From a virus (lineage: Duplodnaviria; Caudoviricetes): 64,000 nt of DNA. Position 1 is the first letter of the stretch; every line of letters begins with the position of its first letter. The position numbers and the translations under genes are program-made. The stretch covers positions 5,513-69,512 of IMG/VR virus record IMGVR_UViG_3300044580_000119; one strand, 5' to 3'. Under the pieces are notes generated by a model. It saw nothing but the letters and a program-made list of their open reading frames with translations. It had not been told where the DNA came from and did not search any database. Shown here in pieces: positions 1 to 64,000 of this stretch.

Positions 1-3000
1 TCTCTTGTATTACTTTTATAGGATCGCCATCAGGGACGCTATTATCCCGATAATAATTAATAGGGTAGATAGGTATTTCATCATAATCTTGGATTGAATG
101 CCCTGTTGTGATATATGGTATATTTAAACATATTGAGTTGTCGTGCTGATTATATCCAACTGTAGCCTCACGTATATCATCGCCTAATGCTTTCATTCGC
201 ATTTTTAACTCACCTGAATATTGTGCATCTAATAATTTAGGCATATTATTATCATATACATAAAATCCATCAGCAGAAAGAAAATATACATAATTATTTA
301 CATTCTTAATAGTATGAGGTGCAATGCATCCTAACGTAGGCGATATTTCATCGGTTCTAGATAAAGGTGGCAAATCAGCCTGCACTGCTACCCTATGCAT
401 TGAATTTTCTTTAAATATTAGTAAATTACCTGCAAGCGACTCTATACCTGTAATCTGCGATTGGTCTCCACTCTTGTATTCAATGAAACTATCAAATTTA
501 ATAGTATCTGGCAAATAAGGTTCGCTCCATCGCAAACCACTCTGATATTCCATTGTAATTGGATCAGTAGAACCTAATACCGCTCCATCAGGTAAAAAGT
601 CATCTATAAATAATCCCTCTGTGTCAGGCGTAGTCTCTATCTTCCCTATATATTTAAATTCAGCGTGGGGCGATCGTCGTCTATATACTTCTAAATATTT
701 AATTGAATCATTGTATGGTGATGGCAACCAATATAAACCTACTACATAATTATCACCATTGCCATATTCATCTGGGTCCTCTATAATTTTAGTGCCGTCA
801 GTACCTAAGGTTATTTTCGTAGTATAAAGTGCATCTTGTAATACGCCAGGACGGGAGACAATATCATTAATATCTTTAAATACAAAAGCATATTCTAATT
901 CTGTACCACTTGGAAATCCTTTATCCCCTTTAAATAAATAATAACTTATATCTGATGTTGGGTGCAATGGTTGGTATGTTTCTATAAAATTAGCATAATA
1001 TAAACGTTCATTTAATGATATATTAAATCTCGATTGTAATGGGAAATATAAACCATCATAATCATTAGGCGAACTTGTAAAATCTAATGCTTCGTCCCGA
1101 ACATCATCAAAATAATATATACCGTGAAATGTTCTTTTCTGTCCATTAATTATCACATCCTCCGTTATTGCGTCACCATCAGTTAAAGGATATATTAATT
1201 GATTATCATAATCAACAGTCTGAATTACTTGATTAGCGTGAATATCATATATATTTATTTTAGTGTCATCGTCAATTGTGTGATCGAACCGTTTAATTTC
1301 AATTTCATCAACTAAACCATAATTATTAGGTTCATATTCATTATCTACTGTTGCAAGTGTACGATAGATTAGTAACTTCTTTGCATCTTTCGGAACATTC
1401 TCATAACTTATACGAATGCCTACACGAGGTGCTCCAAATAATAATGAAGATGGGAAATAACTTGTTAATTGTTCTAATGCTAATAATCTAGTGGCTGGAG
1501 TATATGAAAATATATCAAGATTTTTGCCTATATGAGATACATTATGCTTGTCATATAAAAGACTATCTTCATATTCAGCTCTTCCTACTGCCACATTATG
1601 ATTAGTCTCAAATTTATCATCAATCACTGTAAATAATCGAGGAAAAATTTCAGGGAAATAACCCAAATATTCTGATGACCATAATGTAGCGAAATTAATA
1701 TTTTCATTTAATGTAGCAACGGGCATTGTAACATTGCCTTCATAACGCCAAGTAGCCAGCACGTGTTCACATATTAAGTTATCGGCATCATAATTTGCGG
1801 CAGTATCTGTTTCATATAATGCACTATCCCTATTTAATAAATCTAATTCCAATATACCTGGTTTAATTAATCTATCCACAACCTCACTATCTATATCGCT
1901 ACGAATATATCGTAAATCATCGCCTTGATCAATAATTCCTTTAATAAATGTCCCGTGCCAATCATATTGTTCTGGAACATTATTTTCAGCAAAAACTAGC
2001 CGACTACTATATATAATATCATCTGTATTGATAGATAACCGATCTAAACCAAATTGTATTCTACAGGCATTAGATATTTCCTCATTGCTTCTAGCATAAA
2101 ATTCTAAATATACATCGTTGCTCTCGTGGACATCATATCCTGCTTTGTTAAATACACTTAATGGTAAATAATATGGAGGCCAGTCCAAATAGTATCCAGA
2201 CGGGGGTCTTGTAGGTGGAACTGGAGTTTTCATTAAAGTAGGCAATGCTAACACTCTTACAGGCGAATTAGCCAATCGCAAATTCCCTTCTGAATCAAAT
2301 AAGCTCATTACACTTCTTGCATTAGATCTATCTGCGAACGTAGGAACTGTTATATTCCCCGTCGATACAAATACGTGAATTTGATTATCAACAGCATCCT
2401 TAAAAATATCCCTTATAGTAGCATTATCAAAAAGTATTAAATTTGCCTCATAGAAAGTGCCGTTTAATTTAATAGTATGATCAGGCACAAGTGTCGTAAT
2501 TAATGTTGTAAAATCTATATAATTTTTGATATTATCAATTTCATTAAAATTAATAATATTAGAATCACGATCTTCAATATATCCTTGATCATTTAGTTGC
2601 CAATCCTTTATACCAAATCTGTGATTCTGCTTACCGTATATTTTCTCTTTAATTTTAAAGAAATTCTGACCTAATCGGGATAATTTACCTTGATTATCGA
2701 ACAAATATGTTAATGGTATAGTATATCGTCTCGTAGGTTCAAAATACCGAGGCTCATATAAATTATACGGGAATACAGGCGATAATGTTGTTATATCTTG
2801 TGGACCTGTAGATAAAGTAGATAATAAATTATTCCGTCTAAATTCATATTGATCTAACAATTTTGGTCTCTCATAATATGGCGCATAATCTTGCGAACCA
2901 CTTCCTTTTATCAAATCATTATCAGGTATAGCACTCCATAATATATCTGATACTAATTTTTCAGTGCTTGCTACACTATAACGACCATCACCATAATCCC

Positions 3001-4588
3001 ATACGAATTTATAACGCCACGTACCCAATGGTAACTTTTTAGAATATTTGTCTTTCTCTTCTAATTTAGTAATACGAGATTTTTGCGGTATCTTTTTATC
3101 AAATACTCTATCAGTTGCATCCATTAAATAAGTGCCATCTAATACCGAGCCTTTCGTAGGGAAATACTGCAATTCTAAATCATTCCATATATATACATCA
3201 GAAGAGGTTTCTTTTATAGTTTCACCTGTTTCTGGATCTATATATTCATCTTCGTGCAGTTGCACTTCTTTATCTATATCATTAAATTCAACTCCATCCT
3301 CACCATTACTAAATCGATAATACTCATCATTCTGGCGCTCAAATCTACTCCCTTCTACATCCCAATCAAATTCCCCTGTATGCTTGTATACAGCATTTTT
3401 AAATGTTATATATGCAGTGTTCCCAATTGTTTTGCTAATTGCTAACGCTAATTCACCTGGCACTGTATCCCCACCGTAAGTCTCTGGATTAGATACTTCA
3501 TTTCTACACGGATTTACTGTGCCTTTCTGATTACTCTTTTTAAGTTCATAATTATAAAGAGCCATACCGTGTTTGACACCTTCCGTTTCTGAGTTTTCTT
3601 CGCCTATTCCTATTCTATAATCTATATTTATTATATCAGGGTCTAATACAGGTTTGCAATTTGGCAATATTTCTAATTGATGGTCTTGCGTAACCCCTTG
3701 TTCCTGATCCGCTAATAAATCTCTAATTGTAACATCGCCATTAATTTTATCTGATATAATTAATTGATGTCTATATTCACTTATATCTACATATTGATTA
3801 ATCCATAAATCATTTTCATTATCTGATATTCTAAATTTATTAGGTGCATATAACACGTGCTTTTCATTACGCAATTGTCTATTAGGATATAAATCTTTAT
3901 ACCGTATAATATCGCCACTATTATCATTGAAATAATACTCACGATAATATGAACGGCGTGTCATATGATTTAAAGGACCACTGCCTAATTTACCATTAAA
4001 TAAAAATCTTGCAGGCAATACATAATTACGGTCGGCAGTTTCTAACGGCACAAAAGCATATATCATATAATTATCTTTATCAATATATGTCATTTGCCCT
4101 AAGTCATAATCAATGTGCATAATACCATTATATACAGGATAACCATATTCATTAATATCTATGCTTTGAACTGTTTGATTAGATATATAATTAGTTAATA
4201 ACTGATTTAAATGAAGTAGGTCAAGGGAGAATTTATATCGATCCGGCTCTATTGTGCCATCACTGTTTAATCCATCAAAACCTAAACGATAAGCATATAC
4301 CATATATCTATTGCCACCATATACATATTCAGATGCTTCACCAGGTAGCAAAAATTCTGAAATACCTAATATACCTAAATTATTATCAATTGTATTTATA
4401 TCAGAGAACGTAACCGCAATGCGTGGATTATATGCACCAAATTCATATCCATTGCGAGATTCAATTTTGTTAGATATTTTATGTTTATAATTTAAAATAT
4501 CAGCTGCAAATTCTTTTTCAGGATTATGAATCAGCTGTATATTAGAATTTAATCCACCAAAATTCTGCATTATTATCTTTTGATACAT
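1..4588 (-). CDS. Large tail nozzle/stabilization protein (P22 gp10 / T7 gp12-like), 3' end truncated by the window edge
   Basis: Not in the ORF track because it runs off the edge. ATG at 4588 follows an AAGGAGGAG RBS and reads MYQKIIMQNFGGLNS; the same frame is open at the window edge. Distal part has beta-propeller-like WSEP..P, GNLLIFKE, LGCIAPHTI, VYFLSADGFY segments. Follows the adaptor genes. Confidence 0.75.
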   Translation of the reverse strand, partial: MYQKIIMQNFGGLNSNIQLIHNPEKEFAADILNYKHKISNKIESRNGYEFGAYNPRIAVTFSDINTIDNNLGILGISEFLLPGEASEYVYGGNRYMVYAYRLGFDGLNSDGTIEPDRYKFSLDLLHLNQLLTNYISNQTVQSIDINEYGYPVYNGIMHIDYDLGQMTYIDKDNYMIYAFVPLETADRNYVLPARFLFNGKLGSGPLNHMTRRSYYREYYFNDNSGDIIRYKDLYPNRQLRNEKHVLYAPNKFRISDNENDLWINQYVDISEYRHQLIISDKINGDVTIRDLLADQEQGVTQDHQLEILPNCKPVLDPDIINIDYRIGIGEENSETEGVKHGMALYNYELKKSNQKGTVNPCRNEVSNPETYGGDTVPGELALAISKTIGNTAYITFKNAVYKHTGEFDWDVEGSRFERQNDEYYRFSNGEDGVEFNDIDKEVQLHEDEYIDPETGETIKETSSDVYIWNDLELQYFPTKGSVLDGTYLMDATDRVFDKKIPQKSRITKLEEKDKYSKKLPLGTWRYKFVWDYGDGRYSVASTEKLVSDILWSAIPDNDLIKGSGSQDYAPYYERPKLLDQYEFRRNNLLSTLSTGPQDITTLSPVFPYNLYEPRYFEPTRRYTIPLTYLFDNQGKLSRLGQNFFKIKEKIYGKQNHRFGIKDWQLNDQGYIEDRDSNIINFNEIDNIKNYIDFTTLITTLVPDHTIKLNGTFYEANLILFDNATIRDIFKDAVDNQIHVFVSTGNITVPTFADRSNARSVMSLFDSEGNLRLANSPVRVLALPTLMKTPVPPTRPPSGYYLDWPPYYLPLSVFNKAGYDVHESNDVYLEFYARSNEEISNACRIQFGLDRLSINTDDIIYSSRLVFAENNVPEQYDWHGTFIKGIIDQGDDLRYIRSDIDSEVVDRLIKPGILELDLLNRDSALYETDTAANYDADNLICEHVLATWRYEGNVTMPVATLNENINFATLWSSEYLGYFPEIFPRLFTVIDDKFETNHNVAVGRAEYEDSLLYDKHNVSHIGKNLDIFSYTPATRLLALEQLTSYFPSSLLFGAPRVGIRISYENVPKDAKKLLIYRTLATVDNEYEPNNYGLVDEIEIKRFDHTIDDDTKINIYDIHANQVIQTVDYDNQLIYPLTDGDAITEDVIINGQKRTFHGIYYFDDVRDEALDFTSSPNDYDGLYFPLQSRFNISLNERLYYANFIETYQPLHPTSDISYYLFKGDKGFPSGTELEYAFVFKDINDIVSRPGVLQDALYTTKITLGTDGTKIIEDPDEYGNGDNYVVGLYWLPSPYNDSIKYLEVYRRRSPHAEFKYIGKIETTPDTEGLFIDDFLPDGAVLGSTDPITMEYQSGLRWSEPYLPDTIKFDSFIEYKSGDQSQITGIESLAGNLLIFKENSMHRVAVQADLPPLSRTDEISPTLGCIAPHTIKNVNNYVYFLSADGFYVYDNNMPKLLDAQYSGELKMRMKALGDDIREATVGYNQHDNSICLNIPYITTGHSIQDYDEIPIYPINYYRDNSVPDGDPIKVIQE

Positions 4589-4598
4589 TCTCTCCTCC

Positions 4599-5417
4599 TT
4601 ATGAAAATGGTGCAAATTTATAATCTACAATGCCCTGCTGGAATAAAGTAGGTTTATTAATTTTAGCTCTCTCTATCTCTTGCTGAAAACTTTGTTCAAA
4701 TACTCTATAATTAGCACTGCCTTTACTCTTGATAAACCAACTTAAAGCATAATCTATAAATGCATTCTCATACGGTGATAATACAGGATTTAATCGCTTG
4801 GTGCTAAATTGATACATAAATCGAGTAATGTTCTGCCCTGTAATAGGATGCACGATTACCTGGTCTAATGGATACCAACTGTTATATGTAATAGGCGTAG
4901 TAGTAGTATCGTCGGCACGCACCCACTGTTCAGTCTGACTTAATGGAGATAAATCAGGTATATACCACAAATATAAAGGACCACTATATTGTGGATATAT
5001 CAATATTTCCTGTCGCCATATAGTTGCAATATATACACTTTTATCAGGATAATGATACATATACACATTAGGAGTGCGTCCAACTCCTGTATGCAACGTA
5101 TCCCTTATCCGCACAAATTGTTCAAAATCTACAATCAATATAGGAACAGTTGCAGTAGGATTATTAGCCTCATCTTGTGGTATCAATCCATTGCGTAATT
5201 CAATTATACGTAATACATCGGTAGGCAACATATATATATTGTCTGCGTTTAAATCAATCCGTTGCACTTGTTCCACATATTCCGTCTCACGTTGAAATAT
5301 CTGTATGCCTTTTGTTAGCCATCTCATAAAGGCTAATTCAGTTACATCTAAAGTCTCGGTATATAACTTTGCCATATCTCTAAAATCCGAAAACATTTCA
5401 GCCATTGTGCTAGACAT
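4599..5417 (-). CDS. Head-tail adaptor/ring protein paralog 5
   Basis: N-terminal helices (FMRWLTKGIQIFQRE), Y.LP.D.LRI motif, C-terminal YENAFIDYA helix typical of adaptor proteins. Confidence 0.65.
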   Translation of the reverse strand: MSSTMAEMFSDFRDMAKLYTETLDVTELAFMRWLTKGIQIFQRETEYVEQVQRIDLNADNIYMLPTDVLRIIELRNGLIPQDEANNPTATVPILIVDFEQFVRIRDTLHTGVGRTPNVYMYHYPDKSVYIATIWRQEILIYPQYSGPLYLWYIPDLSPLSQTEQWVRADDTTTTPITYNSWYPLDQVIVHPITGQNITRFMYQFSTKRLNPVLSPYENAFIDYALSWFIKSKGSANYRVFEQSFQQEIERAKINKPTLFQQGIVDYKFAPFS

Positions 5418-6184
5418 TATAAGCCCTCTTCCTTTTTCATAGTTGATAATTCTTCTACTTGCGTCTGAACATCTAATTGATATGCTGTCATTAGAGTTTC
5501 AAATGTAGACATTAATTCTTGATTAATTAAATTTAAATTTACCGATGGATAATAATCTATTAATAAATTTTTCATAGCTTCTAATATTACTAATTCTTGC
5601 AACTCGGGCGATAAATATAATTCCATATCGGTAGGTTCAGTCAATTCTAATAATGCTTGAACATACCATACTTGCAGTGTAGCATTCAAATTAGTTAAAC
5701 TTGTCATAGTAGCTTGGTCGAATGTTGCACCTATATATAATAAAATCGTCCGTGCAAATACATCATATTCGTATGCAAATATCGGACTGTCAATAGTCGG
5801 CACATTCCAATCGTGAATAGAAATAGTATAGACTTCCCTTTTACTCGATTGACGACACTGCTTTTTATACAATACCGATGCGCCTTGCCACATCATATAC
5901 ACGTTATCAATAGATAGTAAATCTGCTGGCATACCATATATAAATACTTGATACGCTCGTGTCCCATATTGAATATTTTGTATAGTCGGATCTTGCACAC
6001 CATTATTGAATGGTATATTAATTACATTGCCAAATCTATCAGACATAAAAGGCAAAACATAATTCTGGACTTTGCGCCTCGCCGTATTAATATAATTAGA
6101 TATAGATACATCACTAACAACTGCACCTGCGAAATATCGCTTTAATCGGATTTTTAAGAAATCTATATATTCAGCTAATATCAT
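5417..6184 (-). CDS. Head-tail adaptor/ring protein paralog 4
   Basis: ISNYINTARRKV, MPADLLSI, LSPELQELVILEA. Confidence 0.65.
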   Translation of the reverse strand: MILAEYIDFLKIRLKRYFAGAVVSDVSISNYINTARRKVQNYVLPFMSDRFGNVINIPFNNGVQDPTIQNIQYGTRAYQVFIYGMPADLLSIDNVYMMWQGASVLYKKQCRQSSKREVYTISIHDWNVPTIDSPIFAYEYDVFARTILLYIGATFDQATMTSLTNLNATLQVWYVQALLELTEPTDMELYLSPELQELVILEAMKNLLIDYYPSVNLNLINQELMSTFETLMTAYQLDVQTQVEELSTMKKEEGL

Positions 6185-6933
6185 AGTTTAGGTGCTACCT
6201 CCCCTGGCGTCGCTTGTAATGGAACAAATGGGACGCGAGGCTCTACAAAACTTTCTAATTGTCGCGCTTCCGTTAATTCTTTTTCTTTCTTTCTTTGGTA
6301 TAATTCACCTTTTATCTTCTGTATATTCTGTAATAAATAACTCAATTCACCTCTCTCATCTGCGTGCATTAATAATTTTAATAATGCAATAGAATAAAAT
6401 AAATCTATATATTCATAAGATATAGGCAATACAACATTACTCTGAGTCTCCTGCAAAACATCAGGATATATATACGCCTCCATTATACCCTGTGCAGTAG
6501 TATTGCTAATTATATCAATATTAGACATAGTCTGTGTAGTAGCATAAAATACTAAACCATATATTGTATATACAGGATTATCCTCTATTGCTACATTCCA
6601 ACTGTGAGCTGTCTCCCAATTAACAAGTGCATTGTATTCACGACTATTTACATACCGTGCCTCTCGCAATGGATCAACTGCACTCTTTTGAATTAATACT
6701 CTATGTGGCTTAATAAAGTTTGGACCTAAAAATTGACCATTAACTACATTAAATCTAGCTATATAATTATGACCATATACAGGCAATAATATAGAAATAG
6801 TATCCATTAAGGCAGTATTGACAATCTGCACTAAACTAAAATAATCTATATTAAAACCATTGCGATAACTATTTACCCTATTAAGTATTTCGTCAATTGC
6901 ATCACGTAATCGCACACCACCATAATTAATCAT
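6181..6933 (-). CDS. Head-tail adaptor/ring protein paralog 3
   Basis: LVQIVNTALMD, LPISYEYIDLF; start taken at MINYGG (ORF track extends to 6948). Confidence 0.6.
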   Translation of the reverse strand: MINYGGVRLRDAIDEILNRVNSYRNGFNIDYFSLVQIVNTALMDTISILLPVYGHNYIARFNVVNGQFLGPNFIKPHRVLIQKSAVDPLREARYVNSREYNALVNWETAHSWNVAIEDNPVYTIYGLVFYATTQTMSNIDIISNTTAQGIMEAYIYPDVLQETQSNVVLPISYEYIDLFYSIALLKLLMHADERGELSYLLQNIQKIKGELYQRKKEKELTEARQLESFVEPRVPFVPLQATPGEVAPKL

Positions 6934-7615
6934 TACTGCCCCCTGCATTCTGTAATGGTATGCGTTGTCCTGATTCTATAGGCACATATAATCCACGCTG
7001 TTGTTCTGTAACATCCATAGTATTAATACGTTCAGCTGCAAAACAAGCTACCTCGAAATGATATTCAAGTGGCACTTCTAATCCTATATTATTCGCTACG
7101 GAAAATACAACAGGATACCGAATATATAAAATAGAAGCTAATAAATTCTGCATACCTGTATTATTCTTAATTTGGATAATAGTGCGCAATATATTATTCG
7201 CATCAGTTCTATTGACATAACTCCAGTAACCATACTTCGGATAATTAGCTCCTGGTAATAAATATGGTTGGTTGGTAAATATCATATTGTAATTTTCAAA
7301 TTTTGCAGGTTCTAAATATGATAAAGTTACAAATTTATTATTACCATTATTATCTACCGTCTTGACAATTAAATTACGGGGGAAAAACATTAATGTATTT
7401 AATTGAAATTCAGCTGTCGTATTATCAATAATACGGTCTTCCTCAAATACATATAAAGGTCTTAAACAACGTTCATCACCTTTGGCGTGCGCTTTAGCAA
7501 TTAACACCCGCTGAGCATTATCAATCTGTTGCTCCATAAAATCAAGTGGAGCATACCATTCGTGCCCTGAGTCTAATAACGTCCTAACAGTAGATACGAT
7601 TTCTAATGGTGTCAT
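6926..7615 (-). CDS. Head-tail adaptor/ring protein paralog 2
   Basis: EIVSTVRTLLD, IDNAQ, LYIRYP, LEVPLEYHFEV. Confidence 0.65.
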   Translation of the reverse strand: MTPLEIVSTVRTLLDSGHEWYAPLDFMEQQIDNAQRVLIAKAHAKGDERCLRPLYVFEEDRIIDNTTAEFQLNTLMFFPRNLIVKTVDNNGNNKFVTLSYLEPAKFENYNMIFTNQPYLLPGANYPKYGYWSYVNRTDANNILRTIIQIKNNTGMQNLLASILYIRYPVVFSVANNIGLEVPLEYHFEVACFAAERINTMDVTEQQRGLYVPIESGQRIPLQNAGGSND

Positions 7616-7617
7616 TG

Positions 7618-8334
7618 CTATTGTGGTTTATATGGTTCTAAAAAACTGTCTATCTTTGAATATAAATATATTAATTGCGTAGGTATAGTTGATTCAAAAG
7701 TTTTGCCTTCGGATAATAATTTTACATCACGCTGTGATAGACTATCCTTTAAACTTAATATAGAAGCTGCTATATACAATATAACATTTTCATATATTGC
7801 ATCCGAAAATGATTTAATTAAATAATCAATTGGTGTAGGAGGCGGGGGAAAAGTCCCATATATTCGAGCAGGATAAGTATAATATATTATACGACCTGAT
7901 AATTGCTGATTGTAATTACTAGGCATACCATCCCACCCTCTACTAAAATAAATAGCATTATTAATTATATGCGTACCATAATGCTCGGTATATAAATATT
8001 GTAATGCTTCACCACCGAGATAAACACGTGATAAATATGAATGTTCAGAATCTTGGAATACAGCAGATATAATATGCAAATAAGGGTCAGTTAATATATT
8101 CAAATTAGCTGGGACATTCAATTGAGCATTCCATCCAATTCTATCACTGACCCTTATTAATTCCTCTAAATATACATATAAATTACGCTCTAAACAATAA
8201 TTCACAAAAAGCATTTGTGCATTATTAAGAGCTAAAATAATTTCATCATCATCATAAAATTGACCTTGGCTTCGTGCGCTCGCAACATCACGTAAAGCAC
8301 GTCTAATTTGCAATACCAAATCCGACCCATCCAT
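7618..8334 (-). CDS. Head-tail adaptor/ring protein paralog 1
   Basis: IRRALRD, FYDDDEIILALNNAQ, IYYTYP, FSDAIYENVILYIAA. Confidence 0.65.
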   Translation of the reverse strand: MDGSDLVLQIRRALRDVASARSQGQFYDDDEIILALNNAQMLFVNYCLERNLYVYLEELIRVSDRIGWNAQLNVPANLNILTDPYLHIISAVFQDSEHSYLSRVYLGGEALQYLYTEHYGTHIINNAIYFSRGWDGMPSNYNQQLSGRIIYYTYPARIYGTFPPPPTPIDYLIKSFSDAIYENVILYIAASILSLKDSLSQRDVKLLSEGKTFESTIPTQLIYLYSKIDSFLEPYKPQ

Positions 8335-8366
8335 TGCGCCCCCATTATTCGTGTACTCTTATTTCG

Positions 8367-8918
8367 TTACATTGGTGGAGGCATCCCACCTCCGCTATTC
8401 CCCCCATTAGTTCCGCTTGATGGTGAAAATCCAGACATACCAGATTGCATAGGCGTACTAGGTAATTGGCTTCCACCAGAGGAACCCATTTCAGGAGGCA
8501 TTTGGTTCATTTCGGCACCTGGAGTTGGAGGCATCGCCATTCCAGTTGGTGCTGATTGTGGGGACATACTAGGCGACATCATATTGCCACCCATAGCAGA
8601 AGGCGATGTGGGTTGTTGCATAGTGCTCCCTAATATGCCTAACTTCGCATCTATTAATGCTTGTTGTATTTGTAATTTAGCTGCTAAATCAACAAGTTGT
8701 TGAAAACGCTGATTATTCTCATTCACCGCTAATAACTTACTCAATTCCGTCTGCATTTGCTTTGTTACAAGTTCCTGCTCTTTTAGTTTTAATTCAGTAG
8801 CTCTATTCAATAAGCCTGCTTTTTCATTTGCTAATTTATTTAAATCTATGGTAACAGCTGTCTTGCGTTCGTGCTCACGTGTAGGTTGTCCCATTGATAA
8901 TAATATTTTTGTTGCCAT
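8367..8918 (-). CDS. Hypothetical protein, coiled coil plus M/P/G-rich tail
   Basis: 183 aa ORF with RBS, tiled in the head operon. Confidence 0.6.
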   Translation of the reverse strand: MATKILLSMGQPTREHERKTAVTIDLNKLANEKAGLLNRATELKLKEQELVTKQMQTELSKLLAVNENNQRFQQLVDLAAKLQIQQALIDAKLGILGSTMQQPTSPSAMGGNMMSPSMSPQSAPTGMAMPPTPGAEMNQMPPEMGSSGGSQLPSTPMQSGMSGFSPSSGTNGGNSGGGMPPPM

Positions 8919-8929
8919 TTTTTTTCCTT

Positions 8930-9322
8930 TTATTCAAACTCTGCACTATCACGGGTTATATACCGCCTCTCTTCCTCCATTTGTTTTTTTGCCCAATCAG
9001 GAAAACTCTCTTTAAATATTACAGTTCCATATAAATCGCTCGACTCAATAATTCTCTTTAATTCTACATCATCAGTTACAAAATTATGATGTGTAAAACG
9101 TAAATAAGTGTTCTCATTTAAGAAGATTGCGGGTGCCTTCTTCGTAGATACATACGTAGTTAAAGCACCCGACTTCTCATCTTCTACTTTGCGACCTATA
9201 TATCTGTCAATATTATAATCAGCCTGCTTATTAGGTTCAACAATATTCACAGTAATACTTTTCGTATCAGGACTTACAACTGCTTCACCACTTAATACTT
9301 CTTGTTTTTTACTTACTTCCAT
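8930..9322 (-). CDS. Hypothetical protein
   Basis: AAGGAG RBS; position in the head operon. Confidence 0.6.
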   Translation of the reverse strand: MEVSKKQEVLSGEAVVSPDTKSITVNIVEPNKQADYNIDRYIGRKVEDEKSGALTTYVSTKKAPAIFLNENTYLRFTHHNFVTDDVELKRIIESSDLYGTVIFKESFPDWAKKQMEEERRYITRDSAEFE

Positions 9323-9343
9323 ATATTACTCCTTTAATTTTAA

Positions 9344-9928
9344 TTATCTAGTCCATCCATAATAATTTGCATCAGTAGTAGTCAATGAACTACGTGGTTC
9401 ATATCCAATAGCATCACGCACTGGATAGTCATAAGGTTCGTCGCCGTGCTGTAAATGTTTGAGCCAGAATTGCCCTCGTCTATCAATTACATCCTCATTA
9501 TCGCCCGCATAAGTTTTTGCTATCTCTGCACCACCCGATACATCTGTTATGTTATTTGTATCAATCCCTTTGAAAACATCACCTGCCCTATATTGTTTGT
9601 TGTTATAAGATACTATGCCTGCAATTACCTCATACCAAGTACCATTAATAGCGGCAAGCGTACCACTCGACAAATCTAATATTGGCGATTCTACAAACAA
9701 ACGTTCCTCGCCATATAATGTGCCTTGTCCTGCCATTTCGAGCCTATTGGTAGTCGCCCCACTTAAATCAGTCGGATAAACTAATTGCAATGATAAGGAA
9801 TCTGGCGTCATTAATGATGCGTCGATTATATTCCCTGATCCTAAATCAAGATAGTTATATTTAAATTGATATGCTATTGTCCCATCATTACGGAACAAAT
9901 CAATATCATTTCTGCTAATATATCGCAT
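9344..9928 (-). CDS. Putative capsid-associated/auxiliary structural protein
   Basis: Directly downstream of the MCP, AAGGAG RBS, beta-rich; function inferred from position only. Confidence 0.45.
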   Translation of the reverse strand: MRYISRNDIDLFRNDGTIAYQFKYNYLDLGSGNIIDASLMTPDSLSLQLVYPTDLSGATTNRLEMAGQGTLYGEERLFVESPILDLSSGTLAAINGTWYEVIAGIVSYNNKQYRAGDVFKGIDTNNITDVSGGAEIAKTYAGDNEDVIDRRGQFWLKHLQHGDEPYDYPVRDAIGYEPRSSLTTTDANYYGWTR

Positions 9929-9947
9929 TTTTATTCTCCTTTTATTT

Positions 9948-11267
9948 TTATGTTGTTCTTAAAAGTGCGTGGACTTGTTCGCGATGCCAAGCAATTGTGC
10001 CTTGCCATTCAATCATTAAATGGTAATCACGCTCACCTGGATCTTGCCAAGCTTTTGTTTCAAAATTCTTATTTACCATAATTTCGATTTCCTTAGGATC
10101 AATAACAAAACCCCAATCCTCGAAGCCAGTATTCATACGTAACATATCACTACGGATAATCTTTAATTCAAAACCTCCTGGAACAACATATGTATCTAAA
10201 TTCAACCCTATTTTTCCTGCTGGCACCTGGTCGGTCATTCTACGATAATCTTTAAATGCTCTATTGAATCTTTGCAATAATCTTGCACCTGCAATCATTA
10301 TCTTTTTATTCCCATTTGGTGCAGTTGCAAATGCCATATCAGTAGTAAAGTTCATAAAGAACTCTTCAAAATCTGTTATCGTAGAAGGATTATACGTAGC
10401 AACATTTGTTCTAATTGCATCAAATAAACCACCCATATAACGTGTGGCTCTATTCTGCGAAAACTCTACTTTGCGATGACCCCACATAAAATTATACTCA
10501 ATAGTCTTTTTGAAATTACGTGCTAATTGCTCTACCTGAAATTCCCAAGTTGCAGCTTCACGGGTATCTACCATATTACGCATATCCTCTGACATCGTAA
10601 ATGTTGTCTCTTTATGCTCAACAAAATTACAATTATAAATTGGATGAGCCTGATGAGAAAAACGCCCAATATCTTGCGACTCTTTAATAGTGCGACCTAA
10701 ATAAATTACATCTGATTTACTAAATGTCCTGAATGGTTCATCTTCAATAACACGTACTACCACATAACCAGGCGTACAAGTGCTAACCATCACTGTATTA
10801 GAACCAGTGCCAGTAGCTAATGTTTGCGGTAATGTTAAGGCAGTGCTAGGATCATCCCCCATCCACTTGCTCGATGTCGGCGTCATTACAACTTCAAGAT
10901 TCTGCCCTGTCTTTTGCACAAAGAGAATATCTTGAGGATCATAATACATATCAGAATTGGTCCAAGGTCTTGATGGTTGATCTAATTTCAACCTAGCAAA
11001 ACGACCATATCCTCCTGTGCTAACCAAAGTCGCACCTGCCTGAGCTTGCGAACAAAAATCGAAATGGTCAAACTCGTCAAACTCCATTTGAATCACTTTA
11101 TGACTACGTGGCTTAGGACCCCGCATTGCATACTGCGATAACGTTACTAATGGGGTCGCATCTGGAGATACAGTACGTATTTTTTCGTCTAAATGCTCTT
11201 TTAATTGATACGGATCTGCATTAGTTGTTGTCGCAGGTCCTCTAGTAATTACGCTATTAAAAGCCAT
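9948..11267 (-). CDS. Major capsid protein (HK97 fold, SU10/DUF5309-like)
   Basis: 439 aa after scaffold; N-terminal I..VSPDATPL, YNCNFVE, IEYNFMWG, RYMGGL motifs. Confidence 0.85.
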   Translation of the reverse strand: MAFNSVITRGPATTTNADPYQLKEHLDEKIRTVSPDATPLVTLSQYAMRGPKPRSHKVIQMEFDEFDHFDFCSQAQAGATLVSTGGYGRFARLKLDQPSRPWTNSDMYYDPQDILFVQKTGQNLEVVMTPTSSKWMGDDPSTALTLPQTLATGTGSNTVMVSTCTPGYVVVRVIEDEPFRTFSKSDVIYLGRTIKESQDIGRFSHQAHPIYNCNFVEHKETTFTMSEDMRNMVDTREAATWEFQVEQLARNFKKTIEYNFMWGHRKVEFSQNRATRYMGGLFDAIRTNVATYNPSTITDFEEFFMNFTTDMAFATAPNGNKKIMIAGARLLQRFNRAFKDYRRMTDQVPAGKIGLNLDTYVVPGGFELKIIRSDMLRMNTGFEDWGFVIDPKEIEIMVNKNFETKAWQDPGERDYHLMIEWQGTIAWHREQVHALLRTT

Positions 11268-11306
11268 AATAATCTCCTATCCTTTGTTTTTACTTATATT
11301 AATTTT

Positions 11307-12269
11307 TTATCCTAACAATTCATCCAATCTTTTAGAACGCTCTGCTTTAGAACGAGCTTCTATATTTCCAATTGGTTTCTTAACAATATTACCAGTAGCT
11401 TTAGAACCCACAATAGCGACTGGTGTCTTTTGGTTAGTATTATTACGACTTTCTACTTTGCCCATACTATTCCTGTTGCCAAATGCAGCACGAACAATTA
11501 ATTGAGCTTGTTTTTCATTTAAAGGATTAATACTTAAATCTACATTTGGATATAATTCAGTAATGGTACTACCTAATATTTTTAAATCTTCATTACTTAA
11601 ATTACTATTTAATCCCACCGTATTCAATGCACCTGCCAGTACTGCATCATTATGTTGTATTATCCGCTGTTGCTCATTCTGACGTGTTACATTGTTTAAT
11701 GCTGATTTCAAAGTTTCTATCTCCGCTTTCAATCCTTTGGTTTCCCGCTCCACAATCTTAGAAGCTCTGTATTGTATTTCATCTGCAACAGTATCAAAAT
11801 ACTCGGGTTCTGGTTCTACTACTTCCTGTGGAACTGTTCTATCTTTGTAAGCCTCTGGATGTTTAGCCATATAATACGCATCGAAAATTTGCTCTTCGGT
11901 ATAACCTTGTGCTTTATTATTTAAAAAATATCGCAAGAAATCAGATTTCGCTACATCATTCAATAATGGTTCTAAAGTTTTATATGATTGATACTTTTCA
12001 CCATTTATTCTATAGTCCCGCCACAAATCTTCCAATTGTTGCTCGGTCACTATCTCTTTAACTGGTCGCCCTGTATCATCATTATAAACAACCTCAAATT
12101 GACCACCAACAGGTTCAACATCATATAACTGTTCCTGTTGCCCACCTTCAATTTGCAACTCACCTTCATCAGAATTTACATCATAGCCAGAGTTGAACTG
12201 CTCTTGACTATCAAGATTCTGTTCCTCACTTTCGTTTAAAACTTCATCTGTCACTACATTATCAGCCAT
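11307..12269 (-). CDS. Putative capsid scaffolding protein
   Basis: Acidic N-terminus, helical/coiled-coil middle, basic C-terminus; lies between portal and MCP. Confidence 0.65.
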   Translation of the reverse strand: MADNVVTDEVLNESEEQNLDSQEQFNSGYDVNSDEGELQIEGGQQEQLYDVEPVGGQFEVVYNDDTGRPVKEIVTEQQLEDLWRDYRINGEKYQSYKTLEPLLNDVAKSDFLRYFLNNKAQGYTEEQIFDAYYMAKHPEAYKDRTVPQEVVEPEPEYFDTVADEIQYRASKIVERETKGLKAEIETLKSALNNVTRQNEQQRIIQHNDAVLAGALNTVGLNSNLSNEDLKILGSTITELYPNVDLSINPLNEKQAQLIVRAAFGNRNSMGKVESRNNTNQKTPVAIVGSKATGNIVKKPIGNIEARSKAERSKRLDELLG

Positions 12270-12288
12270 ATAAATACCTATTTTTTTA

Positions 12289-12319
12289 CAAAATTAATAA
12301 TATTCTTTACATAAACAAA
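12289..12319 (-). promoter_or_regulatory. Bacteroidota-type -33/-7 promoter (TTTG-N19-TAATTTTG) for scaffold/MCP
   Basis: Exact match to TTTG-N19-21-TAnnTTTG about 20 bp upstream of the scaffold ATG. Confidence 0.7.
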
Positions 12320-12334
12320 TTATTTTATTCACAT

Positions 12335-14278
12335 TCATTTTGATACTCCAGGTTGATTCTGCTGTTGGACTTGCATTAATTGTTGTACCACATTACTTTC
12401 CTGCTCCTTCGGGCTGATGCCTATTGACTTTTTCAACTCATCACGAAGGACTTGTTTCTTAACTTGTGTTTGTACTTGCTCTTGTATTTTTTGTTCCTTC
12501 GCCTGTTGTGCCATCTCCATTGCTTGTTGCTGATATTCAGAATAATATTTTCGTATCTCTTCTTTCTTTGTTTCTGGTAGAGAAGTATATTCTAATAATA
12601 ATGGCATTGTAAGTTCAGGTGGCATTGGAACAACTTGGAAAAAGTGTAATAGTTCTGTGAAATATTTTTCTTTCATTGCTTGGGTTTGCATTGCCTCATC
12701 AACCACAATATCAAATTTAATTTCAGTAAGTGTATCTAATATTGAATTATCAATATTCACATATTGCAAATCTTTACTTTGCCCTATCAAACGAATAATT
12801 TGACGGGGCGACATACAATGTTGTATATACCATACTATACGCTCGCTTACCGCTAATCGCCAAACACGTAACGCTTCTAATACAGGTAAATGCCCTGTAC
12901 CTGCAGCTGCTGCACGAGCTTCTACAGCCCGCCCACTCTCAGCCGCATTTTCAGTTAAACCCATAGCGTTTGGACCGCCCATTTGCGTAGTCATTATTTC
13001 ACGAGCAAAATTAATAGTTTGGAATATCTGCGGATTCACAGGATTATCTTGCAATACTTGTATAGCGTTTCCTATAACTGGAATAATAGGACGTGTTGTA
13101 GATAACTCACGACGCACCTTTTCTAATGTTACCCCCCGTTTTAGCAATGCTTCATTAACTAATGTTACACCTTTATTCTGGGCACCTAAGGCGTGATCCC
13201 ATTGCGAGAAGCCACGATTGATTTCATCTTGTGGATTCTTTAAATTATCCACAACGCTAAAGAAATTGCCTTCCCAAAAATACGGAAAATATGGGACATA
13301 CTGATAATCTGTAATAGACAAATCATTGTCTATAATAACCTTATCACCTATCACAATAGTTTGATGAATTATCTCGCTATTGTATTTATCCATATATAAA
13401 AGTTCTGTACCATATGCATCGCCTAATGTAAGGGGTATCCCCTGCTCAATATAGCCAGATTGCAAAGTTTCAAAGTAAGTTTTTGCTTCATTTTTAGTAT
13501 CAAATTTATGTATCTCACCACGAATATCATCAACTACTATCCATACAGTAATCACTTTATGTTCATTATAATCATAACATTTTAGCAGTTCTTTTTTAGG
13601 GTCTTGATATTTCACATACTCCATTATATAGCGTTTTGCATTAATTGCATCCACATCTTCATCAGCTAGGATAGCTTCATTTAAAATATAATCTTCAAAA
13701 TCAGGAAATATAGATGCTAAGTTTTCACGAGATTCATAAAATACTCTACACATCCACGGTGCGTCACGCAATAGTTTATCGTGCGTATGATACAAATCCC
13801 AATACATTTCGCCAAATGGGACATATTCTATTTTCGGGTATCCATCTAGCACTTCATTAGTATCCCAATAAATATGTGCAAAACCCACACCTGTTAGACA
13901 ACCAGTGGTGAATATATCTGTTTCTATATTTTTTATATTATTGCTTTGTTCAACCCATTTAATTAAATACGATAATATATCCGAGGCTAATTCATCGCTT
14001 ACTTCTCTGCCGACAGCTTTAATATCCATACGAGTTTGCATTTGCACGCCAATAAGATGTTGAATTTTTGGGAATATTTCATTCATTACTTTTGGCTTCC
14101 GCCCCTGTTGCAAATGGCTTTGAATTTCTTCTTCAGTCCAAGGATGCCCACTATAATAATTATAATTTGTTAATCCCTCTTCGTATATCTCATTAAAATC
14201 AGAATTTACCGATTCTAGATTAGTTCTAACTTTCTCATATAAATCAATATCATTCTGTACTTGATTTGGTAATTTCAT
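12335..14278 (-). CDS. Portal protein (P22-like)
   Basis: 647 aa; YYSGHPW...GRKP..MNEI, YVPYFPY, LKNPQDEINR, ESGRAV..R, KFDIVV, Q-rich C-terminal barrel. Confidence 0.9.
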   Translation of the reverse strand: MKLPNQVQNDIDLYEKVRTNLESVNSDFNEIYEEGLTNYNYYSGHPWTEEEIQSHLQQGRKPKVMNEIFPKIQHLIGVQMQTRMDIKAVGREVSDELASDILSYLIKWVEQSNNIKNIETDIFTTGCLTGVGFAHIYWDTNEVLDGYPKIEYVPFGEMYWDLYHTHDKLLRDAPWMCRVFYESRENLASIFPDFEDYILNEAILADEDVDAINAKRYIMEYVKYQDPKKELLKCYDYNEHKVITVWIVVDDIRGEIHKFDTKNEAKTYFETLQSGYIEQGIPLTLGDAYGTELLYMDKYNSEIIHQTIVIGDKVIIDNDLSITDYQYVPYFPYFWEGNFFSVVDNLKNPQDEINRGFSQWDHALGAQNKGVTLVNEALLKRGVTLEKVRRELSTTRPIIPVIGNAIQVLQDNPVNPQIFQTINFAREIMTTQMGGPNAMGLTENAAESGRAVEARAAAAGTGHLPVLEALRVWRLAVSERIVWYIQHCMSPRQIIRLIGQSKDLQYVNIDNSILDTLTEIKFDIVVDEAMQTQAMKEKYFTELLHFFQVVPMPPELTMPLLLEYTSLPETKKEEIRKYYSEYQQQAMEMAQQAKEQKIQEQVQTQVKKQVLRDELKKSIGISPKEQESNVVQQLMQVQQQNQPGVSK

Positions 14279-14427
14279 AATAGTTTCACCCTATATTTAA
14301 TCATAATAGTTTCACCCTATATTTAATCATAATAGTTTCACCCTATATTTAACAATAATTTCCGCCCTATATATCATAATAGCTTCCGCCCTATATATCA
14401 TAATAGTTGCACCCTATATTTAATCAT
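14275..14427 (-). repeat. Six tandem 21-26 bp repeats (consensus TTAAATATAGGGTGAAACTATTATGA) encoding four ATGA-overlapped mini-ORFs
   Basis: Three exact 26-bp units at 14275-14352, then variants at 14353-14373, 14374-14397 and 14398-14423. Confidence 0.95.
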
Positions 14428-15896
14428 AAATAATAAGATTTTAAACTTACAAAATATGGATTTTTTCTTGGGTCGTATATATCGCCAGCTTCTAATTCGG
14501 ATAAATCAGTCGAGGGGCTTTCATAATCATCATCCATTCGGCGTTCCCGATCAGTATAAAAATTAGTTAATTCTTCTGAACTAATTGTTGTGTAATCTGG
14601 ATAACCAAAACCAGACACCAGCATATAACGTAAAGCATCAGCTGCATCATCAGGGCCAGTCGTATCTAAATCTTCTCTATTTGTTCCACTTCTTTGTGTA
14701 TATTGCAGTATTGGAAGAGTATCTATTAATGTGGTACATATATTAAAGATATGCAATTTGGGAGGTTTATTAGGAGTATGGAACAACCATTGCTTCACTA
14801 TCCGCCATCCATTTACACGTGAATTAGAAGCTGGCATTACTGGCAACCCACGCCGTATAAACATATTAGCCACAGATTCTTCTAAATAATTTTTCATTTT
14901 ACTCTCGCCCCATATCGAAGGATCTGCCCAAATAATGTGTTGCGGCAATTGATCGTATATAGGTTTAATATCATCTATATACTGTTCAGCTACACCCATA
15001 GCAGTATATTCTTGGAATATATATACACTACCAGTGTCAGGATCTTGAGCACCCCATAAGCATACTGTCGGGTGATCTGTATATCCTAAATCTAGCCCAG
15101 CCGCAAAATTCCAAGTGCGTGGTATTTTAAATGGCTCTATTACGTGCACATCATCAGACCAAGAATCAAAAAACTGACCTGCGTATACACTCCAATCACC
15201 ATTAAGCCAGGCTTCTAATATGCCAGGATCTTGCAATTTCAATGCTCTGATATATTGCTCCCTATCGAGATAAGGATTATCATATATACGAGCTGGGATA
15301 AATTTAAAATATTCTTTTTGCTCTAATTCTTCCGCCGACCATTGTGTGTAATCTCTATCTACAAAATGCGTTTTAAACCATAAATGACTAATACCCCCTG
15401 GGTTCCCAGTCATTAATACCGTAGCTTTAAAATTAATATTTTTAGCCGACCTACACGATGCAAATAACAACTTTAATAAATGTTCTGGAAAGTTAGGCGC
15501 TTCATCTATAATCATTAACTGATATTCCAACCCTTGAATTTTCTGTGCATCATTCTTTGTTTCAAGAGAACGAAAAGTAATACGTGAGCCATTATCAAAT
15601 ACAGCTACCTTCTGCTTGACCTTAAAAACATATCCAAATACGTCAGGTGGGTATCTGCTGATAAGCTCGTTAATAAATAACTCTTCAATTTCAGAATATG
15701 TCTTACGAATAATAACAACATTCAAACCTGGATAACTTATAGCACAACGCACAGCAGCAGCTAAAGCCATCCAACTCTTACCACCACCACGCGCACCACC
15801 ATAAAATATATATGAACCCGTGCCCAATAAATCCATTGCCTGCTTCTGCACTGCCGTAGGGCTCATATAATCGCTTAACTTCATAATTACTCCCAC
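14424..15896 (-). CDS. terL: Terminase large subunit
   Basis: Walker A GGARGGGKS, Walker B MIIDEA, TGNPGG, nuclease GLDLG and DDAADALRY; start is GTG 15896 or ATG 15884. Confidence 0.95.
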   Translation of the reverse strand: MGVIMKLSDYMSPTAVQKQAMDLLGTGSYIFYGGARGGGKSWMALAAAVRCAISYPGLNVVIIRKTYSEIEELFINELISRYPPDVFGYVFKVKQKVAVFDNGSRITFRSLETKNDAQKIQGLEYQLMIIDEAPNFPEHLLKLLFASCRSAKNINFKATVLMTGNPGGISHLWFKTHFVDRDYTQWSAEELEQKEYFKFIPARIYDNPYLDREQYIRALKLQDPGILEAWLNGDWSVYAGQFFDSWSDDVHVIEPFKIPRTWNFAAGLDLGYTDHPTVCLWGAQDPDTGSVYIFQEYTAMGVAEQYIDDIKPIYDQLPQHIIWADPSIWGESKMKNYLEESVANMFIRRGLPVMPASNSRVNGWRIVKQWLFHTPNKPPKLHIFNICTTLIDTLPILQYTQRSGTNREDLDTTGPDDAADALRYMLVSGFGYPDYTTISSEELTNFYTDRERRMDDDYESPSTDLSELEAGDIYDPRKNPYFVSLKSYYL

Positions 15897-15969
15897 CCTA
15901 TATAAATAATAATTGCATCCTATATAACAATAGTTTCACCCTATATAAATAATAATTGCATCCTATATA
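15881..15969 (-). repeat. Four degenerate copies of the same TATATAGG(G/A)TG repeat between terS and terL
   Basis: On the + strand: aataataattgcatcctatata twice, acaatagtttcaccctatata, tcataattactcccaccctatata. Confidence 0.9.
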
Positions 15970-15973
15970 ATAA

Positions 15974-16237
15974 TTATGTAGCAATCTTTTGATATTTTGG
16001 AGTAATGTTCCAGGTATTAGTAGGAGCATCTAGGTCATCTACAATACCTTTTTTGTCTGTTTTAGTACCATCCAAAGTCTTTCTAATTGTTATTAGTGTT
16101 TGCATTGCTTTAAAAAATTCATTAGAATTACTATCATTATCAGTAATAAAATCAGCAAGACGTTCAACACCTTGACGAATTAAATCATCAATATCCTTTT
16201 TTAATTGGTCGGGATTGTATTCTACTTCGTTTTCCAT
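15974..16237 (-). CDS. Putative terminase small subunit
   Basis: Short helical protein directly upstream of terL; positional inference. Confidence 0.45.
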   Translation of the reverse strand: MENEVEYNPDQLKKDIDDLIRQGVERLADFITDNDSNSNEFFKAMQTLITIRKTLDGTKTDKKGIVDDLDAPTNTWNITPKYQKIAT

Positions 16238-16260
16238 ATCATACCTTTCTTTCTATAATA

Positions 16261-16293
16261 CAAAATTAAACAAAATAATATAATATACACAAA
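16261..16293 (-). promoter_or_regulatory. Bacteroidota-type promoter (TTTG-N21-TAATTTTG) for the packaging operon
   Basis: Consensus match in the divergent intergenic region upstream of the putative terS. Confidence 0.65.
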
Positions 16294-16420
16294 AAAAATA
16301 TTTTTTTTAATTTATCTTATTATCAATGATTTACAAATTCACAAATAATTAAATTACATTTATTTTGCTATTTGCTTTACAATACTTAATTTGCATTTTT
16401 TACAATTAAAGGTTTTTGAA

Positions 16421-16861
16421 ATGAAATATAACAATCAAATCACAATGACGGGGATAGCATATTATCCCAAGATGGCAACAGCAAAAAATGGTAAGGGGTA
16501 TTTATCATTCACTTTACGTTATCCTATTAAGAACATTAAGCAGGCGGTATTTATCAAAGTGCTAATATTCAATGAATTTGAAATTGACGCTTTATACAGG
16601 GAGCTGACCACTCACGAGCATCCTTACGTATCAGTTTTTGGGCGTTTAGATTTTGGTTTATATCAGGAGAAGCTCAATTTAACGCTCATAGCGAATAGTT
16701 GTATTGTAGGGACTTATGAATCTTCACGCAGGGAGACTAATGCCGACAAGGATATTGGTAGAATGTTAAACGAAGAAATGGACGCTGACTTTTTAGCTGA
16801 ACCTTTTGATAAGGATGATTCAATAACAAACGAGGAGGATGATGATGGACCAGGATTTTAA
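16421..16861 (+). CDS. ssb: Single-stranded DNA-binding protein
   Basis: NQITMTG, V.V.GRL OB-fold pattern, acidic tail ending DDDGPGF. Confidence 0.8.
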   Translation: MKYNNQITMTGIAYYPKMATAKNGKGYLSFTLRYPIKNIKQAVFIKVLIFNEFEIDALYRELTTHEHPYVSVFGRLDFGLYQEKLNLTLIANSCIVGTYESSRRETNADKDIGRMLNEEMDADFLAEPFDKDDSITNEEDDDGPGF

Positions 16862-17195
16862 TGAAAGATACAAACAATCTAATTTGCTTATAGTATCAAA
16901 TGAAAAGGGCATAGTGGATTACGCATATGATTGGTTCTCTAATGTCGAGGTAATCAATGATTTCCCAATGCCAGAGATTGACGATACTTACAACACTATT
17001 ACAGAAAAGGCACTCAAATTATCTAGCGTCATATCAAAGTGGTTAATGGCGGGAAATGGACCGGATTTCAAATATGTATATTTGCATACTTGGGATATAA
17101 TGGACGCATTAATATATTATTCAGCACCGTGGATATGGGTATTCCCTGTATTCGAGGATACTGCAATGGGTAAAAATTTTATCAAATGGATTTAG
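16839..17195 (+). CDS. Hypothetical protein
   Basis: GAGGAGG RBS; overlaps ssb end. Confidence 0.55.
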   Translation: MMMDQDFNERYKQSNLLIVSNEKGIVDYAYDWFSNVEVINDFPMPEIDDTYNTITEKALKLSSVISKWLMAGNGPDFKYVYLHTWDIMDALIYYSAPWIWVFPVFEDTAMGKNFIKWI

Positions 17196-17208
17196 TATAT
17201 TTGTAAAA

Positions 17209-17589
17209 ATGGGGGTAGGTAAAATGAAAATAGATAATAATACAGCTCATATATTTTTATCACAATTTTGTGGATTAATGTTTCAACAAATATGCACGCA
17301 AACATTTAGTGAGTGTAAGAATTATAATGCTTTAATGAAGCAATACAATAAATATCACACATTCATACAATCATTAACTAAAAAGAATATTCAAAAAAAT
17401 TTAGAATATTTGATATTAGAAAACAATTCACAGATAGATAATGATACACAGTCGCCTGCTCCCATATTATTATTTAATATACCAGATATAAAACATACTG
17501 GAATACTTGCTTTATACAAAGCACGATGTGAAGAAGCATTATCTAATGAATTTTATTATTGGATAGACCAATTTGCACAATTAAATTAA
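17209..17589 (+). CDS. Hypothetical protein
   Basis: ORF directly upstream of dnaB. Confidence 0.55.
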   Translation: MGVGKMKIDNNTAHIFLSQFCGLMFQQICTQTFSECKNYNALMKQYNKYHTFIQSLTKKNIQKNLEYLILENNSQIDNDTQSPAPILLFNIPDIKHTGILALYKARCEEALSNEFYYWIDQFAQLN

Positions 17590-17622
17590 CAATTATTATT
17601 TACATATTAAAGGAGGTTATAA

Positions 17623-18915
17623 GTGTCACAAATCATCAGTACGGATGCAGAGAACGCTTTAATTGGAGGTATGTATGTCGAGCCTGATAATATAGGCACA
17701 GTTATTAGCATATTGACACCTAATCCCATACACATACACAATGATTTAAATAAATACGCATACAATGAATTAGTAAATTTATATACTCACAACATCGAAA
17801 TAAATCCTACAATATTCACGGATAGATTAAGCAAGAAGTTATCGCCAACGCAGGTTAAAAATTACATATTGACACTCTCTCAATCTTGGCAAAAACAGAA
17901 CATTAGGGATATTTGCAATGTAGTTTTAGGACAATCTTTAAGGCATTATATGTTCGCAATATCTACCAAAATGCAACAACGCATATATGCACGTGAGGAT
18001 CCGTTGGATATTATCGAAGATTTCAATATACAGATAAATAAGCTCACACAGGTAGCTCAATTTGAAGCTATTGAAGATTTAAATACTATGACATCTAAAA
18101 TGTCTAACTTATTAGATGAAGGTGATAATCCATTTGTTCATAAATTCATAACATCTGGGTATAATCAGCTCGATGATATATTAATGGGTGGATACGTGCA
18201 AGGTCAAATGAATATAATTGCAGGGCGACCGTCAATGGGCAAAACCGCAGTATTAATTAATATGGCATATAGAATGGCTATGCAGGGTTTTAATGTAGCT
18301 TTTTTTAGTTTAGAATCAACAAAAGAAGAATTATTAGTAAGATTAATGAATTTAGTATTGAACAAAAACATTCGTGAATTAATCGAAACTAAACCTAATA
18401 TATTAAAAAAAGGACTTCAAAAATTGCAACAATTACCTATATTTATTGATGACCACGGCAACTTGGATATTGTTACCCTTCGCAGTAGAATATATCAATT
18501 ACAACATACCCGCAAAATTGATGTGGTCATTATAGACTATTTGCAATTAATGACTACTAAAAATTATGATGTGAGAGAACGTGAAGTCTCAGAACTATCC
18601 CGCCAATTGAAAATTATAGCTAAAGATTTTAAATTGATAGTTCTCGCAGCTGCACAACTAAATCGAGCCGTAGATGCACGAACAAATAAAGAACCAATGC
18701 TCTCTGATTTGCGAGAATCAGGCTCCATTGAACAAGACGCAGATATTGTAATGTTCGTATATAGAGACGCCTACTATAACGATACAACACAAAATAGCGA
18801 CGCTAAAATTATCGTGAAAAAAAATCGAACTACTGGCGGCATAGGCACCCTTAACCTGCACTTTACCCCAGGCATAGCTAGCCTCACCGAACAAAAACCC
18901 GATATACCATTCTAA
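17623..18915 (+). CDS. dnaB: Replicative DNA helicase DnaB
   Basis: AGRPSMGKT, FFSLE, IIDYLQL, AQLNR, LRESGSIEQDAD. Confidence 0.95.
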   Translation: MSQIISTDAENALIGGMYVEPDNIGTVISILTPNPIHIHNDLNKYAYNELVNLYTHNIEINPTIFTDRLSKKLSPTQVKNYILTLSQSWQKQNIRDICNVVLGQSLRHYMFAISTKMQQRIYAREDPLDIIEDFNIQINKLTQVAQFEAIEDLNTMTSKMSNLLDEGDNPFVHKFITSGYNQLDDILMGGYVQGQMNIIAGRPSMGKTAVLINMAYRMAMQGFNVAFFSLESTKEELLVRLMNLVLNKNIRELIETKPNILKKGLQKLQQLPIFIDDHGNLDIVTLRSRIYQLQHTRKIDVVIIDYLQLMTTKNYDVREREVSELSRQLKIIAKDFKLIVLAAAQLNRAVDARTNKEPMLSDLRESGSIEQDADIVMFVYRDAYYNDTTQNSDAKIIVKKNRTTGGIGTLNLHFTPGIASLTEQKPDIPF

Positions 18916-19106
18916 TTCATTATTTTTTCATAAGAAATTATAGCATTCTGTATTTGATATATAGGTGCTATATTTTCTTTTATACGTGATAATATGTCAT
19001 TATTAATTTATAATATTAAGTAGGGTATAAGAATATAATCAGTATAGAATTAGTATAGTATTAGGGGAATGACAAAAAGGCGGGGTAGGATATAGTGCAC
19101 GTCAAG

Positions 19107-19216
19107 AAATCAATTTTAACGTGGTTTAATTCACGCAGGTTCAATTTTTAATATAATCAGAATAAAATATACCAACAGAATAGGAAAAATTCAACTACGT
19201 TAAAAGTAGGGGGGTA
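19107..19216 (+). repeat. Conserved ~103-110 bp intergenic element, copy 1
   Basis: Blocks AAATCAATTTTAA, TTCAATTTT(T)AATAT and ACTACGTTAAAAGTAG shared with the reverse complement of 41218-41327. Confidence 0.8.
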
Positions 19217-19354
19217 AAATCGGCATTTTAAAAGCATTCAATAGGGGTAAAACAGGTAGATGGGGAAAAGAAATAAAGAATAAGAAAAAGAAAAGAAAAG
19301 GGGGAGAAAAGTAAAGAAAAAGAATAAGAAACAAAGAAGTAAGATATAATATAT

Positions 19355-19390
19355 AAAGCAAAGAGTCCCAAATAACTCTTTGCTTTTCTT
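19355..19390. terminator. 12-bp stem-loop (AAAGCAAAGAGT / ACTCTTTGCTTT), possible terminator
   Basis: Perfect inverted repeat in the convergent dnaB-rusA gap followed by T-rich sequence. Confidence 0.5.
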
Positions 19391-19412
19391 ATATTTCTTA
19401 TAAATAAATCTA

Positions 19413-19696
19413 GTATTATTATTATAATATATTATATATATATTTATATTATTATAATATATATTATTATTAATTATTATATATTTATATTATAATAATA
19501 ATATATTATATATATATATTATTAATATTATATTATATATATATTAATTATTAATTATGAATATAATATAGCCATATTATATTCATAATATATATTATAT
19601 TATTATATTTATATATTATTATAATATATTATATATATATTTATATATTATTATATTATTATATTATTATATTATTATATTATTATTATATTATAC
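19413..19696. repeat. Almost pure A/T low-complexity tract; candidate origin unwinding element
   Basis: About 280 bp of TAT/ATA repeats with only a handful of G/C bases. Confidence 0.85.
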
Positions 19697-19785
19697 TTGA
19701 ATATCAAAATTTCATACTTGAAAAGATGAATATAAATATTTTGATATGAAAGTTATAAATTTCATAAAAGATGTAATAATATGTG

Positions 19786-20208
19786 CTACAATTGAGCAGG
19801 AAAAACAAAGACATTTTGCAATGGAATATCATTTAATTCTTCGATACCCCAGATATACAGCTCAATGCTATTGTCATTAGCTTCTAATTTAGTTACCCAA
19901 AACTCCACTATTTGTGCATCATCTACCCATACTATACCACTCATTGCATCCATTATGCCTTTGTTAATATTACTGTCCAAATCTGGTCGTTTCACCCTGT
20001 AACCATTACCTTTGCCCTTGTACCTGTATATACCCCTTACCACTATACCATCCTCATACTTCTTGAAATTCAATGGAATCTGCCTACGCACCTCCCAACT
20101 TATAGCCTCCTTGTATTCACGTACCCTCTGCGATTCATAATATCTACCCTTACCACCACGCACACTCTGCACACCTATTGCACGCATACCTATCTTTATG
20201 TGTAACAT
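19786..20208 (-). CDS. rusA: RusA-family Holliday junction resolvase
   Basis: KRPDLDSNINKGIMDAMSGIVWVDDAQIV signature. Confidence 0.9.
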   Translation of the reverse strand: MLHIKIGMRAIGVQSVRGGKGRYYESQRVREYKEAISWEVRRQIPLNFKKYEDGIVVRGIYRYKGKGNGYRVKRPDLDSNINKGIMDAMSGIVWVDDAQIVEFWVTKLEANDNSIELYIWGIEELNDIPLQNVFVFPAQL

Positions 20209-20227
20209 TACTTTATATCCTTTTTTA

Positions 20228-20261
20228 CAAAATTACAATAAATAAAATATATATACGTCTA
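20228..20261. promoter_or_regulatory. Back-to-back promoters: TAATTTTG (minus strand, rusA) and ACAATA-N15-CGTCTA (plus strand)
   Basis: CAAAATTA at 20228-20235; ACAATA at 20235-20240 and CGTCTA at 20256-20261. Confidence 0.6.
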
Positions 20262-20295
20262 CATTTTTAACTAATATTAAAAAAAAAGGTTTTAT

Positions 20296-20703
20296 ATGTT
20301 ACGCAATTTATGTCTTACTGCTATTATACTCCTGCTCGCTCTTAACCTTAATGCACAAGTTATCTATACCCAACAATACGCAGGCTACGTAGGCTTCGAT
20401 GATATGAAAACACTCGATACAATTACCGTCACCATTAACCAAATTAATAATAATACATACCTCAATATCCAAACCCGATACCTCGATCTACACCTCAAAA
20501 CATCAATCTATACCGATAGCCTGGAATTTAATAAGTATGTCGGCATACCCGTAATCCATCTTAAAATGCTAGAAAAAATCGAGAATGTCATCCACTACGC
20601 CGACTTCCAACTCTACGAAAATAAATTTAATGGACTCTTCCTTGTTAAAGATCCCTCTATTAATAAATCTACATCCCTTATGATAGCTGCCTTTAAACTG
20701 TAA
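20296..20703 (+). CDS. Secreted protein with Sec signal peptide (moron-like)
   Basis: MLRNLCLTAIILLLALNLNA-Q signal peptide; has its own promoter motif and terminator. Confidence 0.7.
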   Translation: MLRNLCLTAIILLLALNLNAQVIYTQQYAGYVGFDDMKTLDTITVTINQINNNTYLNIQTRYLDLHLKTSIYTDSLEFNKYVGIPVIHLKMLEKIENVIHYADFQLYENKFNGLFLVKDPSINKSTSLMIAAFKL

Positions 20704-20730
20704 AAATACAAATTAAAAAATGAAATTTCT

Positions 20731-20762
20731 AAATCGGGAACAAAATAATCCCGATTTTTTTT
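20731..20762 (+). terminator. Rho-independent terminator
   Basis: AAATCGGGA...TCCCGATTT followed by a T run. Confidence 0.75.
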
Positions 20763-20782
20763 ACCTGCAATAAAAACTAAAT

Positions 20783-20844
20783 TCTAAAATCAAAAACTGA
20801 TGAATACCCCAAAATCTAAAATCAGAGAGCTGGTGAATACCCCC
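20783..20844 (+). repeat. Imperfect direct repeat pair TCTAAAATCA-N4/5-CTG(A/G)TGAATACCCC
   Basis: Copies at about 20783-20810 and 20815-20844. Confidence 0.75.
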
Positions 20845-20972
20845 CAACCCCCCACAATACCACAATGTGATCTTATTCCCCACTAAATTATAAACTCCAA
20901 ACTTAATAACAGCTCAAAAATTATTTAACCTGCCCTAACTATATATTGCTGCATAATAATATTTAGATCAAT

Positions 20973-21048
20973 AATAAGATAAAAATGTCCTATTTAATAA
21001 TAGGACAAAATAGTCCTGTTAAAGATAATAGGACAAAAATGTCCTATT
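20973..21048. promoter_or_regulatory. Three tandem 22-bp palindromes AATAGGAC-N6-GTCCTATT
   Basis: 20973-20994 (degenerate left arm), 20999-21020 (one mismatch), 21027-21048 (perfect arms). Confidence 0.8.
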
Positions 21049-21224
21049 TCTTTTCTTTTCTTTCAATCATACAAAAAACATAATTCATTAAAAATATAAA
21101 CTGCATAAAGTATTTTGAATAAAAGTAAAATAGTTGTAGAAAAATATTTTTCTCTGCATAAAACAAAATAAAAATCGGAATAAAAAATTAATTGTAATCA
21201 ATTCATAAAAATGTAATAACAAAC

Positions 21225-21257
21225 AAAAAAAAAGAGCATTCTTATGAATGCTCTTTT
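21225..21257 (-). terminator. Rho-independent terminator ending the leftward early cluster
   Basis: AAAAGAGCATTC-TTAT-GAATGCTCTTTT with an A run on the left (U tail on the minus strand). Confidence 0.8.
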
Positions 21258-21283
21258 AAAAGTAATAGAATATATTACTTATT

Positions 21284-21772
21284 TTAAGTAAGCCAGAACG
21301 CTTTACCGGACGCCGGCGCTCCTGTAACTTTGCTTGCGGCCTGTGATAGACTATTGCAATGAATTTTTTCATTTGGTGTAATTAGACAAAACACTTCATT
21401 TAAGTTAGTAATCAGTGTATAGTGTTTTTCTTTATACTGTTTTGAAATATTGAATATTTCAGTATTAGTAGTTATTTTAGTAAATATTTCATTAGCAATT
21501 TTCAAATCAATTTCAAAATATTCATTCAATAACTTCATTAAGTAATTTAGTGTAATTGGTGTAATTACTGCCATAAAATTCGGCGCTTCGTATTTAGCAA
21601 TCTCGTCGTTTGTTAAAACTCTTTTAACTTTTGTTTTTTCTAACGTTTGAAGTTTTTCCTGTAATGTTAGTTTTTCATTTTCAAGTTCAGCCTTTTCTTT
21701 TTCAAGCCTTGCAATTTTTTCCTGTAAAGACTCCTCAGAAGTCATTACATTGTTGTTAGTTAATTCATTCAT
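21284..21772 (-). CDS. Coiled-coil protein with C-terminal RAMA (DUF4357)-like domain
   Basis: C-terminus NSLSQAASKVTGAPASGKAFW resembles the S.S.AA..V.G...NG...W RAMA motif; start taken at MNELT. Confidence 0.6.
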   Translation of the reverse strand: MNELTNNNVMTSEESLQEKIARLEKEKAELENEKLTLQEKLQTLEKTKVKRVLTNDEIAKYEAPNFMAVITPITLNYLMKLLNEYFEIDLKIANEIFTKITTNTEIFNISKQYKEKHYTLITNLNEVFCLITPNEKIHCNSLSQAASKVTGAPASGKAFWLT

Positions 21773-21788
21773 TTTAAAATTCCTTAAA

Positions 21789-22049
21789 TTAGTTAATAAA
21801 ACTGTTAAAATCATTGTCAATTAATTCATTCATACAATTGTATTCAGTAGCCTCAATTAAAGAATACACTTCTTCAACTGTTTCAGCAAAATCAGAAAAT
21901 ACAATTCCCTGTATGTTTTCAATCATAACATAATAAGCATTTTCAACGCCTATGATTGTTATAGTGTAGTTATTTGTAGTTAATTGCAATGTTCTACTAT
22001 TAACTTTATTGCAATTAATCAATGCCTGTAATTCTTTCATTTTTTTCAT
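21789..22049 (-). CDS. Hypothetical protein, paralog of 23233-23496
   Basis: Shared YY.V.I....GIVF.D...T.EEV.SL.E. Confidence 0.7.
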   Translation of the reverse strand: MKKMKELQALINCNKVNSRTLQLTTNNYTITIIGVENAYYVMIENIQGIVFSDFAETVEEVYSLIEATEYNCMNELIDNDFNSFIN

Positions 22050-22060
22050 TTGTTTGACTC

Positions 22061-22180
22061 CTATAAATAATTAATAATGTAAATTATAATAAATGCAATT
22101 GTTAAAATTACATTCAACAGTAAAGAACTCTTTAGCTCTTTTTTCAAATTTTTTTCTTTTGTGCTCATTTTGTGCTCCAT
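22061..22180 (-). CDS. Small single-TM membrane peptide (39 aa)
   Basis: Hand translation MEHKMSTKEKNLKKELKSSLLLNVILTIAFIIIYIINYL; first ORF after the 22204-22230 motif. Confidence 0.55.
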   Translation of the reverse strand: MEHKMSTKEKNLKKELKSSLLLNVILTIAFIIIYIINYL

Positions 22181-22203
22181 TATTTAAATTATGTTCAATA
22201 ATA

Positions 22204-22230
22204 TAAACGTTTATAATATAACATTATTGT
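22204..22230 (-). promoter_or_regulatory. ACAATA-N15-CGTTTA promoter-like motif
   Basis: TAAACG at 22204-22209 and TATTGT at 22225-22230 on the + strand. Confidence 0.7.
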
Positions 22231-22429
22231 AAATAATTTAAATACTAATAAAATATAATATTTATATTTATTATTATTTTATTAATATTTATATTTTTAT
22301 AGTGTTCGGGGAATAATTGTAAAATCCCCCAGAACCAAAAATTTATTTTTTATATATATAAGTATGCTTACGGCATCGGCTGTAAAACTTATTTATATAA
22401 AAATTTTTCAAAGAACGAGTTATAAATAG

Positions 22430-22452
22430 GGGGCGCTAATATAAGGCGCCCC
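22430..22452 (-). terminator. GC hairpin downstream of the 22467 gene
   Basis: GGGGCGC-N9-GCGCCCC. Confidence 0.55.
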
Positions 22453-22466
22453 GTTTGAAACACAAT

Positions 22467-23243
22467 TTACTTCGCTTTATATTTACTCTTTCCAGTATCT
22501 AAGTATGTTGTTATATCTTTAATTATTATCTTCGAATCTACCTCACTCGAATAATACAACTCAGGGACGTAATCTTTATCTACAACTATATATTTACCTA
22601 TGAGTATCCTTATATATTTTTTAGCGCCTGGCAATATCTTTTTTAGCATCTTAATTGAGGGCACCCAGTTGCCTATCCATACTGCTGCATTACTTATCAA
22701 TATTGGCTCATCTATTATGTTAAAATGTCTCTGCACATTTAATAATAATTCATTCGCTGTAGAGCCTTCCATAGTTAAATCTCTATCATATTGCCAACGC
22801 ATAAATGTATCGTCCATTTCTTCATTACACCATTGACTCACATCTATCTTTACCCAAGATTCATTCTCTCGCCCCTTGTATGACTTCTGATCCTCAGGAC
22901 TTAGATCCCCAGTATTTACATTATTAGCATATCTAATTGCCTCAGTTGCGTTGTAGAATGTTTCTAAACACTCCTGCTGAGCACCACCACTTGTTACTAA
23001 TATTACATCGTATCTATAAAGGGGGGCACTGTCTTTCTTTATTGCAATTAGGGGCTCAATAGAATGAGCTAAATTGATAATACACCACGAAGCTCCATAT
23101 TTTTGTCCTTGATCCTCTTTCAATTTATACCACATTGCATCAACTACCGTTGATTGATAATTATCATAATAATCTCTGTTCCCTGCCCGACCATTATTAA
23201 TGTAATAGTCCATAGTATAATTTTTGTTTTTCTTAAAATTCAT
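22467..23243 (-). CDS. Hypothetical protein
   Basis: GAGGAG RBS before MNFKK. Confidence 0.65.
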   Translation of the reverse strand: MNFKKNKNYTMDYYINNGRAGNRDYYDNYQSTVVDAMWYKLKEDQGQKYGASWCIINLAHSIEPLIAIKKDSAPLYRYDVILVTSGGAQQECLETFYNATEAIRYANNVNTGDLSPEDQKSYKGRENESWVKIDVSQWCNEEMDDTFMRWQYDRDLTMEGSTANELLLNVQRHFNIIDEPILISNAAVWIGNWVPSIKMLKKILPGAKKYIRILIGKYIVVDKDYVPELYYSSEVDSKIIIKDITTYLDTGKSKYKAK

Positions 23244-23496
23244 AGTCAGACTCCTCGTCAAGTAAATCATAATATACTTCCATTATCGTAGCGCAAGACT
23301 CCACTAAACTACATACCTCCTCAATTGTGTCAACCATATCTTCAAATACTATGCCGTCTCTATCTTTAATAACTACGTTGTAATAATCATAAATTGTAGA
23401 GACTATAATATGATAATCGCCTCTGTTAGTTACGAAATGATGAGCGTCTATTTTATGGAAGCCCATAGTCTCTAATGTTAATGTTTCTCGTTTCAT
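23233..23496 (-). CDS. Hypothetical acidic protein, paralog of 21789-22049
   Basis: AAGGAG RBS; shared GIVF.D motif. Confidence 0.7.
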   Translation of the reverse strand: MKRETLTLETMGFHKIDAHHFVTNRGDYHIIVSTIYDYYNVVIKDRDGIVFEDMVDTIEEVCSLVESCATIMEVYYDLLDEESDYEF

Positions 23497-23507
23497 ATAA
23501 TACTCCT

Positions 23508-23921
23508 TTAATTAATTTCTTTATATTTAATATTGTTATTATTTTGTATCTCATAAAAGAACTCTTCAATATCTTGTTGATAGTCCTTCATTAGATCCCT
23601 GCGCATATCTACCAATAATAAATTTGCTAATGTTACAGAGTCTAAGTCTAAGACACCATACCCATCCCTGTGTGCAATGTATAAAGATAATTCCAACGAG
23701 TCATCATACTCATCTAAAAACTTCATTGCTTTACTGTATTTTTTTATGTTATTATCTTCAAACGCATCTCTGTAGTCTAAAAAATCTATCAATGACTCGA
23801 ATGGTGAATCCTCATCAATCTGGTCGTAATATTCCGGATCAATATAATCAGATAGTCGCCAATCTAAAAATTCAATTTGATCGAGTATCTGTTTAAATTG
23901 TTGTTTTTGTGATTCGTTCAT
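23508..23921 (-). CDS. Acidic helical protein, Ocr-like DNA-mimic candidate (paralog C)
   Basis: Very D/E rich; YSKAMKFLDEYDDSL..SL..A...GY...DLDS..LANLL. Confidence 0.55.
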   Translation of the reverse strand: MNESQKQQFKQILDQIEFLDWRLSDYIDPEYYDQIDEDSPFESLIDFLDYRDAFEDNNIKKYSKAMKFLDEYDDSLELSLYIAHRDGYGVLDLDSVTLANLLLVDMRRDLMKDYQQDIEEFFYEIQNNNNIKYKEIN

Positions 23922-23922
23922 T

Positions 23923-24210
23923 TTAAACTCCTTTATTAATATTATTTGTTTCTACAATTTGTTTATCTTCAATTGATACTTTCCATTGTTTCTTTTGTGT
24001 CTCAAAACTACTAAAATAATAGTTAAATACCTGCCTAACTTGTTCGAGTCTCTCTATTATGTCCTCCTTGTTTAGAAAATGATACTCATAACTTGTATCA
24101 TTAAGTTCATTATAAACATACATTATGTAATCAGTAGTAGCTTCTTCCCAAATCATAATATGTATCCCCTGAGGCACTACTGTAATTTTATCTTTAATTG
24201 CCTCGTTCAT
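23923..24210 (-). CDS. Hypothetical protein
   Basis: GAGGAGG RBS; tiled in the operon. Confidence 0.65.
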   Translation of the reverse strand: MNEAIKDKITVVPQGIHIMIWEEATTDYIMYVYNELNDTSYEYHFLNKEDIIERLEQVRQVFNYYFSSFETQKKQWKVSIEDKQIVETNNINKGV

Positions 24211-24611
24211 TATAGATCCTCCTCTGTGTTTCGTATCCTCGAAAAGAACTCTTCAATTTCCCGCTCACGATCCTCAACCGATCCTAAACATAATTGAGAG
24301 TATAACAAATTTGCTAATATTTCTGAATCGATTTCATAAATCGAGTATCCTACGTCCCCAGCATAACGTAATGTATATACCATAGACGCATCGTTCTCCT
24401 GCAAGAAAGCCATCGCCGAGTCATAACCTATAATTTCGCCTGTTTCGAATGCACTGTTATCCTTGAGATGTCCTATAATTGAATCGTATGGGTGCTCGAA
24501 GTCTATATCTTTCTCATAATTCTCGGGATCGAAATAATCAGAGACTGACCATTCACCAAAACCGATCCCTATTAAGAACTTCGTAATTTCATTTTTTGTT
24601 GATTCTGTCAT
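24210..24611 (-). CDS. Acidic helical protein, Ocr-like DNA-mimic candidate (paralog B)
   Basis: EIIGYDSAMAFLQENDAS...L..A...GY...EIDSEILANLL. Confidence 0.55.
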   Translation of the reverse strand: MTESTKNEITKFLIGIGFGEWSVSDYFDPENYEKDIDFEHPYDSIIGHLKDNSAFETGEIIGYDSAMAFLQENDASMVYTLRYAGDVGYSIYEIDSEILANLLYSQLCLGSVEDREREIEEFFSRIRNTEEDL

Positions 24612-24613
24612 TT

Positions 24614-25003
24614 TTAATACTCCTTTAAATTTTTAAAAAATTTATTAATATTGTCTGATTCGTCTGCTAAATCTTCTTTAATTATGTCCATTTCTAATAT
24701 ACTCGCTAATATACATATATTTAAATCCTCAATCTTGAGCCCTTTCTGCGCAGCTAATTTTAATGAACACGTTAAATCTGAGTCGAAATCCCTTAAAAAA
24801 TCTATTGCTTGATCACTGTCCAGGAATAGATCCACATAGTCGAGCCCTCCACATTTTTCTAAATAGTCCATTATAGAATTATAAGCATCATCAAAATCAA
24901 TGCTATCGTATTCCCCCGGTGCGTAATAATCAAGTATGCTCCAATTTCCAATAGAAAATGTATTCAAATAATTTTCTATTTTATTTTTTGTTGATTCTGT
25001 CAT
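24614..25003 (-). CDS. Acidic helical protein, Ocr-like DNA-mimic candidate (paralog A)
   Basis: MTESTKN start identical to paralog B; DQAIDFLRDFDSDL..SL.LA...G...EDLN..ILASIL. Confidence 0.55.
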   Translation of the reverse strand: MTESTKNKIENYLNTFSIGNWSILDYYAPGEYDSIDFDDAYNSIMDYLEKCGGLDYVDLFLDSDQAIDFLRDFDSDLTCSLKLAAQKGLKIEDLNICILASILEMDIIKEDLADESDNINKFFKNLKEY

Positions 25004-25014
25004 TTTAATACTCC

Positions 25015-25431
25015 TTATAAATAATGTTTATTAATAAAATTATAAATTGTTTTCATAATTGTGTCGGCTGTAATAGAATCATTGAAAAAACACTCTTCTA
25101 TACCTAAATCATCGGCGAGTCTGCTGATGCGTGTATTGGCGTCATTGTTTATAACAATTGACAAAATGAATTTAGGATTCAAGTCCTCTATAATATTGGT
25201 ATCGCTTATTAGTAATGGTCGGTTAGATACACGTATGTAGTAGTCATCAAAAGGATAGTCTGTGTCGGGATCTTCAAAATCCCATTCGTTATATGTAGTT
25301 TCGCCGTTGCTTACTAATATAAAATATAGTCCTGAATGTTTGATCCATCCAGGGTATCCAATATAATTTTGCAATTGATGCACTGTCTCGAGTGCATCAT
25401 CATTAAATATCATATTCAATGTTTCTTTCAT
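25015..25431 (-). CDS. Hypothetical acidic protein
   Basis: AAGGAG RBS; tiled. Confidence 0.65.
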   Translation of the reverse strand: MKETLNMIFNDDALETVHQLQNYIGYPGWIKHSGLYFILVSNGETTYNEWDFEDPDTDYPFDDYYIRVSNRPLLISDTNIIEDLNPKFILSIVINNDANTRISRLADDLGIEECFFNDSITADTIMKTIYNFINKHYL

Positions 25432-25800
25432 TTAATACTCCTTTAATTTTATTGTTAAAATTTTATTTTTTATTAAATTTAAATCATCCAATAGAATCTG
25501 TAATTTCGACACTAATTCTTTGCCTCCATTCATCTCGTAATCTGTATGGATGCAAGCAATTACATAACCCAGTTTCTTTAAAACTATATCGGATGATTCA
25601 CATACATAGTATTCCTGTGTATGTGCTTTAATATTATGTTTCGCAATTAAAACATACTCATCGTGTCTAATTGCCTGAACTGTAAATGTATCATAATAGA
25701 ACCAACGAACCATATCAGGTCCGCTCTCTATTATATAATCAGAATCAAATAACTCTAATAATTGAAACTCTGATTCGTATTTTGTTAATTGTTGTTTCAT
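25432..25800 (-). CDS. Hypothetical protein
   Basis: Tiled ORF with RBS. Confidence 0.65.
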   Translation of the reverse strand: MKQQLTKYESEFQLLELFDSDYIIESGPDMVRWFYYDTFTVQAIRHDEYVLIAKHNIKAHTQEYYVCESSDIVLKKLGYVIACIHTDYEMNGGKELVSKLQILLDDLNLIKNKILTIKLKEY

Positions 25801-26258
25801 TATATTACCTCTGTTATGTTTCTAAATACTTTCTTTTGATACTCTAATAAATATTCGTAAATCTTTTCAAAAAATATTTTATTGCTTTCCGCTTCATCTT
25901 CCCTCGTGCTTTCTAATGCACCGCGGTATGTGTTTTTGCTATGCAACGAAAAACCACCATCACAATAAGAACATCTCATTATAATCCGATCACCAAGTAA
26001 TTTGTGATTCCGCAATAGTGTCTCTGTCATTACTGTCTCAATATTAACTATGTCCCTTAACATTGCCTCGAAGGTGTCGTAACTATATCTTCTGTACTCA
26101 TTCGTGCCTATATAGTATATTAATACATTGAACTCAGAGTCTTGGCAAAATATTAAATGAACATTTAAATCGTACCAATTAGCCCATATAGACTCTGTAG
26201 ATTTTGAGAGGACTCTGTCCAAGTCCTCTCTGCTTTGCGAATCATAAATAGTTTTCAT
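25800..26258 (-). CDS. Hypothetical protein (first gene of the leftward early operon)
   Basis: Downstream of the 26302-26328 motif. Confidence 0.65.
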   Translation of the reverse strand: MKTIYDSQSREDLDRVLSKSTESIWANWYDLNVHLIFCQDSEFNVLIYYIGTNEYRRYSYDTFEAMLRDIVNIETVMTETLLRNHKLLGDRIIMRCSYCDGGFSLHSKNTYRGALESTREDEAESNKIFFEKIYEYLLEYQKKVFRNITEVI

Positions 26259-26301
26259 AAAAAATTCCTTTTTTTATATTTAGTAAATGTTTGTAAGTTT
26301 A

Positions 26302-26328
26302 TAAACGTTCTTATAATAATTTTATTGT
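26302..26328 (-). promoter_or_regulatory. ACAATA-N15-CGTTTA promoter-like motif
   Basis: TAAACG at 26302-26307, TATTGT at 26323-26328. Confidence 0.7.
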
Positions 26329-26454
26329 AAATGTATAACTATTTATTTATATAGTAGTTATACACCCCCCCATTAATTATTGCTTATAATCACTTTTAGT
26401 ATATATAAGTTTGCTTACAGCGTAAGTAATTGATTTATAAGGTATTTGGAATTT

Positions 26455-26481
26455 ACAATATTTTTTTTATTTATTCGTTAT
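26455..26481 (+). promoter_or_regulatory. ACAATA-N15-CGTTAT promoter-like motif
   Basis: Same 15-nt spacing. Confidence 0.6.
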
Positions 26482-26506
26482 ATATATATAAGGTTGTCGA
26501 AAAAGG

Positions 26507-26537
26507 TTTGTTATTTGAAAAAAATTATGTAATTTTG
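26507..26537 (+). promoter_or_regulatory. Bacteroidota-type promoter TTTG-N19-TAATTTTG
   Basis: Exact consensus upstream of the dnaN operon. Confidence 0.7.
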
Positions 26538-26604
26538 TGAAATTGTTTTACTGTATTTTTGAAAATCTTAATTAAGTTCTTTAAAATCAATTAATTAGAA
26601 ATAT

Positions 26605-26631
26605 ACAATAAAAAATAAACTAATTCGTTTA
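26605..26631 (+). promoter_or_regulatory. ACAATA-N15-CGTTTA promoter-like motif
   Basis: About 45 bp upstream of the dnaN ATG. Confidence 0.7.
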
Positions 26632-26675
26632 TATTAATGTTTTAAAAAATGTTTTAAAAAAAAGAAGGTTTTGAT

Positions 26676-27977
26676 ATGATTATTCTGTATTCGGCAGAGT
26701 TATTAGATAGCGTAAAGAAGTGTGAAGCTTTTTTGAAGCTATTAGGGTTAACAAATCAAAATATTATAAGATTGAAGTGGGTTGCCAATAATCAAGGTGA
26801 CTCATATATGTATCTTATATTAAATGACGTAGGGTTAATTAGTGAAAACGAGAGGTATGATTTAGAGGTTCCAATACTAATTCGGGAGTGTGATGTAGAT
26901 GCGAATGTAGATGTCTACGTAGATTACCAATATTTCAAAGCATTGATACAATCACAATTCATCTCTGCGAAAAAAGGTATCGATATAGTAATTTTGGAAT
27001 ACTACCCAGAACTAGGAAGTATAGTATTGCAGAATCAAATAGGTGGAATATTTGAAATTAAAGTTAACGAAGAAGCTATCGAGCCATCGCACGACTTTAT
27101 AGATTATAATGCATACATAAAATCTACAGAGTCAAATTTTTCTTTGGATAGTCATCAGGTGCTCGATATATTCAAATTGTTATATACTCACAGGGCAAAT
27201 AAAGAAACTTATCGCCCTGCAATGTGCAATTACTATATTAAAGTTATTGATAAGCAAGCGGTCGAGGCTGCAACTACTGATGGCTATTCACTTGGTATAT
27301 TGAAATTAAATGGTGCTCATTACCCATTGACACCACCATTCGACCCTGAAGGCTATATATTACCGCCTGTGTTTATTGATTTAGCGCAAAAACTCAAAAC
27401 AGGTATGAGTGTGTTTGCACATCGGGAGCCAGGTGAAAATAGTAAATATTACGATTCAATTATTACAGTGAATAATTCATATATCTTATCTACACAAACT
27501 CGTATTGCACGAGAATTTCCAGCTTACAACACTATTGTCCCACCTCCAGAAACCAAACCTTACCATTGGACTATTGCATTAGAGTCGTTAGGTAACATAG
27601 TCCAGGTAATCAAAACATTTAAAAATAAAGAACGAGCTAATTATAGCAGACAACTAAAATTAATGTTTAAAGAGTCGCCAGAGCTAGAAATATATGCTTT
27701 ATCTGATGGCTGGATACGTCCGCAAGGTGATGATAAAGCTGAACTAAAATGGAACTTTAAACAAGGTATGGAGTTTAATTGCCCGGGCTTTACAATAGGA
27801 TTAATGTTGGAGCAGTTAGAAACTTTATATAATGAATTTAGCAAAATTGATAAGACAGGAATTATACAAATCTATTTTGACGAATCAAATCTGAGATCAA
27901 TTATTGCGGTACTAGATGGATACGAAAATTACCTGGAGGCTGATTTTATGGACTTATTTATGCCAGTACGCTTGTGA
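26676..27977 (+). CDS. dnaN: DNA polymerase III beta sliding clamp homolog (divergent)
   Basis: RPAM, AATTDGYSL, EFPAYNTIVP, IGL, C-terminal LFMPVRL. Confidence 0.8.
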   Translation: MIILYSAELLDSVKKCEAFLKLLGLTNQNIIRLKWVANNQGDSYMYLILNDVGLISENERYDLEVPILIRECDVDANVDVYVDYQYFKALIQSQFISAKKGIDIVILEYYPELGSIVLQNQIGGIFEIKVNEEAIEPSHDFIDYNAYIKSTESNFSLDSHQVLDIFKLLYTHRANKETYRPAMCNYYIKVIDKQAVEAATTDGYSLGILKLNGAHYPLTPPFDPEGYILPPVFIDLAQKLKTGMSVFAHREPGENSKYYDSIITVNNSYILSTQTRIAREFPAYNTIVPPPETKPYHWTIALESLGNIVQVIKTFKNKERANYSRQLKLMFKESPELEIYALSDGWIRPQGDDKAELKWNFKQGMEFNCPGFTIGLMLEQLETLYNEFSKIDKTGIIQIYFDESNLRSIIAVLDGYENYLEADFMDLFMPVRL

Positions 27978-28660
27978 AAGATACAGATATAAATATAATG
28001 CAAACAGTAGAGGAAGTAGTATCACGCTACTTCCCCACTGTGCAATTATCGTCACCATCAAGACGAGCTAATTACGTCCAGGCACGACAGTATTTTGCTT
28101 GGATATGCACAAAATTAAATGTGCCAGAAACATATATAGCAGAGTATCTTAATAGAAATCACGCTTCAATTTATCGAATGAATATGAATACTCAAAATTA
28201 TATATGTTTATACACTACATTTAGAAAAAACATAATCAATATATATAAGGATTATATCAAAATGACGCAAAAATATGTATATAGAAAGGTTTTTATTACG
28301 TTCCCCGACTTATACCATACATTAGAGAATATAAAGGCACCACGCCCCCAGGAACAACTTATTATCTATATTGACAATATATATAAGATGAAAGATTTAG
28401 AATTGCTATTAAAAAGCAATGAAACAATTAAATTGATATTAAAATCTACATACAGAAAACCTGCTACTATCGCAACGTTAAAGGAATATAAACTCTTAAC
28501 TATTGATTTGCGAGCTAAACATTTTGATAATCATTTAATTGATAATACATATCAAGATATAATAAGCGAGGCAATAGATATGTTAATGTTCGTATTGCCC
28601 ATTCTTTATAAGTATCAAACTGTTTTAATGTTAAATGAACAAGAATATAAACTAATTTAA
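27974..28660 (+). CDS. DnaA domain-IV-like HTH protein with unknown C-terminal domain
   Basis: V.EVVSRYF...L.S.SRR..YVQARQ.F......IA.YLNRNHASI; no AAA+ domain. Confidence 0.7.
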   Translation: MKDTDINIMQTVEEVVSRYFPTVQLSSPSRRANYVQARQYFAWICTKLNVPETYIAEYLNRNHASIYRMNMNTQNYICLYTTFRKNIINIYKDYIKMTQKYVYRKVFITFPDLYHTLENIKAPRPQEQLIIYIDNIYKMKDLELLLKSNETIKLILKSTYRKPATIATLKEYKLLTIDLRAKHFDNHLIDNTYQDIISEAIDMLMFVLPILYKYQTVLMLNEQEYKLI

Positions 28661-28674
28661 AAAAAGGTATTATT

Positions 28675-28893
28675 ATGAGAATATTAAAAATAACTTCACA
28701 AAATCGTAGAGATTTTCACGCAATTTATGAATGCGAACACTGTGGCTATACTACACCAGAACGTAGTGGGTATGATGATTCTTATTTCCATAATGTAGTA
28801 ATTCCAAAAATGGTATGCCCAGAATGTGGGAAAACAGCATCCTCTGATTATCAACCGCAGGCACCTAAATACCCTGATTCACAAGTATTATAA
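28675..28893 (+). CDS. Zinc-ribbon protein
   Basis: CEHCG...CPECG. Confidence 0.75.
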   Translation: MRILKITSQNRRDFHAIYECEHCGYTTPERSGYDDSYFHNVVIPKMVCPECGKTASSDYQPQAPKYPDSQVL

Positions 28894-28931
28894 ATATCTT
28901 AATACATTAAAAAACAAAGAGGAATAAAAAA

Positions 28932-29303
28932 ATGAGTGATAATTTTCTGAAAAACTTAGAAAATCTAAAATATTATGATGATATGCAAATGATTTTTAAT
29001 ATTTTATTGAAATTATTTGTTAGAGATGGTAAGGTGGTTGGATTTCATATGGATAATGAATATTGTGAATGTGCATTAAAAATTGTCTATTGGCAATACG
29101 CCAATAAAATATTAATATCTTTTGCAGATGATGAAAATGACCCTGAGGTGTGCGGAAATATGTTGGATGTATATAATGCTTTATTAGAATATACAAAAGA
29201 AATAGCCGCACCAGGATGGGAAAATGAGGCAGAGTATCTATTAGCGGGGAAATGTGCAGAAACTGTTATGGAATTAAATAATTTAAAAAATAAAAAGGAA
29301 TAA
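28932..29303 (+). CDS. Hypothetical protein, paralogous to the N-terminus of 29866-31017
   Basis: Shared C..M.DVY.A...Y/F and E.EA...L...CA..V pattern. Confidence 0.65.
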   Translation: MSDNFLKNLENLKYYDDMQMIFNILLKLFVRDGKVVGFHMDNEYCECALKIVYWQYANKILISFADDENDPEVCGNMLDVYNALLEYTKEIAAPGWENEAEYLLAGKCAETVMELNNLKNKKE

Positions 29304-29306
29304 AAA

Positions 29307-29663
29307 ATGGATAATACTGCAGAAATAAAAAAACCAACAATTGAGGAATATTTTGGTATTCCTGAAATACCAGATACAACGAGCATTAATTTAAATCAAA
29401 TAATTGGTACCATTATAAAGAATAGAAAAAAAGCAAGTGAGTATGAATATTTATGTCGCACGTCAGGGGATGAATGCGGACATATGGACGTATTTGATGA
29501 TATTCGTTTTGACTTAGCAGGTGCAGGTGATGACTTAAAGCAAATAAGCAACGAGATTGATGAATTGCGTGCAATAGCAAATCAATGGAAAGGTATAGCC
29601 CAGAGATTCGTAGATATTTACGGGAGTCTTCGGGAAGAAGAGGAGAATGAAGATGAAGATTGA
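29307..29663 (+). CDS. Hypothetical protein, paralog of 40016-40357
   Basis: CR.SG..CGH.D.F.DIRF.LAG. Confidence 0.7.
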   Translation: MDNTAEIKKPTIEEYFGIPEIPDTTSINLNQIIGTIIKNRKKASEYEYLCRTSGDECGHMDVFDDIRFDLAGAGDDLKQISNEIDELRAIANQWKGIAQRFVDIYGSLREEEENEDED

Positions 29664-29850
29664 CCTTAAATTAAGACAAGCAGTTGTGTTTGCAATACTA
29701 ATGGAAGGCAACGGTGGTATACTTAATAAAGCACCCGTATATATTAGAGAAAAACTGAACGTATTCAATATGGACGACCCTGAGGTATTGCTTGATTTTA
29801 TGAATCTGCAAAAATATAATGTCTATATAGATAAGTGGCTAGACAATTAA
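29647..29850 (+). CDS. Hypothetical protein
   Basis: GAGGAG RBS; tiled. Confidence 0.6.
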   Translation: MKMKIDLKLRQAVVFAILMEGNGGILNKAPVYIREKLNVFNMDDPEVLLDFMNLQKYNVYIDKWLDN

Positions 29851-29865
29851 ATATAAAGGGAAAAA

Positions 29866-31017
29866 ATGAATGTTAAATTAGAACAAAAACGACGTTATTA
29901 TTCAACGTTCGATAATATGGCGGAAGCTTTTGATACCTTAGCACAATTATTCTTTCAAACTCCACACAATAATATGATTTGTCTCGAGAATGAAGCCTGG
30001 GATAAAGAAATAGATGTTGCATTCGATCCACCTACAGGAATAATGAAGATTATGATAGATGATGCTACTACAAGATATTGCGAAACTATGTGGGATGTCT
30101 ACGAGGCTTTTATGTATTTTGCACAATTTTATTCTAAAGAAAATTGTGAATCTGAAGCATTCACAGAATTAGAAAGTATCTGCGCTGATGTAGTCACATC
30201 ATTAGATTACGACCACACTCATCTTGGAGGCTACGAAGTTGCCGATTATATATATGTGCTACCACCTAAAGTGCGGGCACTAGTTAAAGATATACATTTT
30301 AGATTTTTAAAACGTAGAAAAAAGCAAACAACTTTTATTAAAGATATATTTACTAAATTTATACCATATAGAATAACACTTATTAGCGATGTATCTCTGG
30401 GCTGGACTATTACAAATAAATATCATTTATATCTCGATTATAATATTACACCTACGTATAGTCATTATGGTGTTACATTACAATCTATGATAGACACTCA
30501 ATATAATAGAACTATAAATGTATCAAGTGCAAACGAAGCATTATTCTATCTAATAAAATTTGGATTGTTCGCTTCCATAGATAATCCAATGTATGAACAA
30601 ACTACGTTGCCAGATTTTGTAAGTCAAGTTAATAAGTTCTATAATGAAATTAATGAATGGTTAGAACCTGAAATGCCCAATAGCGATATATTCGGATATG
30701 CATACGAAATAATTAAATATGCTCCTGTGTATCCATTAATGAATTTCTACACTCAATGTATTAATTATTCGGATAAGAATGGGATAAGTTGGAATTTAAA
30801 TAATCCAGATATGACAATATCGGTATATTATGAACCAAACAATATTAAAAATTGTTATGATATAGTTTTAGGTAAGCTTAAATCCGAGCCTTTTTGGACT
30901 AGAATTAAAGATGTATCTTCATTAGACGAAGTGGCATTTTATATTTTAAAAACTATGACAAAATATAATAAAAATAATAAAATTAAAAATAATAAAGGAG
31001 TTTATACAAATGAATGA
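29866..31017 (+). CDS. Hypothetical multi-module protein with internal duplication
   Basis: NVSSANEALFYLIK / DVSSLDEVAFYILK repeat. Confidence 0.65.
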   Translation: MNVKLEQKRRYYSTFDNMAEAFDTLAQLFFQTPHNNMICLENEAWDKEIDVAFDPPTGIMKIMIDDATTRYCETMWDVYEAFMYFAQFYSKENCESEAFTELESICADVVTSLDYDHTHLGGYEVADYIYVLPPKVRALVKDIHFRFLKRRKKQTTFIKDIFTKFIPYRITLISDVSLGWTITNKYHLYLDYNITPTYSHYGVTLQSMIDTQYNRTINVSSANEALFYLIKFGLFASIDNPMYEQTTLPDFVSQVNKFYNEINEWLEPEMPNSDIFGYAYEIIKYAPVYPLMNFYTQCINYSDKNGISWNLNNPDMTISVYYEPNNIKNCYDIVLGKLKSEPFWTRIKDVSSLDEVAFYILKTMTKYNKNNKIKNNKGVYTNE

Positions 31018-31390
31018 AAAATCAGATAACGTATTAATGAATGCGGAATTATTATTCCAAACTGCAAAATATTTTATTGAACTGCAACAAGATGTATCTT
31101 TACTTTTAGAAGATATAACAGAAGAAGTTGGCAACGAAATATTACTGCAAAAATTACAATCTTTATATCACAAATATACGGATACTACTCCAGATAAGTT
31201 GAGTTTAATAAGTATGGGCTTGTATGCTTATGGTATCACTTTAGTTTGTATGATGCAAGATGCCGTCGACCGAATATTTGCAGAATCACGAGCGGAGAAT
31301 TTTAATGATGAAATGGCACAATTAGAACAAGAACAACTTCCATATATAAAAGAGGCTGCAGAATGGCTCGATCGCAATCGTCAAAATTAA
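31010..31390 (+). CDS. Hypothetical helical protein
   Basis: AAGGAG RBS. Confidence 0.6.
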   Translation: MNEKSDNVLMNAELLFQTAKYFIELQQDVSLLLEDITEEVGNEILLQKLQSLYHKYTDTTPDKLSLISMGLYAYGITLVCMMQDAVDRIFAESRAENFNDEMAQLEQEQLPYIKEAAEWLDRNRQN

Positions 31391-32283
31391 TACAACAATT
31401 AAAACAAACAATCAAAGCAATTCAAAATGTCGATCAACAATTGCAATTTATCGATAATGAATTGAAAAAGAATGAATCTGATCTGGGCAATAGAATGATT
31501 GACTTACAGAAATATATCAATATATCAGAGTCTGAATATCCAGATCTTACCGATAATGATTTGAGTATTATTATCCAGAGCTTAGCTGCAAAGTATCCAC
31601 CAAAAAGAAAAGCGAAGAATGAATTGACGCCCCGCAATATGTTCTATCTTAAAAAATTAAAAAGTTTTGATGCTGAGGGAATAGATAAACTAATGGCACA
31701 AATGGAAAATATGACTATATATACTAAATATTTAACTGTTAGTCAATTAACAAAATATTTGGTGGAACACGGGTATATTACAGATGCTGAACGTTCTGTA
31801 ATTAATAAAAAATATGCTCGTGGTCAATTCCGAAATGTATTTGGGAAACCCCAGTGGAATTATGCCTGTAATATAACACAACGATTGAATACTGATGAAT
31901 TTATTCGCTATCGTGATATGCTGTTCTATACTTTATATTACGTGGCTAAAACATCAGCTAGCGTTATCAATAATGTGAAAGTCTCTGATTTAAAACTCGA
32001 AGGGAATATTTTTGTATTCAATATGGTGCATAGAAAAATAAACGCAGGATTGAATGTTGGGGGCACTAACCGTTCTTTACGTCAAATTTATAATCTCTAT
32101 ATGCAGGCACGACGGTATTATAACATCCAATCTGAATGGCTCTTTGTCAATAAACAAGGGGCGAGAGAAACCAATAATCATTGGATTGTTAAAATATTTC
32201 GAGCGCAAACTAAATTTAATCAATTGAACAATATTACAGTTGATGAAAAAATAAAAAAGATTGCTGAGCAGTTTAAATTCTAA
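31363..32283 (+). CDS. Protein with degenerate tyrosine-recombinase-like C-terminal domain
   Basis: RDMLFYTLYY...SVINNVKVSDL and WLFVNKQG resemble Box I and downstream patches; catalytic Arg, HxxR and Tyr not evident. Confidence 0.5.
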   Translation: MARSQSSKLIQQLKQTIKAIQNVDQQLQFIDNELKKNESDLGNRMIDLQKYINISESEYPDLTDNDLSIIIQSLAAKYPPKRKAKNELTPRNMFYLKKLKSFDAEGIDKLMAQMENMTIYTKYLTVSQLTKYLVEHGYITDAERSVINKKYARGQFRNVFGKPQWNYACNITQRLNTDEFIRYRDMLFYTLYYVAKTSASVINNVKVSDLKLEGNIFVFNMVHRKINAGLNVGGTNRSLRQIYNLYMQARRYYNIQSEWLFVNKQGARETNNHWIVKIFRAQTKFNQLNNITVDEKIKKIAEQFKF

Positions 32284-32349
32284 AGTATTATTATTTGTTA
32301 TTTTAAAATGTTTTGTAATTTTACATTATTTGTATGAGAGGAATAATAT

Positions 32350-32634
32350 ATGTTAAAATATCCATTAGAAATATATGAATATGTGGAACAAAAATATGAT
32401 TTATTGCCTTATCAAGTAGACGTAATAATGGGTTTATATAGTAGAAGTAGTCCCCGCCTACCAATGAGTGCTATACAAGTAGTGTCTGATGTATTAAGAC
32501 TATTGACTGAATATGAAGAACAAATCGAGGCAGTCGCAGGCAAAGAATATATAGTAAGAAAATATAATCGTAGAATAAAAAATGAATATAATAGAAAGAA
32601 AATTAAACGTCGGTTAAAATATAATTTAAGGTGA
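32350..32634 (+). CDS. Hypothetical protein
   Basis: GAGGA RBS. Confidence 0.55.
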   Translation: MLKYPLEIYEYVEQKYDLLPYQVDVIMGLYSRSSPRLPMSAIQVVSDVLRLLTEYEEQIEAVAGKEYIVRKYNRRIKNEYNRKKIKRRLKYNLR

Positions 32635-32825
32635 ATATTATGGCAACTAAAAAAACAACTAAGAAACCACCATTGGGCACAGGTGAAAGATTTAAAAAAT
32701 TGTCTAATCAATTAGAACAGAAGGGTGTCGAAAACCCCGATGCTCTTGCGGCTTGGATCGGACGTAAAAAATTGGGGGCTAAAAAATTTCAAAAACTAGC
32801 TGCAAAGGGGCGAAAGAGAAAATGA
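32631..32825 (+). CDS. Small basic phage protein
   Basis: LGTGERFKKL...PDALAAWIGRKK.G.KKFQ pattern, which I recall from other phage genomes. Confidence 0.7.
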   Translation: MNIMATKKTTKKPPLGTGERFKKLSNQLEQKGVENPDALAAWIGRKKLGAKKFQKLAAKGRKRK

Positions 32826-32953
32826 GAAAAAAACGAGGGACACCGAAGTCGTTGGTTACAAAGATATTAGCATTGAATAATTATAAATCGCAAACAGATG
32901 CTAATATACCAACGCCTAAAATAAAAAAGAAAAAGGTTCTTAAAATTAAGTAA
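32822..32953 (+). CDS. Small Lys-rich peptide (43 aa)
   Basis: ATGA overlap with the previous gene; hand translation MRKKRGTPKS...KKKKVLKIK. Confidence 0.45.
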   Translation: MRKKRGTPKSLVTKILALNNYKSQTDANIPTPKIKKKKVLKIK

Positions 32954-33000
32954 AGTTTGCGAATTATATATTTATTTGATTTAATAAAAAGGAGTTTTAT

Positions 33001-33717
33001 ATGGAAGAGAATATTTATGAGAAACTACGTCTCATTAAAAATGATTTGGGTGTTATTATTAAAGATGCTACAAACCCATTTGTCAAGGCAACGTATGCTT
33101 CTACTACGCAGGTATTAAAAAGCATCAATCCTATATTTTATCAGCACGGTGTTGCCTTTACTATGGATATGCAACTATTGTCTGAGCAATACGCTGAATA
33201 TATTACAGAAGTAAAGAAAGATAGCAAAGCAAAGAACGAAGAGCCTGAGGTTATACATAAGCAATCAGTCCGTGTGCCTGTATATTCAATACACGCTACA
33301 CTCGTTAATATAACAAACCCCGCAGATAAAATCGAATGGACTTTTGTTATACCGTCGGATATATCACAACCTAATCCTATTCAAAGTTTTGGTTCAACAG
33401 CTACGTATGCACAACGCTATGTAATGGGTGTTATCTTTGGTATTCCTACCGCTGATAATGAAGACCCAGATCAAAATATGGAAAACTTACCATCAGCATT
33501 ACAGACACCACAATATTCAAATAAAGTAATATCTGAACCACAAGCTCGCAGAATGCGTGCAATTGCTTTCTCATCTGGACGCAATGACGAAGATATATAT
33601 AAGGTATTATCATCATTCAAATATCACAAAATAACAGACGTGTTAGTTTCGGATTATGAAAAGATATGCGGGTTATTATCTCAACCAAAACCAGTATCAC
33701 AACAGGAGAAAAAATAA
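33001..33717 (+). CDS. erf: ERF-family single-strand annealing protein
   Basis: KDATNPF...YA, QSFGSTATYAQRY...GI...EDPD. Confidence 0.85.
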   Translation: MEENIYEKLRLIKNDLGVIIKDATNPFVKATYASTTQVLKSINPIFYQHGVAFTMDMQLLSEQYAEYITEVKKDSKAKNEEPEVIHKQSVRVPVYSIHATLVNITNPADKIEWTFVIPSDISQPNPIQSFGSTATYAQRYVMGVIFGIPTADNEDPDQNMENLPSALQTPQYSNKVISEPQARRMRAIAFSSGRNDEDIYKVLSSFKYHKITDVLVSDYEKICGLLSQPKPVSQQEKK

Positions 33718-34577
33718 TGGACAACGTATTTGATGAAGCTGATAATTTAATATCATTGCTAACTGATAATATGGATATGCCTGGAACTAATGGAGTGCAA
33801 TCCGCCGATATTTTAAGTGCTGTAGATTATTACGATAGACCTGAAATAAGTGCCAGCGATTTGAAATTATTATATTTATCAGTTAAGCATTGGATAATGT
33901 TGCGTAAAGCAGCGCCCACTCCAGCAATGGATTTTGGGCGTGCTTTCCATACCCTGATGTTAGAGCCGCATTTATTTGATGATTTTGTTAAATTAAAGTC
34001 TTCACCTCGTGCTAAAATACAGGATAAAGAAAAAGGCGTAGCGTATATAACAGCAGATGAAATGGGTATATTAGAACAAATGCGGAGTTCATTGAACGAA
34101 TCCCGCACTGCAACCTCATTGTTATATAACGAGCATACACAGTACGAAAAAGAGATATATTTTGATTATGTAGATATTCAATGCCGAGCCAAAATAGACG
34201 CCGTCGATGTTGTTAATCATAATATTATAGATTTAAAAACTATATCAACTGCGGAAAATCCATATATATTAAAAGCACAAATAAATAAATATGCGTATGA
34301 TTTACAAATGGCTTTTTATATATTAGGAGCTTCAAAGGTATATAATATACCCCCTGATTTATGGAGTTGTTATATTATATTTATAGAAAAGACTCCACCA
34401 TTTGGTATTCGCACCACTAAATTAAGTGCTAATTATTTAAATAGTGGAATGATAAAGATTGGTATAGCAATGGATCGCTATCGTGAATATTTGCATAGTT
34501 CTAAAATTACAGCATACGAAGATACAATCATAGAATTGGACAATAATTTAGATTATATAATAGATGCGGATGTATAA
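33717..34577 (+). CDS. RecE/ExoVIII-like PD-(D/E)XK exonuclease (DUF3799-like)
   Basis: ISASDLK, FGRAFH..LEP, CRAKID, IDLKT, YDLQMAFY; TAATG coupling to erf. Confidence 0.85.
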   Translation: MDNVFDEADNLISLLTDNMDMPGTNGVQSADILSAVDYYDRPEISASDLKLLYLSVKHWIMLRKAAPTPAMDFGRAFHTLMLEPHLFDDFVKLKSSPRAKIQDKEKGVAYITADEMGILEQMRSSLNESRTATSLLYNEHTQYEKEIYFDYVDIQCRAKIDAVDVVNHNIIDLKTISTAENPYILKAQINKYAYDLQMAFYILGASKVYNIPPDLWSCYIIFIEKTPPFGIRTTKLSANYLNSGMIKIGIAMDRYREYLHSSKITAYEDTIIELDNNLDYIIDADV

Positions 34578-34581
34578 ATAG

Positions 34582-34654
34582 TTGCGGGGGTAGGACTTGA
34601 ACCTACAACCTTTGGGTTATGAACCCAACAAGCTACCAATTGCTCCACCCCACA
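34582..34654 (-). tRNA. Initiator-type tRNA-fMet (CAT)
   Basis: Cloverleaf TGTGGGG...GAGC/GCTT D stem, TTGGG-TTCATAA-CCCAA anticodon arm with three G:C pairs, GTTCAA T loop; no encoded CCA. Confidence 0.9.
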
Positions 34655-34658
34655 ATTA

Positions 34659-34666
34659 CAAAATTA
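34659..34666 (-). promoter_or_regulatory. TAATTTTG -7 element for the tRNA
   Basis: Ends 4 nt upstream of tRNA position 1; no clear -33 element. Confidence 0.55.
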
Positions 34667-34693
34667 AGAAAAAATAATTAAACGAATAAAAAA

Positions 34694-35050
34694 ATGGATG
34701 TAAAATTTATTAAAGAATCTGCATATATAGGTGAAGCGTTAGAAGGCGATGATGCCCAAATGCTTTATGATAATATATGTTTATATGAAGAGAAAGCAAA
34801 AGCGGCTGGATTAACAGTCGAACAATATCTAATGGTAGAAATTATTAATAGTATATATGATATTAGGTCGCAAATACATTTATCATCTGAACATAAAGTT
34901 AATAAATTTCATACGCAGGTTTCTAGATTGCACGTGCTTTTAACATTGTTAGAATTACAATTTCAATATTTATATACATCACAGGGGATTACTCAACGGG
35001 GTATTACAGATTTGATACAATCATTAGAAAAGAAAATTAATCTTACGTAA
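34694..35050 (+). CDS. Hypothetical protein
   Basis: ORF in operon orientation. Confidence 0.55.
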   Translation: MDVKFIKESAYIGEALEGDDAQMLYDNICLYEEKAKAAGLTVEQYLMVEIINSIYDIRSQIHLSSEHKVNKFHTQVSRLHVLLTLLELQFQYLYTSQGITQRGITDLIQSLEKKINLT

Positions 35051-35054
35051 GTAA

Positions 35055-36050
35055 GTGTATAACAAAAAAAAGAAGGTTTTGTTTGAAAAAAGTCAGATTA
35101 TGGATATAATAACTTTATATCAAGCAAATTTATCATTTATTCCTGTTGCAAAAGATAAGCGTCCCATCTCTTATTTACTACCAAATTACAGTTGGCGTGA
35201 ATATATATATAGACGTCCTACATTAGATGAAGTTGCTCTATGGAACAATATCCCTAATATATATATAGGCTTAATATGTGGTTCAATATCAGGGAATGTG
35301 GAAGTTATTGATATTGATAATCACGGTGGCAATGCGAGCGAGATATATAAAGAATTGATAAAGCAATTGCAGGATAGAGATATTAATATATACAATAAGT
35401 TAATAATAGAAATGACACAATCAGGTGGATACCATCTTATATATAAGCATAACACTGGAATAGTTGGGTCTAAGAAATTAGCTCGTCAGCTCATAAATGA
35501 TAAAACAGATACTATGATTGAAACTAGAGGCGAAAAAGCGTATGCTATCGTACACCCATCGCCAAATTATAAAGCTTTAAAAGATGATGTATCCAACATA
35601 CAGACATTGGAAGATAATGAAAGGTTGTTATTAATCCGTTTGTGTGAGGGGTTTAATAAGGTAGAAAAACGGCGCCCTTTTTCATCAACATTAGCACGTC
35701 AAATAAGCAAGCAATCATCTGCTGATGTAGATACACGTTCATTAAAAGAAATTATTGATTTCGTAAATCAATATATGGATTATGCGTCGGTATTAAAGCG
35801 TGCAGGATGGCATCTAGATAGGGTAGATTTGAATGGGCAAGAATATTGGACACGACCAGGAAAGAGTTATGGTATATCGGCGTCGTATGGTTATTTGCCC
35901 AATAAGTTCTTTGTGTTTAGTTCTAATGCTGATCCTTTCGAACCTAATGTATATTATTCGCATTTTGATATTTATGCTTTACTGCAATACAATGGAGATT
36001 ACGAAAAGGCTTGCAAGAATATAAGAAACGATTTATTAAAAATAACTTAA
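35055..36050 (+). CDS. Bifunctional primase-polymerase (AEP prim-pol)
   Basis: IPV..DKRP, IGLICG..SGN.EVIDID, TQSGGYH, IETRGE, WTRPGK. Confidence 0.85.
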   Translation: MYNKKKKVLFEKSQIMDIITLYQANLSFIPVAKDKRPISYLLPNYSWREYIYRRPTLDEVALWNNIPNIYIGLICGSISGNVEVIDIDNHGGNASEIYKELIKQLQDRDINIYNKLIIEMTQSGGYHLIYKHNTGIVGSKKLARQLINDKTDTMIETRGEKAYAIVHPSPNYKALKDDVSNIQTLEDNERLLLIRLCEGFNKVEKRRPFSSTLARQISKQSSADVDTRSLKEIIDFVNQYMDYASVLKRAGWHLDRVDLNGQEYWTRPGKSYGISASYGYLPNKFFVFSSNADPFEPNVYYSHFDIYALLQYNGDYEKACKNIRNDLLKIT

Positions 36051-36056
36051 TTTATT

Positions 36057-37010
36057 ATGATAGAAAGAAATATTATTTATAACGAAGATTGTCAGGTTGT
36101 TATATCTAAGATACCTGATAACAATATTGATTGTGTTATAACCTCGCCACCATATTGGCACTTACGTCAATATGATATAGGAAAAGATGGAAACAATATA
36201 ACGCAATTAGGTCAAGAATCAATGCCAGAAGAATATATAAATAATTTAATGTATATATTCAATTCAATTCGACGCATTTTGAAACCCGAAGGTTCAATGT
36301 TTGTTAATATCGGGGAAACTTATTATAAAATGACCACACGAAAAAGATCTATGGTAGGTATCCCTGACCGTTTAAAAATTGCATTTATTGAATCTGGATG
36401 GTATGTTCATAATGATATAATTTGGGTGAAAGATACTTATAGTTTAGACCCAGTTAAAGATAGATTTACTAATAATTATGAACGAATATTTTTTATAACC
36501 AAAGTACCGAAAGGATATTATTTTAAACAACCTCGAATACCATTTGCTGAATCTACTTTAAAGCGAGTTCAGTATGCTGCGTCAAATAAAAAGACCAACC
36601 ATAGAGGAATGGGAAATGATAATTATCAAAAAATGTTTAGTAGCATCGCGAATAAAGAAATAACTCATCGTGCAATGCGGTCTGTATGGGATCTCAAAAG
36701 AGATGCTACTACACTAAAATTCCCGTATTTGACAGAACACTCTGCTAAATTTGATATGAATGTAGTAAGATTATTGATTGATGTATCCACGCCAGAACAG
36801 TTATCTGATGGGACTAAAACACTTGTATTCGATCCATTTATGGGCGTAGGTAGTGTAGCTGTTGTGGCTAGATATATGGGTCGGGATTTTATAGGCGCAG
36901 AAATATCTAAATCATATTGGGAGACATCCCAAAGATTTTTAAATGATACAGCAGGATTGTTTGACAATTTATTTGATATTGTAGAATATAAAGATATGGA
37001 AATAATATGA
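36057..37010 (+). CDS. Beta-class N4-cytosine/N6-adenine DNA methyltransferase
   Basis: TSPPY catalytic motif, IIWVK, DPFMGVGS SAM-binding motif, IGAEI. Confidence 0.9.
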   Translation: MIERNIIYNEDCQVVISKIPDNNIDCVITSPPYWHLRQYDIGKDGNNITQLGQESMPEEYINNLMYIFNSIRRILKPEGSMFVNIGETYYKMTTRKRSMVGIPDRLKIAFIESGWYVHNDIIWVKDTYSLDPVKDRFTNNYERIFFITKVPKGYYFKQPRIPFAESTLKRVQYAASNKKTNHRGMGNDNYQKMFSSIANKEITHRAMRSVWDLKRDATTLKFPYLTEHSAKFDMNVVRLLIDVSTPEQLSDGTKTLVFDPFMGVGSVAVVARYMGRDFIGAEISKSYWETSQRFLNDTAGLFDNLFDIVEYKDMEII

Positions 37011-37303
37011 TGGATAAAGAACTTCGCATTGAATATGCAAAACAAATTATTATCGATACTATGAAATTAGAACGTGTGGAAATTACCGATCCACTTACGT
37101 ATATATATAGTGGTATATATAAGAATATACATTTTCAAACCCACGTGCGCATATTTAACAAATTAAAATTTGTTATTGTGTATATTATACAGGACGAGGT
37201 ATTAGGCACCAAGTTCTTTTTAAAATTTACAGATTTTGTTACATATTTATTAAAAGTGGAGGATTATTATGAGGGAAAGAGCAATAGTCAAAATATTGAC
37301 TGA
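37007..37303 (+). CDS. Hypothetical protein
   Basis: Overlap-coupled ORF. Confidence 0.55.
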   Translation: MMDKELRIEYAKQIIIDTMKLERVEITDPLTYIYSGIYKNIHFQTHVRIFNKLKFVIVYIIQDEVLGTKFFLKFTDFVTYLLKVEDYYEGKSNSQNID

Positions 37304-37754
37304 CCAGCAATTAATGAGTGCAGTTCGTAGATATACACATTATGATGTTACAAGCACTAAACCAAGACGCAGTATGCACGCTAAATTAGGTATTATGCTG
37401 TATGCTGAACTGCAAAGATTAGTTAATAATCAGAATTATCATATAACAAAGAAATCATTACCACGAATGTTTGTTCCAAAACAATTTTTATATTTATTAA
37501 CCGAGCCTGAAACATTATTGTTATACCGTTTTATATTAAAAGATATACAGAAACAATTGATAATTAAATTCTTATTATATATGAAAAGATACAAAGCGTT
37601 ATTAAATGCTTCCGTTATTACCCAAATACAAAAATTAAATGACCCTGAAAATTATGATGAATATATTGATAGAGAAAAGGAATTTGGACAATCAGAGATG
37701 ACTACAATGGAAGATAAAAAAATATTACAAACTATTTTAAATATGGAGATTTAA
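37269..37754 (+). CDS. Hypothetical protein
   Basis: GGAGG RBS. Confidence 0.55.
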   Translation: MRERAIVKILTDQQLMSAVRRYTHYDVTSTKPRRSMHAKLGIMLYAELQRLVNNQNYHITKKSLPRMFVPKQFLYLLTEPETLLLYRFILKDIQKQLIIKFLLYMKRYKALLNASVITQIQKLNDPENYDEYIDREKEFGQSEMTTMEDKKILQTILNMEI

Positions 37755-37756
37755 TT

Positions 37757-38293
37757 ATGATAAATCATATTAATACAAACGGAGCAGTATTAAAGTGGGC
37801 AAGAGAGAAAGCTGGGTTGTCAAGAGATAAAGCATCTGAATTATCAGGCATTCCACGTGAAGCATTAAAATTTATGGAAACAAATGATTTGTATCCAAGT
37901 GTTGATGAAATCAAGAAACTCGCAGAAATATACAAAGTAGCGGTGGCGACATTATTACTTGACGAACCACCAAGACCCCATAAAAAAATATATATCAGTG
38001 GTGCAATAAGTGATGATTTAGACCATTATATTGATAAATTTATACAAGCGGAGTTAGAACTAAATGCAATGTTTCCTAATGCAGTAATTATTAATCCAAT
38101 AAAATTCGCAGAATATATTCCAAAAGAAAATTATAAAGAATTGCTATTTGAAGGGCTAAAATCACTAAAAGATTGCGACGCTATTTATATGCTACACGAC
38201 TTTTACAAGTCAAAAGGTGCAATGAGTGAATACTATACAGCACTCGCATTCGGTTTAGAAATTTTTTATCAAAACAGGAACGACAATGAATAA
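37757..38293 (+). CDS. XRE-HTH fused to DUF4406 (nucleoside deoxyribosyltransferase-like) domain
   Basis: LKWAREKAGLS...KLA..Y......LDEPP then KIYISGAIS, INP, CDAIYML..F.KSKGA..E. Confidence 0.8.
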   Translation: MINHINTNGAVLKWAREKAGLSRDKASELSGIPREALKFMETNDLYPSVDEIKKLAEIYKVAVATLLLDEPPRPHKKIYISGAISDDLDHYIDKFIQAELELNAMFPNAVIINPIKFAEYIPKENYKELLFEGLKSLKDCDAIYMLHDFYKSKGAMSEYYTALAFGLEIFYQNRNDNE

Positions 38294-38603
38294 AATATTT
38301 GAAAAATCAAAGGATTTTTGGAAGCAAGATCAAAAAATATGCACTGATGAATTAATTAAATGGAATTTTAATGGTGGTATGGAAGTGTCTTTGAAACCCA
38401 TCGGCGATGATAAAGTGCTTTTTGCATCCCTTGATTATCTAACTTACACAAAATCTACTATAATAATTAATAATAAAGAAATGCTTGCAACTTTATTTTT
38501 AGATAGATATTTGCAGAGTTTTGGCAGTCATATAGACAGCAAGAAATTCTCAAAAGAACATAATAAATTTGAATTTGAAGTTATAGGGTTCTTTAGTAAA
38601 TAA
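38286..38603 (+). CDS. Hypothetical protein
   Basis: Tiled ORF. Confidence 0.55.
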   Translation: MNKIFEKSKDFWKQDQKICTDELIKWNFNGGMEVSLKPIGDDKVLFASLDYLTYTKSTIIINNKEMLATLFLDRYLQSFGSHIDSKKFSKEHNKFEFEVIGFFSK

Positions 38604-38615
38604 AAGGAGTTTATA

Positions 38616-38996
38616 ATGAAAATTAATAATATTAAAGAATTGAAAAACAAAACAATTGTAGAAATCTCAGGTTTGAGAAACGGCGGTAATATTGTAGAGT
38701 TGCGTTGTGATGACGGCTCGCTTTACACTTTACAAAATGTGCATTATTCCAGAGAAGATGTTTATATTGATGATATTAAAGGAAATACAGATGATTTACT
38801 TAATTCACCAATAACGAAAGTAAAGAGAACTTCTGTGACTATGTATGTGTCACCATACGGTGGTGGCAAAGAATACAAAGTCGTTTGGTCTATATTTAAG
38901 TTTGGCACTCAAAAAGGAAAAGTAGAAATATCCTGGAGGGGAGAAGCTCATAGGAAGTCATCTGCAAAAGTTAGATTGATACAAATATTGGAATAA
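38616..38996 (+). CDS. Hypothetical phage protein
   Basis: EDVYIDDI.G...DLLNSPI, F.T.KG.V.I.WRGE pattern; AAGGAG RBS. Confidence 0.65.
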   Translation: MKINNIKELKNKTIVEISGLRNGGNIVELRCDDGSLYTLQNVHYSREDVYIDDIKGNTDDLLNSPITKVKRTSVTMYVSPYGGGKEYKVVWSIFKFGTQKGKVEISWRGEAHRKSSAKVRLIQILE

Positions 38997-39043
38997 ATTT
39001 GAATTAGAAGTTATACATTTTTTTAATAAATAAAGGAGTCATT

Positions 39044-39373
39044 ATGTATTCAAATCAATTCGATTATTTATATAATCAAGTAATGGAACACGTGAAGGTG
39101 CTATTACTGAACAAGGCAAAGGAATATGCACCAAATAAAGACCGTTTGGAAAACTTCAAGCAGGGTGCAAATCTAACGCATCTTACACCTGCGCAGACTT
39201 GCTGGGCTTATCAATCCAAACATATAGCAAGTATAAGTCAAATGGTATTTCAAAACGAACCAGTAAAATATGAATACGCTTTAGAAAAAATTGGTGATAA
39301 CATAGCATATTCAATATTACTGCTTGCTAATTTAATTGAAGAAGGTAAAGTAAAGGAACAGGAAAATGAATGA
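39044..39373 (+). CDS. Putative nucleotide-modification-associated (MazG-fold-like) protein
   Basis: K..EYA...DRL.NF...KH....EKIGD.I.Y..LL. Confidence 0.55.
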   Translation: MYSNQFDYLYNQVMEHVKVLLLNKAKEYAPNKDRLENFKQGANLTHLTPAQTCWAYQSKHIASISQMVFQNEPVKYEYALEKIGDNIAYSILLLANLIEEGKVKEQENE

Positions 39374-39695
39374 AATTTTAGATAATTTAACAGAAGTATA
39401 TGAAATTCCAAATCTAAATGAAGTTGAGAAATTCATTGCACAAACCCCTGATTTAAATAGTATCCTCGAGGATGCTCCCATTTATATTGATAAAATATTC
39501 GGGGAAGATAATAACAAGATATTAGAAATCCACAGTGATCCTGAGGCAGAATGGGACGAATTGTTTCTTATTATTCAAACTCCTTATTCACCACAGGAAA
39601 ATATAATGCTAGAAAAAAAATTATTTGATAGTTGGTTTGTGAATATATCAAATCGAATAAATAACAAATTTAATTTTATAGCAGAATCTGTATAA
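39366..39695 (+). CDS. Hypothetical acidic protein
   Basis: Tiled ORF. Confidence 0.6.
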   Translation: MNEILDNLTEVYEIPNLNEVEKFIAQTPDLNSILEDAPIYIDKIFGEDNNKILEIHSDPEAEWDELFLIIQTPYSPQENIMLEKKLFDSWFVNISNRINNKFNFIAESV

Positions 39696-39707
39696 CATTT
39701 AAAGGAT

Positions 39708-39941
39708 ATGACAATGAATAAATTATCCCGTGATATTAACAAATTATTTAAGAAATGGGCAGTCAAAACCGCAGAACATCATACCATTAAATTCAATAAT
39801 GAATTGGAGGAAATTGAATTTTGTTATGATATTTACTGGCTTGTCAATCATTACTATACATTGGGTATCAAAACAGAAAGAAAAGCAAAAAGAAAAACAG
39901 TATTAAAAAATTTATTTAAAAGGAACAAAAAGCATAGTTAA
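39708..39941 (+). CDS. Hypothetical protein
   Basis: RBS and orientation. Confidence 0.5.
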   Translation: MTMNKLSRDINKLFKKWAVKTAEHHTIKFNNELEEIEFCYDIYWLVNHYYTLGIKTERKAKRKTVLKNLFKRNKKHS

Positions 39942-40015
39942 ATGCTTACAAATTAACAAGTTATTTTTTTAAAAAACTATCGAGTATAAAGTAATTTAAA
40001 TAAAGGATTTAAAAA

Positions 40016-40357
40016 ATGGATAATAATGTTGCAAATGAAAATAGTAGAACAAGTGAGAATATTCTCGGCATATTGAAACAGCCCGAATTGACTTGTCCAG
40101 ACATAGACAGAATAATTAAAGCAATTGAAGAAGCCTATTATATTGCTGATATAAAGGAAGATGAATGCCGTGATTCAGGGAATGATTGCGGGCACGAAGA
40201 CTCTTTCGGCGATATACGATTCACATTAGCAGGATTGATTAAGGATTTAGAAAGATTGAGAGTCGCTAATTACGATTTACGGTCGTGGGGACAAGATTGG
40301 AAAGATGTGGCAAAAAAATTGTTGGACCGCTATGAACCTGATTGGAGGAATGAATAA
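40016..40357 (+). CDS. Hypothetical protein, paralog of 29307-29663
   Basis: TCPDID, CRDSGNDCGH, LRSWG..WK. Confidence 0.7.
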   Translation: MDNNVANENSRTSENILGILKQPELTCPDIDRIIKAIEEAYYIADIKEDECRDSGNDCGHEDSFGDIRFTLAGLIKDLERLRVANYDLRSWGQDWKDVAKKLLDRYEPDWRNE

Positions 40358-40632
40358 TGGAAAATAACCCAAAAGTTGATTTATGGCAATATGCACAAAA
40401 AAAGAAACCTGATTACCCTTGTGTATTTGCTACTCGATGGACAACTCAAAACGGTGAATATGATTATCACATATACCGCTTTGAAATAATGGAGGATGAT
40501 GCATATACTTATATGGGGTGGTTGGATGAAGACGGCGTAGAATGTGATGATTATGATGCTTGCGAATTTGAAGAATACTTAATTTTAAGTGTAAATAATT
40601 ATAAAAATAAAGGAACAGAAAATGAAATATGA
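40357..40632 (+). CDS. Hypothetical acidic protein
   Basis: TAATG coupling, GGAGG RBS. Confidence 0.6.
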   Translation: MENNPKVDLWQYAQKKKPDYPCVFATRWTTQNGEYDYHIYRFEIMEDDAYTYMGWLDEDGVECDDYDACEFEEYLILSVNNYKNKGTENEI

Positions 40633-40816
40633 TTATATTGATGAATTAGAACAAGAGAATTATGAACTCTCTATTGAACTGCTGAAATATGCATTTAAAC
40701 ATCAAGCAGAAGAGTTTGAGAAAGAAAAAACGGAACATCAGATGAAAATCTTCTCTTACTGTGCAATAGTTAGTTTAATAGCAATTATTTGTATATTTAT
40801 TATAGGAGCAATGTAA
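40622..40816 (+). CDS. Small protein with C-terminal TM helix
   Basis: IFSYCAIVSLIAIICIFIIG. Confidence 0.6.
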   Translation: MKYDYIDELEQENYELSIELLKYAFKHQAEEFEKEKTEHQMKIFSYCAIVSLIAIICIFIIGAM

Positions 40817-41019
40817 TGGATTACCAAAAAAATTTAAAAAATGAATGGCTTGAATATGCTAATCAATCAAGGCAATTGCATTATCAAATTATCAATACCA
40901 CTAAAAAAGATAATTATTCGGGATGGTATAAGTTTCCAAGAGTCAGGTGGAATGATACTTATTTTGGTTATTATTTAATTGAAGAACCGAACGAGCAAAT
41001 TATGTATATTACTCAATAA
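40816..41019 (+). CDS. Hypothetical protein
   Basis: TAATG coupling, AGGAG RBS. Confidence 0.5.
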   Translation: MDYQKNLKNEWLEYANQSRQLHYQIINTTKKDNYSGWYKFPRVRWNDTYFGYYLIEEPNEQIMYITQ

Positions 41020-41089
41020 ATAAGGCGGATTGGTCAGTCTTATTGGAAAAGATTAAAAATAAGTCTGAAAAATCTGACTTAAAAATAAT

Positions 41090-41116
41090 ACAATAAAATA
41101 ATTATTCATTCGTTTA
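41090..41116 (+). promoter_or_regulatory. ACAATA-N15-CGTTTA promoter-like motif with no downstream ORF
   Basis: ACAATA at 41090-41095, CGTTTA at 41111-41116. Confidence 0.65.
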
Positions 41117-41119
41117 TAA

Positions 41120-41208
41120 GAACGAGAGATGAGATAACCTCTATAATTAAACTTCTCAATGAAAAAACCTTCTTTATCCCACTAATTCAAAATAGTGGGA
41201 TTTTTATT
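41120..41208 (+). ncRNA. Candidate small RNA (~85-90 nt)
   Basis: Bounded by the promoter-like motif and an intrinsic terminator; inference only. Confidence 0.35.
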
Positions 41209-41210
41209 TT
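41176..41210 (+). terminator. Rho-independent terminator
   Basis: ATCCCACTA-N8-TAGTGGGAT followed by a T run. Confidence 0.8.
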
Positions 41211-41217
41211 AGAAAAA

Positions 41218-41327
41218 TACCCTTCTACTTTTAACGTAGTAAAGAGTTTATATGCTTGTCTATATATTTATATCAAAATGATATTAAAATTGAATGTAGG
41301 GCATTATAGCCCCTTTAAAATTGATTT
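41218..41327 (-). repeat. Conserved ~103-110 bp intergenic element, copy 2 (inverted)
   Basis: Reverse complement shares three blocks and the same overall span as 19107-19216. Confidence 0.8.
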
Positions 41328-42027
41328 ATGAAAAATCTACATATTTATCCAGTCCTGACTCTAATATTTTAGAATAATTTTTATACATTTCTGCTACGAG
41401 TTGCCAATTGAGATGAAATTCTGGTTCGCTATATTTAATTCTACATTCTTCGCATATTGGGAAGGTCATATCTAATGTATGAATTATATGTTGTGGTATC
41501 CCAAATGCTGGAGTTCCACAAATCACGCAATCGTTATATTCAAAAAATAATTTATTTTGTAATTCAAATTGGGGTGGGGAGAAACTATAGATTAAATTTC
41601 CTAATTTAGTTACGGTATCGGGTAGTTCCCAAGGGGATAGTTCTTTTAAGAATTTTTTTGTTTTATTTAAAAAGTCATTAATGCTTGTAGGTGTATCTGT
41701 ATATATTCTATCGTCGGTAGCAGTTGTGGATATACTTTTATACATTCGATTAATAAATACAGGGAATGTATAATTGCTCATTTTATATTGTTCTACTGCG
41801 TAATCTATATTGAAATTTATAGATTTTAAATATACATTGAATTGACTTAAAAGCCCAGAGTTTATTTTTAATTGTTCTGCTAAGTCCCGTATATTAAGCG
41901 TATGGATACGGTCTGTTTTCTGTTTTAAAAGATTAGCTGTAATGTCTACATATTCAACTGAATTAGGACTAAATTTTGTTGCTAATTCTAATAATTTTTT
42001 TGTTGTTGTTGTTGGTGAAAAACCCAT
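41326..42027 (-). CDS. Hypothetical protein with C-terminal zinc finger
   Basis: CVICG...H...PICEEC. Confidence 0.65.
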   Translation of the reverse strand: MGFSPTTTTKKLLELATKFSPNSVEYVDITANLLKQKTDRIHTLNIRDLAEQLKINSGLLSQFNVYLKSINFNIDYAVEQYKMSNYTFPVFINRMYKSISTTATDDRIYTDTPTSINDFLNKTKKFLKELSPWELPDTVTKLGNLIYSFSPPQFELQNKLFFEYNDCVICGTPAFGIPQHIIHTLDMTFPICEECRIKYSEPEFHLNWQLVAEMYKNYSKILESGLDKYVDFS

Positions 42028-42054
42028 ATATAACCTGTTATTTAAATTGTATTA

Positions 42055-42558
42055 TTATCTTAACCATATTGCATCTACCACTATGCCTACTAATACTCCA
42101 CCTAATCCACCATATATATATGGCATTATACTTTTATTCTCTATTTTAAGAGTATCATATTGCCAATAAGGTTTGGATATTATTAATGTATCTATTGTGT
42201 GTATAAATCGTTCCTTTGGTGGTATATATATCATATTAATACTGTCCTCAGGGAAATAATAATCTAAATGAAGATGAGCATCTGATAAACTTGTATCAAT
42301 AGTTTTAGTAAAGGACGAATCTATATATATCGGCACTATACTGTCCCTGTATATAGTTTTTAATTTATTAATTATTACTGTATCGGTTTTGTGTTCTATA
42401 TATGTAGTATCAGAGTGCGATGTTAGTGGCTGGATTACAATTGGTTCATTTTGAAATTTATCAATTAATTGAATACTAAAATATAGTATTGCTGTAATGA
42501 ATGCTAATATAATAATAATGATAATGCCAGCTCCAATTATATCGGATTTAATGTTCAT
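42055..42558 (-). CDS. Putative spanin-like membrane protein
   Basis: N-terminal TM, DT-rich extended middle, C-terminal hydrophobic GGLGGVLVGIVV. Confidence 0.5.
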   Translation of the reverse strand: MNIKSDIIGAGIIIIIILAFITAILYFSIQLIDKFQNEPIVIQPLTSHSDTTYIEHKTDTVIINKLKTIYRDSIVPIYIDSSFTKTIDTSLSDAHLHLDYYFPEDSINMIYIPPKERFIHTIDTLIISKPYWQYDTLKIENKSIMPYIYGGLGGVLVGIVVDAIWLR

Positions 42559-45500
42559 CTATTTTTGTGCTTTCTTTTTATTTTCTATATATAAGTCTAA
42601 AAATCTTTTTATTTGTTCTTCTTCTGGATAGTCTTCGATACTTCGCCCTTTGTATTTGTCATCAGCATATATAGATTTTACTCTATCAGATTGTCGTAAT
42701 ACATTGTGTAAAATATCATTGGTCATATCTGCTCTCTGCAAACTGCTAACATAACGTGCGGCCGCTTGTTCTAAGGCATTTAAATTACGTTCGGCTTCTG
42801 TATTTCTGCCGTAATAACGATCCACTTGGGGATCAAATTGTATAATTAAATTTCTAATATTTTCATCTTGTAATAAATCGTCGATATAATCTTTCCCTAC
42901 TTTAAGCATTTCTTTATATTTTTTTGTTTTTCGTGGCTTACCTAAACCATAATAATTGCGGTATATTTCATCAATTTTATCTTTCTGTGATTGGTCTAAT
43001 CGATTAATTGCATCTGTTAAATTGTCCTTTTCATTTCTCTTTAAATTTAATGTTTCAAATTTGGTAATATCTTCTATGCGGTCAGTAGGTGTCATATTTG
43101 ATTTGTTATATATCTCTAACCCTGTATGAACATCTAAATTAGATTCACCAAATATCATTAATTTGATAGCTTCTAATGTTGAAACATCACGTAATGGCAT
43201 CCCATTTCTATCAGTCAAAATTCCACTTGTTAATGCGTTATAACCGTGCGCTAAGTTGTATATTTGTGGCAATCTCTTACGAAATGTGCTTCTAATAAAA
43301 TCTTCTTTAGATTGTGTCTTTGCATTACGAATCATATCACGTGTAATATCCACAATAAATGCGTCAAGTAAACCACTCATATCACCTAGCTGACGAAATC
43401 TAATATCTGTAAATGTTCCCAATACTCCATCATATAATGCACTGTAAAACTTTCGAGCGTTCTTTTCTGATGCTCCTAAATTCATTAGATATTGAACTGC
43501 TTGTTCTTCCATCCAGACATCGATTTTGAAGTTCTTGTCCTGATTGGACATTTGAACTAAATCTTCTATTAACATTTTTGCATCTTCCGTGCCTGGCATA
43601 TTGCTATATCCTACAAGCAAAGTGCTGGCAATTGCAAATGCCCCAAGTCCAGCTACCGCCATTTTCTTTTGTTGACTTGCACCTGCTCTAATAGTCAAAT
43701 CAGCTATATAATTGCCTATATAATATAATTGATTAATGAATGGCGATTTCATTGTAATAAACCATTTACCTAATGGCACGTGGTCTATCAACCAACGTTC
43801 AATACCCGAGCGCCATTCTTTTTCGTAAATACCTTGTGTCATAAATGAAACATCTAAGCCTCTAGCTAATACTTCATCTATCGCAGCTTCTTCTGTTATC
43901 TTTCCATTGGCGATTAAGTCTTTATATGTAGGAGCGTCTAATGCGGTTTGCATCATAAGGGAGGGGTATCTATTCATAAACTCTGTATGTTTCATAGGAC
44001 TGTATCCTATATCTACAATCTTGCGTAAAGATTTACCAAATTGCGATGTTACACCCTCCACTATAACGGATTGTATAACATTGCGGTCGAATATTGCGTG
44101 ATGTATATCATTTAAAAATGGATCGCTATAAGGCGAAGCGTTAGCAAAATATTCTTTGAATAGTTCCATTTGCGATAATGCTTCAGCTTGTGCATATGTT
44201 TTTGCTACGGTTGTGCCCTTAGCTTGGTCATACATCTTATTTAGTGCTGCTAATTGGCTCATTAAATATGTTGAATTAGTAATGGCGCCATTCAATCTAT
44301 TTTTGGTAGCTAATACAGCATTTGTAAAATACAAAGCACCTACACCAAGTTGTTCTGCCGCTCGCCCCATTACTCCAATTTTAGAGTTATTAAACGCATC
44401 TACGTTTTGCTTTACTGTCGATACATTAATATTCAACATCCTATCGTGCAAATCCTGCACCAATCTTGGGTATCGCCCTGATATGCCCATATCGTTCAAT
44501 GTCATTAACTCGTCTAATAGTATATTGCGAAAACGAGTTTTTAATTCCGATTTCTGCAAACTTTCTTTATTCTTATTCATTGCGTCAAAATAGTATGAAT
44601 CTTTATTGACTTTTTTACCTGTATATCGTAATAAGTCGTCAGGATGATACCCAAAAGAATTATGTGTTGTTAATTGGAATAGTGAGGGATTTTCTAATTT
44701 AGTAAGCATTCGGCGTAATACTTTTTCTAATTCTGCCTCAGCTTGACTATGTGATAATGAGTTCAGCATATCATCTACATCATCAAAGTATTCCATAGCT
44801 GATGAATCCAACATTCCTTCGTCAGCTAAACCTTCTAAATATGTTTTATATTCGCTTATTTTTCCTACAATTTTCGCTTTGTTAGCGTTTAAATTTTCAG
44901 CAATATTAGAGGTTTTTAAAATTGACGCAACTATTTCTTTAGCTTCTGTTAGTGCAAGATTAGTTTTAAATTCATATTTAAATGTTTGGACTTTATATAG
45001 CTTCCCCGCTTCATCTACAAAAATATTCGCAGGATATTTTAGGTCTTTGGAAGGGAGTTTTAAATGGCGACCTCCTATATCGATACCATATTGCATAAAA
45101 TTATTAACTTTCTTTTCGCTATCGTAGTATAGCATATAATCGAATTGTTCCGTTTGTTTATATGTGGGTATTCTCTCAAAGTTTTTATTTACTTCATAGA
45201 TAGATAGTCCATAAGGAGCCTTATATTTCATATCCCAATCACGGGTGCTATGCTGTATTAATATAGAATGGTCTTTGAATTTGATAGCTTTATCTAACAA
45301 ATCAACATATTCTTCGTATTGTGCAATTAATGCTTCATTTTGTTTTATTTGGTCACGGAACCCTTTTGCTGCTACATTATCTTCCTCAAGATTTTTTAAT
45401 TGGAAAGTGAGTAGTTCGTTCGTTTGTTCTCTATTATTAATTAATTTTTCATATCTTTCTTTGATTGCAGGTAAATCTGCCACTGTATGTCTATTGACAT

Positions 45501-48500
45501 CAATAATATTAGAGGGTATATTGTTAAGTGTAGCATAATCAGTTAACCATTGCTCAGCATCTATTTTGTTTTTATATAAATCAATTACTTGCTGTTGGAA
45601 CTTTTTACTTTCTGATAATAATTTAGATAAATCAGGTGCTTCCTGTTTGAATACTTTATGTGCATATTCGATTATTAAATCGTCTTTTAAATAATCTCCT
45701 TTAAGATTATTAGTTCGTATATTTTGTCTTTCTAAATCCCTGTTTTTTTTAGGATATTCATCAGCAGCACGCCACGCATCTTCTAAATCTCTGAATACCC
45801 GATCGCCAATTTCACCTATATAGTATGCCATACTATTAGGTGCTTTAATTCCCATTTCTTTTATTTCTTTATCAGCACCTTTTAATTTCTTAATAAAAGG
45901 ATTAAAAATTTCTTTTTTCCATTCTTGGTCTTTTCTAGATACTGGCATAATACCATCTTTAATCATCAACCTTCGCAAACGTGTTACAGCGTCTCCTACT
46001 AATTGCACTATGGGAGCACCCCATAATTGTTTCGTTTCATTTTGTCTTAAATACATTACTGCATTTGCAGTAGCTTCGGATAATTTACTTGGATTAGTTT
46101 CTTTAATTCTATCAAGATAACCAACCACTGCGATATAATTATAATATGGTTTCTTAGGTCTTTCATTATATAAAGCTTGTAATTCGGGATAATCTTGCAT
46201 ACGTGCCAATATATCTTCTTTTGCCATAGGGATATTTATATCTTTTCTTGCAAATTCAGTTGAATAGGCATCGGGCAACCCCCGATTTTTATATAAATTT
46301 CCCATTGCCTTTTCATCATATTGGTCAAATGCTCTTTTAAATAAATTATGAATAGCACCTGGTAATTTTTCTAGTCCTGGAATTAGGGACATATACAATG
46401 TGTTCTCATCAGAATTAATTGATAAATCATTTTGCAAAGGTTTGAATGTAACCGTTCCATTTTCTAAATGTTGATATTTACCTAAATGATTTAATTTAAT
46501 AAAGTCCTGTGCTTCCTGGTCTGATAATCCAAGTAAAGTTAAAGCATTATGTAAATTATCTTCACCACCCCAATCTAATGTTAAATATCCACGTTCTGTA
46601 CCCTCGCTAATTTTAGTTAAATAAACAGGAGAATTTTTATCATTATCAATTAAATTGGATATTTTATTTATAATTTTTTGATTATATTTAAATTCTTTTG
46701 ATTGTTTAACTGTGCCATCTATATCTTTCAATCCTGCTTGTAAAGTTTGTCGTGTAAGTATATCATTTTCTAATTGTTTGTTAGTTGCAGTACGTTTCTT
46801 TTGTTGTTTTGGTGGAGGTGTTTCAATAGTTTCAGGTGGAGTTATTTTAGGCATATCTTGTATTGTGATCTTTCCATCGGGGGTATATCTAGCTACTATA
46901 TTTATATTATCATATTTATACAAAACTCCTTTTATCGGACCATCTTCAAATGGGATAATATCATTTAATATTGCAGTAGGATAATTTGTTTTAATTTGTT
47001 CGTGTGTATTAAATATAGTATGTTCATTAGGTGTCAGTTTGATATTAATATTTCTATCTTTGAGAAACTTAACAACATCAGCAACAGTTTTTGCCTCGTT
47101 GAATGCTTTGGCGTAAGTTTTAGGTGTTATATATTCTGTAATGTTTTTTGTATAATCAGATAAATTAGATGCATCAACTTTATTTTCATATAAGAATTTA
47201 TTACGAGCAACTTTATTCGATATATTTTTTGTTTGTTTAGCAACATATTCATCCTGTAACTTTGCGAATTGAGTATGTCCTGATTTATTTACAGAACCTG
47301 TAGCTTCAATATTTTTTGCATCTTGTTCTACTTGTTTAGTTATCTTTTCTGTTGTGCGTTGTTCTAATATTTTAGTAGGCGATGGTATAGATTTCTTTTT
47401 TAATTCCTTTTGTGGTTTTTCTTTATTTTTAACAACTGATTTAGTAGTTGGTTGCTCTGCAGACGTCGCCGCTACCTTTACAGTTTGCTTTGTTTGTGTT
47501 GTAGGTTCCTCTTTTACTTTTGCAGGTTCAGGTTTAATAGGTTCTGCCTTTACAGGTTCTGCCTTTACAGGTTCTTCACCTTTAATAACAGGTTGCTCTG
47601 GTGTTTCTTTAACAGGTGTAACGATTTTTTGATTTTTAATTTGTTGCAAATCGGGATATTCTTTTAAAACTACGTCGGGAACTTTCTCACCTTCTTCAAG
47701 AGCATATTTGACATATTTTTTATGTTCATCTTCGGGGTTAAAATAATATTTTCCAATTTTTTCAGGGTTATATGTATAGCTTTCTACATATTTTTTTATT
47801 TTTTGATTCATCCAATCTATGATTTCATTTATATTGGATGAGGCAAAACTTTCACGAGGAGTCCAAAATCCATACCCTGGTGGTTGATAAGACACATCGT
47901 ATGTTATTTTTCTCTTTCCTTTCGTTGTTATATCAAAATTAGGCGAGTCTTTGTCTGAAGATGTTGAATAATATGTTTTAATATCTCCTGTTTTAGTGGT
48001 GATGTCTTCTTTGGTAACTTTTAATTCATTGTATCTATCTTCTTTGCGTTGTTTATCATATTTATCAAGATATTCATCAAGTTCTTTACCCGTCATTTCG
48101 TAGATTTCTTTGTTAGGAAGTCCTCTTTTTGCACGTTCTTCTGATGCTTTTCTATATTTAATGTTTTGGTCTATATTATCCCAATATTTAGATAGATGAT
48201 TAAGTTTATAATTGTCAACAAAATATTTTTCAACTGGGCGATTATGTTCATCCAATTCGCCCGTATAAACTTTGTGATAAAGACCAGATAAATCCGTATC
48301 AACTATTTCTTTGACGTCTTCTAAACTTCTGCCTGTTACCTTTTGGAATAATTCATAGGTCTTTTCACGAGTTAGCATTCTGGGATCCTTGAGAACCTTT
48401 TCATATGTTTTGGCGGCTTCTTCACGAAAACGGGGTTTATCTTTTTCAAAAAGGTAATATAAACCTTCATTGTCAATACCATATTCCCACTCTGAGAATA

Positions 48501-51500
48501 TCTTATCTGAATAATTTGCTTCTATATCTTTAAGTGTCTTAATTTTAGATATTAATTTATCAGGTTCTACTACCTCTGGTTCTGCCTTTGCAGTTTCTTC
48601 ACCCTTAATAACAGGTTGCTCGGGTATTGTTTTAATTGGTTCTTCTACTTTTGTAGGTTCAATTGTATTTTTAGCAGGCTTTACTTCTGTTTGTGGGGGT
48701 ATTTCTTCTGTCTTGGTAGTTTCTATTGGCTTTGTAGCTTCCTCTTTAACAGGGGGCATTTCTGTTTGTTCTGGAGGTATTTCCGTTGGTTTAGTTTGTT
48801 CGATTGGAACGTTTTCTGTTTGAGTTGGTTTTGCTGTAATTTCAGGTTCTACTGGACGTGCTGGTGTAATCTCTGTTTGTTCAGGTTGTTGTGTTTCTTT
48901 AATAGGCTCAGCTGTTTCTCCCGCCACTGTTTCTGGTTGAATGGTTTCTTCTGTTGGTGGTATTGCTTCTTTTGGTGCTGTTGCTGTTTCTGTTTTTTCA
49001 GGTTCTGTCTTTGGTGGTTCAATAATTTGCTCGGGCAATTGCTCGGGTTTAGGTTCAGTAATAGTTGGTATTTCTTCACGTGTTGGTTCATATTTTATTT
49101 CATTAGGTATATCACCTGTAATAGTTTGACTATATTTTTTAAATCCAGGCTGTGTCATTTCGCCTTGATGTAGTGTGGGGACTTTAGTCTCGGTATTAAT
49201 ATATATATCTAAATCATTAGGTAGAATGCCTTTCTGTTTTTGTCTTGTTAGATATTCATTTAATATACCTAATTCATTTCTGTACATATCCACAGGCGCT
49301 TCTTTATTGCTTAAACTTGCAGTATGCCCTTGTTTGCCTTCCGAAATATAATGCAAAGTTTTAGCGTCCCCATCATCAGTATATATAATATAACCTTTCT
49401 TTTTACCTTCACCTGTAACTGCTTGAACATTTTGAATGTTCTCAGGATTTATTTTATGAGTTTCAAATACTTTATGAACTGCCCCTTGTAAGCGTTGCGA
49501 TTCTTTATCAGCGAAGAAATTATCAATGTTCGTAATATTCTTAAAATATTCATTTGCTTCTTTAGTATCTTTTGTCTTGGCTAATGTTGCGATAATTTGA
49601 CTTGCACCTTGATCGGGATCAATTAACGTCTTAATTAAATTATTAGCAGTTTGTGGTGAGATATTTTCTTGCTCTGCTACTTGTGGCGCAACTTTCTCTG
49701 CCGCTCTATTGAGCGCTACTTGATCATCATTTTCTATCGCAGTTTTTACTTCTGGTTCTTGCACAATTGTTTTAATAACTCTATCTGCTGTTGCCTGTGC
49801 CTCTGGGCTAATTTTCAATCCTTGTTTTAATTCGTATTCACGTCTGGCTTGTTTGCCATACGCCACATCAAATATAGGAAATACTAAACCTACCATAAAT
49901 GATAAACCTAAATTATGCGCTTCTTCAGGCGTTATAGTAAATTTTTTCTCTTTCGATGTTGTAGGTGCTTGTGCCAAAGGAGCTAAAAAGAACTCTGGTT
50001 TCTGATCTATTTTTCCTGATACGAATGTCCAACCTGCATTGTCAACACCTGATAATAATGATGCTCTGATAAATTTAGGTATTGATAATTTGCCTGTAGC
50101 TTCTATACCTTTTGAAACTGGAATGCCTATTGCAGTGCCTGTAGCTATACCACCAATATTCATTGCTGTATTTATAGCAATACTTTCAGCTGCTTGACCT
50201 GCGGTTAAATCTCCTCTTTGATATTTATTTAATACTGTTAAATTATGTTCTGTACCTATTCCAGTTGCTGTTGATCCAATTGTAATGATACGAGATGGTA
50301 TTTTTCCAAGTTTGAGAGCAGAGGATGCAAGTTTAGCTGCACCTCCCGCAGCTCCACCTAAGCCTATTGCGGGTATAAAACTACCTGCTAATGAACCTAC
50401 TTCATAAGCTAAAGGTTCCTTATATTCAACAGGTAGAGTTTCTACTTTATTTTCTTCGCCTCTCAATAAATTCAATGCCTGTCGTGGGATCTCTGCTAAA
50501 CTCTCACCAAAACCTGCTAATGCACTTTTAATTGGTCCCGCCTGTTCAGCTTCTGTTTGTTTTCTTTTATACATTGTGTATAAAAATTCAGGGTTATTAG
50601 CAATTCGCTTATATACCGGATCGTTATATAATGCCGCCCCTAATTCAGCTGCTGTTGGTCTAGATTGAGACATTATATTTGGCGGGAATTTTTGTTCTAA
50701 ATATTTGCGGTCTTTTTCTGATGCAAAAGATAATACATCATCAAGTTCAACGGCACCCGTAAGGTCATATTTAATAGGAACGATTTTACCTTTTTGATTT
50801 ACTGTTGCAACTGGAAAAGGCATTACCTCTCCATTATATATTCTATATATGTTCTCATCATCTAATATTATACGACCATAACGGGTGGCTATTCCTAAAT
50901 CATATGCATTATCAGGTACTATCTTTTTATCTATTTTGTTTTGCAACCGATTTACAACATCAACGGATAATGGTTGATACATTCCTTTCCAATAATCATA
51001 AATAAATTTTAATTGTCCGTCATCTTTATTATATATATATCGACGCAATTCAGGTAATTCAGTCGCTAAAACATTTTTAGACATATCACCATCGAAATAT
51101 GCTCGCATATAACGTACTGCGTTTTGGTTCTTTATATTAAAGTCATCTGTTTCTTGACGAAGTCGGTCTTGTTGAAATAATGTCTCAGCTATATTTTTTG
51201 ATATATTTGGTTCTATATATTGATACTCATTATAAAATGATATATTATCTATATTTTTGAATTGTTCAACTTGTTTTTTTTCATCAGGGGTTAATTCAAT
51301 AGGTTGTTTCCATACCTCTTGGATTGGCGGTGCCACATCAATAGATGATTTTGGTGCTGTCGGATAAAAGTTTTGTAATACTTTATAATCTAAATTTTTA
51401 AGATCCTCAGGATTTATTTTAAGTAATGGAGTTCCTGCTAATATTGGCTGTTGTGTTTGTTGTTTTGGTGGTGGTGCTGGCTCGTAGGGTGGGCTGTATT

Positions 51501-51843
51501 GTGTGATTGGCATTGGAGTATTTGCATAATCTATGGTTTGTGTGCTGCTTACTGGTGCAACCATTCCTTTTGCAGTTGGACTAAAGTTATTATTAGTAGG
51601 TGTAACAGGTGGATTTGTAGATACATATTGTAATAACCGACTGGTGTTTGTGGGTATAGGCTGTTGTGTTGTTACAGGTGGTGGTGGTGGTGTTGGTGGA
51701 ACAGGCTGTTGTTCTTTTGGTTTATTTAATTCATCTATAAGGCGTTGCATCTCAGGGGTCAGCCAAGTAATATCATTCAATCCTACAATAGGACTGTATG
51801 GCTCTTCTTTTATCCCCGAATATAAATATGATAAATCCGCCAT
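42559..51843 (-). CDS. Giant (3094 aa) putative internal virion/DNA ejection polyvalent protein
   Basis: Pro-rich N-terminus, Gly/Ala hydrophobic region, PE/T-rich linkers, helical C-terminus with hydrophobic segment; last of three increasingly large genes. Confidence 0.7.
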   Translation of the reverse strand: MADLSYLYSGIKEEPYSPIVGLNDITWLTPEMQRLIDELNKPKEQQPVPPTPPPPPVTTQQPIPTNTSRLLQYVSTNPPVTPTNNNFSPTAKGMVAPVSSTQTIDYANTPMPITQYSPPYEPAPPPKQQTQQPILAGTPLLKINPEDLKNLDYKVLQNFYPTAPKSSIDVAPPIQEVWKQPIELTPDEKKQVEQFKNIDNISFYNEYQYIEPNISKNIAETLFQQDRLRQETDDFNIKNQNAVRYMRAYFDGDMSKNVLATELPELRRYIYNKDDGQLKFIYDYWKGMYQPLSVDVVNRLQNKIDKKIVPDNAYDLGIATRYGRIILDDENIYRIYNGEVMPFPVATVNQKGKIVPIKYDLTGAVELDDVLSFASEKDRKYLEQKFPPNIMSQSRPTAAELGAALYNDPVYKRIANNPEFLYTMYKRKQTEAEQAGPIKSALAGFGESLAEIPRQALNLLRGEENKVETLPVEYKEPLAYEVGSLAGSFIPAIGLGGAAGGAAKLASSALKLGKIPSRIITIGSTATGIGTEHNLTVLNKYQRGDLTAGQAAESIAINTAMNIGGIATGTAIGIPVSKGIEATGKLSIPKFIRASLLSGVDNAGWTFVSGKIDQKPEFFLAPLAQAPTTSKEKKFTITPEEAHNLGLSFMVGLVFPIFDVAYGKQARREYELKQGLKISPEAQATADRVIKTIVQEPEVKTAIENDDQVALNRAAEKVAPQVAEQENISPQTANNLIKTLIDPDQGASQIIATLAKTKDTKEANEYFKNITNIDNFFADKESQRLQGAVHKVFETHKINPENIQNVQAVTGEGKKKGYIIYTDDGDAKTLHYISEGKQGHTASLSNKEAPVDMYRNELGILNEYLTRQKQKGILPNDLDIYINTETKVPTLHQGEMTQPGFKKYSQTITGDIPNEIKYEPTREEIPTITEPKPEQLPEQIIEPPKTEPEKTETATAPKEAIPPTEETIQPETVAGETAEPIKETQQPEQTEITPARPVEPEITAKPTQTENVPIEQTKPTEIPPEQTEMPPVKEEATKPIETTKTEEIPPQTEVKPAKNTIEPTKVEEPIKTIPEQPVIKGEETAKAEPEVVEPDKLISKIKTLKDIEANYSDKIFSEWEYGIDNEGLYYLFEKDKPRFREEAAKTYEKVLKDPRMLTREKTYELFQKVTGRSLEDVKEIVDTDLSGLYHKVYTGELDEHNRPVEKYFVDNYKLNHLSKYWDNIDQNIKYRKASEERAKRGLPNKEIYEMTGKELDEYLDKYDKQRKEDRYNELKVTKEDITTKTGDIKTYYSTSSDKDSPNFDITTKGKRKITYDVSYQPPGYGFWTPRESFASSNINEIIDWMNQKIKKYVESYTYNPEKIGKYYFNPEDEHKKYVKYALEEGEKVPDVVLKEYPDLQQIKNQKIVTPVKETPEQPVIKGEEPVKAEPVKAEPIKPEPAKVKEEPTTQTKQTVKVAATSAEQPTTKSVVKNKEKPQKELKKKSIPSPTKILEQRTTEKITKQVEQDAKNIEATGSVNKSGHTQFAKLQDEYVAKQTKNISNKVARNKFLYENKVDASNLSDYTKNITEYITPKTYAKAFNEAKTVADVVKFLKDRNINIKLTPNEHTIFNTHEQIKTNYPTAILNDIIPFEDGPIKGVLYKYDNINIVARYTPDGKITIQDMPKITPPETIETPPPKQQKKRTATNKQLENDILTRQTLQAGLKDIDGTVKQSKEFKYNQKIINKISNLIDNDKNSPVYLTKISEGTERGYLTLDWGGEDNLHNALTLLGLSDQEAQDFIKLNHLGKYQHLENGTVTFKPLQNDLSINSDENTLYMSLIPGLEKLPGAIHNLFKRAFDQYDEKAMGNLYKNRGLPDAYSTEFARKDINIPMAKEDILARMQDYPELQALYNERPKKPYYNYIAVVGYLDRIKETNPSKLSEATANAVMYLRQNETKQLWGAPIVQLVGDAVTRLRRLMIKDGIMPVSRKDQEWKKEIFNPFIKKLKGADKEIKEMGIKAPNSMAYYIGEIGDRVFRDLEDAWRAADEYPKKNRDLERQNIRTNNLKGDYLKDDLIIEYAHKVFKQEAPDLSKLLSESKKFQQQVIDLYKNKIDAEQWLTDYATLNNIPSNIIDVNRHTVADLPAIKERYEKLINNREQTNELLTFQLKNLEEDNVAAKGFRDQIKQNEALIAQYEEYVDLLDKAIKFKDHSILIQHSTRDWDMKYKAPYGLSIYEVNKNFERIPTYKQTEQFDYMLYYDSEKKVNNFMQYGIDIGGRHLKLPSKDLKYPANIFVDEAGKLYKVQTFKYEFKTNLALTEAKEIVASILKTSNIAENLNANKAKIVGKISEYKTYLEGLADEGMLDSSAMEYFDDVDDMLNSLSHSQAEAELEKVLRRMLTKLENPSLFQLTTHNSFGYHPDDLLRYTGKKVNKDSYYFDAMNKNKESLQKSELKTRFRNILLDELMTLNDMGISGRYPRLVQDLHDRMLNINVSTVKQNVDAFNNSKIGVMGRAAEQLGVGALYFTNAVLATKNRLNGAITNSTYLMSQLAALNKMYDQAKGTTVAKTYAQAEALSQMELFKEYFANASPYSDPFLNDIHHAIFDRNVIQSVIVEGVTSQFGKSLRKIVDIGYSPMKHTEFMNRYPSLMMQTALDAPTYKDLIANGKITEEAAIDEVLARGLDVSFMTQGIYEKEWRSGIERWLIDHVPLGKWFITMKSPFINQLYYIGNYIADLTIRAGASQQKKMAVAGLGAFAIASTLLVGYSNMPGTEDAKMLIEDLVQMSNQDKNFKIDVWMEEQAVQYLMNLGASEKNARKFYSALYDGVLGTFTDIRFRQLGDMSGLLDAFIVDITRDMIRNAKTQSKEDFIRSTFRKRLPQIYNLAHGYNALTSGILTDRNGMPLRDVSTLEAIKLMIFGESNLDVHTGLEIYNKSNMTPTDRIEDITKFETLNLKRNEKDNLTDAINRLDQSQKDKIDEIYRNYYGLGKPRKTKKYKEMLKVGKDYIDDLLQDENIRNLIIQFDPQVDRYYGRNTEAERNLNALEQAAARYVSSLQRADMTNDILHNVLRQSDRVKSIYADDKYKGRSIEDYPEEEQIKRFLDLYIENKKKAQK

Positions 51844-51846
51844 AGA

Positions 51847-54180
51847 TTATTTTGATTTAGGTTTTTTAATTTGTTTTGTAAAGTAGCCTTTAGCCTCACT
51901 GTGTGGTACGATATTAGCCGTGCCGATTAAAGCCTCTTTGAACTCTCTTAAAATTGTATCGTCATTATGCGATTGAAATACATGAGGATCTAATTCATTT
52001 TGACCAACTAATGCGTCCCGTGGAACTTGGATATTATCAATTATCATATCGATAAATTTCTGATATGCTGCTTCAAGAGAAGCCTCATCTGTTAAATCTT
52101 TTACTTGTTTATTAAATACTTGTCCCCAAGTATAATTACCCTGTGGTGTTTGGATACCTAACATTTTTACTGTTTTACTTTTTGGATCTTCAGCAAAAAG
52201 TAATTTATGATTATTGAAGTTGATACTATCGCTACCATTATTCGATAATTGCCATAATATTCTCGTCATATATTGACTTGCTAATTGTGGATCTGAATCA
52301 TTGATATTATAAGTAACTCCTCCAACTGTTAATGGAATTATCTTTTTCTTCATTCTGGATTTTGCGACATTAAATGCGGCAGTAATTGTTTTTGTAGGTG
52401 TGAGTCCTTCAGGTCGGTCTTTAGCCTGTCCGATATAAGCATCGGCTATTACTGATCCTTGAGGTACATTTTCATTGGTAGTGTCAGCTGTGGCTACAGC
52501 ATTAACGCCATCAAGACTTAAATAATTAAGTGTCCTATATTGTTTTGATCCACCACCACCACCTCCTCCTCTTGGTGTCTTAGTTGTAGTTACATTGCTT
52601 GCCGAAGTATCGAGAGTTTGTGGTTTAGGTTCTTCAAATTGAGGCATTTGGAATTGTGTCATTTTTTCAACAGCTGGAGCAAGTTGTATTGTGGACAATC
52701 CAAAATCTGTAGCTCCACCACTTTGACTTGGATTATAAGGATTATCTCCTCTTAAAACATTAGCACTCGATCCTAATGCTTGTGCTTGTGCTTTAAAATC
52801 AATATTATTCAATTGCGAATAGGCTCCTTTTAAATTATTAAGATATGATTCTAATTGATCTGGAGTATAATAATTTAATTTCAAACCGAAACTACTATTC
52901 TTTTGTTGCTCTTCATAATTCCTCAATTTATCTATTGCTACAAGATCCTCTGGTGTCGCAATATTCCGAGCCCAACCTGGCATAGAAATAGGTGCAAGCA
53001 TATCTTTTATTTTATTCCATTCTAATATTTGATTTCGATAAATATTTTCACCATTTCTATCTAATGCTCGTACCTTCCGCACAGTGCCATCTGGATCAGT
53101 TTTAGTTGTTTCATATCCATAATGTTTATATAGTTCGTTAAACAAATCACTATAACCTTGATTTAATTTTGCATTAATCCCCTGTCCTATTTGAGATACA
53201 TCATTTATCATTTGCTGTAATTTAGGATCAGCAAGCTGTCCATTAGGATGTCTCTTCTTCATTTCAAGTAGTGCATTTTTTACTTCAGGATCTTTGTATG
53301 CGTTGGGATCGACCATACTAGACCAATCTATAAAATTACCTGTAAATTTACTACCTGTTTTAGTTGTAGTTATGCCAGTGTCAGTACCTGTTTCTGTACC
53401 TGTTTCTGTTCCTGTGCCTGTTCCTGTGCCTGGTGGTTGTGATAGTGGTAATGCTGACGCTATATTTAAATTTTGTGGTGTAATTTGCGGTGCTTGTGGA
53501 TTAAACCCAGCGTTTTGATTAGTAGTAGAACTTTGTGGGTATAAACTAGCTGTTCCATTTGGGAACAAGTTCGTTAAACCAGTATTAGATTGTGCTTTAA
53601 TATTAATACCATTAGGAAACAACCCTTTTAATTGCGTAGGAGAAAAAGATGGTGGATCAGGTGTTGTGTTAGGTGTTGTATTAGGTGCTGTATTAGGTAT
53701 AGCGTTGGCATTGGTAGTATTTGCGTTAGTTTGATTTGCATTCGTAGTATTTGTGCTTGTTGCTTGTGGGTTAAATCCATTATTACCTGACATCATATTT
53801 TGAATATCTTCTTCTGTAAATGGATTTCGATTTTCAGCTGTGCTAGTAGATTGATAAATTCCTAATTGTTTATTAGCTTGCGATAAATCAAATACAAAAT
53901 CATTAACACCAGGACCTGTTTTAGTTTGACCGATAGATTTAAGATATTGTTGTGCCTGTGCTTCCAAATTATCCCCCCTCGCCCGATCGCCCATTGCATA
54001 AGCTTGCGCTGCCATCTGTTGAGCTTGTAAAGCAGATGATAAATAACTCTGCGCCATCTCCTTCTCTCTCTGCTCACGGAAGGATTGCATTGTAGATTCT
54101 TGATTAGATAATGCTGTCCCTTGCTGGACTCCATAACCTAAACCTTGTAAAACTGAACTTGGATGTGCATATATTGTCAT
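51847..54180 (-). CDS. Putative DNA ejection/internal virion protein
   Basis: Q/N/T-rich, GLGYGVQQG N-terminus, GTGTET repeats; position. Confidence 0.6.
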   Translation of the reverse strand: MTIYAHPSSVLQGLGYGVQQGTALSNQESTMQSFREQREKEMAQSYLSSALQAQQMAAQAYAMGDRARGDNLEAQAQQYLKSIGQTKTGPGVNDFVFDLSQANKQLGIYQSTSTAENRNPFTEEDIQNMMSGNNGFNPQATSTNTTNANQTNANTTNANAIPNTAPNTTPNTTPDPPSFSPTQLKGLFPNGINIKAQSNTGLTNLFPNGTASLYPQSSTTNQNAGFNPQAPQITPQNLNIASALPLSQPPGTGTGTGTETGTETGTDTGITTTKTGSKFTGNFIDWSSMVDPNAYKDPEVKNALLEMKKRHPNGQLADPKLQQMINDVSQIGQGINAKLNQGYSDLFNELYKHYGYETTKTDPDGTVRKVRALDRNGENIYRNQILEWNKIKDMLAPISMPGWARNIATPEDLVAIDKLRNYEEQQKNSSFGLKLNYYTPDQLESYLNNLKGAYSQLNNIDFKAQAQALGSSANVLRGDNPYNPSQSGGATDFGLSTIQLAPAVEKMTQFQMPQFEEPKPQTLDTSASNVTTTKTPRGGGGGGGSKQYRTLNYLSLDGVNAVATADTTNENVPQGSVIADAYIGQAKDRPEGLTPTKTITAAFNVAKSRMKKKIIPLTVGGVTYNINDSDPQLASQYMTRILWQLSNNGSDSINFNNHKLLFAEDPKSKTVKMLGIQTPQGNYTWGQVFNKQVKDLTDEASLEAAYQKFIDMIIDNIQVPRDALVGQNELDPHVFQSHNDDTILREFKEALIGTANIVPHSEAKGYFTKQIKKPKSK

Positions 54181-54197
54181 TTTACCTTCCTCTTATA

Positions 54198-55637
54198 TTA
54201 TGTCCCCGTAGTCGGTTGTTTTTCTTGTTTAATATTATATTGCAATCCCTCACTATACAATCTTTGAATTAATGATTGCAATGGTGCTATCTTTCCCCAA
54301 TTCCATCCAGTTAATATACCACCACCCATTTGACCTAAACCACCCGCTAACCCAGCTAGTGGATTCTCTGGTATTAACGCCATAGCACCTCGTTCAGCTG
54401 TAGAGCCTAATTGCTGTGCTAAACCAGCCGCAGGTGCTACCGCTGATGTGTCCCATTCATTTAAATAAGGGTGCACTTTTGTAACAAATGTAGTCTTCCT
54501 ACTTGTATCTAATATATTATCTGCCTGCCCTTGTAATTGTCCTGATAACGCTCTAGCTTGATTTGAAATTTGAGCTGCATCGGCTAATGCACGTCTATTA
54601 CCTCGTGATTGTTGTTCCCCCACTGCATTGATAGCACTTGTTAAAGAACTTAATGGTGCATTGCCAGCCACTTGATTTAATTGCCGTGCTAAATTCCGTG
54701 ATTCTAATTGTGCAGTTCTAGCACCACTTTCATATGCTTGCTGTCCTTCTGATAATGCACGCCCAGCTTCTGATTGCAATCGCTGCGCAGTGCCCATCGC
54801 CTCTGCTGACGGTCCTTGATTTTCCATCGCAGTTCTAGCGCCGTATGCCGCTTGTTGCCCTGATTGACCCATAGCATTGCGATTCACTACTAATTGTTGT
54901 AATAAAGGACCTAATTCTAATAATGCATCTTTTGAAGCACCTAATGCCTGCTCGCCTGGACTACCACCTATTACCCTACCTAACGCATTTGATGCCATAG
55001 AACCCAACATACCAGCTACACCACCACCTGTAAGCATACCTAATGCACCAAGAGCGTCGCCAGTGCCAGGTAATACGTTTTTCAATAAGCCCATTATCTC
55101 ATTGACTTGATTGGTCTGGTCTTGCAACATCATCATATTAGGGGCTTCATATTGCTTTTCAGCTGGGGCTGATGTAGTATTAGCAGGAGCTGATGTAGTA
55201 TTAGCAGGAGCTGATGTAGTATTAGCCGGTGCGGATGTATTATCAGCTAGTGCTGCTCCAATGTTTTGTAAATAGTTCGTAAAAGCATTTGGGTCGCCTT
55301 GGCTCGACTGCGATATGTATTGCATAAATCTATTATTATCAACTGTTGTTGGTGCTGAAGTTCCTGCATTTTTAAAATAGCTCATAAATGAAGATGGATC
55401 CCATTCGGACTGATTTGTAGTTCCTGCATTTTTAAAATAGCTCATAAATGCAAGTGGATCATTTATAGGTTGAGGTGCTGCTATCGCATTCATTAATTCT
55501 TGCGAAATTGTAGGCTCGGGTAAGTATCCCCCTTGTTGCAATTGAGTTAAAGATTGAAGTAATGTATCAATATTCATTGTGCCTGGATGTAATAAACCCT
55601 GTATAAGATTGTTATTATTATTAAATGGTACTGCCAT
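54198..55637 (-). CDS. Putative DNA ejection/pilot protein
   Basis: A/G/Q-rich helical sequence with Gly-rich hydrophobic stretches. Confidence 0.6.
   Translation of the reverse strand: MAVPFNNNNNLIQGLLHPGTMNIDTLLQSLTQLQQGGYLPEPTISQELMNAIAAPQPINDPLAFMSYFKNAGTTNQSEWDPSSFMSYFKNAGTSAPTTVDNNRFMQYISQSSQGDPNAFTNYLQNIGAALADNTSAPANTTSAPANTTSAPANTTSAPAEKQYEAPNMMMLQDQTNQVNEIMGLLKNVLPGTGDALGALGMLTGGGVAGMLGSMASNALGRVIGGSPGEQALGASKDALLELGPLLQQLVVNRNAMGQSGQQAAYGARTAMENQGPSAEAMGTAQRLQSEAGRALSEGQQAYESGARTAQLESRNLARQLNQVAGNAPLSSLTSAINAVGEQQSRGNRRALADAAQISNQARALSGQLQGQADNILDTSRKTTFVTKVHPYLNEWDTSAVAPAAGLAQQLGSTAERGAMALIPENPLAGLAGGLGQMGGGILTGWNWGKIAPLQSLIQRLYSEGLQYNIKQEKQPTTGT
55165..55450 (-). repeat. Intragenic repeats: 21-bp tandem (NTTSAPA) and a 30-bp exact duplication at 60-bp spacing (FMSYFKNAG)
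   Basis: gctgatgtagtattagc units at about 55165-55243; ttcctgcatttttaaaatagctcataaatg at 55361 and 55421. Confidence 0.85.
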
Positions 55638-55642
55638 TTATT

Positions 55643-56248
55643 TCACCTTACTTTTGTAAAATGTGTAATACGGAAATAATTAGCAGGTTGTATAATGCGG
55701 GTTTTTTCATATACCCCATCACCATCATATTCTATGCCTTTGCCTTTTGGTGCTGTAGTATTGCCACCTATACTTATCCCCTGTTTCTTATCCCATTTCT
55801 TTACTATCTCGATATGCCCATACGCTGTATTACCACGTCCCCAAATTACTAAATCGCCCTTTTCTATTTGCTTCGTTCCTCGTAATACATCATTTGCGTT
55901 AATAGATGTTTTTAAAATAAATTTCCTAGCAGATGCTGAACGCATTGCTGGTTCACGGACATTATTAACACTTAAACAATAACTTACAAACGCAGCACAC
56001 CAGGCATAATTACCTTTTAAACCTACTGATTTTAAAAACTTTTGAATGTGCCGTTTGCCCGCTTGACTGTTCTCAGTAATGCCCTCATATCCTTTTGCCG
56101 TGTCATATACAGCGTCGCCAATTCTATGTTGATTATCAGCTATCCTTAACGCATATGAAACATTATCAGAATTACGACCAATAATCTCCGCATTCGCTAT
56201 ATATTGCGTAATTAATAATAATAATAATATGAAAATAAATTTTTTCAC
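55643..56248 (-). CDS. Endolysin, CHAP/NlpC-P60 peptidase with signal peptide
   Basis: MKKFIFILLLLL..ANA signal; AWCAAFV, GD.V.W, GHIEIV, IGGNT. Confidence 0.85.
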   Translation of the reverse strand: MKKFIFILLLLLITQYIANAEIIGRNSDNVSYALRIADNQHRIGDAVYDTAKGYEGITENSQAGKRHIQKFLKSVGLKGNYAWCAAFVSYCLSVNNVREPAMRSASARKFILKTSINANDVLRGTKQIEKGDLVIWGRGNTAYGHIEIVKKWDKKQGISIGGNTTAPKGKGIEYDGDGVYEKTRIIQPANYFRITHFTKVR

Positions 56249-56547
56249 GCCATACTTAATATTATACCAATTAATATAAAATAACCTAACATTACCAAAG
56301 CATACGCTATATTGTTGTCTTTAATTTCACTTACAGTGTCTATATCCTTTAATAGAAATATATCCACCAATACCCATATACCAATTGCTATGCCTACTTT
56401 AAGTAGCCCTACAAAAAAACTGCTAATCTCTACAAAATTAACAATAGATAACCACGACAAAAAAGCTCCAATTATAATAATACCTACTACTACTATAATT
56501 TGTTTAGTATTAAACTTCATAATAAACTCTTTAATTTTATTGAACAT
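56245..56547 (-). CDS. Holin-like three-TM protein (DUF350-like C-terminus)
   Basis: Three hydrophobic helices, EIKDNNIAYAL; overlaps the endolysin start. Confidence 0.65.
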   Translation of the reverse strand: MFNKIKEFIMKFNTKQIIVVVGIIIIGAFLSWLSIVNFVEISSFFVGLLKVGIAIGIWVLVDIFLLKDIDTVSEIKDNNIAYALVMLGYFILIGIILSMA

Positions 56548-56551
56548 TTTT

Positions 56552-57229
56552 TTATCCTCCATTAATATAATAAGTTGTCCCATTTATATCAGTAATATCT
56601 ATACGGTACAACTGATAATAACTTTTTCTATCAAATAATATTTGTGCATTATTGCCTGCACTAATTGTTTTATTTTGTTGATTCGCAATAGCAATCCAAG
56701 TATATCCATCTAATGATTGCGATACACTATAAGTAAGTGCTTGCGCCCCTGAATTAATAATCTCTAAATGGACATCTTGGTCTTGGTAGTTCTCATACAG
56801 AAAAGAATTATCGCCTGTATATACTTCCGCAATTTGCTGACCAGTATTATTAAATAGAGCAGTGCCTGATTTTGTTATATTTAAATCTACTGTGCCATAA
56901 GGCACTACGTTACCATTATATACATCAGGAGTAATAACATAAGGTATTAATATACGCAATTTCTTTTCTGCTTCATTAACTGATACAATTGTAAATTCAC
57001 CATTGAAAAAATCGCTATCTGTAATTTTAGCTTTCATATTAACAAACCAATTATTTGGCGTCATCTTATCCAAGACTAATTCCCAAGTATTCTGTCCTAA
57101 TAATCCAGAAATTAATGTAGCAGTTAATAACACACACGGCGTATCATAATCAGTTAAATCTAATACTGTATGTGCTTTGAAATTTCTATAAGATAATTTT
57201 TTACTAAACTTATAATTATTAGTTATCAT
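56552..57229 (-). CDS. Putative structural protein (beta-rich)
   Basis: GGAG RBS before MITNNY; SLDG.TW motif. Confidence 0.5.
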   Translation of the reverse strand: MITNNYKFSKKLSYRNFKAHTVLDLTDYDTPCVLLTATLISGLLGQNTWELVLDKMTPNNWFVNMKAKITDSDFFNGEFTIVSVNEAEKKLRILIPYVITPDVYNGNVVPYGTVDLNITKSGTALFNNTGQQIAEVYTGDNSFLYENYQDQDVHLEIINSGAQALTYSVSQSLDGYTWIAIANQQNKTISAGNNAQILFDRKSYYQLYRIDITDINGTTYYINGG

Positions 57230-58163
57230 TTTTTGCTCCCTTAAATACAAAATTAATAAAATTTCTATCAATATCTTCACATACCGCTTGAAGATTTTTC
57301 ACATCATTACCAAATATATCTATTACTATCCCTTTTGGGGGACACGTTATAAATAATAAATCTTTTATTAAATCCTTTGGCATCACATTGTTGCTATCAG
57401 GCGTGAAAGACCATATAGACCTTTTACTTCGCCCACTACGTATAAATATTTCCCGATGATTCTCTACGCTTAATAATGTTGTGTCATCGTGTAGAAAATC
57501 TTTTATATCTATATCCAATATTTTATTTAATTTTTCTAATTCTTTTTTGGTGGGCAATACTAAACTTGTCTTCTCAAACCATTCTTTATATAATATACTA
57601 AATTCTTTTAATAATCTTTCGTGTTTATCTGGGCTAATATAAGATTGATAAACATTAATAAATTTGTTTTTTAAATACAATAATTGAGCTCTATCAATAT
57701 CATTCATTTTACGTTCTATAATTGTAGTTTTATCGCTTTCTGTTTTTCGTTTATATGTTAAATATTCATTATGCCGTTCAAATTGATTATGAAAATATGA
57801 ATTATTACTCTTCGCAATTAATACAATTAAATCATAATCTACAGGACTACGTTGCATTACATAATTTACAGAGATATTTTTTTTGTGCCATACAATTACA
57901 TTCTTAATGATGTAGCCACAATCTAAAATATGATTTATAATTCTATATGGAATACCCATTAACCCTGCGAATTGATTATCATCATATTTATATGCGTCTG
58001 ATAAATGTAGACACAGATTGCCATTATTATTTAGTATATCGTGTGCAAAATCAATAATGTTAAAGATATATTGATAATTTATCTCTTCATTATGATATGT
58101 ATCAATAACGATAGAACTGATAATACAATCAGGGCGTTGATGTTCTTCGCTTTGGTTTATCAT
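57219..58163 (-). CDS. Degenerate beta-class DNA methyltransferase homolog
   Basis: GIPYRI, KNVIVWHK, KRSIW, CPPKGIVIDIF retained; SPPY replaced by SIVI and FxGxG by FGND. Confidence 0.7.
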   Translation of the reverse strand: MINQSEEHQRPDCIISSIVIDTYHNEEINYQYIFNIIDFAHDILNNNGNLCLHLSDAYKYDDNQFAGLMGIPYRIINHILDCGYIIKNVIVWHKKNISVNYVMQRSPVDYDLIVLIAKSNNSYFHNQFERHNEYLTYKRKTESDKTTIIERKMNDIDRAQLLYLKNKFINVYQSYISPDKHERLLKEFSILYKEWFEKTSLVLPTKKELEKLNKILDIDIKDFLHDDTTLLSVENHREIFIRSGRSKRSIWSFTPDSNNVMPKDLIKDLLFITCPPKGIVIDIFGNDVKNLQAVCEDIDRNFINFVFKGAKNDN

Positions 58164-58536
58164 TAATCTCCCCGATATTATTCAGTTTATTCTCAATTTT
58201 ATCAATTGTGTTCTTCAAATCATCTACTAACACACTTAACTTATCTACCGCTCTTGATATTGATTGTAATTCTTTCGTTAATTGGTCTAACATTGTTTGC
58301 ATTCCTTTATTTTGTATTTCAACAGTTGTTACTCGTTCAGATATTTTTTTTATATGTTGATTATTATTAATTAGTGAAGGGTCATTCATTTTATCTATTA
58401 ATCCTTGTAATTGTATTTGTAAAGCAGTTAAATCATTTTGTTGTTTTCTTAAAGCTTGTGCTGCAGCAATCCCGATAGTTATTAATGTGCTTAGTAACAA
58501 TACTATTACCCCACCTAAAATTTCTTCTGTTAACAT
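58129..58536 (-). CDS. TM plus coiled-coil protein (holin/anti-holin-like)
   Basis: N-terminal TM followed by a long heptad coiled coil. Confidence 0.55.
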   Translation of the reverse strand: MLTEEILGGVIVLLLSTLITIGIAAAQALRKQQNDLTALQIQLQGLIDKMNDPSLINNNQHIKKISERVTTVEIQNKGMQTMLDQLTKELQSISRAVDKLSVLVDDLKNTIDKIENKLNNIGEINDKPKRRTSTP

Positions 58537-58548
58537 TCTCGCCTCCTA

Positions 58549-60036
58549 TTATCCTGTTATCACTACTTCTAATTCATTACTTGCTGGCGGTTGTGAGAAT
58601 TTGAATGTAGTTGTCGTAGTAGATGTATTTTCAATATCACACATTACTTCAGTATAAGGCGAAGCAGCTAAAAATACTTTTGCTACTACTTGTCTAACAC
58701 CCAAATTATGTGGTACTGCAATAGAAGTAGCAGAGCCATTACCGATAATTGCCACATATTTACCTGTAGTTCCTAAATTAGCTCGTGCTCCAGCTGCTGT
58801 GGTTGCGCCTGTGCCTCCTTTGGCTATAGGTAATGTGCCTGTAACTTTTGTTGTAGTTAAATCCACTGCACCAGTTGCTAATTTAGCACTCGTAATACCA
58901 CCATCTTTAACGTTTAATTTATTGGTTGTTATCTGTATGGTGCTATCATCAACGCCTACCTTTAAACCACTAGCGTCTTTTTGCACTGCACCATTTGCGT
59001 TCAATTTAGCACCTAATTGGTTTGTGTTAATCTGCATTGATTGAGTGTCTAAATTTACCTTAACGCCTGATGCTGATTTAGTAATTGCCCCCGCTGTGTC
59101 TAATTTTACTTGCAAATTATCTGATGCAATTTCAATAGATTGATTATCTACATTTACATCTAATGTATTACCAGTACGTGTAAGTCCTGCACCACCTAAT
59201 ATTGAACCTGCACCAGGAAAATATGTCCAAGTTATCGGCGTAGTCCCTAGTGTGCCACCTTCGTCTACTGTGCATAACCAAGCAGTATCTCCGTTCTCAG
59301 TTCCTTGCTCAACTATAACAGCGGCACTAACTAATTCAGCCCAACTATCAGCATTGGTTGAACGAGCCCAAGAACTGGTAGCAACTATATAAATACCATT
59401 TGTAGATTGTGTAGTTTGATTCTTTACTAATACTCTATCACCCGCACTTAATGCAACCCCATCAATTGTTTGTTCTCCCGACAGTGTTATATTCGCAGTA
59501 GTAGCAGCTTTCACACTTTTCCAATCTAATCCATTCACAATAGCATCCACATAACCTTTTGTGGCGGCATCGGTATCAATTGTAGGTGTACTCACGCCTA
59601 TAATTTTATGGTTATTCATATCTACATCTGCAGTAGGTTTAGGTATTGCATTAAGAGTAGTTCCACCTGGCATTGCTTTCGTGCCATCAGTTATACTTAA
59701 ATCTACCCCTGCTTTATCACTTACGACTGATATAGTCCCACGACTCCCCGCGGTACCTACATTTTCAGGATTAAAATCAATTACTACTTGATTACCTACT
59801 TGACTAGTTACAATTGCCGACCCACCATTAATCCAAGATAATAACTGAGCTACACCTCCCAATATAACGACCCAAGTTGAGGTTGTGGAATTGTAATATT
59901 TTAATACCTTATCAGTAGTGTTGTAATATATCTGTCCATCAATTGGCGCTGGGTTTGTAGGGTCTGATGCCCGAGAATCAATGACAATATTTTGAATTTG
60001 ATTTCGATTTAAATCAAGATTTGAACGATATTGCAT
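58549..60036 (-). CDS. Fibre-like structural protein
   Basis: DGQIYYNT anchor, DAATKGYVD, ATTANITLSG..TIDG, VD..(S/T)I repeats, GGTGAT, HNLG C-terminal module. Confidence 0.8.
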   Translation of the reverse strand: MQYRSNLDLNRNQIQNIVIDSRASDPTNPAPIDGQIYYNTTDKVLKYYNSTTSTWVVILGGVAQLLSWINGGSAIVTSQVGNQVVIDFNPENVGTAGSRGTISVVSDKAGVDLSITDGTKAMPGGTTLNAIPKPTADVDMNNHKIIGVSTPTIDTDAATKGYVDAIVNGLDWKSVKAATTANITLSGEQTIDGVALSAGDRVLVKNQTTQSTNGIYIVATSSWARSTNADSWAELVSAAVIVEQGTENGDTAWLCTVDEGGTLGTTPITWTYFPGAGSILGGAGLTRTGNTLDVNVDNQSIEIASDNLQVKLDTAGAITKSASGVKVNLDTQSMQINTNQLGAKLNANGAVQKDASGLKVGVDDSTIQITTNKLNVKDGGITSAKLATGAVDLTTTKVTGTLPIAKGGTGATTAAGARANLGTTGKYVAIIGNGSATSIAVPHNLGVRQVVAKVFLAASPYTEVMCDIENTSTTTTTFKFSQPPASNELEVVITG

Positions 60037-60059
60037 TTTATTTTTCCTTTAATTTATTT

Positions 60060-60863
60060 TCAATTTAAATACGCATTCCCACTGAATGCTTGTGTAAAAT
60101 ATACATCTAGTACATTATCATTAATATATGTTATATCACCTATAACTACTTGATTATCCATATCGGTTACCATTACCGATGGCTTCTTTCCTAAATTATG
60201 TATAATATGCCATACATTACTTGCGACCATTTGTGTATGCCAATAATAAGCATCCCCAGAACCACTCGTTCCAGGACTTTTACAAAAATAATAAATATAT
60301 AATGAATCAGGTTCGCCTATTGCAATAGGTGGTATCACAAAGCTAATCACATTATTACCTAATTCATAATAATCTGTATTCAATGTTTGCACTACTCCAT
60401 TCTTGATTACTATGGTAGTTCTATTAAGATAAGACCGTGTAGTTGTGAATGTAACATTTGCACCATCTATTATACCATTCAACGGCTCATTATAAGGCAC
60501 TCCTGCACCATATGCTAATAAATCCTTGCAATAATAATAAATATGTAATAAATCCCGCATTTCATAATTACTAGGTGGTATTGCAAATCTAATAGCATTC
60601 TCACTGATTTCTATATAATCTTCACCTGGTGTCAATACAACCCCGTTTTTAGTAACTATAATTGCATTGGATACATAATTATACGAAGTTATGAAATCAG
60701 TATTTATATTATTCACCTCACCAATTAAATCTTCGTTATATGGTGTAACACTAGTATCTACAAGTTCAGGCAATTGCGACAGAGTAATGAACTCATCAGG
60801 CAATTGTGCTTTCTCACCTGCTACACGAACCCCAAAATCTAATCTTCTATTCAATTCTGCCAT
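60060..60863 (-). CDS. Structural protein with two tandem beta modules plus an HNLG module
   Basis: PYNE.L.G....N..F.T...KNGVV.T...DY.E...IPP...IYY.CK twice. Confidence 0.75.
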   Translation of the reverse strand: MAELNRRLDFGVRVAGEKAQLPDEFITLSQLPELVDTSVTPYNEDLIGEVNNINTDFITSYNYVSNAIIVTKNGVVLTPGEDYIEISENAIRFAIPPSNYEMRDLLHIYYYCKDLLAYGAGVPYNEPLNGIIDGANVTFTTTRSYLNRTTIVIKNGVVQTLNTDYYELGNNVISFVIPPIAIGEPDSLYIYYFCKSPGTSGSGDAYYWHTQMVASNVWHIIHNLGKKPSVMVTDMDNQVVIGDITYINDNVLDVYFTQAFSGNAYLN

Positions 60864-60868
60864 ATATA

Positions 60869-61168
60869 TTATACCTGTGCGAAATTTGCAAATTGTGGTA
60901 ATTGCAATAATGCTAATTCACAAGCCTTTGTAATAGTAAGCATCACAGATTGCGAGCCGTTTCCATATTGAGGATGATTGCAAGGTAAAGCCAATTTTGT
61001 AGTTAAATAATCTTCAACATAAATACCATCATATTTGACAGTATCCCATTCTGTTAGATTATTATAAGTAGTTACGTCTTTGTATCTCTCAATAAAGATT
61101 ATATCAAAGTTTTGTGAAAAGCCTTTCACAATTACATATTCGCTTGTTGTTGAATTTTGTAAAGCCAT
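60869..61168 (-). CDS. Small protein, possible fibre chaperone
   Basis: AAGGAG RBS; follows a fibre gene. Confidence 0.5.
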   Translation of the reverse strand: MALQNSTTSEYVIVKGFSQNFDIIFIERYKDVTTYNNLTEWDTVKYDGIYVEDYLTTKLALPCNHPQYGNGSQSVMLTITKACELALLQLPQFANFAQV

Positions 61169-61192
61169 TATTACTCCTTTATTTTTTAGTTT

Positions 61193-62311
61193 CTAAGATA
61201 ATTTTGTTTCTAAATTTAATGAATACGCAGTAAATAAAGTATCGCCAGGTAAAGTTCCCCCACCTTTAAAATATAATAAATGATGATAATTATCCACTTG
61301 GAAACTCATTGTTACATTATCCATACCTAAATTATATTCAACAAAATTTTCTAATATATCCAAATCAATATCAGTAGCGCTTCGATAAGCAACATATCTA
61401 ATTCGCCAGGCTTTCACGTGATCAGCGTCAAACATTGCGTGCACACGCATATCACCACTTATTATATGTTTTGGCAACATTTCATACCAACCATCTTCTT
61501 CACCATTTAGCATTAATATTGCGCCATAAGGATTGCTTGCCCACGTATGAAAGCGTAATATTGTGAAACGGGTATTATTATTCAAAGAATTAACGAAATC
61601 ACCCGATAAAGCAAATTCACCTACCCGCATAGCATTAGCATAAGCACCGCACGCTATTGCCCCCATCTGACTATTAGTAGTTGCGTTAAATCCTATAGCT
61701 GTACTGACATTAGATCCATTTGTAAAACGACCACCTGCAAAACCATTATTTGAACCATTAGCATAATTACCTATGGTAGTACCGTATACATTACTATTGG
61801 CACTAGAACCTATTGCTATACCCATATTAGAACCTTGTGCATTAACTCCAATATTAATATTATCTTTATTATCAAAAAGCCATTTCGTACCATCCCATCG
61901 GAACTCTACACGTGCTTGTGAATATAAATTACTGTATGTGCGATTTGCATCCCGCACTATTATATATTGATTACCCGAATCTGTACCATTATGAAATATG
62001 ATAAACTTTTGCCCCATCGTTAATCCCGTAGTTGGCAACGTAACAGTGCGAACTAATGATGTTGAGAGTATTTGTATCGGCGGGTCTGACGCTGTAAGTG
62101 TTTTATCCGCCGATAGAAATTGCACATTAACTGCTTCATTAGACCACGATACCCACTGAGTACCATTGTAGTATTTCAATACCTTTTCAGTAGAGTTATA
62201 ATACATTTGTGCTTCTTTAGGTGCTGGACTTGTAGGAGCTGACGCACGCACATCAATTCGTGGCTGTTTCAATATGTTCTGATTCACTTCAATATCTGAT
62301 AATATCTTCAT
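61193..62311 (-). CDS. Fibre/receptor-binding protein with YadA-head-like repeats
   Basis: N-terminus paralogous to 58549-60036; NIG/AIG/TIG/AGG/AIG/ACG repeats at about 13-15 residue spacing. Confidence 0.7.
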   Translation of the reverse strand: MKILSDIEVNQNILKQPRIDVRASAPTSPAPKEAQMYYNSTEKVLKYYNGTQWVSWSNEAVNVQFLSADKTLTASDPPIQILSTSLVRTVTLPTTGLTMGQKFIIFHNGTDSGNQYIIVRDANRTYSNLYSQARVEFRWDGTKWLFDNKDNINIGVNAQGSNMGIAIGSSANSNVYGTTIGNYANGSNNGFAGGRFTNGSNVSTAIGFNATTNSQMGAIACGAYANAMRVGEFALSGDFVNSLNNNTRFTILRFHTWASNPYGAILMLNGEEDGWYEMLPKHIISGDMRVHAMFDADHVKAWRIRYVAYRSATDIDLDILENFVEYNLGMDNVTMSFQVDNYHHLLYFKGGGTLPGDTLFTAYSLNLETKLS

Positions 62312-62332
62312 AATAACTTCATCCTATATTTA
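62308..62332 (-). repeat. Solo copy of the terL-flanking repeat encoding MKLL* overlapped with the fibre start
   Basis: TAAATATAGGATGAAGTTATTATGA. Confidence 0.7.
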
Positions 62333-62351
62333 TAATAACTTCTATATTTTA

Positions 62352-62517
62352 TTAAACAATATTTAAATTTTCTTTCTTTGTTATCCCAAAATAATCCATT
62401 GCTTGCTCATCTCTCTCAAATTCAATCCACCCCACATTTATCCCCTCAGGCGTCCAAGCAGTATTGCAACTTAACATATTCTTTCCCATTTCTATGTTTA
62501 CCTATAATTTCATTCAT
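62352..62517 (-). pseudogene. Possible frameshifted small gene
   Basis: MNEIIGKHRNGKEYV in one frame and SCNTAWTPEGINVGW...NIV in the +1 frame; joined they fill the gap. Confidence 0.35.
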
Positions 62518-62551
62518 TCTTTCTTTCTAATTTGGAAATAATCTATTTTTA

Positions 62552-62977
62552 TTACGGTAGAGTAGACAGTGAGCGTGGATTGTTTGTCGCCGTCACTTTT
62601 AAATAACGGCACGTTGAACCCGTCCCCCTATATTCAAATACCCTAAAATTATAATAAGTATACCTATCTAAACCAGTAACATTAACACTTGTGCCATTCC
62701 CTTTATAAACTACATAAGTATCACCAATTTTATCACCTGAACCATAAACAGAATTAGCAGTATAATCGGTACCGTCACTGGGCTCCACTGTAATTGGTGT
62801 AGCACCTGAACTTGTTCCTTTTTTAATTAAAACTATTGCATTTTGCTCACTTCCTTGTGTCCATCTAATTTGAATACTGTTAGAAGTGCGTGTCACCAGC
62901 ACTATATTGTATGCCTGTGTAGTTGGTAAAGTCTCCAAATCCGATGTTGCCGTATCATTTGAATATAATCTACGCAT
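62552..62977 (-). CDS. Fibronectin type III-like structural protein
   Basis: SIQIRWT.G, VVYKG.GTS..VTGL...TYY.FRVFEY. Confidence 0.75.
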   Translation of the reverse strand: MRRLYSNDTATSDLETLPTTQAYNIVLVTRTSNSIQIRWTQGSEQNAIVLIKKGTSSGATPITVEPSDGTDYTANSVYGSGDKIGDTYVVYKGNGTSVNVTGLDRYTYYNFRVFEYRGTGSTCRYLKVTATNNPRSLSTLP

Positions 62978-63452
62978 TTAATAACTCTCCGCTTACTTGC
63001 CAAATTTGTTTAGAACCGTTATAAATCATACTCATTTCCCTTGCTTTTCCTACACCAATTGACCAAGTTTGACTAGCATAAATATGTCCCGACGGTAATG
63101 TAATTGTAATCGCAGATGTCCCATCGTTTTTAATTCTAAAAGTGTAATATTTCCCAGTTGTTATATTGCTTAAACTAAAACTATCATTAGCACTTAAAGA
63201 CACGACACAATAACTTTTGCCTGATAAATCAATAGTAAGCGACGTCAACCCCGTTGTAAAACTCTCCAATGTAGATATTGTGACCCAACTGCCCTGCCCG
63301 TTAATAAATTTATTAGCATCATTAGGTAATTTAGGCAATAAACCGTGAGCACTTATTGATGCGTTCAAAGTTGTTACATCTGTTAAAGTTAAATCCGCTT
63401 CTGTAATCGATGCGTCTTTAATTTGTGTGCCTGGGATTTGAGTTTCTGCCAT
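62970..63452 (-). CDS. Fibre-like structural protein
   Basis: TQIKDASIT, HGLLPKL, KFINGQGSW motifs. Confidence 0.7.
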   Translation of the reverse strand: MAETQIPGTQIKDASITEADLTLTDVTTLNASISAHGLLPKLPNDANKFINGQGSWVTISTLESFTTGLTSLTIDLSGKSYCVVSLSANDSFSLSNITTGKYYTFRIKNDGTSAITITLPSGHIYASQTWSIGVGKAREMSMIYNGSKQIWQVSGELLNA

Positions 63453-63453
63453 C

Positions 63454-64000
63454 TTAATACCAATAATCTACTATTAATTTTTCACCACTCAAAGGTGCTG
63501 ATAACATTGTGATTGTTGCACCGCTAATTGTATAATCATTACCCGCACCTGCTTGCAATTTTAGACCATTTCTGTATAACTTTTCTGAACCTGAAATTGG
63601 TGTATTTGCAAGTGTAAATGTTACATTACTGCCGTTTATTGTTCCACTTGGAACTTCACCTGGCTGTTCATTTTTGCCCGCTCTATTCCCTGAAATCCAA
63701 CTATCTAATTTACCATTAGCATCTGCAATTGGTATTTTGCCCGCTGCTGCTGTTGTTTGAGCATTCGCAGGGTCTTGAACTACTTTACTTGAAGCGTTTA
63801 ACGACGCATATCCACTCGCTGCACCTTTATTTGCCGAATTTTCAGGGGTGAAACCTAACGCTGCTTGCTTGCTGTTAAACGTGTTCCAATCCGTTGAACT
63901 CAATAAACCTGTTAATGTGCTTGTTGCTACACGTGTTGCGTTTGTGTGTTCTGTTGAAGTTAAGTGATAATACTCACCTGTTGTTCCACCTTGTATTGCA
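63454..64000 (-). CDS. Fibre-like structural protein, 5' end truncated by the window edge
   Basis: Frame open to the edge (AIQGGTTGEYYHLT...GLLSSTDW.TFN.KQ); C-terminal G.INGSN.TFTL..NG....DYT module. Confidence 0.8.
   Translation of the reverse strand, partial: AIQGGTTGEYYHLTSTEHTNATRVATSTLTGLLSSTDWNTFNSKQAALGFTPENSANKGAASGYASLNASSKVVQDPANAQTTAAAGKIPIADANGKLDSWISGNRAGKNEQPGEVPSGTINGSNVTFTLANTPISGSEKLYRNGLKLQAGAGNDYTISGATITMLSAPLSGEKLIVDYWY

Follow-up and report, generated by a model that had tools for sequence, protein, structure and literature searches.

The window analysed here is a stretch of 64,000 nucleotides from a phage record that is circular and complete, with 69,457 bp and a further 55 nt of terminal overlap. 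On its minus strand an 87-aa gene, terL, a gene for a P22-like portal protein, a probable scaffold gene and an SU10-type capsid gene follow each other in this order. Members of the phage cluster are named from Ca. Kapabacteria/Bacteroidota MAGs, and the host is inferred, by binning only, to belong to this group. Sequencing runs that hold the phage come mostly from sludge, wastewater and digester samples; in the RNA runs X15 and X16 about half of the sampled words are present. The features needed for what follows are these:

12335..14278, minus strand: P22-like portal protein, 647 aa (PF16510, E 1.6e-71; PHROG 156).
14275..14427, minus strand: terL-portal array, a variable-number tandem repeat (VNTR) of six units (26, 24, 24, 23, 26 and 26 nt) plus a final ATGA.
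14398..14427, minus strand: mini-ORF 1, MIKYRVQLL*; its ATG overlaps the terL TGA and it is without an SD of its own.
14327..14401, minus strand: mini-ORF 2, of 24 codons; another ATG lies in frame at 14377.
14301..14330, minus strand: mini-ORF 3, MIKYRVKLL*.
14275..14304, minus strand: mini-ORF 4, MIKYRVKLL*, ending on a TGA that overlaps the portal ATG; the portal SD (-8.5 kcal/mol) lies within it.
14424..15884, minus strand: terL, terminase large subunit, 486 aa from the ATG (PHROG 2, E 1.9e-40; Pfam Terminase_6N, Terminase_3).
15885..15973, minus strand: sibling array before terL, four cores spaced 22, 21 and 22 nt, without an ATGA relay.
15974..16237, minus strand: 87-aa gene at the terS position, identified by position, with homologues at the same place in relatives.
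62308..62351, minus strand: third site, one core and a partial copy before a 372-aa tail-region gene (at 62311).

In the window sequence, four mini-ORFs connect the terL stop to the portal ATG through five successive ATGA overlaps, with translations and stop/start overlaps exactly as claimed by the first-pass annotation of this DNA. TRF places the array at 14275-14429 with a period of 26, 6.2 copies and a score of 196. The core-to-core spacings are 23, 24, 24, 26 and 26 nt and the ATGA-to-ATGA spacings 26, 24, 47, 26 and 26, the third core having no ATG behind it; these values can also be parsed otherwise than into the two shortened units of 24 and 21 nt described earlier. It had also been claimed that an SD-like core precedes each next start. 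This holds for four of the five overlaps but not for the start of mini-ORF 1 (14427), where pairing is negligible (-0.8 kcal/mol). All six cores share one reading frame, and the indels deduced for the units (-3, +1, -3) all spare the chain.

The core, a 10-mer of the form ATATAGG[G/A][T/C]G, is not confined to the terL-portal gap. It also forms the array of two to four copies before terL and lies before the tail-region gene, both of which had escaped the first-pass annotation. It occurs 11 times in the genome, whereas 60 dinucleotide Markov simulations gave 0.7 copies on average and never more than 5; all 11 copies are on the late strand and fall within the three sites. A genome-wide scan with a profile built from these same 11 sites scores them at 23.7-32.5 and everything else at 14.1 or less (shuffle maximum 15.0). 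The sibling array fills the 89-nt gap before terL and has an exact 18-mer in common with the portal array. Here the core GTG is in frame with terL instead of belonging to an ORF coupled at -4 nt, and terL has an in-frame GTG at 15896. At the third site a short ORF, MKLL* (62322-62308), overlaps the ATG of the tail-region gene as ATGA. Because the last core is followed at all three sites by an ATG 8-9 nt further on, the repeat unit is a copied translation start made up of SD, spacer and ATGA. Pairing of the portal core with the 16S end, taken from a genome of the presumed host family, is comparable to that of the common AAGGAG starts of this phage (-8.5 and -8.3 kcal/mol, respectively). The core contains TAG and, in most copies, GTG or ATG, while the complement of the 16S end contains GTGA, so that an SD-like sequence supplies stops and starts unasked. 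A looser relay, with TTG or GTG starts and gaps of 0-1 nt, can be traced through a short terS-terL allele; in the window allele this path needs one 12-nt gap.

Several other elements of the window deserve mention. An unlisted 45-aa ORF (62352-62489, minus strand) lies immediately upstream of the third motif site. Just after dnaB a perfect 6-bp inverted repeat, ATATAG-GTG-CTATAT (18959-18973, plus strand), looks like the array core, and a run of small acidic genes (23496-25431, minus strand) with near-identical AAGGAG(T)-type start regions represents a second start-associated repeat family. Between dnaB and rusA about 300 nt of almost pure A/T (19400-19700), with purine-rich repeats before it, is a candidate replication origin. 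A gap between converging genes contains three 28-nt copies of a palindrome of the ATAGGAC-N5-GTCCTAT type (20970-21049) and a 33-bp duplication followed by C-runs (20779-20843), and is a candidate operator or packaging region. A 3094-aa ORF (42559-51843, minus strand) has no Pfam or PHROG match; a 1819-aa ORF starts at 4588 on the same strand.

The number of units in the terL-portal gap differs between strains that are 96-100 % identical. Six units are seen in the window only and five in contig L001 and in runs X1, X2 and X6; L002, L099, L100 and, in its main allele, X4 have a single unit (all figures for L099 and L100 agree, and the two may be non-independent; the L003 contig ends inside terL). 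Run X4 also yields a piece of 56 nt in which two 26-mers adjoin, and a low-depth piece from X6 would fit the one-unit allele; judging from these contig pieces, alleles appear to coexist within both runs. Between terS and terL, the window, L001 and L003 each have four cores; L002, L099 and L100 have two. G001 does not differ from the window at the third site. In the one-unit allele the mini-ORF reads MIKYRVELL* and the portal SD is weak (-3.4). Copy number and frame conservation across related contigs, the comparison proposed at the outset, thus show alleles of 6, 5 and 1 units with the relay intact in every one. However, 15 of 15 computed in-register deletions also leave the relay intact, and agreement among the alleles is therefore automatic. 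Further strains proved scarce: a metagenome scan gave one locus, a search of the 130-genome family only G001, G066 and one weak match, a scan with the tail gene none, and GenBank phages only portals at 34 % identity or less.

That the array could be an assembly artefact had been raised from the start, and the restriction of the six-unit allele to the window would fit such an origin. This is extremely improbable, since five-unit alleles were recovered in L001 and three runs and one-unit alleles in other assemblies, which refutes it for the array. In addition, the internal units have diverged, and the perfect period-26 stretch (78 nt) is probably too short to loop at k=55, a value of k deduced from the 55-nt terminal overlap.

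Differences from L001 are gathered in tracts, one inside terL (14708-15095) and two in the capsid region (10748-11154 and 9467-9829), whereas the portal gene differs by a single base. At the sequence level these tracts point to mosaic recombination among strains. Positions 16002-16078 are covered by no run.

One rival reading takes its model from the gene 17 amplification boxes of phage T4, reportedly short homologous sequences on either side of terL, one of them at the 3' end of terS. The two arrays resemble them in lying on both sides of terL, which they bracket exactly and with the 18-mer in common; one of them adjoins the 3' end of the 87-aa gene that occupies the terS position. They could thus be putative TerS/pac sites or recombination boxes for amplification or exchange of terL, the more so as T4 has pac at the 3' end of gene 16 and a gp16-dependent amplification (PMC3012670). 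We consider this very unlikely. Unlike the T4 boxes, the arrays are intergenic, tandem and start-associated, and the third site is remote from the terminase genes. No amplification is seen in the contigs and no joint of a terL duplication or deletion in four of four runs, although contigs drop rare forms, and the strain differences lie inside terL and the capsid region instead of forming a block bounded by the arrays. For the 87-aa protein, an Atlas T5-terS lead (0.86) stands beside the absence of any match in Pfam, PHROG or a fold search, and its low-confidence model (pLDDT 64) has three long helices and no structural match at E<=0.001. Its C-terminal tail (15974-16035, minus strand) extends about 10-20 aa past the point where homologues end against terL.

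Seven loci from six distant lineages, out of about 160 returned, were compared (identity 42-48 % in TerL or 37-54 % in the capsid). TerL and portal genes are separated in them by +10, -1, +8, -8, -1 and +9 nt, and the core motif is absent from all six lineages. Since these gaps are tight and free of the motif, the tight junction is probably ancestral and the repeat a lineage-specific addition. As to TerL itself, many relatives of about 790-860 aa (P0014, P0017, P0031 and others) have extra PF05204, PF14528 and PF14890 domains, presumably of the homing-endonuclease and intein kind; the TerL of L024 measures 782 aa.

Candidates for a wider spread of the motif did not hold. Four of 14 viral stretches with tandem cores come from three contigs of this phage and the other ten lie on other contigs with different flanks; two of 12 single-unit matches are this phage, and the four inspected among the remaining ten are all within one unrelated coding sequence. 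Among the tandem ATATAGG-core repeats of the ten other viral contigs (L006, L011-L019), two sit at the end of their contig and another two no more than 1.8 kb away from it; such repeats may be terminal or packaging motifs.

Bases outside the SD are common to all three sites, as a binding site would also explain. The units might be bound by a regulator of the three late genes, acting on translation or on transcription in the manner of a start-associated sequence (SAS) or a stoperator, the ORFs being incidental. The motif is asymmetric, occurs in a single orientation, is start-associated and has conserved non-SD positions, as do the SASs of Cluster K mycobacteriophages (PMC3203893), and the phage encodes an HTH_3 protein (37757-38293). 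This explanation nevertheless seems unlikely to us. There are only three sites, the 21-26 nt spacings are without helical phasing, the one-unit strains have one core base changed and the motif is absent from relatives. At the RNA level, five regions fold no better than shuffles (z -0.4 to +1.1) and Rfam gives no match at threshold; a PYLIS_3 match below threshold (E 0.1), located within the portal gene, was rejected. Sigma-70 promoters are not in excess (23 found versus 26.4 expected). No RNA-polymerase family was found among 44 proteins scanned against Pfam and PHROG, and T7-like promoters were dropped as an idea when five RNA-polymerase motifs gave no match in six frames.

How much of the relay is expected by chance? 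A random unit of 20-28 nt that starts with ATGA relays in 16 % of trials, and the same test with the real core gives 14 %, 37 % and 57 % under progressively looser rules. When a 26-nt unit is subjected to random indels and substitutions, the chain is kept in 12-13 % of cases for three broad sets of indel sizes, in 26 % for indels of -2/-3, and in 15-39 % with fewer substitutions. With ATG as the only start codon, simulated neutral variants retain the relay in 11-13 % of runs; the figure is 21-26 % with ATG/GTG and 32-38 % under the loosest rule, which adds TTG and a +1 gap. The strict joint chance of unit geometry (0.16) and variants (~0.12) is ~0.02, a post hoc figure for one lineage picked for its striking look. 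Because neutral simulations retain the relay in ~11-38 %, selection for it is suggested rather than shown. The geometry of the chain follows from the duplicated unit beginning and ending with ATGA.

These figures bear on the original proposal of a purpose-built device, i.e., a selected, copy-number-tunable chain of reinitiation events that would set portal output relative to TerL. Retention of the relay in all alleles seen, their coexistence within two runs and the low joint chance speak for such a chain, as do the weak SD of the one-unit allele and the finding that translational coupling is almost lost at gaps of ~20 nt, so that a bridge would be needed (PMC10666635). However, in-register changes cannot break the chain, the strong SD directly before the portal ATG in long alleles could allow initiation independent of the upstream units, and the sibling array is also variable, without any ATGA relay. 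With the geometry coming from unit duplication and neutral retention at ~1/8 to 1/3, the proposal is not supported as made, and we regard such a selected chain as unlikely. A broader version sees a ribosome-relay dial: the phage population would tune the stoichiometry of the packaging motor by varying how many SD-ATGA units lie between terL and portal, and likewise by a second chain, of the TAG-G-RTG type, between terS and terL. Whatever the frame in which a ribosome arrives, the core would bring it back to the same one. As a whole this version appears distinctly improbable.

The reading we prefer, with a probability of about 0.6, is that the array is a VNTR of copied gene-start units (21-26 nt) in a once-tight junction and that the mini-ORF chain is a tolerated by-product. 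Its observed basis is the anatomy of the array, its copy-number variation, the three start-associated sites and the tight junctions of relatives. In the presumed origin step, a start module would have been copied to three late-gene starts. Slippage, or short-homology annealing between TTATGA ends, may then add and remove units, for which homologues of Erf and exonuclease VIII encoded by the phage would be available. A 26-nt unit bounded by ATGA would automatically give a 9-codon ORF that stops on the next start. As for translation, ribosomes leaving terL would restart at ATGA while others load afresh at the SD of each unit, and portal translation would for this reason be little harmed by expansion. 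What selection removes is probably limited to alleles deprived of both chain and SD, a view put forward for MIRUs as well; such alleles would be purged because coupling scarcely survives a gap of ~20 nt.

In long alleles the relay may be dispensable, as the portal's own SD matches the strength usual for this phage. Retention of terL-portal coupling as such is plausible, given that copy number varies, that the alleles keep the relay and that junctions in relatives are tight. The multiplication of the terS-terL array without an ATGA relay also counts for a by-product. Against it count the one shared frame, the chain-sparing indels and the joint chance given above, the looser relay that can be followed through the short terS-terL allele, and the non-SD bases shared at three sites. 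The weak SD and intact mini-ORF of the one-unit strains likewise speak against it, as they suggest that coupling matters in these strains.

The locus offers a compact natural allelic series (1, 5 and 6 units, with strong and weak SDs) at a junction that is tight in relatives, and hence a ready test of whether reinitiation chains transmit, damp or decouple translation. For MIRUs, little-changed expression through a coupled ORF is a proposal made in a review (PMC12548453). If copy number did tune portal output, the packaging operon of this phage would contain a contingency locus that acts on translation. As the evidence stands, the array can be taken for a tolerated repeat that also marks strains.

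Mycobacterial MIRU/VNTR elements, said to have been described originally by Supply et al. in 1997, provide the closest comparison. Literature searches, with subscription papers mostly outside their coverage, found no paper on a phage terL-portal-gap repeat of this kind. The first-pass annotation knew of no description of such a device, yet MIRUs are a published precedent: they insert at start codons, with an internal ORF coupled at -4 nt and expression likely minimally affected (PMC12548453); their size, number, end repeats and use in typing have been reviewed (PMC3184786). At the portal and tail-gene sites the phage element shares the start-codon placement inside operons and the ORF coupled at -4 nt. 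Like MIRUs it has 4-nt direct repeats at its ends (ATGA on both sides of the portal array) and a copy number that varies between strains (6, 5, 1), and expression is proposed to be little changed. MIRUs, however, measure ~40-100 bp, contain GC-rich internal inverted repeats and occupy 40-50 mycobacterial loci per genome, whereas the phage units are 21-26 nt long, AT-rich, without stable inverted repeats, essentially an SD plus a start, and restricted to three sites in one 69-kb phage species.

Two further systems are related in part. The -4 nt stop/start overlaps are those of termination-reinitiation coupling, for which overlaps of -4 or -1 nt are typical (PMC6728339), with the difference that usual ATGA coupling joins two real genes and the predicted chain here passes through repeat-born mini-ORFs; since a strong SD precedes the portal ATG, dependence of portal translation on upstream translation may be only partial. 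The Cluster K SASs likewise place an asymmetric RBS motif in one orientation a few bases before the ATG. Their 11-19 copies stand singly in front of non-structural genes and are conserved from one subcluster to another (PMC3203893), unlike the phage motif with its three sites, tandem arrays and packaging and tail genes. The phage element works like a MIRU, yet its size, structure and distribution place it outside that class; the arrangement is one already described, represented here by a phage variant that is smaller and AT-rich.
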